Of a DNA stretch of 64,000 nucleotides, positions 1 to 64,000 are shown piece by piece. A program made the translations under genes and the position numbers. The notes beneath the pieces are model-generated. The model was not told where the DNA came from. It was given only the letters and a program-made list of their open reading frames with translations, and did not search any database. Every line of letters begins with the position of its first letter. Position 1 is the first letter of the stretch. Source of the DNA: Paecilomyces variotii (lineage: Eukaryota); the NCBI GenBank assembly GCA_004022145.1, contig RCNU01000007.1. One strand, 5' to 3'.

Positions 1-3000
1 TAGTTATTTTTATATTTACCTTAAGGTAAGAAGTAATATACCTATAGTAGTACTTATAGAGGGGGATATAGATATATACTATATTTCCCCTATTAGCTAG
101 ACTAGCTATATTAAATATATATTATTATTTAGTAAGAAATAAGATTCTTTTTATATAATATCTCTTGCTTAGTTATTATAGAGTAAATAAATATAATCTT
201 AATATTATTTTAGTCTCTATAATAATATTATTTATAATTTTATAATTCTACCTAATTATAAATATAGATATACTATATTATTAGAGTAAAGAAGCTTATT
301 CTAAGAAGAGTATAGGTAATTTTATGCTAAACTTAATATTATAATTTATTATATAAGGGAAAACCTATTAATTTATAGTATTCTAATAAAGGGAATTTAT
401 AATCTATTGCTTATATATATATTTTAATCTATATAAAATTCTATAGGGCCTTTAAATTAGGGATTTTAAAGAATCTAATAAATAATTAATATTTAAGATA
501 GGGAAGATTTTAAGTAAAAGATTAAATATATTATTATTATTATTTAATAGGATAAAATTATATCTACTATTATATTCTAGAAGAATAGATAGATTAATAT
601 CTGTAATTATTAGTATAAATATCTTCTAAAAAGATATATTAATAATCTCTATATATATTATCTTTATAGCCTATAAAATATCTTTATTTAATTAGAGGGG
701 GCGGATATTAATTCTATAACCTTTATTTAATATATCTTTAAGGGTAAATAATTAATTATGTTAATAGGAAAGGCGGCTTAAATATTAATAAACTAGTTAA
801 ATTATTCTTAAATTAAGTATAAATATAAAATATCTTTAATATACTATATAGTTAGTAAGGGCTTAAAGATACTAGATCTTTATAATAATATATTAGAATT
901 ATAGTAAGTAAAGATTATTAATATTAATAGAAGACTTTCCTATATTAGTTATTAAATCTTATCTTATATAGTTAAGACTTATTAAATAAGTAGTTTAAAT
1001 AATATAACTAAAATAGCTAAAGGCTAAAAGATTAGTTTATAATTATTTTAATATAAAAGTTATAATAAAAAAATTTTAAGTAAAAAATAATTATAGCAAA
1101 AAGTAGAACTTTTAAATTATAAAAGAGTTAAAGAATAATAAAAGAGATATTTAGAGAGATAAAAAGGGAGATTTATATCTAGCTGCTTTATTTATTATTT
1201 AGTTTTTTATTTACCTTATATTACTAGATTACTTATTCTTTAAGCTAATTAAACGCTTAGATTAATCTATATATAAGAATTAACTCTCCTAATTCTAATA
1301 GAAAGTCTTAATTAAAAAATATATTAAGATTATAATTAATTGCTAGGCCTAATAAGCAGTTAAGATTACTTAGCCTTAATCCTAAGGATAATAATCTATT
1401 ATTTAGTTAAATTATCTGAAATAGTAAATAAATATTTATTTCTAATTTTTTTTAGGATTTTAAATTCTATTTCTCTTCTATTTTTATTAGTATTAGTATT
1501 TATACTAATAATAGCTCTTTTCTTCTTATTTAATTAATATCCCGCATTTTATTTTTTTTTATAGATAAATAGTATCTATAGCAGTATTAATAGCCTTAAA
1601 ATAATTATAGGAGAATATCTTTAATATAAAATATATATAAAGTTCTAAAAACTATATAATTTATAGTAGAATTACAGTATATAGTCTAATAAGTTATATA
1701 TATAGGTTATTAATTATTAGTACAATAAGAATTAGAGATAAATATATCTAGTATATATTTTTACTATATAATTATTAAATATATCTTCTTATACTAACTA
1801 GTCTAATATAAACTTATAAGTTAATTTAACTATATTATAATTTAAGCTTATTTAAATAAATATTAGTTATTAGAAATGCAAAAATTTAATAATATACTAT
1901 TATCCTTAGCCTAGTAGCTATAGAATTAATATTAGATTACTCTTCGCCTATTATTAATTTATAAGAATATCTTTTAAAGCCTCTTTATAACTAATCTTAA
2001 AATTAGCTATATTACCCTAATTATAGAAGATATAATCTTAGAATTTAATATAGATTTAGTAGATATCTTAAAAGATAAAGAATAAAATAACTTTATAGGG
2101 GATTTAAATAATTTTAATTTAATCTTATTTAAGAATAATTAAGTTTAGTTTAATTATTTATTTGCTATTTTTAAGAGTATAATAAATAGATTTATATTAT
2201 TACTCTAGATTTTAATATTATATAAATTCTTTTATAGGGGAAATTACCTTATAAATAAAAATGCTAATAACTTAATATTATCTGTAATAAGAAGTAGGCG
2301 AGGATAATAAGGGAAAAAGAAGGTTATATATATAATAAATATAATAATAATATCTATAATATTCTTAGATAATAGGAATAATTATATAAGCATTTCTTAT
2401 ATTAAATAGTTAATTATTTTAATTATTAATAAGATTATCTACTTTTCTCTTATAAGAGAAATAACTTTTTTTTATTTTACCTAGTTTCTTTAATAAAAAA
2501 AATAGTCCTTTCTTATTAATTACCTCTTATATATTTATTTAATTTTTAATTATTAGGGTTTAAGTTTAAGCTATATAACTTAGCGGTATACTAAGCTATT
2601 TTTATCTAAATATTTAGTATATTTAGCCCTTAAGAATATACCCTTAGGTTATTATATACTATAAGATAATATAAAAATAATATAACTAATATAGCTAGCA
2701 GAATATAAGGCCCTATTCCTTATAAATATAAATATATATAATTAGCTTTATCTAAAGTCTTAACTTAAGCAATATTATATATATAAAGAGGACTTATTTA
2801 ATTAAGAGTCTATAACTTCTTTAAAATTATTCTCTTAATTAATAGATATAGTTAATAATTAAGTAATAAATATAATAAAGAAAGAGGCTATAGCTAGATA
2901 AGATATTAAAGAGCTAATAAAAATTATCTTACTTAATTAATTACCTATATTTATTAAAAAAAATCTATTTAGAAGAAAAATATTTATGCGGTAAAATATA

Positions 3001-3769
3001 ATAGGAAGAAATAGAAAAGTTCTTATTTATTACTTAGAAGTATAGATAATTATTTTAATATATTTTTAAGTATTATAATAGTATAATAAAGTTTAAGAAG
3101 GAGATTTTTAATTCTATAGATTAGTTTCTTTAAGTCTAGCTTATTATTAGGCTTAGAAGAGATTATAATAAGATCTATAGCTATCTATAGTTAATATAAT
3201 ATAAGAAGGAGAGATTAAGAATATTTACTCTTAGAAGAATTAGCTTATAGCTTATAATTATAATATTAAGAAAAAAAGATATTTTAAAGATCTTTTTTAT
3301 ATTAGCTTAAGATCTCTTAAATTAGCTAAGGCAATTTATTATAAGAATTAGGCATATTAAATATAATAGCAGTAATTATTTATAGGGCTATATTATATTA
3401 GCTATTAATTATTATCTATAAAAGGGGTTATTTAAAGAGTATATAAGGTTTAGTAATAAGTAAAGATATAAAGAAGGAAGAATTTTAAAAGGGAGCGCAA
3501 AAGATTCTAAGGGGAAGAGATATATTTATATCTCTTACTCTTGCTATTAAATTACCTAGGTAATTTATATATATATATTATTAGATAAAGGGTATTAAAT
3601 AATAAGGATTAAATTAGAATAATTAAGCAAATATATAGAGAAGTATTAGTTATATAATATAGCTTAATTTAATATTCTAAAGATTAAGTAAGGATAAATA
3701 AGCTAATTATATAATTAGCAGGTATATATTATAATAATAATTAGCTTAAGAAAGATAAATTATATTTGC

Positions 3770-4790
3770 TTATAAGTAAAAGCTAACTTTTTACTTAAAT
3801 AATAATTATTCTCTTATAAGGGAAAGCTAGCTTCTTATTTAAGTAATAACTTATTCTTTTATAAGAGAAATATTACTTCTTATTTAGGTAATAATTTATT
3901 CTCTTATAAAAGAAATATTGCTTTTTTAAATAATAATTATTTCTTTATAAGGGAAATATTACTTCTTATTTAAGTAATAATTATCTCTTTATAAAAAAAT
4001 ATTGCTTTTTATTTAGGTAATAATTATTCTCTTATAAGAGAAATATTACTTCTTATTTAAGTAATAACTTATTTTCTTATAAGAGAAATATTGCTTTTTT
4101 AAGTAATAATTATTCTCTTATAAGGGAAATATTATTTTTTATTTAAGTAATAACTTATTCTCTTATAAATAAAAGCTAGCTTCTTATTTAAATAATAACT
4201 TATTTCCTTATAAAAGAAATATTGTTTCTTACTCAGGTAATAATTTATTCTCTTATAAGGAAAATATTACTTTTTTAAATAATAATTATTCTTTTATAAA
4301 GAAAATATTGCTTTTTATTTAAGTAATAACTTATTTTCTTGTAAGGGAAATATTACTTCTTATTTAAATAATAACTTATTCCCTTATAAATAAAAGCTAG
4401 CTTTTTATATAGGTAATAATTATTCTCTTATAAAAGAAAGCTAGCTTCTTACTTAAGTAATAACTTATTTTTTTATAAGAGAAATATTATTTCTTTAGAT
4501 AATAATTATTCCCTTATAAGGGAAATATTACTTCTTATTTAAGTAATAACTTATTCTTTTATAAAAGAAATATTGCTTTTTATTTAAGTAATAATTATTT
4601 TCTTATAAGAGAAATATTGCTTTTTTAAGTAATAATCTTCTCTCTTATAAAAGAAATATTGCTTCTTATTTAAATAATAACTTATTCCTTTATAAGAGAA
4701 ATATTGCTTTTTATTTAAATAATAACTTATTCTTTTATAAAAAAAGTTAGCTTCTTACTTAAATAATAATTATTCCCTTATAAAAGAAAG
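3770..4790. repeat. Tandem array of 42-45 bp units, about 23 copies
   Basis: Unit is approximately aataa(c)ttattcycttataagrgaaatattrcttcttatttargt. Starts at 3801, 3845, 3890, 3932, 3976 and onward. About two stray copies at 6805-6870. Confidence 0.95.
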
Positions 4791-5074
4791 CTATTTTAAT
4801 TTAATTCTTTATTAATTATTTATATAGCTTATATTAATAAGCTATATAATGCCTAAAACTGAGAATAAATCTTTTAGAAAAAAAAGAGAGAAAATTAGAT
4901 AAAAATAATCTATTCTATCTATATTTATAGGCGTAACCTATATAACCCTTTAATATAACTAAGATTTAACCTATAATAGAAATATAAAAGTAATAAAATT
5001 TAATAAAATAGCAATTATCCTTATAGCAAATAATAAGAATTTTAATATAAAGTATTATACTAAATTTCTTATAA

Positions 5075-6695
5075 TAAGCAGTAATATCTTAAGTAGTTAA
5101 TATAGTAATATAGGGATAGGACTTATTATAATTAGCCTTAACCTTTATATTATTAATAATAGAGTAATAGTTATAAAGTAGTAATATTTTAAGCAGCTAA
5201 TATAGTAGTAATTAGTAATATACTGTGAAGTAGTAATATCTTAAGCAGTTAGCATAGTAGCATAGGGATAGAACTTATTATATTTAGCCTTAACCTTTAT
5301 ATTATTAGTAATAGGGTAATAATTATAGAGTAATAATATCTTAAGCAGTTAATATAGCAGTAATTAATAATATATTATAGAGTAATAATATTTTAAGCAG
5401 CTAATATAATAATATAGAGATAAGACTTATTATAATTAGCCTTAACCTTTATATTATTAGTAATAGAATAATAGTTATAGAATAGTAATATCTTAAGCAG
5501 CTAATATAGTAATAATTAGTAATATACCGCGAAGTAGTAATATCTTAAGCAGCTAGTATAGCAGTATAAGAATAGAACTTATTATATTTAGCCTTAACCT
5601 TTATACTATTAGTAATAGGGTAATAGTTATAAAGTAATAATATTTTAAGCAGCTAATATAGTAGTAATTAATAATATACTATAGAGCAGTAATATCTTAA
5701 GCAGCTAGTATAATAGTATAAAGATAGAACTTATTATATTTAGCCTTAACCTTTATATTATTAATAATAGGGTAATAATTATAGAGTAATAATATCTTAA
5801 ACAGCTAATATAATAGTAATTAATAATATTCCGCAGAGTAATAATATCTTAAGCAGCTAATATAATAATATAAGAATAAGACTTATTATAATTAGCCTTA
5901 ACCTTTATATTATTAATAATAGGTAATAGTTATAGAGTAATAATATCTTAAGTAGCTAATATAATAGTATAAGAATAAGACTTATTATAGTTAGCCTTAA
6001 CCTTTATATTATAAAGGAGAACTATTCTAAGCAGCTAATATAATAGTATAAAAATAGAACTTATTATAATTAGCCTTAATCTTTATATTATTAGTAATAT
6101 AAGTAATAATTGCAGAGCAGTAATATCTTAAGCAGCTAATATAATAGTATAGGGTAAGACTTATTATAATTAGCCTTAACCTTTATATTATAAAGGAGAA
6201 TTATTCTAAGCAGCTAATATAGTAGTATAAGAATAAGACCTTTATACTATTAGTAATATAGGTAATAGTTATAGAGTAATAATATCTTAAGCAGTTAATA
6301 TAGCAGTATAAAAATAAAACCTTTATACTATTAGTAATATAGATAATAGTTATAAAGTAATAATATCTTAAGTAATTAATATAGCAGTATAAAGATAGGA
6401 CTTATTAAATTATATTATTAATAATATAAGTAATAGTTGTAAAGCAGTATTTTAAGTAGCTAATATAGTAGTATAGAGATAGGACTTATTATAATTAGCC
6501 TTAACCTTTATATTATAGAGGAGAATTATTCTAAGTAGTTAATATAGTAGTATAAGAATAAGATCTTTATACTATTAGTAATATAAGTAATAATTATAAA
6601 GTAATAATATTCTAAGCAGCTAATATAATAATATAAAGATAAGACTTATTATAATTAGCCTTAACTTTTATATTATTAGTAATATAAATAATAGT
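5075..6695. repeat. Compound tandem array with a 152-bp (100+52) higher-order unit that decays into shorter variants
   Basis: The anchor cttaagcagctaatata recurs at 5240, 5340, 5392, 5492 and 5544. The motif ttagccttaacctttatatt is found only in the longer subunits. Confidence 0.93.
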
Positions 6696-9600
6696 TTTAT
6701 AATTACTATAATTATAAATATTAGTCTTTAAAAAATAAATCTCAGATTAATAATATTAAAAAAAGATAAGTTAAAATAGTAATAAATAGCTTTATATTTC
6801 TTATATAAGTAATAACTTATTCCCTTATAAAAAAAATTTAAAATCTTATTTAAGTAATAACTTATTCTTAAATTAAGGAAGTATTATATTTTTATTATTT
6901 TATTACTCAGGAATTTATTATAATAAAATTATATATTTACTAAAGAATTAAGTAAATCTAACTAGGTAAAATATAATTATACTATTATATATTTAGGTCT
7001 TATAGTAATTTAAACTAGTTTAACTAAATTATATCTTCTATTTATATTATATTTAAGGCAAATATTTTAAGAATTTAATACTATAGTTCTTATTGCAATA
7101 TTTTAAGTATAATATATAATTTATAGGAAGAGAATAGGCGAGCTCTTAATTTATAAAAATATAATTTAGCTTAATTATTATATGCCTTTAGTTATCTTAA
7201 TTAAATAAAAACACTTAGTTTTACTTTTTAGTAACTTATATAGTATTAAGATTAATTAATAAGGGGAAGATAATATAAGGGGGTGGGAACTAACTAAGTC
7301 TATTATTAAAATTAACCTAATTATATTATAATTATAGTACTTATTCTAGTTTATAATATTTAGAAAAAATTTTCTATATTAGGTAAATAATAAAGATAAC
7401 TACCTATTAAAAGAGATCTTTTACCTATAGCTTTTTCTTAATCTAGATTTTTATAGACCTTCTGCTTACCTTTAATTCCTTATATTTATTAATCTCTAAT
7501 TAAATAATATAATATATAAAAATAATAGTATAAATAATAGTAAGTTAGTATTTCTTCTATTTAAGATTAGAGGTTAGAATCTCTTAAGTATATTAGAAGT
7601 AATTAATAAGGTTATAATTATTATTCTAGTTATATTCTATAATATATTTATTAAATGTAAATATAATCTATTTAGGTATACTTATTTATAAGAAAATATA
7701 AATCTATAGCTAAATTATAAAACCCCTATAAGGCGCTGTTATAGGTAACTATATTTTATATAGCTCTTTAAAACTATTTGCATAAAATATACCGCTGCTT
7801 AGCTAACTAGAGAATATTTAAATATAATTTTTTTAAATAGCTATAGAGAGAAAATAAATAATAGTCTTTAATTTAGCTGCTAGTCTAATAATATATTTAA
7901 TATATATTATTATATTGCGGAAGTATTAGAATTAGTTTAATTAAGAGAGGATAAGAGAATTTATAGAGTATATAGATTTAGGCTTATTAGCTATCTTTTA
8001 AAGGATCTTTATAAAGTTAAATAGAAGAATTTAATATTTAGTATTTAGCGCCTAATCTAGATTCTAATGCTTAGGATTAATATAGTTATATATATAAATA
8101 GAATATATCTTTAGGTAAATCTATTATATTAATAGCTATAGATTCTCTTTATAATTATTAATAATCTTTTATATAGTTATAATATAGATATTATAATTAT
8201 ATCTCTTTATTTACTACTATAAATATTATATAATATAGTTATATATATAGATAGTGTAGAAATAATTAAAAAAGATTATTACTTATATTATAATATTAAA
8301 TCTATAGTAAAAAGAATCTCTTAATATAGGTCTAGTAAATTATTCTATAGTAATTTATTAATAGATATATTAAGCTATATGCTTACTATAATAGATAATT
8401 AATACCTTAAGATATACTAACTAAGGCTTATTTAAATCTTTAATAAGGGGCTATTTATTTAATACTAGAGTTTATTAAGTAAGTAAAAGAATATCTAAAT
8501 CTATATAGAGCTAATAGTAATAATATAGATAGTTCTAAGAATTAATATAGTATAGAATATAATATAATAGTATATATTAGTCGCTAATAACTATATAATA
8601 GCTAAAATAATTAATAATTATAACTGCTTCCTGCGCTATAAGTAATAAGATAAGCTTTTTATTTTAAGCCTATTGCTATAAAAAGCTAAGCTAAATTATT
8701 TTAAAAAAATAAAGGTATATAATTATAATTATAGGAAATATCTAGATTATTATATTAATAGTAGATTTAATACTTATTAATATAAGAGAAATTGCTTATA
8801 ATTGCAAATTATAATAAGGATATAGATAAAAAGACTAATTTTATAAGAGATTTCTTAAATAAGATCCTTTTATATATTTATTTAATAAAGAAATATATTA
8901 ATAAAATAGATAATTAATATAAAGGCTATTTTATAATAAGATTCTAGCCTAATAAATTTATCTATAGGGATTATAAACTATTATTCTATCTATAAACTAT
9001 ACTAATTACTTCTTATTACCTATCTTAATTATACTTATTTATATTAATAGGTATAATTATTATAATTAATACTAGAGAAAGATTTAAATAAAGGTAAGTA
9101 GATTTCTTCTTATAAGATATTCTTAAGCTTACTTAATCTTAATCTTATTATTTTATCTAAGGTATATTAATAGCAGTTCTTAATTAATTAGATAGTAAAG
9201 ATAAATAGCAGTAGGTATATTATTAATATAGTAAGCCCTTATATAACTATAAGACCTTACTTATTAAATTAAATAATATACTTCTATATATTATATGCCT
9301 AGAATTTAATTACTTATATTACTTATATTATTTAGGTTAATTACTCTATATATTTAACGGCCAGTATAATAACTCCTATTTATAAAAATAATAGAGGATA
9401 AGATACTTAATAATTATTTTAATATATATTTATTATCTATAAATAGATATTGTACTTATCTTTATAAAAACTAAATTTTTTAGCCTATATTATTAAAAGA
9501 TTAATAAAAAGCAATAGATATTTATAAGAGAGAGATTATAATTTAATAGCAATATTATAAAAAAGATAAGAGATATATTCTATATTAATATATTTATATA

Positions 9601-11948
9601 ATTTAAGGTCTAATATAACTAATATATTATCTGGGTATAGTTAATAATATATACTTAGAATAGAGTTAATTACTTTATTATTATCTTTAAAATTAAAGGC
9701 AGTTTTAGAGAGATCCTTATACTTTATAAATATTAGTAAGTTTTTAAGCTTTAAAGATATAGACTAATCTTTAAATATTAATAAAGAATAAAGCTCTATA
9801 GGTAGATCTATTATAAAATTATCTTAATTTCTCTTATAAAATAAATTAGCATTTTCTATCTTAAGTATAAAATTATATTTATATAGTTTAAGATTAATAT
9901 TACTTCTAAAAGTATATATATAAAAAATTAGAATTATATTATATTATTATTTATCTATTAAGATATTCTCTTATTAGAGAAAGAACCCCTCCTATTTATT
10001 AATAAAGATTTATTAGAAATAATATTATTATTATATGCTTAGTCTTATAAAATTAGGTCTTAAGATCTGCTATTTATATAAAATATTATATATAACTAGT
10101 TTAGCATTTTCTTTAAAAATAAAATAGATATAATCTATAAGTATTTATATATATTTTAGGGAAAAGGCAGTTATTATAGCTTTATCTAATAATTCTCCCC
10201 TATATATAATAATAAATTATATAAATTATTTATAATCTTTTATTAATTAAAAGCAGCGCCCTTATATAAAGTATAAGAGAAGATTACTAATATTTAGCTA
10301 ATACTTAAAGTTCTAATAATAGAAGATAAAAATAATTATAAATAGAAGATTATTACTATTAAAATAATTAAATATATAATTTAAGTTATTAATAAGATAA
10401 AGATAATTAAGGTAAAAAGTCCTTATAAGAGCCTTAGGTTTTTATAAAGATTTTAATCTATAATCTCTATATAAATAATTATTACTACTATAGTTAATAT
10501 AATATTATTTATAAAATATATTGCAGGCTTTATTAAAATTAAATAAAGAATAAAATATAGTCTTAATAAAGTTAAGTACTGCTAATTAATTAGTAACTTA
10601 GTTAGATAAAATAATAGGCAGATAAATTTATAAGTAATTATTATAGGGGTTTTATAGTTTATAGATATAATAGTTTAATTATAAAGATTATTATTATCTT
10701 TATCTAGATTAAGAGTATTAACTGCTTATTTAGGTAATTTGCTAAAGAGTAATAGATTAAAACTAAAATTATTTATTATCTTATTATTGCTTTTAATATT
10801 TATAATATAAGCTTTATTTCTATTAGTTAGAGTATTATAATTAGATAAGTCTTAAATAAGACTATTACTCTCTTCTATCTTAATTAAGTTTATTAAAGAT
10901 ATAGAGTATTAATTTATTAGTAGCAGGCTAATTAAATATTTAGATATTAAGGCTATTAGTAATTAACTAAGTAGGGCTTTAGTAAAGAAGTTAAAAGAAT
11001 TTAAAATAAGCTTTAAAACAGCTGTTAATTAATCTTTATAGTCTTAATTTATATCTTTTACTAGTATTTAAAATAAGGTTAAAATTATTATATTAATATT
11101 ATTATTAGCAGTAAGGGAAATATTAATATCTATTACTAGTAATAACTAGCTTATTATAAGTATTTACAAATTATTAATAACTTTAATATCTTATATTTTA
11201 AGGGGGTTATTAATAATTAATATAGAGACTTTTTATTAGATCTTAGTAATACTACTAGATAGTTTAAAGGCTAAATAACTTTATTAATATAGCCTTAATT
11301 ATAATAATATAATTATTATAGTATCTTCTAGTAGTTATATTCTTTTATATATTTGCTTATTAGAAGTTCTCTAACTTAAATTAGAATAAGATTATTAAGA
11401 ATTTAAAGTACTGCTAAATTAACTAGGGCTATTAAGAAAATCTTAAATAGCTTATTAATTTAATTCTTATTAGCTATTAAGTTTCTTTAATAGTATCTTT
11501 AATTAATAAGGTATAGTATAAAATTAATAGTATAGTACTTTATTATAATAATAAGATTATAAATTAATTTTTAGTAAAAAAATACTAAAATAATAGAATT
11601 TTTTTTCTTAGGGGCTTATAATAGATAAATGCCCTAAAATATTTTACTGCTTATAGATCCCTTAATTCTCTTATAAAGGAATTAGATTAAATATAGCAGT
11701 TAACTATTATTTCTAAATTATATTAATTTACTAAGATTTTACTAAAAGAAAAATACTTAATTATATAGTAATACTATCTGTATTAAAGCTAATATAGGAG
11801 GATTACAATATTATTAAAAGGAAATTACTTAATAAATATTATTAATAATAATTAATTAAAATATTTAAGTACTTAAATAATTAAGTAATTATTAGTTTTA
11901 TTTTAAGAATATTTTATAGACTTTTATTATAATATTAAACTATATTAT

Positions 11949-12203
11949 TATTAAGGTGCGGGCTTAGAGAATAAGTTAAAATAAATAGAATAAAGTAGTT
12001 AATATTAGGACTAGCTATAAGATCTTTATTTAGCTAATTTAGACTAGAATAGGCTATTATAGGTAGGCTTAATAAATAAGATATAGCTTAAAAAACTTAA
12101 ATTTAAATTAAGCTATATATTAAAGATATCTTTATAAGGTTATATAATACCTTATATAAGTATTAGCCGGTAAATCTCTATCTCTTATACTAGTATTATA
12201 ATA
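11949..12203 (-). repeat. 3' LTR (255 bp)
   Basis: tattaaggtgcgggc...tagtattataata aligns at equal length with 17638-17892. Confidence 0.95.
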
Positions 12204-12221
12204 ATACTCCCTTTCTTAAGG
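12204..12221 (-). promoter_or_regulatory. Polypurine tract
   Basis: The minus strand reads ...aagaaagggagtat immediately before the 3' LTR. Confidence 0.75.
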
Positions 12222-12229
12222 TTAAGCTT

Positions 12230-15200
12230 TATTAAGACTATTTTCTAGCTTTAGCTTATTTAAATAGCAGCAGTAAAAGTTAGTAATAATCTTTTAAGTA
12301 TATTATAGGTAATATATAGGCTTTTTAATTAGGTTATTATAACTTAACTATTTAATAATATATTATAGTTAGGGGCCTTTATACTTATAATATTCTTATT
12401 AAGAGTCTAGGATATTTTTAATAACTTATTCTTTAAGGCTATTAACTTTAATAAGTAATAGTAAAGATTATCTTTATTTAGGTATAAAGTCCTTAGTAAT
12501 AAGGCAGAGTAGGCTAATATTAAATATAGAATAGATATATATTAAGGTAAATAGATTAAGCTAGTAAGTATATAAGTTAATAATCTTAATAATATAGAAT
12601 AGGCTAAGATTCTTTTAATTAAGTTTTTTCTAGGGATACTAAATATAAATATTCTAAGTATTTAACTAGATAGATTATCCTATATAATAGTAATAGGCTA
12701 AGGTTTAATAATAGTTAGTTTACTCTTTATAATAAGCTTAGGTAATATAAATTTAAGTATAAATATAATTTATAATATCTTATATCTTTTTAATAAAGGT
12801 TTTAATATCTTTAATAGTAGGCTAGTTTATAGACTAAATAGGCTTAAATCTTATATATAAATAGAACCTATAGTTAGTAAAGAAGGATAATACTTTAATA
12901 ATCTTAGAATAATAAGAATTTAATATAAACTTAGCTAGAGGTAGCTAATTAACCTAATTATCTTATAAATAGCTAATATAGGCGCGCAAGTATTATTTTA
13001 AGACAGTATTTATTCTCTTAATCTAACTATTAGTCTTAAGATAATAAATAATAAATAGCAGGTTTATAATATTTAAATATTAAGTTAGGTATTTTTAAAA
13101 AGTAGTAATAAACTAAAGGCTTTAATTAAATATTATAGTCTTTAATAGCTTATAAAGCTTCTATATATAGCAGATATATAATTACACTATTCTTTTAATA
13201 TTACAGATAGCTTAATAGAGAATAAAATACCTTATTTTTATAAATTAGTCTATAATAATTAATATAGTATTATAATCTTAGCAAAATATAAATCTAATAA
13301 TAAAATCTATTAAGATATTTTACTAAGAGTATTTAGGGATAAAGAGCTAGCGCAAGACTTCTTAATAGCTTTTATTTAAGGGTATAATATAATAGTAAGT
13401 ATAGTAATTTTGAGTCTAGCAATCTATATATTAATATATATTTAGCTAATAATACTCTTATAAAATTAGGTTATAAAGCTTATATTTTCCCGGGTATTTA
13501 AGTATATATTTATTATAATATTCTTATAATAAATAGGCTCTTAGCTTATTATAGTTAAGAATATATAGGTAGTCTCTATAATATAGATATTTTCTTCTTT
13601 ACTAGTAATTAGCTAGCATAATCTTAAGATAATAATTAGCTTTATAATCTAAGGCTTATAAAATAGACTATATTAAATTATTAAATAGGTAAGCTATATT
13701 TAATAAGTCTTTAATATTAGGTAAGTACTCTAATTTATTAAATATAGCGGGGGAATTTAATTAGTCTTACTTAATAGGCTAGGCTACTTCTTTAATAAGC
13801 TAAATAATCTTTTTAATAAACTAGATTATCTCTTTAATAGGTTAAATAATCTTAGTAGATTAATTAGGCGGCAAGATAAATTAAATAAGTTCTCTAGGCT
13901 AAATAGGTTAATTTCTTAAAGTAGGTTAGGCAGATATTCCTATAGATTTAATAAGATTTTTAATCTTTTAAGCTATTAGATCGGTAAAGTAAATATACTT
14001 TACTATTTAATTCTTAATAATAGCTTCTAGTTTTAAGGATTTCTAAATCTATAAATTAAGATTCTCCTTTTTTAGAACTGTCTAGCTCTAATGCTATAGC
14101 TATTTATTCCTCTTCTTAAAAAAATCCTTTAATCTCCTAGTTAGAATATTAGGCTTTATTTTTTACTTTTTAGGTTAATATATAATTTAGAAGTTAAACT
14201 AAGATAAGAACTTAGATTAATAAGCTTATTGCTAGTTTAATAGTTTAATTAATATAAAATATTTTAAATTATAATAGTTTATAATAACTTTAATTAGTAA
14301 TAATATACTTTTAAGCTTAAGGCGCTATTCCTTAAAGCAGTAAATAATTACTAATAGCTTTTTATTATAAATCTTATAATTATACTTTATAGTAGAGAGC
14401 TTTTTTAAGAAAAATATAATAAGATATAGAATTCCTTTATTATTATATTAGGATATAATTCTAGTTAATATATAGTTAGATAAGTTAGTTTTAACTATAA
14501 TCTTATAAATCTAGTTAAATAGCTTTAAGATTAGAGCTTAAATAAATACTTTTTTTAGAGCTTTAAAACTAGACTAATAGATAATTATCTAATTAAAGGG
14601 AACTCTCTTTTAGGTTAAGTTTATAAGTAATATAATTATCTTAAAAAAGTTATAAATAAACTAATAATAAAAATTACTAAACTTAATAAAAGCTTATATA
14701 TTAATTATATAGATTAGGGTCCTCTATTTAGCAATTATTTTTACCTTATCTAAGTCTATTTTAATATAGTCTCGGCTAATAATAATACTTAAGAACTTAA
14801 TCTTAGAGATAATAAACTTATATTTCTAGATTTTTATATATAAGCCTATTTTATATAGCTTTTATAAGATAGCATAAATATATTAGATATATTTAGAATA
14901 AATTATGCTATATACTAGGATATTATTAAGATATATAATATAAAAGATATTAAGATAATTTTATAGGATATTATTAATAAACTATTAGAATATTGCTAGT
15001 ACTTTTATTAAGCTGAATAATATTATTAATAATTTAAATAGGCTAAGTTAGGTATAGAAGGCAGTTAGATATTCTTATTCTTTTTTAATATAAAGATTAT
15101 TAAATACAGAAATAATATTAATCTTTATAAAGTACTTTATTTCTTTTAGGTTATTTAGGGTTTTCTTAATTAGAGGCAGAGAATATTAGTCTTTAATAAT

Positions 15201-16100
15201 TATTATATTTAAAGCTTAATAATCTATATAGATCTATATTCCTTTACTAGGCTTCTTAATAAATAGAATTAGAGAAGTAATAAGCGATAAGCTTAAGTAA
15301 ATAAATCCCTTTTTTAAATTTTCTTTAATTTATTTCTTTAAGATCTTTAATTTATTTTAAGATATAGTATATAAGAGTTTAAAAAAGAGCAACTTCTTTT
15401 TTAATAACTTAATATTATAGTTATAAAAATAATATAATAGCAGGCGCTTAGCCTTTTTAAGAGAAAAGATATTAATATAATTCTTAAACTCTTTAAATAG
15501 TAAACAGGTAAGGTTTTTTTCCTAGACTTATTTAATCTTTAGAGTAATATCTAGGTCCTCTAAGGTAATTATAAATATTTAAGTATTTTTTTAGGTATAG
15601 GTAAAATAGGCGGCTAAAAAAATAAAGGCTATATTTTTTTCTTTTAGTCCTCTAGGTCTTAGGGGCAGGTATTAAAGTAAAGCCTTTAAAGGAATATTAT
15701 ATAGGGTGGGTATTTTAATTAGCTTTAAAGATATATTATAATTCTTTTAATAATAATTACTATTAAAAATAATATTATAGATAATAAATTATAAGTGCGG
15801 GTTATAGTGCTTTAATTAAAAAAGTCTTAAAATAATAAGATAATACGCTAGTTAAATAATATAGAACTTAGTATCTTTTTTAAAATAATTCTTAATTCTT
15901 ATATCTATTTAAATATAGTATATAATCTTCCTATTCTCTAGTTCTCTTTTATTAAATATATATAGGGTAATTAGACTTTTTAAGGGGATAAGCTCTAATT
16001 TCTAATCTTTAGCCTATTCTTAGTCTATAAATCTTTATCCTTTAGCTCTAGTATTAAGCAGGGCATAAATTAGTAGGTAGATCTTCTTTTTTTTTTTCTA
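12230..16100 (-). pseudogene. pol: Gypsy pol relic (protease, RT, presumed RNase H, integrase, chromodomain); ends approximate
   Basis: Literal reading then de-RIP reading. ALLNTRA > ALLDTGA (16044-16064). TAFYT*LSLFKLLIILFSL > TAFRTRxGLFESLVMPFGL (about 15010-15068). YLNNILVY > YLDDILVY (14910-14933). LFIIYYLKTNS*IKR > LSTxYHPETDGQTER (about 13014-13067). L*YIIK*LSYNNLIKKP > LQYxVKWSGYDDPTEEP (about 12322-12372). Confidence 0.93.
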
Positions 16101-16199
16101 ATATTATAGATAATATTATTAATTTTAATTATTATAAGTATTTCTTAAAATTAATTTTATAAATAGCAGCAGTAGAAATTTAAATACTATATAATTTTT

Positions 16200-17550
16200 A
16201 AGCCTGGCTATAATTTATTTTAGGCTTACTCCTTTTATTAAAGACTAGCTAAGAGATAAACTATATAAGTTTAAGAACTAGATTGCCTAGAGAGTTTAGA
16301 GATAAGGTTTATATATAGTTATAGTCTAGATCTTTTAGCAGTTATCTAGGTGTAGATAATCTCTAATATAATATTTTAGGGAGCTATAATAAAAGCAGGC
16401 GCTAGTTTTATAATATAATAAGCTATACTCTCTTTTGCCTAAATATCTAAAAGTACTTAAGTTTATTAAATTATATAATTATATTAAGGCTAATTTATTC
16501 TTCTATATAGGGCTTCTTTAGGGCTAATTATTATATTTTATAGCTAAGATAAGACTTAGAATAGGTAAGGGAAATTAAATATATTAAATAGGTTTTAAAA
16601 CAGTAGCATAAATTTTTATAATAAAGAATTAGTTTATAATATATTAGCAGTAACAATTCTTAAGATTTTATAAAAATTTAGTAAATTAATAATACTTATA
16701 ATTTAGGGGCTAACTATATAATAATATTTCTTAAAATTCTTAATTAATAGCTTACTTAAATAGGGTAAATAATATTTCTTTAGATATTTCTCCTTCTAAT
16801 ACTAGATACTAGAACTTAGTAAAAAAAATTTTAAATTCCTTATTAATTTAATAGAGATTAAACAGTTTATTATATATATTATTTATATAATTAGGGTTAC
16901 TAAATATATACTCTAAAATATCTAGAATCTCTTAATAATTGCTAAAAATATAAGTCTTATCTCTAATATATAGCAATACTTAGGTATAAGATATATTTTT
17001 TAAGTAATTAGTTATATAGGCTATATAGCTCTAAAAAATTAAAAATTAGTCTTAGTTAATTATTATCTTCTCTTAAATTTAGGCTATAAAGCACTAAAAG
17101 TCCTTTTAATTATTTTTAAATTTATTTAAGTTAAAGAGTCTTTTTAAAAGTTTAAGAGTAGAGGAAAATATAATAATAAGCGCTTTAAATACTTTTATTA
17201 AAATAGCTGCAGGTCTTTTAATATTAGGCTTAGATTTAAATATAAATAAAGGTATATTTATAATAGATATAACTATATAATAGGCTTAATCTCTTTTAAG
17301 AATAGCCTAAATATACTATTATTCTTTTTTTTAAAGTTAAGTCTTTTAATATTATTAGACGGCCTTAAATTTAATAACTTCTTATTTAAGTCTCTATTAA
17401 ATAGCGGCAAATTCTTATTAAAGCTCTTAGAAATATATTTTAATTTAATAATTTATCTTATTTATAGTAGTCTTAGCTTTATTAATATATTTATATGCTA
17501 GGTAATAATAATTATATTATTCTAGCCTATAGCTAATAGTAATATACTTA
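16200..17550 (-). pseudogene. gag: Gypsy gag relic with zinc knuckle; ends approximate
   Basis: 16356-16397 on the minus strand reads CFYYSSLKYYIRDY, which fits C-x2-C-x4-H-x4-C after reversing RIP. It lies between the 5' LTR and the protease. Confidence 0.8.
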
Positions 17551-17637
17551 ATAAATTCTCCTAGAGTTATTAGCAGAAATAAGGGAATTAGGGCAGGTAT
17601 TATTAATAATATTAATTCCTAGATTAAAGCTATATAG

Positions 17638-17892
17638 TATTAAGATATAGGCTTAGGAAGTAGATTAAAATAAATAGAATAAGATAGTTAATATTAGAAT
17701 TAGCTATAGAATCTTTATCTAGCTAATTTAAACTAGAATAAGCTATTATAGGCAGGCTTAGTAAATAAAACATAGCTTAAGGAACTTAAATTTAGATTAA
17801 GCTGTGCGTTAAAGATATCTTTGCGAGATTATATAATACCTTATATAAGCATTAGCTGGTAAATCTCTGTCTCTTATGCTAGCACTGTAACA
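17638..17892 (-). repeat. 5' LTR (255 bp)
   Basis: Direct repeat of 11949-12203, ending ...gctagcactgtaaca. Confidence 0.95.
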
Positions 17893-17904
17893 ATTATATT
17901 AATA

Positions 17905-17910
<6 letters not shown>

Positions 17911-17952
<42 letters not shown>
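17911..17952. repeat. (TA)n microsatellite, about 21 units
   Basis: Uninterrupted TA run. Confidence 0.95.
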
Positions 17953-17954
<2 letters not shown>

Positions 17955-20900
17955 GGATATATATATTCTATATATATATCTCTATATATACTATATAATA
18001 GACCTTAATATCTTAAATAAGCCTCTAATTACTTACTTGCTAGAACTTATATTAAAATAATTATCTTATACTTAATCTTATTATATTGCTATAATAATTA
18101 TAATTATATAGATTAAGTAATTTTTTTTTTATAAGATATAAAAGTTTTCCTCTATTAACTTTAGTAAAGATATTATTACTACCTTTTAATAAAATCTTAA
18201 TCTTTTATATAATTAGCCTCTTTTATAGTATAGTATTATTAACTTAATATTATTAATAATATAATTATAGAAATTTTTATTAAAATTATTAATAATATTA
18301 AATTAATAAGATTATATGCTAAGAGATAATAAATTATTAGAATTAATCTATTATCTAACTATAACTTGCTACTATATAGCTAATAATTTTCTCTATTCTT
18401 AATTAGCTCTATTAATAATCCTATTTTATTATAACGCCTAATAATATTAATAAATATAAGATTAAATAATTATTATTATTATTATTACTATTACTATCTT
18501 TTATATAAGATTTATAATATAAATATTTAAAGAAATTAGTTAGGGATTAATCTCTTTAATTGCTTTAATCTCTTATCTAATTCTTAATTACAGCCTAATA
18601 TTTATCTACTAGTTTTTTAATAGAGACCTCTAGAATAGAGTTTTTTTTTTTAGCCTTTAAGTATTTGCTTAGTCTCTTATATTCTTTATTAATTATATAT
18701 ATAAATAAAGCTTATAATTACCTATTTACTATAATATAATTAAAAGTTAATAGATATTAAATCTTAAGATAAGAGTAATAATTAATTAGAAAATTACTAA
18801 TAAAACTTAAAATTATTATAGGTTATTATATTTATTTTACTAGATTTAAAAAAGCTAGCTGTTTTAATAAGATTAGAACTAATAGATAAACTAATTATAA
18901 GAATTTATATTAAAATAATTAAGAAAAGCAGTTTATATAACCCTCTATATTAATTATTACCTTAAATAGTAATATATTTTTTATATAGTTATAGAAGTTA
19001 ATTATATATTATTAATAAAATTAGATAATTTTAGCTTATAAATTAAGAGTCTTATATTTTATATCTTTATTAATATTAGATAAAAAGAGTAATTAAAGGA
19101 GATAATAAATAGTAGATTTATTAGTTATTTTTTATTCTACGTGTATATTTATATTATATTACTATGTAATATAAAAAAAAAGCAATTAATAGAGAATATT
19201 ATAGTAATTAATTTTATATAAGATATCTTAGAGATTTATTAAAACTAATTATATAAGGAGAAACTTAGCTGCTTATTAATATTGGCTATTAGATAATAAT
19301 AGTAGTATATTTAGTAATTGCAGAGCTTTAGGGGCAAATTGCTTATTAAGAGTATTATTATCTTCTTTATAAAGTATTTAAGTTATATAATCTTATTTAA
19401 TAAGAGAAATTTATTAAGTCTTAAGTCTACTAACGCAATAGATTATTTTAATTAAATTATTAATCTAAGAATACTAATACTAGGAGATATTAGTAGTAAT
19501 TAAGCTAGGTTTTCCTTATAAGAGAATTATAGGTATATATATATTTAATTCGCGACTCTTTTAAATAAGCAAAAGTTATAAGTTAAAATAATAGCTAGGT
19601 AATTATAGTTAAATATTACTTATTATATAAAGAATAATATGCTTTATATTGCTATAAACTAATAAACTAATTTATAGAAAAGCTGTCTTAATTAGTAATA
19701 TATAAGACTTATAAGATTTTTTATTTAATAATCTGATATATTATATATTAGATATAGTCAGTAAATTTAAAATTATATTTAATATATTTAGCAAGAGTAA
19801 CTTATTAATCTCTATTATTATCGGGCAATATTAATAGTATATAGTTATTATATAATTAGCAGTTAAGCTAGTAAAGTAATATATCTATCTATAATTATTA
19901 TAGTTAATAGAAATTATTATAAGAGCTATTATAATAATATAATAGGAATTAAATACTATTATTATAGATATTATAAGCTTACTAAAATTTAATAATATTA
20001 TTAGAAAATTCTAGAAATTAATTAGCTAAGAATTATTATAATATAGCAATTTAATATTGGCTAGCTAAAAGCTTTATTAGTTATTAATTTACTATAAGCT
20101 ATTTAGTAACTATAGAGGTTTTAGTTAAATTAACTAAAGGGAATTGCTTAAAGACATGCTTAATCTAATCTATAGTCTATTAAGCTTACTTAAATATAGC
20201 TAGTTTATTAATTAATAATTAAAGATAATATTATAATTACTACTATTCTTTTATAGAATAAATAGCTTATATATAATATTTTAGTAATATTTAATAGAGT
20301 CTTTATTAAAAGCTATATTACAGCTATATAATATATTAATAGTTAATAGATTAATTATTATTATAAGATTCTAACTAAACTAGTAAGATATTTTATAATT
20401 AAACTTAAATTAATTTTAATAAATGCCCTTAAGTACTTTTCTATATAAACTTATTAGTATTAATATTAATTATTTATACTTTTTTAGTCTTTAGAGTATT
20501 AGTATTAATTAATAATTTCTTGCGCTTTATAGGGGTTAGACTTATTATATATAAAGATCTCTTCTACTTATTATAAAATAGTTTTATAGCTAAAAAAAAT
20601 AATTTAAATTTTCTAAGATATATCTATATAGAATATTATTAACTATCTTATAGTTTAATAAACTAATTTTATTTTAGTAAGATTAGGGCCTTTTAAGTCT
20701 TTATTCTAGACCTTTTTAAGTAATAATAATAATAGTAATATATATATTATACTAATCTATATTAAAGTATTAGAGAATAAGTCTATTTAGAAGAATTATA
20801 TATTAATATTATACTAAAATTTTTAAACAGAATTATTAGCTATTAAATAATAGTATATAATATAATTTTAAAAATATTATACTATTATACCTATCTGTTT

Positions 20901-21552
20901 AACTAATAAAGTTATTTAATATCTATTAGTAGAGGTTTATTAAGTTAGCTTTATAGCTTAATAAGCTAGCTATTTTATATTAAAATTAGTTATATATTTA
21001 GATAGGTATTTTATTATTAATTTACTACTTAAAAATTTTTTATCTAAAGGCTTAAAAAAGTAATTAATATTAAAAGGGCTTAGACCTGTCTAATAAAGCT
21101 AATAGATATAAGATTAAATTCTACTACCCTTAACTATTACAGACTAAGAATATTTAAAAAATTTTTAACCTATTAATATTATATCTATCTATATATAATT
21201 AGTTTATATATCTTCTTCTCTTTATTTAAAATCTATAAAATAGCCTAAGTCTTATTTATATTATAAGAATAATATTTCTATACTCTTTAGTTCTCTAAAG
21301 ATATATAAGATATATTTTTAATTCTTTAAATTTTATTCTATTTATTTAGTAAGAAAATATATTTATAGCTTATTTCTCTTATAAAGAATAAAGGGGTTTT
21401 TATAATAATATACTATATCTAATTAGAAAGCCTCGGCAATTTCTTAATTATATAGAAGTTTATCTAATATTTTACTAAAGTAGAATTATCTCTTAAAATC
21501 TTAGAAATTCTTGCTCTAATTGCTTTATATTAATATTATATCTCTTTAGTCT

Positions 21553-22110
21553 CTTATTACCTAGGTAAGAAAAATTCATTCTATTTTTATTATTACTTAT
21601 TATTTAAATAAAAAAAATTCTTTTTTTATTATCTCTTATTATTTAGATAAGAAGAATTTTATTTTTATTATTATTTATTATTTAGATAAGAAGAATTCTT
21701 TTTTTATTATCTCTTATTATCTAGATAAGAAGAATTTTATTTTTATTATTGCTTATTATCTAAATAAGAAGAATTTTTTTTTTATTATCTTTTATTACTT
21801 AAGTAAAAAAAATTCTATTTTTATTATTACTTATTACCTAAGTAAGAAGAATTTTATTTTTATTATCTCTTATTACTTAAATAAGAAGAATTCTATTTTT
21901 ATTATTGCTTATTATTTAGGTAAGAAGAATTCTATTTTTATTATTACTTATTACCCAGGTAAGAAGAATTCTATTTTATAGATTTTTTAGGTTTTTATTA
22001 TCTAGGTAAAAGAAGATTTTATTTCCCTTATAAGGGATAAAATTATTCTTACTTAAGTAATAAAAAATTTAGGAATTTTATAAAATAAAAGTATTTTTAC
22101 CTAGGTAAGA
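21553..22110. repeat. 39-bp tandem array, about 11 copies plus a degenerate tail
   Basis: Unit aagaagaattctatttttattattacttattacctaggt. Starts at 21844, 21883, 21922 and 21961. Confidence 0.93.
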
Positions 22111-22736
22111 AGTCTAAAATTAATAATTAAACCCCTTCTTTTATAGTAAATTAGTACCCCTAACCCGAACTTAAGGTACTTTTTTTCCCTAGTATATAAA
22201 CTACAGGTTAGCACAGGAAGAAGCTATAGGATACTTATTTATATACTAAGACCTCTAATAATTTATATTAACTCTCTATAGGTCTCTAGAACTACCTAGC
22301 CTATATTAAAGTCTTAGGTAATTAAACGGTGCCTTAAATAAGATACCGGAGAGTATTTATATATAGGAGATAGTTATATAGTTTAAACTCTTTATAAACT
22401 CTAGATAGGAGAGATTTAATATAGCTTAGTCTAGCATTATACCCTAGGATTTATATATACTAATAGTATATACTACTATAATAAGGAACTAAGTCTATTA
22501 GCAATTAATATAGTTATAAATAAACTCCCGGTAAAATTAAAGAATAGAGATAATTAAATAGCTATTATTATCCTAGCAAAAATATAGCCTTTAATTATTA
22601 TTAAAGCGGATTAAAAGAGCTAATAATAGATCTTGCTAATAATTATTGCCCTAGACTTATATAATATTAAAAAGCGTGCTAAAGGAGCTATTTACTAACT
22701 CTTACTCTATTTAAATATTTTCCTTTAGTATAATAA

Positions 22737-23423
22737 AGTTTTAAATCACTTAGTTTTAGATTAATAAATAACTAACTAATATAAATTTCTGACTATTAAA
22801 TTTCTTACTACTAGATTAAACTAAGTTTTAAATTAATAAATAACTAACTAATATAAATTTCCGATTACTAAATTTTTAACTACTAAATTTCTTATTATTA
22901 AACTAGACTAAGTTTTAAATTAATAAATAACTAATTAATATAAATTTTCGACTACTAAATTTCCGACTATTAAATTTCTTACTATTAGACTAGACTAAGT
23001 TTTAAATTAATAAATAACTAACTAATATAAATTTTCAACTACTAAATTTCTAATTATTAAATTTCTTACTACTAAATTAGACTAAGTTTTAGATTAATAA
23101 ATAACTAACTAATATAAATTTTCAACTATTAAATTTTTAACTATTAAATTTTTTACTATTAAACTAGACTAAGTTTTAGATTAATAAATAACTAACTAAT
23201 ATAAATTTTTAACTACTAAATTTCTAATTATTAAATTTCTTACTATTAGACTAGACTAAGTTTTAGATTAATAAATAACTAATTAATATAAATTTTCAAC
23301 TACTAAATTTCTAACTATTAAATTTCTTACTACTAAATTAGACTAAGTTTTAGATTAATAAATAACTAACTAATATAAATTTTCGATTACTAAATTTCTA
23401 ACTATTAAATTTTTTACTAATAG
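22737..23423. repeat. 87-bp subterminal array of element Z, 8 units
   Basis: Unit ctaagttttagattaataaataactaactaatataaatt..., containing three short aaattt(y)cgactact-like subrepeats. Confidence 0.95.
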
Positions 23424-24561
23424 TATTATAGCGTTAAATAAGCATTATAATAGCTATAAGATAGATTAAAGCTGTAGGAGGAAATAGTAAAATAAAACTA
23501 CTAATAGAACTATTAACCGCCTATTGTATTAAGAAGAGAATAAAAAATAAAGAATTTTAAAAATAAAAGCATTTAGATTTCTACCCTAAATTCTTCTTCT
23601 TTTTTTTTTTTAGCTTAAAGTTCTCTATTATACTGCCTTACTAGGTTAGATCTTTAATAAATTTAATTTAGTTTGCTTAAGTATAATATTACTTTAAGCT
23701 TATTCTACCTATCTTATTTTATTTCCTAGGCTTCTTATCCGAGTGTATTATACTATTTAAGAAGCTTACCTATTGCTTAATAAAATATTAGACCCCTAAA
23801 TTAAATCCTCGCTATAATAAAGCCTATTAATAAATCTAATTATTATTAGGATAACCTTAAAGATAGAGGTAAATAGCCTAAACAAGAACCTATAAAAGAT
23901 ACTTATTATATCTTATATTACTAGGATAATAGGCTAGAGAATATAATATTAGATAAGTTCTATAAAAAGCTAAAAGCAGACCCTATAGAAATTTAAAGAA
24001 TTTAATATTTTACTATTAATTTCCTCTAGAATAAAATTTATAAATTAAAGAATATTAAATACTTAAATAACTATAATATTAAATGTGAAAATAATAATAA
24101 TAATCTTACCCGCCAGCTTTACTAAAAGAAATACTATACTAAAAATACTAAATAGCAAGTTATAGAACTTATCTATAACTAAGAAAAATATAAGGAGGCT
24201 CTTACTAATATAACCCTTTATCTTAATTATAAAAATATCTTAAGACCTATAAGTAATTAACCCTAGCGCTCTATTAAACTATTTAACCTTCCCCTGTTTA
24301 TTAATAAAAAGGATCTTAAATTTAAAAACTAGCTATTATAGATTAAGAATAAGCTTAAGATAAATACTAATTATTATAGAAGTAAATATCTCTATATTAT
24401 ATATATTTAAAGCCGCCTGGGTAGAAAAGCTATAGTGTATATATTCTCTAAATTTTATAAAGATTTTAGCCTTTTCTTCTAGATAGCTAATAAGATCTTT
24501 AATTATTTCTAAGCCGTTTTCTATAACTTAAACTATTATTAGAATATAAAGCGCTATAATA
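23424..24561 (+). mobile_element. 1138-bp LTR-like + gag cassette (copy 1)
   Basis: Starts tattatagcg and ends agcgctataata. It interrupts an 87-bp unit and has the same length in all four copies. Confidence 0.8.
23790..24555 (+). pseudogene. gag: Truncated Gypsy-type gag N-terminal relic
   Basis: From 24268 the literal reading is RSIKLFNLPLFINKKDLKFKN*LL*IKNKLKINTNYY...YI*SRLGRKA. De-RIP gives KLPDPPLFTDGKDPKFEDWLLQIKNKLKVNADHY...YIQSRLGGKA, a typical fungal retrotransposon Gag motif. Confidence 0.85.
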
Positions 24562-27500
24562 ACTAGACTAGATTAAGTTTTAGATTAATAAATAATTAAG
24601 TAATATAAATTTTCAATTACTAAATTTTTAATTAGATAAAAATTCTAAACTAATATATAGCTTAAAGGCTCTGGCCCTATATTATCTATTACTAAGATAA
24701 CTAGTCTAAATATCTTACAATAGTTAATTTTGCAGTAGCTGTATTAACCTAAGAATCTATAGGTATATCTCTAATAACAGTTAAATACTAATATAAGTTA
24801 TAGATCTCCTTTAATTATAGCCTAATATTATAATCTAGTAATCTGCTATTATAAGATTTATTAGTTAGAAATAATTTAATAGTCGAAAATTTATGTTATT
24901 TAATAATTTATTAATCTGAAATTTAGTATTTTACTAGATAAAGCTTAGTAAACCCTACTAAAATTCTCGCCTAAATATTAACTCCCTATATCTTTATTAA
25001 ATTAGATTAGATCTAGATAGAAATTAATTTATTTTATATATCTAATTCGACTTTATAATATATTAAAAATTTAGCTTAATCCGACTTTATTTTACCGAGA
25101 TATAAGGGAATAAAGTTTTATTATTAAAAAATCTAAAATAAGAAGCGGTACTAGCCTATTTCAATTTTTCTACTATGGCTTACTAATTAAGGCAAAATCT
25201 TTAAACCTTAATAACTTACGCTACAGTAGACCAATCCAAAAAAGGAATATATATTTATAATCCTTAGAACGAGCTCTATCGATTAGTATATAGAACAATA
25301 TTAAATTCCCAAAGGGGAAGTTTACTTATATACGTGATTTTGCCTTATAGAAGTATATTATTAGTTTTATAAAGAAGTAAAAGGAATATAATTAGATTAT
25401 ATTATAGTCTATAATATCTTTACCTGCATATTTAAGGTCTAGGCAGATTTTATATACTTAGCCTTACTTCTAGATTTATTAGTAAATATATATCTTTAAG
25501 CATTTAGAAAGGATATCTTTAAGATAATAAAAAATATTATTAAGTGTTAAGAAATACTAAATAATAAGAAAATAGAAAAGGCTTATAATAGCAATATTCT
25601 ATTAACTCTATATAGATTGCATTTATTATTTAAAGATATTAATCTATTAATATTTATATATATAGTAACTAACCTAAAATATAGAATTTATAATATTAAG
25701 ATTTTATTTAATTTCTTCTAGGGATAAAAAGCTAGTAAAGATAATTAAAAATTAAAGTAAGAGCACTAGGGTAAGAAACTATATTATACCCTTTATAAGT
25801 AATATAGTACTATAATTATAGAGATTTATAGGCTTAGTTAAGTATAGTAATAGCGGGCAATACTTAAATATTGCTTTATTTATTCGCATTAAATGCTGCT
25901 ATTTCTTAATAATTAAATATTTTAGCCTAAATACTAGTTTAAAAAGTTAATAATATAAATAACTATTTATAGAGATCTATCTAGCTATTATAGGTATTAG
26001 AGAGATAAGTAATTTAAAGAAAGAGCTAAAAATATTAAAGCTATAGTTAATAATCTATTCCTTTTAATAATTATACCTTATAATATGCTTTATCTCCTAA
26101 TAACTAAATAGATATTTAGTAAGTATTTAATAAAACTACGGGTGCAATTACCTCCTTTACTAATTAACCTTAATACTTATCTTAATACTATTAGTAATTC
26201 TATTCTTATTAGTCTTATCTCTTTTCTTTTTATTAGTATATTAAATGGGCTAATTATAAAATAGCTCTCTGAAAATACTCCTCCTTAATAATAGCTTAGG
26301 TTATTTATAAAAAAGAATTATCTAAGAAACTAGGATAAAGTTTATATAGAAATAGAGTAGCTTATTAATAAATTATCTAGGATTATAAATAAGTAAAGAG
26401 TAGTTATATAGAAGAATATTTATATATTCTATTCTTATATAAATAAAGCTTTATTTTTAAAGAAATAAAAATAATTAGTTAATAATAATATTATAGATTC
26501 TTCTATTATAGATATAAATCTTAAAGGGAATTTTAACCTAGAAAGCTTTAAGTAAAGGTTAGCTTATATAATAATAAAACAGTAATATTATTATATAAAG
26601 TCTTATATAGTTAAGATTATAATAGACTTATATAATAAAAACCTTAATAAGCTAATAAAATACTAAAAGAGTTTTAAATAAATTAAGTAATCTGGAGATA
26701 AGCGCGAGTTATATAAAATATATAAGATATATAAGATAGAGAAATAAAGAGATAAGGAGCTAAAATAGTAATTTAATAAATTATTAAAATAGATTTATAA
26801 TAGCTAGAATAAATAGAATAAAATAGTTAATAAGGATTTTATAATATTAGAAAGTTCTTGCGGAAAAAAATCTTTACTTATTTTTAAATTTTTAGAGAAC
26901 TTATTATCTATAGAGAGCTTAAGAATTAAATATTAATTAATATACTTGCTAAAAGATATAGGTAAAAATACTTATCTTATTATTAGACCCTAATTAAATA
27001 GCTTTATATAGTCTAGATATAATCTTATTAAGAATACCTTCTTAAAGATATAATTAAGTAGGAAGAGTAGTTATTTCTTATATATATATAATACTATTTC
27101 CTATTATTTCTTAATAATATATTAATATTTTAATATTCTATCTCTATTACTTCTATTATTGCATAAGATATTATTTAACTAAAAAAAGGACTAGGTAATA
27201 AGAAGATTATAGGAAGAAATACTAATTCTAATAAAATATACTAGAACTATAAATATATTATATAATATAGATTAAAAACTTTTCTAAGCAGCCTATAATT
27301 AGAAGAAATAAACTATTCTATAAAAAAAGGGTATTTAACTAGAATACTATCTATAAAACTAGACTTTTCTACTATATAAATAAAGTAGTATTTTTAAGAC
27401 CTAAGTAGTATTTAGGGAGCTATTTTACTTAAAATACTTCTTATCTTCCTATTAATAATATCTATATATTCTAGTAATATCTCGCATAGTTAAGGGAGGT

Positions 27501-27944
27501 AGGTTTTAGAATAATATTTTAAGACTATATTAAAACTAATAAGGAGCTTAATAATATTTAAGATATATTAGTCGGCTTTTTTCTAGATTAGCTTATTGCG
27601 AACTATTCTTATATAGGTTATAAGTTTTTATATATAGAATAGGGGTTTAAAAAGCGCATTATAATAAGCTATAGGCCGGGAGAAAAAAAACTGCTAAACT
27701 ATATATAAACTTTATTAAACTATATTTATCCTTATTTAAGACTTATAATATTATTTTTATTATAGCAGGCAATAGTAATTATAATAAAAAGGGCTATTTT
27801 AAAACTAGAGATAGCTGCTTAATTTAATAGTTATATAAAAAAAAAAGTTTATTTTAATATTTAGGTCCTGCGTAAGAATTAGTATTATATTACTTAAATT
27901 CTTAAGGTCTTTAAACTAAGAAGAGGTATAGATATAATAGGGCT

Positions 27945-27993
27945 AGATAAAGAGGATAAAGAGGATAAAGAGGATAAAAAAGATAAAAAAGAG
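27945..27993 (+). repeat. 9-bp repeat gataaagag, probably a relic acidic (DEE) tract; counterpart at 48675-48712
   Basis: Four to five direct 9-bp units. Confidence 0.8.
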
Positions 27994-29869
27994 AGATTAA
28001 TAAAGGAGATATAGTTATTAGTAATTTACTAATAAAATAATATTTTAATATTTTCTTAACCTTAAAAGATTAATTTTTTTATCTTAATTAAGCAAATAAA
28101 GGCATAGGATAAGCCTGCTTAATTAAATATATATACGCCTAATTATAAAGCGCTTATTAAGTACTTTAATATTATTAAGATTATCTAGCAGTTAAATTAG
28201 AATAAGCTAATAAATAATACTAAGCTTAGTTAATAGGTAATAGAGTAGGTCTTAACTCTAGATATATTAAGCCTCTATATACTAATTAGGTTCTTATATA
28301 AATACTTAGATACTTATCTAATAGATATTAAAAAGCTTATTAACTCAGATAATATAGTTATAACTAGTAGATTACTAGATATATATTTACCTAGATAGGT
28401 ATATAGTCTAATAATAAAAGAAATAAGTAAAGAATTAAATATTTAATCTATATAAGAAGCTTAATAAATAAAAAGTAAAATAAGATAACTTAATAGACTC
28501 TTATTCCTATATAATTTAGCAGTTTTAAAGAGAATATAATAAAAAGAAATTCTTAAAAGGAATATTTTATTTAATAGAGCTATTCTTAGCTATAGATCTA
28601 TATATAGGCTTAAAGACTTCTATTAGTTTATTACTATTAAAGTATTTTATAATACTTTCTTTTTCTTTATCTAAGAATAGAGGCAGTCCTTAAAACTGGC
28701 TAAATATATTTATTATATATAAAATATTATAATTAATAAAGTAAGATAGCTATAATAATTTTAACTCTAAAAAAGGGCTAGTAAGATATTTAGAAATATT
28801 AAGATAATTAAGCGCTAAGGAAACTAAATATAATATATCTCTTAAAGAATATTTATTTCCGCTAATAGATTCTCTATAGACTATAAGGAAAGATATTAAA
28901 TCCCTTAGTTAATAGCTATAAACTAAGTAAGTATAATATAAATATTTATATTTCTAGTTATTATATTTAACTATACTAATTTAATATACTTATTTAGCTA
29001 ATAAGAAAAGCTAGAAATTAATAAATCTAAGATATTTTAATATTTATATCTATAGGAGGTATATATAATTATACTAGCTTAGTATATACCTTAAATTAAT
29101 AAGAGAACTTAAATAATAGCAGGTTTAAAAAATTCTAATTTATAATTTTATCTTAATCTAATAATCTAACTATAATAAATTAAACTTTAGTCTTTACGCT
29201 ATAAAAGAAAGAATAAAAGAAATAGTATTATTATATAGGAGCGGGGAAATAGTACTCTTATATAAAGATAAAGAGAAGAGAATAAAATATTAAATTATAT
29301 AGCTCCTACAGGAGATAAGCTATAAACTTATTATATTTTACTATTATATTCTTTATATAAATTAGATAGCAGCTGCAATAAGATACTACTTATATTAATT
29401 TATATAGAATTAATAAAGACAGGAAAAAAACTATAGATTAGTTTAGTTAAATATTTAGCTTAGCTTAGAACAGCTAAGGCATTTAAATAGAGTTAAGGAG
29501 TATAAATAGCTAGTAAATTTTAGTATTAATTAGTTCTTTAAGTAATTTAGCAATTATTACCTTTTTATATATTTTTTTAGAATCTTTAATTCTATAGTCT
29601 TAAATCTTTATAAAAGGTTAGCAGCTTATAGGGGGGGGAAAAGATAAAAAAATAAAGAGCCCGAGAAGAACTATATAAATATATATATCTTATATAAACC
29701 TTTAAAAAATATTTAAAGAGTATTAAATAGCAAAGTAATTATAGTCTAACCTTATTAATTTTATAATTTATAAGATTCTATTTATTTTATTAATAAATAT
29801 ATATTCTTTTTAATATTTAGATATTAAAATATTAATTAGTTTTTATTAATATTCTTATTATTTATATTT

Positions 29870-29975
29870 AGGCCGCTTTATTTAGTAAGCTGCTTTACTT
29901 AATAGTTAAGCTGCTTTACTTAATAAGCTATTTTACTTAATAAGCCGCTTTGCTTAATAAGCCGCTCTGCTTAAC
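29870..29975. repeat. 17-bp minisatellite cttaataagccgctctg; counterpart at 50593-50700
   Basis: About 6 units, period 17 (50667 to 50684). Confidence 0.88.
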
Positions 29976-30898
29976 TAATATAATTCTCTGTTAACTAGGT
30001 TACCCCTTAAGCTTTTTAGTAATTATTAAATTAGTTTTATTTAATTACCTACTATACTACTAAAAAAGCCTAAATTATCTAGAGATTTAATTAAGTAAGA
30101 GGGGAGAGTTCTACTAGCAATTTACGATTTAAATAAAAATTAAATTCTATCTATATAAAAAGCAATATTAATTTTTAAAGTTCTCTATTTAATACTCTAA
30201 ACATAATTATAAGAGCGTTAGTTTTATAATAATATATAAAATAATGTGATTATATTATCTAAATTATAGGAGGAATTGCTTATATAATAGATATTATCTA
30301 TAGATTAATATAGAGTAAGTCCTTAATTTATTTAGGTTTAAGGAGTAGTAAGTCTTCTTATAGACTAAGATAATAAGGTTTTAGCTAGGTAAGAACTAAG
30401 TATTTACTTTTACTAGATATCTTATAGCTAAAGAGAGATAAACTATAGGAAATTATTAAGCACTGCTAACTAAGCTAAATAAGACATATAGCCTAATATT
30501 TAATTTAAAGATTTAGTATATATTTTAAAATAGTAGACTATATAAATACCGCCTTTAAACCCCTTAGCCAGGTGTATTATATATAGAATAATAGGGTAAA
30601 ACCTATTATATAATTTAAACTAGTAGTTTAGTAATATTTATGCCAAATCTTCGCCTTTTATATATAAGAAGATAATAATTAGCTTAAACCTATAAGACTT
30701 TAACCCTATAATTTTAAACTATTTAAAACTAATCCCTAAGTTAGATTATCTTTTTTTATATCTAGATATATTATACTATATATAAAATATATAGAAATAT
30801 ATTAATTTAGGGGAGAGGATAAACTAGAAAAAGAAAAAAAGATAAAATCTAAAGCTAAATTTAAACTAGTAACCTTTTTATTTTAAAACTGCCCTGCG

Positions 30899-31118
30899 GC
30901 TAGTACTGCTATAACTAGTATTATTATAGCTAGTACTACTATAGCTAGTACTACTACTATAGCTAGTACTGCTAGCGTAGCTAGTGCTGCTAGTATAACT
31001 AATATTACTAGTATAGCTAGTGCTATTAATATAGCTAGTACTACTATAGCTAGTGCTATTAATATAGCTAATACTATTAATATAGCTAGTACTGCTATAG
31101 CTAATACTGCTAGTATAG
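30899..31118. repeat. 15/18-bp minisatellite gctagtrctrct(agt)ata; counterpart at 51619-51838
   Basis: About 13 units with lengths in multiples of 3. Possibly an Ala/Pro- or Ala/Gly-rich coding tract before RIP. Confidence 0.85.
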
Positions 31119-32989
31119 GTATAATAAAATAAAGGAGTAAAGAAGCTAATAAAGTAAAGAAGCTATATAAGTATAATAGAGTAGAGAAGCTAGCCTTTAC
31201 CTTCTTAACCTAATATAAAGGATAGGATAATAATATAGAATTAGCTCTGTTATAAATTATATATATAGGTTATCTTTAATAATAAAGGATATACTTAAGA
31301 TAACCTTAAATATAGTACTTTTAAGCATAGGACTGTCTAAAGCAGTCTTAGAAACCCCTTTATAGCTATATTTTTAGGGAGTTTAAGAGACTTAAATAAA
31401 AATTAAGAGGAGTAAAAAAGCCAATAAAATAGAGAAATAGATAAAGTAAAGAAGCTAATAAAGTAAAGAAGTAAAAAAGCTAATAATATACTCTAAAGAA
31501 TACTTAATTGTCTATATATTACCTTATATATATTCTACTAATATCCTGGGATTATCTAATTATTATAGCCTATATAAGCTGCTAGAGCCTATTAATTAAA
31601 ATATTAATTTCTATTACTAAATAATAAGTAATATAAGACTAACTTATTTCCTTCTCTAATAGAGTAAAAGAATAGGCTAGGCTATTATTCTTAGAGCTAT
31701 TAGAGATATATTATTAAAATAAATATTATACCTTTAATAATATAGGAAAGAAAAAAAAAAGCTAATAAATAAAAGCCTATATAATAAGTAAAAGCTAATA
31801 TAATAAGCTAGGGGTTAAACTAGCCTATTATACTAAAGAGGAGAAAGAGGAAAAAAAAGAGAAAGAGGAGAAAATAAGGATAGAGATACCCTTTTATACC
31901 TAATAAGCGAGGTATAAATCTTTTCCTTACTATAAATCTAAAGGGGAAGAAATATAATTACTCTCTAAATAAATATAAATAAAAAAGATTTTAAATAGGA
32001 AGAAATATAAAGTAAGGGTAATAAATAATAGTAGTTACTAATAGTAAGAAGAGGCCTAATAGTAATAAAAAGGTAATAAGAGAATATAAAAATATAAAGC
32101 TATAATAGAAGATAGGAAGGGGGAGAGAAAATAAGGAATTTAGTATAAGGATAGCTAGAGTATAGTATTATAATTAATATTCTAAATAGATTAATAAGAA
32201 GCTAGAATTTTAGATAGAAAAAAATATTCTAAAAGTAAGCTTTTATAATAATTAAAAATAATAAGCTTTAATTAGCTTATTTAGATATTAAATAAGCTCT
32301 TAACAGAATATTCTATATTTTACTAATTATTATTATCCTCTTTATTATTATTTATAGCTTTTAATTCCTCTATATATAATATTATAGTATCTAGGATATT
32401 AGAAGAAGGGGTTAGAGGGGTAAAAAGGACTATATAAATAACCTAAGCATATAAACTATAGGTTAGTATAAGAAGAAGCTATAGAATATCTATTTATATA
32501 TTAAGACCTTTAATAGTCTATATTAACCCTCTATAGGTTCCTAGAACTACCTAGCCTATATTAAAGTCTTAGATAATTAAATAGTGCCTTAAATAAAATA
32601 TTGGAGAGTATTTATACGCAGGAAATAATTATATAGTTTAAATTCTTTATAAACTCTAGATAGAAGAGATTTAACACAGCCCAGTCTAGTATTATGCCCT
32701 AGGATTTATATATACTAATAGTATATGCTACTATAATAGGGAACTAGGTCTATTAGCAATTAATATAGTTATAAATAAACTCCTAATAGGACTAAAGAAT
32801 AGAGATAATTAAATAGCTATTATTATTTTAGCAGGGATATAGTCTTTAATTATTATTAAAATAGATTAAAAGAGCTAATAGTAGATCTTACTAATAATTA
32901 TTACTCTAGACCTATATAATATTAAAAAGCATACTAAAGGAGCTATTTATTAACCCTTACTTTATCTAGATATTCTCCTTTAATATAAT

Positions 32990-34146
32990 AAAGTTTCAGA
33001 TTACTTAATTTTAGATTAATAAATAACCGACTAATATAAATTTTTAACTACTAAATTTCTAACTACTAAATTTCCTATTACTAGACTAGACTAAGTTTTA
33101 GATTAATAAATAATCGACTAATATAAATTTTTAACTACTAAATTTCTAACTATTAAATTTCTTACTATTAAATTAAACTAAGTTTTAGATTAATAAATAA
33201 CTAACTAATATAAATTTTCGACTACTAAATTTCTAACTACTAAATTTCCTATTATTAAACTAGACTTAGTTTTAAATTAATAAATAATTAACTAATATAA
33301 ATTTTCGACTATTAAATTTCTAACTACTAAATTTCTTATTATTAGACTAAACTAAGTTTTAGATTAATAAATAACTAACTAATATAAATTTTTAACTACT
33401 AAATTTCTAACTACTAAATTTCTTATTATTAAACTAAACTAAGTTTTAGATTAATAAATAACTAATTAATATAAATTTTTAACTACTAAATTTCTAACTA
33501 CTAAATTTCTTATTATTAGATTAGACTAAGTTTTAAATTAATAAATAATTAACTAATATAAATTTTTAACTATTAAATTTCTAATTACTAAATTTCTTAC
33601 TACTAGACTAGACTAAGTTTTAAATTAATAAATAACCGACTAATATAAATTTTTAACTATTGAATTTCTAACTACTAAATTTCCTACTATTAAACTAGAC
33701 TAAGTTTTAGATTAATAAATAACTAACTAATATAAATTTTTAACTACCGAATTTCTAATTACTAAATTTCTTACTACTAGACTAGACTAAGTTTTAGATT
33801 AATAAATAACTAACTAATATAAATTTTCGACTACTAAATTTTTTACTACTAGATTAGACTAAGTTTCGGATTAATAAATAACCGACTAATATACTATTAG
33901 ACTAGACTAAGTTTTAGATTAATAAATAACCGACTAATATAAATTTTCGATTACTGAATTTCTAACTACTAAATTTCTTACTATTAGACTAGACTAAGTT
34001 TTAGATTAATAAATAACTAACTAATATAAATTTTTAATTACTAAATTTCCTACTACTAGATTAAATTAAGTTTTAGATTAATAAATAACCGACTAATATA
34101 AATTTTTAACTACTGAATTTTTAACTACTAAATTTTTTACTAGTAG
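32990..34146. repeat. 87-bp subterminal array, 14 units (some shortened)
   Basis: Period measured from 33091 to 33178. Shortened units near 33790-33905 and 33995-34068. Confidence 0.95.
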
Positions 34147-35284
34147 TATTATAGCGCTAAATAGGTATTATAATAGCTATAAGATAGATTAAAGCTATAA
34201 GAAGAAATAGTAGAGTAAAACTACTAGTAGAATTATTAACTGCCTGCTATATTAAGAAGGGATTAAGAAATAAAAGATTTTAAAAATAAAAGTATTTAGA
34301 TTTTTACCTTAAATTCTTCTTCCTTTTTTTCTCTAGCTTAAAGTTCTCTATTATACTGCCTTACTAGGTTAAATCTTTAATAAATTTAATTTAGTTTACT
34401 TAAGTATAATATTACTTTAAGCTTATTCTACTTATCTTATTTTATTTCTTAAGCTTTCTGTTTAAGTATATTATACTGCCTAAAAAGCCTACCTATTATT
34501 TAATAAAATATTAGACCTCTAAATTAAATTCTTGCTATAGCGAAGCCTATTAATAAATCTAATTATTATTAGGATAACTCTAAAAATAGAGGTAAATAGC
34601 CTAAATAAGAACCTATAAAAGATATTTATTATATCTTATACTACTGGGATAATAGGCTAAAAAATATAATATTAGATAAGTTCTATAAAAAGCTGAAAGC
34701 AGACCTTATAAAAATCTAGAGAATCTAGTATTTTACTATTAATTTCCTCTAAAATAAAATTTATAAATTAGAGAATATTAAGCATTTAAATAATTATAAT
34801 ATTAAATATAAAAATAATAATAATAATCTTGCCCGCTAGCTTTACTAGGAGAAATATTATATTAAAGATATTAAATAGTAAGTTATAGAACTTATCTGTA
34901 ACTAAGAAGAATATAAGAAGGCTCTTATTAATATAGCTCTTTATCTTAATTATAAAAGTACTTTAAGACTTATAGGCGATTAGCCCCGGCGCTCTATTAA
35001 ACTACTTAATTTTCCCCTGCTTATTAATAGAAAAGACCCTAAATTTAAAAACTAGTTGTTATAGATTAAAAATAAGCTTAAGATAAATACTAATTATTAT
35101 AGAAGTAAATATCTCTATATTATATATATCTAAAGCTGCCTAAGTAGAAAAGCTATAATATATATATTTTCTAAATTTTATAAAAATTTTAGTCTCTCTT
35201 TTTAAATAGCTAATAAAATCTTTAATTATCTTTAAGCTGTTTTCTATAACCTAAACTATTATTAAAATATAAAGCGCTATAATA
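34147..35284 (+). mobile_element. 1138-bp LTR-like + gag cassette (copy 2)
   Basis: tattatagcgct ... agcgctataata form a perfect 12-bp inverted repeat. Gag motif from about 34990. Confidence 0.8.
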
Positions 35285-38200
35285 ATTAGATTAAATTAAG
35301 TTTTAAATTAATAAATAACTAAGTAATATAAATTTTTAATTATTAAATTTTTAATTAAATAGAAGTTCTAAACTAATATATAGCCTAGAGGCTTTAGCCC
35401 TATATTATCTATTACTAGGATAACTAGTCTAAATATCTTATAATAGTTAACTTTACAGCAGCTATATTAACCTAAGAATCTATAAGTATATCTCTAATAA
35501 TAGTTAAATACTAATATAAGTTATAAATCTTCTTTAATTATAGCCTAATATTATAATCTAGCAGTCTACTATTATAAGATTTATTAGTTAAAAATAATTT
35601 AATAGTTAAAAATTTATATTATTTAATAATTTATTAATCTAAAATTTAATATCTTACTAGATAAGGCTTAATAAACCTTACTAAAATTCTTGCCTAAATA
35701 TTAACCTCTTATATCTCTACTAAATTAGGTTAAATCTAGATAGAAATTAATTTATTTTATATGTCTAATTCGACTCTATAATATATTAAAAATTTAGCTT
35801 AATTCGACTTTATTTTACTAAGATATAAGGGGATAAAGTTTTATTATTAAAAAATCCGAAATAAGAAGCGGCACTAGCCTATTTCAATTTTTCTACTATA
35901 GCTTACTAATCGAGGCAAAATCTTTAAACCTTAATAACTTACGCTACAGTGGACCAATCTAAAAAAGGAATATATATTTATAATCCTTAGAACGAGCTCT
36001 ATCGATTAGTATATAGAACAATATTAAATTCTTAAAGGGGAAGTTTACTTATATACGTAATTTTGCCTTATAGAATCTCTATAAAGCAGTATATATAATA
36101 GAACCTAGTCCTTTATCTAAGATAAACTTAGGGGTCGAAGTTAGGAGAATTATAAATAGCTTAGCTAAAGAAGCATTATTTTTTAGAGAAGATTTAGGTA
36201 TTCTAGGAAAGGCTTTAATTCTTTAATTTATATGCCTCTATATATACTGCTATAAGGGAGAGAAGTTTCTAGAGTATAATATATTAGAGAATAAAGTATT
36301 AAATTAGCTAGCTATTAATATAAAGGAAAGCCTTCTCTAGAAAATTCTCTAGAAAATTTATTTAGTTAATATTACTATAGAATATTTTATAGCAATAAGA
36401 TTAAAGAGTATAAATTCTAATTATATATATCCTGGTCTAGTTACTAATACCCCTAGTAAATAAATTAATATACTCTGCTTAATTATTCTTCCAGCGTCTT
36501 AATATAAAGACTTTCTTAACTCTCTTTTAAATCTTACTAGCTGAATTAGAAGACTCTGCTAAATATCTTAATTTACTAAATATTATCGCTTATTATATTT
36601 TTCCCGCCCTTTACTATTATAATAGCTAGCTATTATATAATAGCAGTATATTAGTAGCTAAGAAGGAGGAGTTACCGCTCTTTATTTAAATAAAGGAATT
36701 TTAATAGGTATATACTAATATATTAACCTATTTTATATTAACCTTTAATTAGATTAATCTATTAGAGGTTAACTACTTCCTTAAGAAAAATAAGAATACT
36801 TATAGCTTTAAGCTACTAGACTAGGAACCTGCGAGTTATAAATATCTAGATAAAAATAGTTAGTAAAAGCTATATCTGGCCAATACTAAGACTAAGGAAG
36901 ATAAGCTAAGTATTAAAATATTCTATTATATTTGAGAATTTATTGCTAATAGTATTAAGCTTATACTTATTACTAAGATCTTTATGGCCTTAGTTTATAA
37001 GCAGGATATAGTAGTATTTATTTACCTAGAGGAGGGGTTACCCTAAAAGAAGAAAGAATCTAGGGGATATTAGAGAAATTATAATATTAATTTCTGCGTA
37101 TAATAAAGAGGCGTAGTTAAGATTTTATAGTTAAGAATTTATATTAAATCTATTCTATTATACTATACCTCCTATATATATATTTTCTCCTTATTAAGCG
37201 CTAATAGGTATATATAATAAGATCTTTACCCTTCTATTTAGCTAATCTCTTTCTTTTAAAAAATATAGTCTTTATATAAGAATATAGTCTTTCGCAAATT
37301 TACTAATAAGGTAAAGATATTATATAGACTAAATTGCCTTAAGAAGATATACTTTATTATATATATTATATAGCTTAAGCAGTCTGCTAATAGAAACTAG
37401 TTTAGTATATTTAGTAAAAGGTTAGTTAATAATTAATAGCTATAAGGTATTGACAAGATATTATATATATAAGACTAATTAAGACTAAAGTAAATATAGC
37501 ACTATATATTTAGGGAGATATATATAAAGAGTATATATTAATAATAGAATCTAATATTATTTAGCTTATTAAGGATTAAAGTATTTTAGGTATAGCTAAG
37601 GCTTTTATTAGAGCTAAGCTACTATTCTCCTATTTGTTTTAGATCTAGTTTTAGCTTAGACAGTAAGATTTCTAATTATATTATAAGCTAAGAGACCTTT
37701 AATAATAGCTATAGACTTACTGCTAAACTAGTAAAATATTTTTTTCTCTTAGTCTATATAATAGAAAATGTTATAGTCTAGTAGTAATCTTAGCATTATC
37801 TCCTTCGCATTTTATTCTATAAGATCTAGAACTTTTATTTATAGTATATATTTTAATATTAAGATACTTAGGTTAGGATACTAAGCTATTATACCTAAGA
37901 TACTACTAGCTAAAATACTTAGCTTAGTAAAATTAAGATTATAGGTTATAGTATATTTATACCTATAGGCAAGAATATGTTAAGGTATTTAATATAGGAA
38001 ATAAACTTAATTAAATAGTGTATAGATTATAAAATTAATAGTTTATAATTCTATTAGCTGCAATAAGTTAAAAGTATAAAGTAGAATATATCTCTAATTA
38101 TATATAGATAGGCCCTATATTTATATTATTTAAAGATAATTAATATTATAATTATATAAAAGCAGCAAATAGCTTTTAAGTCTCTTAATTATTCTTTAAG

Positions 38201-39889
38201 TAAGGCTTATAAAAAATACCTATAAGTATTAAATTTAATAGGGTTGCGAGGGCTTTAATATTATAATTATATATAGTATTACTGCCCTATTAACCTAATA
38301 AGGCAATCTGGTATTATTTAAACTTAGAGGATAAGGTTAACTATTCTAGCAGATACTGCTTTAAGGTTAATACATATAGATAGTATTAAGATATTATTAA
38401 GTAGGTTATTTAGTTATTATAGAATAGCTTTAATATAATTTAAATATACTTAGCTAGTTATCTACTTAGCTCTCTTACTAAATATTTTCTCTTTTTCCCT
38501 ATTTTATTATTAATTAAATTATTAATAACTAAAATAGACTCTATATAGAGCTTTACTTTTAGTATTAAGTCTTAGAGGCTCTAGAGTGTATAGAGAGTTA
38601 AAAAGACTTAGGTATATTATAGCTAATATAGAGGACTAAATATAAGCTAATTACTTTAATATAAGCGCTTATATAAGGGGGAAAACTAGACTAGAGTCTT
38701 TTAATTTTAATTATATAATAAATAATAAAACTATTATCTTTATTATACAGTATAATATATAGAGATCTTATTACTCTAGGATTATTTATTCTAGCCTTAT
38801 TTTTAAGTTTACCCTTAATAGGATATAACTAATAGGATTCTGCTTATATAGTATTAGATTACTTTGCAATTTATTTATTCTCTATACTTAATCGCGCCTT
38901 ATAGCTTAAGGTCCTATATAATATCTTATATTATTCCCTTTTATTAATAATAGTATATCTTAAACTTAGCTTACTCTTCGGTTCTAATATTAAATAATAC
39001 TTATTTATTTATTAGAAGCTTCTATTTATATAAAGTAATACTATATTGCCTATTAGGAATATTAAACAGGGTATTAAATAGTTTATTAACTCTTAAATAC
39101 TATAGTTTATATATATTTTCTTTATATACTCCTTTCTCTTCTTATTTAGGCTTTCTTTTATTATATTAGCTATAATACTTCGCTGTCTATATTCTTAATA
39201 AATATGTTAATATTCTTATATAAATAATTAGCTATCTTCTATTATATTTTTCTTATAGTATATAAGATTTATTTAACTTATCTCTAAATTGCCTTTTTAT
39301 AATTTAAAGATATAGCTTATCTCCTAATAAAATACTGTTAAATATTAAATTAAGATTTTCTTTCTTTTTAAAAATATAAGACTATTAGAGAAGTCTATAT
39401 ATAAAAGTAATAGTTAGTAGAATTAAGGTTAGAGAATATTAGATTTACTTTTTTAGCTTTATCTTTAAGTTTTATATCTTATCTTTAATATTAATATTTA
39501 TTCTTATTTAATAGATTCTAGGCTTTAGTAAATATTTTTAGTCGGTTTTTTATATTTTTATTTAATAACTTCTATATTTAAGGAATAACTCTAATATGCG
39601 CTATATCTTTTCTTATTCCTATTGTTTTTTAATTGCCCGGTAATAATAATATAGATAATTATATTAAGCAGGCAATATTTATATTCTGTATTTAAATTTA
39701 TTAATAACTGCTTACTTATTATTATTATAGTTAGGATTATAATAGATTAATATATTACTTTTATTACTGCTTATTTTAGAGTCTTTAATAGGGGAGTTAT
39801 TAGTATTAAAGTTAGTATAATCTAAATCCTTTATAGTTATAATAACTTTATCTTAATCTTATTATTTAAGAGCTAAGGGTAATTATAAG

Positions 39890-40670
39890 TATAATAAGGA
39901 TTAGATCTCTTAGCCTAGCTAATATAACTCTAAGTATTAAATATTTTTACTTAGCTAATATAACTCTAAGTATTAAATATCTTTACTTAGCTAATGTAAC
40001 TTTAAGCATTAAATATTTTTACCTGGCTAATATAACTCTAAGTATTAGATTTCTTAGCCTAGCTAATATAACTCTAAGTATTAAATATCTTAGCTTAGCT
40101 AACCTAATTTTAAGTATAATAAGAATTAGATTTCTTAGCCTAGCTAATATAACTTTAAGTATTAGATATTTTTACTTAGCTAATATAACTCTAAGTATTA
40201 AATATTTTAGCCTAGTTAACTTAACTCTAAGTATAATAAGAGTTAGATCTCTTAGCCTAGCTAATATAATTCTAAGTATTAAATATTTTTACTTAGCTAA
40301 TATAACTCTAAGCATTAAATATCTTAGCTTAGCTAATATAACTCTAAGTATTAGATATCTTTACTTAGCTAATATAATTCTAAGTATTAGATATTCTTAC
40401 TTAATTAATATAACTCTAAGTATTAAATCTCTTAGCTTAGCTAATATAACTCTAAATATAATAAGGATTAAATCTCTTAGCCTAGCTAATATAACTCTAA
40501 GTATTAGATATTTTTACTTAGCTGATATAACTCTAAGTATTAAATATCTTTACTTAGCCGATATAATTCTAAGTATTAGATATCTTAACCTAGCTAACTT
40601 AATTCTAAGTATAATAAGAGTTAAATCTTACCTAGCCGATCTAACTATAAGTATAAAAAAGATTAAATAT
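39890..40670. repeat. 36-bp tandem array with 45-bp variants, about 20 units
   Basis: Unit tagctaatataactctaagtattaaatatttttact. Variants carry a 9-bp insert. Confidence 0.95.
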
Positions 40671-41094
40671 TTTAACTAGATTTATTAAAGTAGGAGTTAA
40701 TAGAATATAAAGAGATTAAAATTTTTTTAAAATATATTAGTTAATTTGCTAGATTAGTTTTATTATTAGTTTATATTAGGAGAAAGCTAAAATTTTAATA
40801 GATAACCTCTTATTAGGCAATAATTAATCTTTATAATTATAAGAAATGCTAGCTTATATATTATTTACCTTAAATATTAATTAAGCCTTATTAAAAGCCC
40901 TATTTTAAACTAGTTCTATTTAAGAAAGTTGCTTTTATTAGTCTTTAGTAAGAAGGTCTTTTATTTAATCTAAATTACTATTACAATTAATTAATATCTT
41001 AAGTAAGATAATTATATCTATATTAGGGAATTTAAACTTTAGAATTATAAGTTTTATATTAATAAGCCTTTTATTAGAGATATTATTAGTATAT

Positions 41095-41735
41095 ATATCT
41101 TTATAATTTAAAGATTATACTAGCAATTATTAAATAGGGCTGCTTTAATAGCTATTATTAAAAGAGGTCCGCAGTTTACTCTTATAAGGTAATTAGCTAT
41201 TTTAATATAACTTAATAGTAGAAGAAATAGATAGAAGATTATATTAAATAGACTAATTATAATTTAATAATAATAGTAACTTTTAAATAGAACTTATTTA
41301 ATAGTTATTAATAGATAGTATCTATATATTATTTATATAGGGCAATTTAGTATTTTAAAGTAACTTAATTATATAAGAAATTAACAGAAGACTAGATTAA
41401 ACAGCTTAACTATAATTTAATTGCGCTAGTAATATTAGAAGAGGATAGCTTTAACTAGTAGTATTATAAAAGGTTTAGATATTACTCTTACTAGGCGATT
41501 TCTTATTTTAGATTAATTTAATCACTTAAGAAATTAATAAGAGGTTATATTAATTAGACTAGTTGTAATTTAATAGCACTAATAATTCTTAAATATAGCT
41601 GCTTTAATAGTTGCTACTAGAAGGTATTTGTCTATTACTTATATAGGCTAATTTATTATATTAAAGTAACCTAGTTATAGAAGAGATAAATAAAGGACTA
41701 GATTAAATAAGCTAGTTGCAATTTAACAGCGATAT
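41095..41735. repeat. Diverged 153-156 bp repeat, 4-5 units
   Basis: The anchor t(a/g)(t/c)aattta occurs at 41102, 41258, 41411, 41564 and 41717 with shared flanking motifs. Confidence 0.7.
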
Positions 41736-43899
41736 AGGTCTTAAATCTAAATATATATTCTTATCTAGTTATTCTATAGATAAGGCTTTTTTTATTTATT
41801 TTAGAGTTTAAAATATATATCTTTCTTTTAACTATAAATATATTAGAATATTCTCTTAGGTTAGTAATAGGCTTATTTTATAAGGATATTTATTTTAGGT
41901 ATATCTTTATACCCCTATAATATCTGGAAGTATCTAATTATTTATAGATATATTATATACCTAAATAATCTATTAGCTATATAAGAGGGCTATAATTAAT
42001 AGTAATATATATTTCTCTATTTATATTAGTATATATAATACTAAAGTTGCTTTTACCTTTCCTTTTTTAAATTAATTTTAGGATTATATTATATTATCTA
42101 TATTCTAGATATTTAAGGTCTAAGCAAGATTTAATAATATATTATATAGCAGCCTTAATTAAAGTAGCTAAATATATACTTATAAAGCTTATATCTTCGG
42201 CGATTTTTTAATAAAAAATACTTCCTTTTTAATAATAATACTAGCGGTAAGGACTATTAAACTAGTATAAGATAATACTAGCTAAGCTAAAATAGGATTA
42301 AAGCTAATAGCTATATTAGATAAGTTATAAAATATTTTACTCTATATTTCTCTATTAGAATTCTTACTAATAAAAGTTTAGTCCTTCTGCTAATAATACC
42401 TGAATAAAGATATATAGTATATTATAATTTAATATCCTAATAACCCGCAGATAAACCTAGAATTATTAATCTTAGCTTATTATAAACTCTCCTAGTAACC
42501 TATTAATAATATAAATCCTATACTTAATATAAAACACTAATTATAATAATCTTTACTAAGAGAATTTAATCTAGTAGTACTGCGCAGATAGGCAGGTTAA
42601 AGGCCTAAATATTATAGAAGATTATTAGTATAAATATAAAGATTAATAATAAGTTAACTGGGCTATAGAAGATAGCTAAGGGAGATTATTAAATAGGATA
42701 AAACTGTTAGAATTAAACTCGCAATAGATTATAAATAGAAGAAAATACCTAGTAAACTAAGGATTATTATTATTATAAAGAACTTTCCCCTTTTTATAAA
42801 TTATTATATCTTAAATAGTCTAGAATATCTTTTTAGAGAGGACTCTTTAATAACAGTATTAATAATAGCTTTAGTAAAGATATAAAGACCTAGGCTTTAA
42901 AATTAATTATAAAGAGGTATAGCAATCTCTTAGTATTACCTTAACTAGCTATTTTATTTTTTAAATACTGCTCTCCTATTTATCCTATAATCTTTTAATA
43001 TTAAAAATTTAATATAATATCTTATAGAAGATATAGATAATTTATAAAATATAGGAATAAGGATAAATAGAATAAGGCTTAAAAAGAAAAATATAGATTA
43101 AAATACTAGCAGCAATAATAAGAATAAGAGTATAATTAAAATTAGTCTTTTATATTATTATTAGTATTATTTACTTATACTTGCTTTAAATCTTATATAC
43201 TTATATAGGATATATAATAGAATCTTAATAACTCTCTTTTATTAATCTATATTAATAATAATATCTTTAATAATCTTAGCAGAGCGCTATAGAATATGTT
43301 TTTATTTTTTAGGCATATAGAATATAGAGAAGAAGATAATACTTAAGATTTTAGGCTATTTAATTTTAATAATAGTTAAGAGAATAAATATAATAACCTT
43401 AATACTAATAATAATAATGCGGATAATAGCTATAATATGCCTATATAAATATTAGATAATAATATACTAATAGTAATTAATAATTAATAGAATTTATTCT
43501 ATAAGTTTCTAAATAAGCTAGATATAGCAGATATTAGATAAAGGATATTAATATTAATATAGTAATAGATAAGCTATTACCTAGCTTAATAAATATCCTT
43601 AAAGCTAAAGAAGAAGTTTTTAAAGATAATAGCTATTATATATTTATAAAATAGTTAATAGAATAATTTATATAATATTATAGCTATTTATCTTATATAT
43701 AAATATTATCTATACCTAAAGACAGTAATAGTAGCCTAATATTACTTTTATAAGTTATATAATTAGTATTATATAATATTCTTTCTTAGAAAGGTATTTA
43801 AAAATATTTAAAAGGCTATAATTAAAATATTATTTTTCCCCTATTTTAATAATAGTAGCTTTTTAGCAGAATCTAGACTATATTTATTAGTAATTATTA

Positions 43900-46400
43900 A
43901 TTACCTGCAGATATTATATCGAGTAGTAAGCTTACTAAGGATTTTCCTTTATATTATTAAGATCGTCCGCCCCTATATATTAACCTAGAATAAGATATAA
44001 TAATGCTTAAAAAACTATTTATTATCTCTTTTAATATTAATAGTACTATTAGATTTATAAATAATTTAGCTGTAGCCTATTAAGGACTTTATTAGATAAT
44101 AGTTAAGTTATCTATTAGTAGTCTAAAATAGTCGCTTTATTTTAATCTAATCCTAATAACCTTTTATAACTTAAAGACTAGTATCTTTTATTATATATAT
44201 AGTTTAATCTATTAAATCTTATACTTTTCTATAGGCCAACTAGATAAATTTCTAGATATAAAACTATTTATTATTTTCCCTAACTTTTATACTCTAAATT
44301 ATAATAATTAGATTATTTTAAACAGTAAATATAGAATCTAAATAAATAAAATATTTATACTAGCTCTTTATAAAGCTTGCCCAGAATTAATTATATAATA
44401 CTTACCTGCTAGTATAGAATATATTTAACTTTAAGATATAGTATACTTAGTAGAAGGGTATTGCTAAAAAACTTAATATTTATATATCTAATTATTGTAC
44501 TCTGCTCTTTAAAATAATAAGCTATTTAGCTTATAATAGTATATTCTTGCTAGAATCTATAAAAGATCTCTAATTATATTTAGGGGGCTAAAGTTGTTAT
44601 TAATAGCTAAAAATCTAAAGATATATATATAAGATAGCACTTAGACTAAAGCACTTAGCAGATTCTTTAAATTATAGATATATATAATTAATTAATAATA
44701 CCTAAAAAAAGAATACTATAATATTAAAAAAGAAGTTATTATAACTAATTAAAGCTATAATTTTATTACTAATAATATAAAGATAATAAAATATCTATTT
44801 ACTTTATTATAGCGCTATTATTATTAAGAGAGCTTCTTTATTTAGCTTTAAGAGGTTTTAAATAAGCTTATCTTATATTAAGAAGGTAACTGCGTAAAAT
44901 TAGATTATAATATAATGCCTTCCTCTAATATCTAAAAGCAATATTTAAGGCTATAGATTATAATCTATATTTAATAATAATTATTATCTAAGAATAATAA
45001 TAATTATAATTAAGATAATTAATATATAATTACTAATAATAATAATTAAAATAAGACTATTAATAATAATAATAGTTATTATAAAAGATCTAAACTAAAT
45101 AGTCTTAATTTTAACTTTTTAAGGCAATTATTACTAGAAGATAACGCCTCTATAATAGCTAAAATATTAAGAAATAATAGAAATAAGAATATAAGGCATA
45201 AACTATCTTAGAGGTTAGAGTTTTATTATAAAATATTTTTGCAGAATATAGGAAGTTTAATAATTAAACCCTATCTCTATTTTATTTTATAAGCTAATAA
45301 GCTATATTATTATTAGTTTTATAATTTCTTTAAGAAAGTCTTTATAGTAGGTAATTAGTATCTATTTATTAATTATATATTAGATATACTAGCTTTAAAT
45401 CGCAGCTTAATTTATATATAAGAATATATTAGCTGTGCGATTAATTATAATCTTATAGCTCTTCTCTAAGTATACTATTACTTTAAAAAGTATTATTATA
45501 TAGTAATTTAATATTACTAAAAGCGCTTATATAGCACTTAAGAGGAGTTTTATATTATTAGGACCTTATTCTATGCTATTAATTGCAAAATATAAATAAT
45601 TAATATAGCTTAAGAATATTTAAAGCTCTTATTACCTGTATTAATATTATCTGATTTATTATTATTAAATTATCTACTTCTATTTTTTATCTATTATATA
45701 GTTAATATCCTAGGTTTATATTAATAGAATATAAATTGCCTTTATTTAGGGTTTAAATTAGTTTATAATTTACGGCCCTATATATTAGTATATTAAGAAT
45801 ATAGCCGCATAATAATAATATTTCTTTTATATCTCCTTTATATATTTAAGGGCTAAGGGAATTATATCTCCTAATATAATAGTCTTTAGTTAAATTATTA
45901 TATTTAGCCTTTAAGAGAAGGCATAAACTAAGAATAGGTCTATAAGGGCCTAGGTATAGGGGAGATACTTAAATACTATAGTTTTATATAGTTTCTAGAT
46001 AAGTTTAATTAAATAGCTATAATATTTTAACCTCCCTATTAAATAGTTATAACCTTTTTTAATATATCTTTAATAATATTAGTATATTATTAGTTCTATA
46101 AAGAAGTAAAAGGGGTATAATTAGATTATATTATAGTCTATAATATCTTTACCTACATATTTAAGGTCCGGGCAGATTTTATATACTTAGCCTTACTTCT
46201 AAATCTATTAATAAATATATATCTTTAAGTATTTAAAAAGGATGCCTTTAAGATAATAAAAAATATTATTAAGTGTTAAGAAATACTAGATAATAAGAAA
46301 ATAGAAGAGGCTTATAATAGCAATGTTTTATTAATTTTATATAGATTATATTTATTATTTAAAGATATTAACCTATTAGTATTTATATATATAATAACTA
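43900..46400 (+). pseudogene. RIP-destroyed long ORF of an uncharacterised fungal protein family (core ORF of element Z); ends approximate
   Basis: The codons at 44024 and 45242 are in phase. De-RIP gives ISFDIDSTIGF..LAVARQGLYW, HQIPHFSIGQL, QHLPAS, LLLTAKNLK, YDIGKEV, TLLWRRCC, QFYNSSKEVFAAGNQYPFTN.ALDTLALD, SYGTREEFR, WNIN.LCLGFELV and EGLGM...YGFAWFLDKFDW. Confidence 0.75.
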
Positions 46401-49400
46401 ACTTAAAGTGCAGAATCTATAATATTAAGGTTTTATTTAATTTTCTCTAAGGATAAAAAGCTAGTAAAGATAATTAAAAATTAAAGCAAGAGTATTAAAA
46501 TAAGAAACTATATTATATTCTCTATAAATAATATAGTATTATAATTATAGAGATCTATAAGTTTAATTAGGCGCAGTAATAGTAAGTAATACTTAAATAC
46601 TGCTTTATTTATTTATATTAAGTGCTGCTATTTCTTAATAGTTAAATATTCTAGCCTAAATATTAGTCTAAAAAATTAATAATATAGATAACTACTTATA
46701 GAGATCTATTTAGCTATTATAAGTATTAAAGAGATAGATAATTTAAAGAAAGAGCTAAGAATATTAAAGCTATAGTTAATAATCTATTCCTTCTAATAAT
46801 TATATCTTATAATATGCTTTATCTCCTAATAACTAAATAGATACCTAGTAAATATTTAATAGAATTATAAGTATAATTGCCTCCTTTATTAATTAATCTT
46901 AATACTTATTTTAATATTATTAGCAATTCTATTTTTATTAGTCCTATTCCTTTTCCTTTTATTAATATATTAAATAGGCTAATTATAAGATAGCTCTTTA
47001 AAAATACTTTTTCTTAATAATAATTTAAGTTATTTATAAGAAAGAACTATTTAAGAAATTAGGATAAAGTTTATATAAAAGTAGAGTAGCTTATTAATAA
47101 GTTGCTTAAGATTATAAATAAGCAAAGAATAGTTATATAGAAGGATATTTATATATTCTATTCTTATATAAATAAAGCTTTGCCTTTAAAGAAATAGAAA
47201 TAGTTAGCTAATAATAATATTATAGATTCTTCTATTATAAATATAAATCTTAAAGGAGATTTTAATTTAAAAAGCCTTAAGTAAAGGTTAGCTTATATAA
47301 TAGTAAAGCAGTAATACTATTATATAAAGTCTTATATAATTAAGATTATAACAGATTTATATAATAAAAACCTTAATAAGCTAATAGAGTACTAAAAGAG
47401 TTTTAAATAGATTAAATAATCTAGAGATAAGTATAAGCTGTATAAAGTATATAAGATATATAAGATAAAGAAATAAAGAGGTAAGGAGCTAAAATAGTAA
47501 CTTAATAAATTATTAAAATAGATTTATAATAGCTAGAATAAATAGAATAAGATAGTTAATAGAGATTTTATAATATTAGAAAGTTCTTATAGAAAGAAGT
47601 CTTTACTTATTTTTAAATTTTTAGGGAACTTATTATTTATAAAGAGCTTAAGAATTAAATATTAGTTAATATACTTGCTAAAAAATATAGGTAAAAATAC
47701 TTATCTTACTATTAGACCCTAGTTAAATAGCTTTATATAATCTAGATATAATCTTATTAAGGATACTCTCTTAGAGATATAACTAAGTAAGAAGAGTAGT
47801 TATTTCTTATATATATATAATACTATTTCTTATTATTTTTTAGTAATATATTAATATTTTAATATTTTATCTCTGTTACTTCTATTATTATATAAGATAT
47901 TACTTAATTAAAAAAAAGACTAAGTAATAAGAAGATTATAGGAAGAAATACTAATTCTAATAGAATCTATTAAAACTATAAATATATTATATAGTATAGA
48001 TTAAAAACTTTTCTAAATAGCCTATAATTAGAAGAAATAAACTATTCTATAAGGAAAGAGTATTTAACTAAAATATTATTTATAAAACTAGACTTTTCTA
48101 TTATATAAATAAAGTAGTATTTTTAGGGCTTAGGTAGTATTTAGGGAGCTATTTTACCTAGAGTACTTCTTATCTTCTTATTAATAATATCTATATATTC
48201 TAGTAGTATTTTATATAATTAAGGGAGGTAGATTCTAGAGTAATATTCTAAGATTATATTAAAATTAATAAGGAGCTTAATAATATTTAAGATATATTAG
48301 TCGGCTTTTTCTTAGATTAGCTTATTATAAACTATTCTTATATAGGTTATAAGTTTTTATATATAGAATAGGGGTTTAAAAGGCGCACTATAATAGGCTA
48401 TAGGCTAGGAGAAGAAAAACTGCTAAATTATATATAAACTTTATTAAACTATATTTATTCTTACTTAAGACTTATAATATTATTTTTATTATAATAGGCA
48501 ATAATAACTATAATAGAAGAGGCTATTTTAGAACTAGAGATAACTGCTTAATTTAATAATTATATAAAAAAAAAAGTTTATTTTAATATTTAGGTCCCGC
48601 GTAAGAATTAGTATTATATTACTTAAGTTTTTAAGGTCTTTAAACTAAGAGGAGGTATAGATATAATAGGGCCAGATAAAGAGGATAAAGAGGATAAAAA
48701 GGATAAAGAAGAGGGGTTAATAGAGGGAATATAATTACTAGCAATTTATTAATAGAATAATACTTTAATACTCCCTTAACCTTAAAAGATTAGTTTTTTT
48801 ATTCTAATTAGGCAAATAAAGATATAGGATAAGCTTATTTAATTAAATATATACGCGCTTAATTATAAAGCGCTTATTAAGTACTCTAATACTATTAAGA
48901 TTATTTAATAATTAAATTAAGTAAAGTAAGCTGGTAAATAATATTAAGCTTAGTTAATAGGTAATAGAGTAGGTCCTAACTTTAAATGTATTAAGCCTTT
49001 ATATACTAATTAGGTTCTTATATAGATACTTAGATATTTACCTAATAAATATTAAAAAGCTTATTAACTTAGATAATATAGCTATAACTAATAGATTACT
49101 AGATATATATTTATTTAAATAGGTATATAGTCTGATAGCAGAAGAAATAAATAAGGAATTAAATATTTAATCTGTATAAAAAGCTTAATAGGTAAGAAAT
49201 AAAATGAGATAATTTAATAGACTCTTATTCCTATATAGTTTAATAATTTTAAAAAAAATATAATAAGAAGAAATCTTTAAAAGGAATATTTTATTTAATA
49301 GAGCTATTCTTAGCTATAAGTTTATATATAGGCTTAAAGACTTCTGCTAGTTTATTACTATTAAAGTATTTTATAATACTTTCTTCCTCTTTATTTAAAA

Positions 49401-52400
49401 ATAGAGGCAGTCCCTAAAACTAGCTGAGTATATTTACTATATATAAAATATTATAATTAATAAAGTAGGATAGCTATAGCAATTCTAATTTTAAAAAAGA
49501 GCTAATAAGATATTTAAGAGTATTAAGGCAATTAGGTGCTAAGGAAACTAAATATAATATATTTTCTAAAGAATATCTATCTCCGCTAATAGGTCCTCTA
49601 TAGACTATAAAGAAAAATATTAAACCTCCTAGTTAATAGCTATAAACTAAGTAAATATAATATAAATATTTATATTTTTAGTTATTATACCTAACTATAC
49701 TAGTTTAATATACCTATTTAACTAATAAGAGAAGCTAGAGGTTAATAGGTCTAAGATATTTTAATATTTATATCTATAGGAGGTATATATAACTATATTA
49801 GCTTAATATATATTTTAAGCTAATAAAAGGACCTAAATAATAGTAAGTTTAAAAAGTTTTAATTTATAATTTTATCCTAATCTAATAATTTAATTATAGT
49901 AAACTAAATTCTAATCTTTATACTATAAAGGAAAGAATAGGAGAAATAGTATTATTATATAGAGGCGGGGAAATAATACTCTTATATAAGGATAAAGGGG
50001 AAAGAATAAGATATTAGATTATATAGCTTCTATAGGGGGCAAGCTATAAACTTACTATATTTTATTATTATATTCTCTATATAAACTAAATAGCAGCTAT
50101 AATAGGATATTACCTATATTAACCTATATAAAATTAATAAAGATAAAAGAAGAACTATAAATCAGTTTAATTAAATATTTAGCTTAGCTTAGAATAGCTA
50201 AGGCATTTAAATAAAGTTAAAGAATATAAATAGCTAGTAGATTTTAGTATTAATTAATTTTTTAAGCAATCTAGTAATTATTACCTTTTTATATACTTTC
50301 TCAAAATCTTTAATTCTATAGTCCTAGATCTTTATAAAAGGTTAGCAGCTTATAAGGGGGGGAAGAGATAAAGGAATAAGGGGCCCGAGAAGAACTATAT
50401 AAATATATATATCTTATATAAACCTTTAAAAAATATTTAAAGAGTATTAAATAGCGAAGTAATTATAGTCTAACCTTATTAATTTTATAATTTATAAGAT
50501 TCTATCTATTTTATTAATAAATATATATTTTTTTTAATATTTAAATATTAAAATATTAATTAGTTTTTATTAATATTCTTATTATTTATATTTAAGCTAC
50601 TTTACTTAATAAGCCGCTCTGCTTAGTAATTAAGCCGCTTTACTTAATAAGCTATTCTGCTTAATAAGCCGCTCTGCTTAATAAGCCGCTCTGCTTAATA
50701 TAATTCTCTGCTAACTAAGTTATCTCTTAAGCTTTTTGGCGATTATTAAATCGGTTTTATTTAACTACTTACTATACTACTAAAAAAGCCTAAATTATCT
50801 AGAGATTTAATTAAGTAAGAGGAGAGAGTTCTACTAGCAATTTATAATTTAAATAAAAATTAAATTCTATCTATATAAAAAGTAGTATTAACTTTTAAAG
50901 TTCTCTATTTAATACTTTAAATATAACTATAAGGGCGTTAGTTTCGCAATAATATATAAAATAATATAATTATATTGTCTAAATTATAGGAGGAATTGCT
51001 TATATAATAAATATTATCTATAGATTAATATAGAGCAAGTTTTTAACTTATCTAGGTTTAAGAAGTAATAAGTCTTCTTATAGATTAAGATAGCAAGGTT
51101 TTAGCTAGGCAAGAATTAAGTATTTATTTTTATTAGGTATCTTATAGCTAAAGAGGGATAGGCTATAGGAAATTATTAAGCACTATTAATTAAGCTAAGT
51201 AAGATATATAGCCTAATATCTAATTTAAAGATTTAGTATATATCTTAAAATAGTAGACTATATAAATACCGCCTCTAAACCCCCTAGCTAGGCGCGTTAT
51301 ATATAAGATAATAGGATAAAACCTATTATATAATCTAAACCGGTAGTCTAGTAGTATTTATGCTAAATCTCTGCCTTTTATATATAGGGAGATAATAATT
51401 AGCCTAAATCTATAAGACCTTAACCCTATAATTTTAAACTATTTAAAATTAATCTTTAGGTCAGATTATCTTTTTTTATATTTAAGTATATTATATTATA
51501 TATAAAACATATAGAAACATATTAATTTAAAAGAGGGGATAGACTAAAAAAAGAAAAAAAGATAAAATTTAAAGCTAGATTTAAATTAATAACCTTTTTA
51601 TTTTAAAACTGCCCTGCGGCTAGTATTACTATAGCTAGTGCTATTATAGCTAGTACTATTATAGCTAATACTGCTATTATAGCTAGTATTACTAATATAA
51701 CTAGTACTACTAGTATAGCCGGTATTATTAATATAATTAGTGCTATTAATATAGCCAGTACTGCTATAGCTAGTATTATTAGTATAACTAGTATTATTAA
51801 TATAGCTAGTGCTATTATAGCTAATACTACTAATATAAGTATAATAAAGCAGAGGAATAGAGGAGCTAATAGAATAAAAGAGCTATATAAGTATAATAAA
51901 GTAAAGAAGCTAGCCTTTACTTTCTTAATAGGCGTAGGACTGTTTAAAGCAATCTTAGAGGCCTCCTTATAGCTATGCTTCTAGGGAGTTTAAGAAACTT
52001 AGATAGAAACTAAGAGGAGCAAAAAAGCTAATAAAATAAAAGAGCTAATAAAATAAAGGAGTAAAGAAACTAATAAAGTAGAGAAGCAGTTTTAGACCCT
52101 CTCTTATAGCTATGCTTAAGAGAAGTTTAAGAGATTTAGATAGAAACTAAAAGGAGTAAAAAAGCTAAAATCTCTATATTTATTAGATTTATAAAGCCTA
52201 AGATTAAAGAATCTTAAAATAAGCTAATAATATAGATATTAGCCTTAGAATAACTTATATAGCAAGTAGGAATATATCTATTTAATATAGCTAGCTTATC
52301 TCTAGGTCTAGTATATCGCCCTAATCTCTCTTTTTTAATATCTAAGCTATTAAGCTATTAGAGAAGCTAATAGAGTAAAGAAGCAATAATAAAATAAAGA

Positions 52401-53876
52401 AGTAATAATAAAATAAAAGAGCAGGTCTATTAAAATAATTAATAAGCTATAAAGGAATTAGCTAGGCGCCCTAATAAATTAGGCCTAAGCTATTAAGTTA
52501 GCAATAGCTAATAGAGAACTAATAGTATAGCCTATTATAGGCTCCTAGCAGGTTAATAATAATCGCCCTTATAAATAATATATTTATTTTTATATAGATC
52601 TTAATAATTTAAATTAGGGGCTATTACTCTAAGTAGCCCCCGGCTATAAAATCTATAAAGGAAATAATATATAATAATAAAAAAAGTAAAGTATAGCGGG
52701 GCCTATAGGTAGGTAGGCTTGCTACTATATTAAGAGAAGAAAAAAGAAGAAGAAGAGAAGATAAGGATAGAAGCACTTTTTTATACTTAATAAGTAGAAT
52801 ATAAATCCCCTCCCTGCTATAAATTTAAGGGGGAAAAAATATAATTACTCTCTAGGTAAATATAAATAGGAAGAATTTTAAATAGGAAGAAATATAAAGT
52901 AAGGGTAATAAATAATAGCAGTTATTAATAGTAGGAGAAGGCCTAATAATAATAGAAAGATAATAAAGGAATATAGAAATATAAAGCTATAATAGAAGAT
53001 AAGAAGAGGGAGAAGAGATAGAGAATTTAGTATAAGAACGGCTAGAGTATAGCATTATAATTAATATTTTAAATAAATTAATAAGAAGCTAGTATTTTAA
53101 ATAGAAAAAAATACTCTAAAAGCAAGCTTTTATAATAATTAAAAATAATAAGCTTTAATTAGCTTATTTAGATATTAAATAAACTCTTAATAAAATATTC
53201 TATATCTTGCTAATTATTACTATCCTCTCTATTATTATTTATAGCCTCTAATTCCTTTATATATAATATTATAGTATCTAGGATATTAGAAGAAGAGATT
53301 AGAGGGGTAAAAGGGACTATATAAATAATCTAAGTATATAAACTATAGATTAGCACAAGAAGAAGCTATAGGATATTTACTTATATATTAGGACCTTTAA
53401 CAGTCTATATTAACTCTCTGTAGGTCTCTAGAATTACCTAGCCTATATTAAAGTTTTAGATAATTAAACAGTACCTTAAATAAGATATTAGAGAGTATTT
53501 ATATATAGGAGATAATTATATAGTTTAAACTCTTTATAAACTCTAGATAAGAGAGATTTAATATAGCCTAGTCCAGTATTATATCCTGAGATTTATATAT
53601 ACTAATAGTATATGCTATTATAATAGAGAACTGGGTCTGTTAATAATTAATATAGTTATAAATAAACTCCCAGTAAGATTAAAGGATAGAGATAATTAGA
53701 TAGCTATTATTATCTTAGCAGAGATATAGTCTTTAATTATTATTAAAGTAGACTAAAAGAGCTAATAGCAGATCTTGCTAATAATTATTGTCCTAAATCT
53801 ATATAATATTAAAAAGCATATTAAAGGAGCTATTTACTAACTTTTACTCTACTTAGATATTTTTTTTAGCATAATA

Positions 53877-54144
53877 AAGTTTTAGATTACTTAGTTTTAG
53901 ATTAATAAATAACTAACTAATATAAATTTTTAACTACTAAATTTCTAACTACTAAATTTTTTATTACTAGACTAAACTAAGTTTTAGATTAATAAATAAC
54001 TAACTAATATAAATTTTTAACTACTAAATTTCTAACTACTAAATTTCCTATTATTAGATTAGACTAAGTTTTAAATTAATAAATAACTAACTAATATAAA
54101 TTTTCAACTACTAAATTTCTAATTACTAAATTTCTTACTAGTAA
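53877..54144. repeat. 87-bp subterminal array, 3 units
   Basis: Units at about 53892, 53979 and 54066. Confidence 0.95.
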
Positions 54145-55282
54145 TATTATAGTACTAAATAGGTATTGCAATAGCTATAAGATAGATTAGAGCTATAAGA
54201 GGAGATAGTAGAGTAAAACTACCAATAAAACTATTAATTACTTACTATATTAAGAAAAAATTAAGAAATAAAGGATTTTAAAGATAAAAGTATTTAGATT
54301 TTTACCCTAAATTCTTTTTTCTTTTCTTCTTTAGCTTAAAGTTCTCTATTATATTGCCTTACTAGGTTAGATCTTTAATAAATTTGATTTAATTTGCTTA
54401 AGCATAATATTATTTTAAGCTTATTCTACTTATCTTATTTTATTTCTTAGGCTTCTTATCTAAGTATATTATATTACCTAAGAAGCCTATTTATTACTTA
54501 ATAAAATATTAAACCCTTAAATTAAATCCTTGCTATAATAAAGCCTATTAATAAATCTAATTATTATTAAGATAATTCTAAAGATAGAGATAAATAGCCT
54601 AAATAAAAACCTGTAAAAGATACTTATTATATCTTATACTACTGGGATAATAGGCTAGAGAATATAATATTAAATAAGTTCTATAAGAAGCTAAAAGCAG
54701 ACCCTATAAAAATCTAGAAAATCTAATATTTTATTATTAATTTCCTCTAGAATAAAATTTATAAATTAAAGAATATTAAGCATTTAAATAATTATAATAT
54801 TAAATATAAAGATAATAATAATAACCTTGCCTGCTAGCTTTATTAGAAGAAATATTATATTAAAAATATTAAACAATAAGTTATAGAATTTATTTATAAT
54901 TAAGAAAAATATAAGGAGACTCTTATTAATATAGCCCTTTATCTTAATTATAAAAGCACCTTAGAACCTATAGGTAATTAGCCTTAGCGCTTTATTAAAT
55001 TACTTAATCCTCTCTTGCTTATTAATAGAAAAGACCCTAAATTTAAAGATTAGCTATTATAGATTAAGAATAAGCTTAAAGTAAATACTAACTATTATAG
55101 AAGTAAATATCTCTATATTATATATATTTAAAACTGCCTAAGTAGAAAAGCTATAGTATATATATCTCTTAAATTTTATAAAGATTCTAGCCTCTCCTTT
55201 TAAACAGCTAATAAGATCTTTAACTATCTTTAAGCTATTTTTTATAACTTAAATTATTATTAGAATATAAAGTATTATAATA
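54145..55282 (+). mobile_element. 1138-bp LTR-like + gag cassette (copy 3)
   Basis: Colinear with the other copies. The ends are more heavily RIP-ed. Confidence 0.78.
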
Positions 55283-56686
55283 ATTAGATTAAATTAAGTT
55301 TTAGATTAATAAATAATTAAATAATATAAATTTTTAATTATTAAATTTTTAATTAGATAGAAGTTCTAAACTAATATATAGCCTAGAGGCTCTAGCTCTA
55401 TATTATCTATTATTAGAATAACTGGTCTAAATATTTTATAATAGTTGACTTTATAGCAGCTATATTAACCTAAGAATTTATAGATATATCTCTAGTAATA
55501 GTTAAATGCCGATATAAGTTATAGATCTCCTTTAATTATAGCTTAATATTATAATCTAGCAGTCTGCTATTATAAGATTTATTAGTTAGAAATAATTTAA
55601 TAGTCGAAAATTTATATTATTCAGTAATTTATTAATCTAAAATTTAGTATCTTATTAAATAAGGCTTAGTAAACTTTATTAAAATTCTTGCCCAAATATT
55701 AACTCCCTATATCTCTACTAAATTAGGTTAAATCTGGATAGAAATTAATTTATTTTATATATTTAATTCGACTCTATAACATATTAAAAATTTAGCTTAA
55801 TCTGACTTTATTTTACTAAGATATAAGGGGATAAAGTTTTATTATTGAAAAATCCGAAATAAGAAGCGGCGCTAGCCTATTTTGATTTTTCTACTATGGC
55901 TTACTAATTGAGGTAAAATCTTTAAACCTTAATAACTTATGCTATAGTGGACCAATTTAAAAAAGGAATATATATTTATAATTCTTAGAATAAGCTCTAT
56001 TAATTAGTATATAGAACAATATTAAATTCTTAAAGGGGAAGTTTACTTATATATGTAATTTTGCCTTATAGATAGTATTATAATATCTAGAATATTAAAA
56101 GGAGAGATTAAAGAGGTAAAAAAGACTATATAAATAACTTAAGCATATAAACTATAAGTTAATATAGGAAGAAGCTATAGAATACTTACTTATATATTAA
56201 GATCTTTAATAGTCTATATTAACCCTCCGCAGGTCCCTAGAACTACTTAACTTATATTAAAGTTTTAGATAATTAAACAGTATTTTAAATAAGATACTAA
56301 AGAGTATTTATATATAAGAGATAGCTATATAATTTAAACTCTTTATAAACTCTAAATAGGAGAGATTTAATATAGCCCGGTCTAGTATTATACTCTAAGA
56401 TTTATATATACTAATAGTATATGCTATTATAATAAGGAACTAAGTCTATTAGTAATTAATATAGTTATAAGTAAACTCTTAGCAAGATTAAAGAATAGAG
56501 ATAATTAAATAGCTATTATTATCTTAGCAGAGATATAGCTTCTAATTATTATTAAAATAGATTAAAAGAGCTAGTAGTAGATCTTACTAATAATTATTAC
56601 CCTAGACCTATATAATATTAAAAAATATATTAAAGAAGCTATTTACTAACTCTTACTTTACCTAGATATTTTTCTTTAGTATAATA

Positions 56687-57476
56687 AAGTTTCGGATTAC
56701 TTAGTTTTAGATTAATAAATAACTAACTAATATAAATTTCTAATTACTAAATTTCTAACTATTAAATTTCTTACTATTAAACTAGATTAAGTTTTAAATT
56801 AATAAATAACTGACTAATATAAATTTTTAATTACTAAATTTCTAATTACTAAATTTTTTATTATTAAACTAGACTAAGTTTTAAATTAATAAATAATTAA
56901 CTAATATAAATTTTTAACTATTAAATTTCTAACTACTAAATTTCCTATTATTAGACTAGACTAAGTTTTAGATTAATAAATAACTAACTAATATAAATTT
57001 TTAACTATTAAATTTCTAACTATTAAATTTCTTATTACTAGACTAGATTAAGTTTTAGATTAATAAATAACTAACTAATATAAATTTTTAATTACTGAAT
57101 TTTTAACTATTAAATTTTTTATTATTAAATTAAACTAAGTTTTAAATTAATAAATAACTAACTAATATAAATTGTTAACTACTAAATTTCTAATTACTAA
57201 ATTTCTTACTACTAGACTAAATTAAGTTTTAAATTAATAAATAATTAATTAATATAAATTTTCAACTACTAAATTTTTAACTATTAAATTTCTTATTACT
57301 AGATTAAACTAAGTTTTAGATTAATAAATAACTAACTAATATAAATTTTTAACTACTAAATTTCTAACTATTAAATTTCTTATTACTAGACTAGACTAAG
57401 TTTTAGATTAATAAATAACTAACTAATATAAATTTTCAACTATTAAATTTCTAACTACTAAATTTCTTACTAATAA
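56687..57476. repeat. 87-bp subterminal array, 9 units
   Basis: Units every 87 bp from about 56702 to 57398. Confidence 0.95.
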
Positions 57477-58614
57477 TATTATAGCGCTAAATAAGTATTA
57501 TAATAACTATAAGATAGATTAGAGTTATAAAAGGAGATAGCGAAGTAAAACTACTAGTAGAACTATTAACTGCCTGCTATATTAAGAAGAGATTAAGAAA
57601 TAAAGAATTTTAAAGATAAAAGTATTTAGATTTTTACCTTAAATTTTTCTTCTTTTTTTTCTCTAGCTTAAAGTTCTTTATTATACTGTCTTACTAGATT
57701 AAATCTTTAATAAATTTAATTTAGTTTACTTAAGCATAATATTATTTTAAGCTTATTCTACCTATCTTATTTTATTTCCTAGGCTTTTTATTTAAATATA
57801 TTATACTATTTAAGAAGCCTATTTACTACTTAATAAAATATTAAATTTTTAAATTAGATCCTTATTATAGTAAAGCCTATTAATAAATCTAATTATTATT
57901 AAGATAATTCTAAAGATAGAGATAAATAGCCTAAATAAGAATCTATAAAAGATACTTATTATATCTTATATTATTAGGATAATAGGCTAAAGAATATAAT
58001 ATTAGATAAGTTCTATAAAAAGCTAAAAGCAGACCCTATAGAAATCTAGAGAATCTAATATTTTATTATTAATTTCCTCTAGAATAAAATTTATAAATTA
58101 AAGAATATTAAGTATTTAAATAATTATAATATTAAATATAAAGATAATAATAATAATCTTGCCCGCCAGCTTTACTAGGAGAAATATTATATTAAAGATA
58201 TTAAATAATAAGTTATAGAACTTATTTATAATTAAAAAGAATATAAGAAGGCTTTTATTAATATAGCCCTTTATCTTAGTTATAAAAATACTCTAGGATT
58301 TATAAATAATTAGCCCTAGTACTCTATTAAATTACTTAATTCTTCCCTGCTTATTAATAGAAAGAATTTTAAATTTAAAGATTAGCTATTATAGATTAAG
58401 AATAAGCTTAAGATAAATACTAACTATTATAGAAGTAAATATCTCTATATTATATATATTTAAAGCCGCCTAAATAGAAAAGCTATAATATATATATTTC
58501 TTAGATTTTATAAAGATTTTAGCCTCCCTTTTTAAATAGCTAATAAAATCTTTAATTATCTTTAAGCTATTTTCTATAACTTAAACTATTATTAGAATAT
58601 AAAGCGCTATAATA
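57477..58614 (+). mobile_element. 1138-bp LTR-like + gag cassette (copy 4)
   Basis: tattatagcgct ... agcgctataata. Gag motif from about 58320. Confidence 0.8.
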
Positions 58615-60451
58615 ATTAAATTAGATTAAGTTTTAGATTAATAAATAACTAAGTAATATAAATTTTTAACTACTAAATTTTTAATTAGATAGAAGTTCTA
58701 AACTAATATATAGCTTAAAGGCTTTAGCCCTATATTATCTATTATTAGAATAACTAGTCTAAATATTTTATAATAATTAACTTTATAGCAGCTATATTAA
58801 TTTAAGAATCTATAGGTATATTTTTAGTAATAGTTAAATACTAATATAAGTTATAGATCTCTTTTAATTATAGCCTAATATTATAATCTAGTAGTCTATT
58901 ATTATAAGATTTATTAGTTAGAAATAATTTAGTAATTGAAAATTTATATTATTTAGTAATTTATTAATCCGAAATTTAATATCTTATTAAATAAGGCTTG
59001 GCAAACCTTATTAAAATTCTCGCCTAAATATTAACCCCTTATATCTCTACTAAATTAGGTTAAATCTAGATAGAAATTAATTTATTTTATATATTTAATT
59101 CGACTTTATAATATATTAAAAATTTAGCTTAATCCGACTTTATTTTACTAAGATATAAGGGAATAAAGTTTTATTATTAAAAAATCTGAAATAGAAAGCA
59201 GTATTAGCCTATTTTAATTTTTCTACTATAGCTTATTAATTGAGGCAAAATCTTTAAACCTTAATAACTCACGCTACAGTGGACCAATCTAAAAAAGGAA
59301 TATATATTTATAATCCTTAAAATGAGCTCTATCGATTAGTATATAGAACAATATTAAATTCCCAAAGGGGAAGTTTACTTATATACGTGATTTTGCCTTA
59401 TAGACTGGCAGGGCTTTCCTCCCTATTTACTCCTTTACTATTCTTTATTAAAGGTTAATAATTAGACGGGCCCTTAAACCCTTTAAAAGAAGTCTTAAGA
59501 TACTATATTTTAATAACCTTCTGGCTAGGATTTATTCTGCTTTATCTTATTTTATCTTCTCTAGTATTAATAGTTTTAAATGCACTAGGGGATTTATTAA
59601 GAGTATATACTATATATTATAGCAGAAGTAAAATAGTCGATTATAATATATCTATAACTCTATTATATAGAAGTAACTTTAGATTATAGAGACTAGTAAT
59701 AAGTTAAATATATAGTATATAAACTTATAAAGAAGTTTTATATACTTTTATAGATTAGTTAGGCAGAGCTTTTATTATATAAACAGATAATCTTCTTACT
59801 AATTTTATACTTCTATTTAAGGTATACTTAAGACCTAGATTAAGTTAGCTTTATTTATATATAAGAGATAAATAATAATATCCTAACCTTTAAACTTATA
59901 TATACTTAATAGAGACTTATACTCTTAAATCTATATAAATATATAAATCTATCTATATTCTTTAAGATAATATACTAGTTTTACTTACTCTTTTAGCTAA
60001 TTCTATAGAATTTACTAAGAATTAGCTTATATAAAACGGCCCGGTAGAATATAGAAATAGAGAAAGTTAAGGCGGTATAATTAGTTAAGCAGAGCTTTTT
60101 TTTCTTCTAGTCTATATTTATATCTAATTATAATAATAATATACTATTTAATCTCGCAGAAGAACTAATATAGTTTAGTCTAGTAACTAGCTATTTTAAC
60201 TACTAGGAGCTTAGATTATAACTAGGGTTAAGAGAAAAGTATAGTAAATAGCGCTGCTGCTATTTAGTTAACTTTTCTCTAGAGGAAGTAGTATATAGAT
60301 CTTAAGTACCTCTATAAGATAATAATAATTAAGAAGTATACTATATAAGTAGTGTTAATTTTTTTTTTATAGCTTCTAGACTAATTTTATTATTTTTCTG
60401 CAAAGTCTTTTTAAGATCTTAAAATACTATTTATATTAAATAAACTAGGCC

Positions 60452-63400
60452 TTCTTATTAGGCGCTAATAAATATATATAATAAGATCTTTACCCTTTTA
60501 TTCGGCTAATCTCTTTCTCTTAAAAAGTATAATCTTTATATAGAAATATAGTCTCCTGCAAATCTATTAATAAGGTAAAGATATTATATAGACTAAATTA
60601 CCTTAAGAAGATATATTTTATTATATATATTATATAGCTTAAGTAATCTACTAATAGAAACTAGTTTAATATATTTAATAAAGGATTAGCTAATAATTAA
60701 TAGCTATAAGGTATTAATAAGATATTATATATATAAGACTAATTAAGACTAAAGCAAATATAGCATTATATATTTAAGGAGATATATATAAAGAGCATAT
60801 ATTAATAATAGAATCTAATGCTGTTTAGCTTATTAAGGATTAAAGCGCTTTAAATATAGCTAGGGCTTTTATTAGAGCTAAACTGCTATTCTCCTATTTA
60901 TTTTAGATTTATTTCTAGCTTAAATAATAGGATTCCTAATTATATTATAAGCTAAAAGACCTTTAATAATAGTTATAGACTTACTGCTAAGCTAGTAAAA
61001 TATTCTCTTCTCCTAGTTTATATAATAAAAAATACTATAATCTAATAATAATCTTAGTATTATTTTCTCTATATTTTATCTTATAAGATCTAGAACTTCT
61101 ATTTATAGCGCATACTTTAATATTAAGATACTTAGGTTAAAATACTAAGCTATTATATCTAGGATACTATTAGCTAAAATACTTAGCTTAATAAAGTTAA
61201 AATTATAAGTTATAGTATATTTATACCTATAGGTAAAAATATATTAAGGTATTTAACGCGGGAAATAGACTTAATTAAATAATATATAAATTATAAAATT
61301 AATAGTCTGCAATTTTATTAGCTATAATAAGTTAAAAGCATAAGATAAGATATATCTCTAATTATATATAGATAGGCCCTATATTTATACTATTTAAAGA
61401 TAATTAGTATTATAATTATATAAAAGTAGTAAATAGCTTCTAAGTCTCCTAATTATTCTTTAAGTAAGGCTTATAAAGAATACTTATAAGCATTAAATTT
61501 AATAGAGTTATAAGGGCTTTAATATTATAATTATATATAGTATTACTGCTTTATTAATCTAGTAAGGTAATCTAATATTATTTAGACTTAAAGAATAAGG
61601 TTAACTATTTTAGTAGATACTGCCTTAGAGTTAATATATATAGATAGTATTGAAATATTACTAGATAGGTTATTTAGTTATTATAAAATAGCTTTAATAT
61701 AATTTAAATATGCTTAGCTAATTGCCTGCCCGGCTCTCTTACTAAATATTTTCTTTTTTTTCTTATTTTATTGCTAATTAAATTATTAATAACTAGAATA
61801 AACTTTATATAAAGCTTTATTTTTAATATTAAATCTTAGAGGCCTTAAAGCATATAGAAAGTTAAAAAGACTTAAGTATATTATAACTAGTATAGAAGAC
61901 TAAATATAAGCTAATTACTTTAATATAAGCGCTTATATAAAAGAGAAGATTAGACTAAAGTCTTCTAATTTTAATTATATAATAAATAATAAAACTACTA
62001 TCTTTATTATATAGTGTAATATATAGAGATCTTATTACTTTAAGATTATTTATTCTAGCCTTATTTCTAAGTCTACCCCTAATAGAGTATAATTAGTAAA
62101 GTTTTACTTATATAGTATTAAATTGCTTTATAATTTATTTATTTTTTATACTTAATTATATTTTATAGCTTAAGGTCCTATATAATATCTTATATTATTC
62201 TCCCTTATTAATGCCTTTCTTATATTATTACTACTTAAAGGTTCCTTATAGATAATATATCTTAAACTTAGTCTATTCTTTAGTTCTAATATTAAATAAT
62301 ACTTATTTATTTACTAGAAGCTTTTATTTATATAGAGTAATATTATATTGCCTATTAAGAATATTAAATAAGATATTAAATAGTTTATTAACTTTTAAAT
62401 ATTATAGTTTATATATATTTTTTTTATATACTTCTTTCTCTTCCTATTTAAGCTTTCTTCTACTATATTAGCTATAATACTTTATTATCTATATCTCTAA
62501 TAAATATATTAGTATTTTTATATAAATAGTTAACTATCTTCTATTATGCCTTTTTTATAATATATAAGATTTACTTAACTTATCTCTAAATTGCCTTTTT
62601 ATAATTTAAAGATATAGCTTATCTTCTAATAAAATACTATTAAATATTAGATTAAGATCTTCTCCCTTTTTAGAAATATAAGACTATTAGAGAAGTCTAT
62701 ATATAAAAGTAATAGTTAGTAAAATTAAGATTAAGAAATATTAGACTTACTTTTTTAGCTTTATCTTTAAATTTTATATCTTATTTTTAATATTAATATT
62801 TATTCTTATTTAATAGATTTTAGGCCCTAATAAATACCTTTAGTTAGCCTTTTATATTTTTACCTAATAACTTTTATATTTAAGGAATAACTCTAATATA
62901 TACTATATCTCTTCTTATTTCTATTATTTCTTAATTGCTTAATAATAATAATATAGATAATTAGATTAAATAGATAATATCTATATTCTGTGTTTAAATC
63001 TATTAATAATTACTTACTTATTATTATTATAGTTAGAATTATAATAAATTAATATATTACTTTTATTACTGCTTATTTTAGGGTCTTTAATAAAGAAGTT
63101 ATTAGTATTAAAGTTAATATAATCTAAATCCTCTATAGTTATAATAATCTTATCTTAATCTTATTATCTAGAAGCTAAGAGTAATTATAAATATAATAAA
63201 GATTAAATCTCTTAGCCTGGCTAATATAACTCTAAGTATTAAATATTTTTACTTAGCTAATATAACTCTAAGCATTAGATATCTTTACCTAGCTAATATA
63301 ACTTTAAGTATTAAATATTTTTACCTAGCTAATATAACTCTAAGTATTAGATATCTTAGCTTAGCTAACTTAACTTTAAGTATAATAAGAGTTAAATCTC

Positions 63401-64000
63401 TTAGCCTAGCTAATATAACTCTAAGTATTAAATATTTTTACTTAGCCGATATAACTCTAAGCATTAAATATCTTAGCTTAGCTAACTTAACTCTAAGTAT
63501 AATAAAAGTTAGATCTCTTAGCCTAGTTAATATAACTCTAAGTATTAAATATCTTTACTTAGCCGATATAATTTTAAGTATTAAATATTTTAGCCTAGCC
63601 GACCTAACTCTAAGTATAATAAGAGTTAAATTTCTTAGCCTAGCTAATATAATTCTAAGTATTAAATATCTTTATTTAACTAATATAACTTTAAGCATTA
63701 GATATTTTAGCCTAGCTAATATAACTCTAAGCATTAAATATCTTTACCTGGCTAATATAACTCTAAGCATTAAATATTTTTATCTAGCTAATATAACTTT
63801 AAGCATTAGATTTCTTAGCCTAGTTAATATAACTTTAAATATTAAATATCTTTACTTAGCTAATATAACTCTAAGTATTAAATATCTTTACTTAGCTAAT
63901 ATAACTTTAAGTATTAGATCTCTTAGCTTAACTAATATAACTCTAAGTATAATAAGGATTAAATCTCCTAGCCTAGCTAATATAACTTTAAGTATTAAAT
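60452..64000. mobile_element. Element Z copy 5 (internal part, runs off the window)
   Basis: Colinear with 37190-40620, with an insertion of about 39 bp near 62213-62251. Confidence 0.88.
63190..64000. repeat. 36/45-bp tandem array, at least 21 units, cut by the window end
   Basis: Same unit as 39890-40670. Confidence 0.95.

What the first reader, a model, noticed from the sequence alone, without database searches (positions are those of the whole stretch)
43900..46400. Core ORF of element Z is an uncharacterised conserved protein and a candidate new transposase or nuclease
Seen: a long reading frame whose stops are TAA/TAG at plausible Q, W or R positions, giving the motif series FDIDS, PHF, AKNLK, DIGKE, LLWRRCC, QFY..KEVF.AG..YPF.N, LALD, G.REE.R, WNIN..C.GFE and EGLG. 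From memory and unverified, this series matches a family of ascomycete hypothetical proteins for which I know no assigned function. Inference: its place inside a multi-copy, sharply terminated element with no recognisable canonical transposase makes it a candidate mobilisation enzyme, with acidic residues in FDIDS, DIGKE and REE as possible catalytic sites. It could equally be cargo.
Basis: partly seen in the sequence, partly recalled or inferred. Interest (0 to 1): 0.78.

Follow-up and report, generated by a model that had tools for sequence, protein, structure and literature searches.

The report
Dead copy of unknown repeat protein
This stretch is a mutation-riddled, dead copy of a large fungal gene that occurs in several copies in a number of moulds, matches no known protein family or fold, and may drive an undescribed kind of selfish DNA.

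Summary
Window 43,967-47,125 (+), about 700 bases beyond the given end, is one reading frame with 88 stops, all TAA or TAG. 64 of the 88 lie opposite Q, W or R of the best homologue. That homologue is a 1,217-aa Paecilomyces variotii hypothetical protein (E 2e-154). The frame is a RIP-killed pseudogene, which I call X. Two window copies differ by 631 transitions and 1 transversion.

X belongs to an uncharacterised family of intronless proteins of about 920-1,480 aa. It gave 129 representatives at E<=1e-3, and every named source is a filamentous ascomycete. No Pfam family was found. Two confident AlphaFold models found no convincing solved or viral fold.

The family is multi-copy: six gene models on six contigs of one Histoplasma assembly, two of them 99.6% identical. 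Neighbouring genes mostly differ between loci. In four cases X lies beside, or is fused by gene models to, a telomere-linked RecQ-type helicase.

An N-terminal AT-hook-like motif and invariant acidic and basic residues suggest a DNA-binding enzyme, but no catalysis, element termini or target duplications were shown. In this window only the last ~1 kb of the ORF is duplicated. The one sharp terminus belongs to a different repeat. The candidate mobilisation protein reading stays open and unproven.

The parts
43967..47125 (+). RIP-degraded pseudogene of the X family (aligned core). The frame is readable from about 43,904 and, by the length of P0002, should end near 47,300.
   Evidence: tblastn of P0002 residues 158-1156, E 2.5e-103, one frame. 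phmmer E 2e-154. 88 TAA/TAG stops, 64 of them opposite Q/W/R.
43988..44776 (+). Domain d1 (about 290 aa, mixed alpha/beta). It carries FDIDS (here FNINS), PHLPxG, AKNLK and DIGKE (here NIKKE).
   Evidence: HMM built from 12 homologues, i-E 1.8e-51. Motifs compared.
44777..45217 (+). Variable low-complexity linker between d1 and d2. It holds the WRRCC motif remnant near its start.
   Evidence: Alignment A1 shows a gap-rich acidic/Ser-rich stretch here. No HMM match in this part.
45218..46699 (+). Domain d2 (about 490 aa, mostly helical). It carries QFYN..KE.F, LALD, G.REE.R, WNIN..GFE, WEH, EGLG, FRKDVF, LWGW and PYP.
   Evidence: HMM i-E 6.8e-83. Motifs compared.
25341..26348 (+). Second copy of the X ORF, truncated at its 5' end (equivalent to P0002 residues 804-1140).
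   Evidence: tblastn E 2.4e-31. It lies at the start of the repeat 25,352-31,208.
46081..51928 (+). Stretch shared with 25,352-31,208 (89% identity). It comprises the last ~1.2 kb of the ORF plus about 4.6 kb of non-coding or undeciphered sequence downstream.
   Evidence: Self-BLAST. 631 transitions, 1 transversion and 17 gap columns between the two copies. No Pfam family in any of six frames over 46,900-53,401.
22188..25352 (.). Copy of repeat U, whose conserved end abuts and truncates the second X copy.
   Evidence: Four U copies end in the same ~30 bases, followed by four unrelated sequences.
39886..40660 (.). 36-bp tandem array (about 18 units) 3.3 kb upstream of the ORF. It is part of repeat V (37,187-40,668, similar to 60,451-63,964).
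   Evidence: Tandem Repeats Finder. Self-BLAST.
41193..41730 (.). 153-bp tandem array (3.5 units) 2.2 kb upstream of the ORF.
51641..51838 (.). 51/69-bp tandem array about 4.4 kb downstream of the ORF.

Best explanation
Shown: window 43.97-47.13 kb (+) is a dead copy, destroyed by repeat-induced point mutation, of a single long intronless gene, X. Intact relatives encode about 920-1,480 aa and form an uncharacterised family in filamentous ascomycetes. Their layout is an N-terminal AT-hook-like basic motif, a small helical region (d0), an alpha/beta domain (d1) with an invariant D-x-D-S strand plus AKNLK and DxGKE motifs, a disordered linker, a large mostly helical domain (d2) with many invariant charged residues, and a C-terminal tail.

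Inferred: X is the only protein of a compact selfish unit, made of the ORF plus about 1 kb of flanks that are often bordered by short tandem arrays. X promotes duplication of that unit at the DNA level. It would bind AT-rich or array DNA through its N-terminus and act on DNA through the conserved acidic and basic residues of d1 and d2. This could be true transposition, or site-directed recombination at repeat arrays and chromosome ends, sometimes alongside a telomere-linked RecQ helicase. The biochemical step is not shown. The copy in this window is non-functional.
For: - Pseudogene and RIP. RIP indices are TpA/ApT 1.33 and (CpA+TpG)/(ApC+GpT) 0.34. The substitution spectrum is T>I, H>Y, P>L, D>N, E>K.
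- Intact intronless ORFs of 1,129-1,320 codons occur on metagenome contigs L002, L005, L011, L017 and L020.
- Multi-copy, recent amplification: six Histoplasma NAm1 gene models on six contigs, two of them 99.6% identical over 1,354 aa on contigs of 883 kb and 3.66 Mb. Fusarium redolens has two loci with the same protein.
- Copies in this organism: at 11 listed places across the ORF, 1-2 variant contigs plus the reference in run X1 and 3-13 variant contigs in run X3. The differences are 2,089 transitions against 102 transversions.
- X travels alone: apart from identical contigs, only L006/L010 share neighbouring genes. Three complete contigs of 4.6-4.9 kb hold X as their only long ORF.
- Tandem arrays lie within 1.2 kb of X in 7 of 12 distinct loci and around the window copy.
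- DNA-binding hint: a GRP-type motif (regex [KR]GR[PK]) in 14 of 51 full-length-like members, plus about four close variants read by eye in the printed N-termini. Weak Pfam AT_hook in 4 of 50. Some sources name fragments 'AT hook DNA-binding motif'.
- Enzyme-like conservation: D141, D143, S144, K337 and D371 are invariant in 50 sequences. R632, E634, R636, N690, N692, E713, H714 and E762 are invariant in 12.
Against: - No inverted or long terminal repeats, target duplications or empty sites were found at any locus.
- Four homologues adjoin RecQ-type telomere-linked helicases. Tandem paralogue pairs also occur. Both fit passive amplification by recombination as well as they fit transposition.
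- In the window the 5' 2.2 kb of the ORF is single-copy.
- The 3-4-fold contig depth in run X1 could stem from a few neighbouring copies. The tool warns that this depth is not a copy number.
Confidence: 0.42

Rival explanations
1. [quoted passage not shown] It becomes multi-copy passively, through recombination and segmental duplication among chromosome ends. X would then be a DNA- or chromatin-binding factor at such regions rather than a mobilisation enzyme.
For: - L006 and L010 share the order X, then a minus-strand 600-690-aa ORF, then a 1,600-aa OrsD + DEAD + Helicase_C ORF.
- Two Fusarium oxysporum gene models fuse X to DEAD + Helicase_C, and one source names its model 'helicase tlh1'.
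- Tandem arrays flank X. In L007/L008 the flanking arrays contain CCCTAG and TTAGGG-like units.
- Tandem paralogue pairs occur in L005 and in P0144/P0171.
Against: - No run of two or more TTAGGG/CCCTAA units occurs in the window or in any of the 23 loci.
- Only 2 of 9 distinct loci with at least 3 kb downstream of X hold such a helicase.
- No helicase remnant is detectable in the window.
- The TLH preprint's Results do not mention such an ORF, and six search terms found nothing in its text.
Confidence: 0.3
2. X is cargo or an accessory gene of a larger mobile or repeated unit, such as a giant element or the composite repeat seen in the window, whose own mobilisation gene lies elsewhere.
For: - In the window X is joined to about 4.6 kb of further repeat in both copies.
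- That downstream part has roughly 2.5 times higher summed contig depth than X in run X1: 1,604 against 4,030 across about 47,255.
- Many orphan ORFs surround X on metagenome contigs. 15 of 21 neighbours have no Pfam family.
Against: - No recombinase, transposase or reverse transcriptase was found among the 21 neighbouring ORFs or in six-frame scans of 46.9-53.4 kb.
- Neighbours are not conserved.
- Three complete 4.6-4.9 kb contigs carry X alone.
Confidence: 0.13
3. X is the first ORF of a non-LTR-like retroelement whose copies are mostly truncated at the 5' end.
For: Summed contig depth rises from 5' to 3' across 40.7-51.6 kb in both contig runs. The second window copy is 5'-truncated inside the ORF.
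Against: - No reverse transcriptase appears downstream in any frame, or next to intact homologues.
- The only RT link, in P0012, matches a separate gypsy-type relic at 15.1-15.3 kb.
- The truncation point coincides with the end of repeat U.
- The depth rise is stepwise, not smooth.
Confidence: 0.05

Closest known systems
TLH-containing subtelomeric regions of fungi (telomere-linked RecQ helicase blocks; yeast Y' elements recalled from memory as an analogue)
   Same: Multi-copy, near-identical blocks that are RIP-prone and bordered by short tandem arrays. X lies directly beside a TLH-type helicase in two metagenome contigs and two Fusarium gene models.
   Different: X has no helicase domain and no similarity to the helicase ORFs. 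Most X loci, and the window itself, have neither helicase nor telomere repeats. The TLH preprint text I read does not describe this ORF.
Autonomous single-ORF DNA transposons of fungi (DDE families, Cryptons)
   Same: One long ORF, compact unit, multi-copy, patchy distribution, a RIP target, and an N-terminal DNA-binding motif.
   Different: No DDE or tyrosine-recombinase Pfam domain or fold match was found. No terminal inverted repeats or target duplications were found.
Rolling-circle initiators (Rep_trans RepD/RepDE; Helitron Rep-helicase)
Accessory genes of giant Starship elements, e.g. DUF3723 (recalled from memory, not tested by any search)
   Same: Large orphan fungal proteins that are repeat-associated, multi-copy and patchily distributed.
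   Different: X hits no Pfam family, DUF3723 included. No DUF3435-type recombinase was found among the 21 neighbouring ORFs.

Membership tests
X family (uncharacterised ascomycete proteins, e.g. KAJ9292425.1 of Paecilomyces variotii) | Significant similarity across d1 and d2, in the same order | tested here: met
   E 2e-154. d1 i-E 1.8e-51 and d2 i-E 6.8e-83, in order.
X family (uncharacterised ascomycete proteins, e.g. KAJ9292425.1 of Paecilomyces variotii) | Open, translatable reading frame | tested here: not met
   88 in-frame TAA/TAG stops in 43,967-47,125. It is a pseudogene member.
X family (uncharacterised ascomycete proteins, e.g. KAJ9292425.1 of Paecilomyces variotii) | N-terminal d0 region (HHGC..H..CPD) and AT-hook-like motif | tested here: inconclusive
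   The d0 HMM finds nothing upstream of 43,988. The region may be too degraded.
DDE / RNase H-like transposases | RNase H-like catalytic fold or a DDE Pfam domain | tested here: inconclusive
   0 Pfam families. No Foldseek match at E<=1e-3. None among the top VIA rows. Single subdomains were not folded alone.
Tyrosine recombinases / Cryptons | R-H-R-Y catalytic domain fold | tested here: inconclusive
   No Pfam or fold match. By eye, the spacing of conserved R/H/Y residues in d2 does not fit; this is inference.
Rolling-circle Rep (Rep_trans / HUH, Helitron) | Rep fold | tested here: inconclusive
Rolling-circle Rep (Rep_trans / HUH, Helitron) | Conserved catalytic tyrosine in the Rep-like domain | tested here: not met
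   No tyrosine appears among the invariant or >=90% conserved columns of d1 in 50 sequences.
TLH-containing subtelomeric region | RecQ-type TLH gene adjacent | tested here: not met
   For the window, no tblastn hit of four helicase-bearing proteins outside the X part. The feature is met for homologues L006, L010, P0151 and P0161.
TLH-containing subtelomeric region | Telomere repeats nearby | tested here: not met
   No (TTAGGG)2+ or (CCCTAA)2+ in the window or in the 23 loci. RIP could have erased them in the window.
Starship cargo | DUF3435-type tyrosine recombinase (captain) in the same element | tested here: inconclusive
   None among 21 neighbouring ORFs within 10 kb. Starships are far longer than the flanks held.
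Non-LTR retrotransposon ORF1 | Reverse transcriptase ORF downstream | tested here: inconclusive
   No Pfam hit in six frames of 46,900-53,401. RIP lowers sensitivity. No RT lies next to intact homologues.

The most novel reading that the evidence does not exclude
X is the catalytic protein of a previously unrecognised class of eukaryotic mobile element that is neither DDE, tyrosine or serine recombinase, HUH nor reverse transcriptase. It would recognise the short tandem arrays flanking its gene through its AT-hook N-terminus, and cut or join DNA with the invariant D-x-D-S / DxGKE (d1) and REExR / WNxN / WEH (d2) residues. In some lineages it would work with a telomere-linked RecQ helicase, which would make TLH blocks parts of a mobile system rather than passive subtelomeric repeats.
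Probability: 0.2. Interest if true: 0.88.

Novelty: new variant of a known kind. Interest (0 to 1): 0.58.

Why it matters
If X drives its own spread, it defines a new enzyme class for eukaryotic mobile DNA. It would also give an experimental handle, through a few invariant residues and a small set of intact genes, on how orphan repeats populate RIP-degraded, AT-rich compartments and chromosome ends of fungi, including pathogens with accessory chromosomes. If X is instead a partner of telomere-linked helicases, it adds an undescribed component to fungal subtelomere biology. In either case, many genomes currently annotate this large, conserved, two-domain protein only as 'hypothetical'. Its confident models find no solved fold, which makes it a good target for structure determination.

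Tried and rejected
- Own genome: none is held.
An intact homologue, P0035, gave no usable hit.
- Family libraries: Pfam on the ghost peptide gave 0. Pfam on 17 homologues gave only an RVT_1 tail in P0012, which belongs to a separate gypsy-type insertion. Pfam on all 50 members at E<=10 gave no recurrent family except weak AT_hook in 4. NCBIfam and PHROGs gave 0 of 5 each.
- Solved-structure sequence profile: only a chance-level 46-residue match, E 0.07.
- AEP primase, nucleotidyltransferase, PD-(D/E)xK and Toprim readings of the D-x-D motif: considered by eye only and dropped for lack of any fold or profile support.
- Neighbours against the window: neighbour ORFs of the homologues and 62 members of the PF28402-bearing family gave no tblastn hit.
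- Fused forms: the search for proteins longer than 2,496 aa found none.
- RIP-aware two-copy comparison: it hardly lowers stop counts (23 to 20 in the X frame). It was therefore useless for finding further ORFs downstream.
- Stop-density scan of all frames: too noisy to nominate ORFs.
- A 21-kb tandem-unit model of the window: dropped, because the spacers after U are unrelated (41% identity, the same as the control).
- Sequencing runs: no RNA holder was listed. Raw-read runs X11 and X12, from other strains, cover the stretch thinly and mostly partially (about 12x and 2x against roughly 47x expected), so they say nothing on copy number.
- Earlier findings of this scan: nothing was returned.
- Literature: searches for telomere-linked helicase, subtelomeric and fungi, for novel superfamily and transposon, for six locus tags and for PF28402 gave no description of this family.
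Full report
**Observation.** The other five frames have 128-171. On its own that difference is modest.

The decisive test was homology. I read 43,904-46,480 with X at its 67 stops (P0001) and scored it with phmmer against 1.84 billion representative proteins. It gave 129 hits at E<=1e-3, 65 at <=1e-10 and 19 at <=1e-30. The best is E 2e-154 at 39% identity to a 1,217-aa protein, P0002.

tblastn aligns P0002 residues 158-1,156 to window 43,967-47,125 in a single frame. It also aligns residues 804-1,140 to a second, truncated copy at 25,341-26,348.

LLWRRCC is absent from P0002. By eye it reads LLXRYYY in the frame against TLxWRRCCL in the family consensus.

**RIP.**
- All 88 stops in 43,967-47,125 are TAA (61) or TAG (27). 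Opposite them P0002 has Q 30, W 22 and R 12. The majority residue of nine homologues is W 24, Q 23, R 15.
- The commonest amino-acid differences from P0002 are T>I, H>Y, P>L, D>N, V>I and E>K.
- The two window copies (25,352-31,208 and 46,081-51,928) differ by 631 transitions, 1 transversion and 17 gap columns.
- TpA/ApT is 1.33-1.44 and (CpA+TpG)/(ApC+GpT) is 0.24-0.34.

This is the signature of repeat-induced point mutation, which acts only on duplicated DNA (established knowledge).

**The family.**
- Sources: members named by their sources come from Paecilomyces variotii, Emmonsiellopsis, Blastomyces percursus, Histoplasma (NAm1), Penicillium atrosanguineum, Tuber indicum and at least ten Fusarium species or formae. 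All are filamentous ascomycetes, which is my own classification. Most other members are unnamed metagenome or Logan proteins.
- Size: full-length-like members run from 922 to 1,481 aa, apart from fused gene models.
- Layout: from N to C terminus there is a variable N-terminus, a ~90-aa helical region d0, a ~290-aa domain d1, a variable acidic/Ser-rich linker, a ~490-aa domain d2 and a C-terminal tail.
- Conservation in 50 sequences: D141, D143, S144 (FDIDS), P223, K337 (AKNLK) and D371 (DIGKE) are invariant. K334 and E375 are >=90% conserved.
- Conservation in 12 sequences: d2 holds invariant R632, E634, R636, N690, N692, E713, H714, E762 and K781.
- N-terminal motif: 14 of 51 full-length-like members carry a motif of the type (K/R)RGRP(R/K)KY, followed by a basic stretch, at the extreme N-terminus. 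About four more carry a close variant in the printed N-termini. Pfam AT_hook is weakly hit in 4 of 50.

**What it is not, as far as tested.**
- Family libraries: Pfam found nothing in the ghost peptide. It found nothing in 16 of 17 homologues; the exception is an RVT_1 tail in P0012, which matches a separate relic at 15.1-15.3 kb. No family recurred across 50 members at E<=10. Precomputed Pfam labels, which include accessions newer than my local copy, are '-' for 22 of 22. NCBIfam, PHROGs and a PDB sequence profile gave nothing.
- Models: AlphaFold2 with family alignments gave confident models. d0+d1 reached pLDDT 79 and pTM 0.79. d2 reached pLDDT 85 and pTM 0.82.
- Foldseek: no PDB match at E<=1e-3 for either model, and no viral match for d0+d1.

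**Behaviour of intact relatives.**
- A metagenome scan returned 23 loci. Intact intronless ORFs of 1,129-1,320 codons occur in L002 (identical to L003), L005, L011, L017 and L020.
- Of 21 neighbouring ORFs, 15 have no Pfam family. The rest are ankyrin (2), MFS (1), SNF2 (1) and OrsD + DEAD + Helicase_C (2).
- Apart from identical contigs, only L006 and L010 share neighbours. The order there is X, then a minus-strand 600-690-aa ORF whose relatives carry the precomputed label PF28402 (name unknown to me), then a 1,600-aa TLH-type helicase.
- Two Fusarium oxysporum gene models (2,210 and 2,460 aa) fuse X to DEAD + Helicase_C. One source names its model 'helicase tlh1'.
- L005 and the models P0144/P0171 hold two divergent X paralogues in tandem.
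- One Histoplasma assembly has six gene models on six contigs. Two are 99.6% identical over 1,354 aa on contigs of 883 kb and 3.66 Mb. The fragments are 94.8-99.7% identical.
- Fusarium redolens has two loci encoding the same protein.
- Three complete contigs of 4.6-4.9 kb hold X as their only long ORF. L007 and L008 end in tandem arrays on both sides.
- Arrays lie within 1.2 kb of X in 7 of 12 distinct loci. I ran no control for array density elsewhere.
- No terminal inverted repeats, long terminal repeats or prefix-suffix overlaps were found. No telomere-repeat runs were found.

**Anatomy of the window.**
- 40,668-46,080 is unique within the window.
- 46,081-51,928 matches 25,352-31,208 at 89% identity.
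- The left end of that match in the first copy is the terminus of another repeat, U, with copies at 22,188-25,352, 32,442-36,075, 53,333-56,078 and 56,142-59,404. All four copies end in the same ~30 bases, followed by four unrelated sequences. U is therefore a discrete element, and it truncates the second X copy.
- A further repeat, V (37,187-40,668, similar to 60,451-63,964), carries a 36-bp array and lies upstream.
- Six-frame Pfam scans of 46,900-53,401 found nothing.
- In a contig run of the same organism label (X1), summed contig depth is about 1,100-1,300 over 40.7-46.4 kb. It jumps from 1,604 to 4,030 at about 47,255, close to the predicted end of the ORF.
- At 11 listed places inside the ORF, X1 shows 1-2 variant contigs and X3 shows 3-13. 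The differences are almost all transitions: 2,089 against 102 in X1.
- The ORF therefore exists in several RIP-diverged versions in this species. The sequence downstream of it behaves as a more abundant, possibly separate, repeat. The tool warns that these depths are not copy numbers.
- I could not define termini of an 'element Z' around the ORF.

**Interpretation.**
- Firmly shown: the stretch is a RIP-killed member of a real, conserved, multi-copy family that matches no described domain.
- Inference: its role. The gene is intronless and recently amplified, has a patchy distribution, mostly lacks conserved partners, and forms compact units. It also carries a DNA-binding-type N-terminus and enzyme-like invariant residues. 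These make 'the element's own propagation protein' the single most likely reading (0.42).
- Main rival (0.30): the repeated adjacency to telomere-linked helicases, the flanking arrays and the tandem paralogues fit passive subtelomeric amplification about as well.
- Minor rivals: cargo of a larger unit (0.13) and a retroelement ORF1 (0.05).

**Literature.**
- I read the Results section of the F. oxysporum TLH preprint (10.1101/2024.02.27.582403).
- I read passages of the FoTeR paper (PMC12857005).
- I read passages of a Botrytis preprint (10.1101/2022.03.07.483234).
- None of these mentions such an ORF.
- Four searches found no description of the family.
- bioRxiv supplements were closed, and they might show genes beside TLH.

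Noticed in passing
window 22188-25352, 32442-36075, 53333-56078, 56142-59404: Repeat U (about 3.2 kb) is present in four copies with an internal 87-bp tandem array. All four copies share one sharp end (...TTTACTTATATACGTGATTTTGCCTTATAGA) followed by four unrelated flanks, which behaves like a discrete mobile element. A low-stop 315-codon frame on the minus strand (e.g. 23,799-24,743) has no Pfam family.
   Followed up: partly
window 14235-17285 (-): RIP-degraded Ty3/gypsy-type pol relic. Pfam RT_RNaseH_2 scores E 1.5e-11. The RVT_1 tail of the Blastomyces gene model P0012 matches 15,102-15,317.
   Followed up: partly
window 37187-40668 and 60451-63964: Repeat V is present in two copies (85-88% identity), each ending in a 36-bp tandem array of about 18-21 units. 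The 1.1-kb stretches between U and V in the two places are unrelated.
   Followed up: partly
window about 47255-51200: In contig run X1 the summed contig depth jumps about 2.5-fold at about 47,255, close to the end of the X ORF. The downstream part may therefore be a separate, more abundant repeat. No ORF or Pfam family was recognised in it.
   Followed up: partly
L006 3513-10505; L010 1349-8082: A gene block is conserved next to X. It holds a minus-strand 600-690-aa ORF of a large family (62 hits at E<=1e-5, mostly on short contigs) carrying the precomputed label PF28402, which is absent from the local Pfam copy. Next to it is a 1,600-aa OrsD + DEAD + Helicase_C protein of telomere-linked-helicase type.
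   Followed up: partly
L005 1910-14537; L019 1374-12967: Each contig has its own palindromic motif repeated in nearly every intergenic gap: TTTCGGCATGAGCGCATGCCGAAA in L005 (about 9 sites) and AACAATTGTT-centred palindromes in L019 (10 or more sites). This suggests shared regulatory or recombination sites across a multi-gene block of orphan ORFs.
   Followed up: no
L005 3-1898 and 3033-6866; proteins P0144, P0171: Two divergent paralogues of X (about 21-24% identical) lie in tandem, in a metagenome contig and in Fusarium oxysporum gene models.
   Followed up: no
L007 1-120 and 4680-4817; L008 1-143 and 4835-4917: Complete 4.8-4.9 kb contigs carrying X end on both sides in short tandem arrays. 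The array units contain CCCTAG or TTAGGG-like cores, reminiscent of degenerate telomere repeats.
   Followed up: no
window 3741-4800, 5070-6690, 21461-22084: Further tandem arrays (periods about 45, 152 and 39 bp) lie outside the region studied. The window is a mosaic of arrays and RIPped repeats throughout.
   Followed up: no
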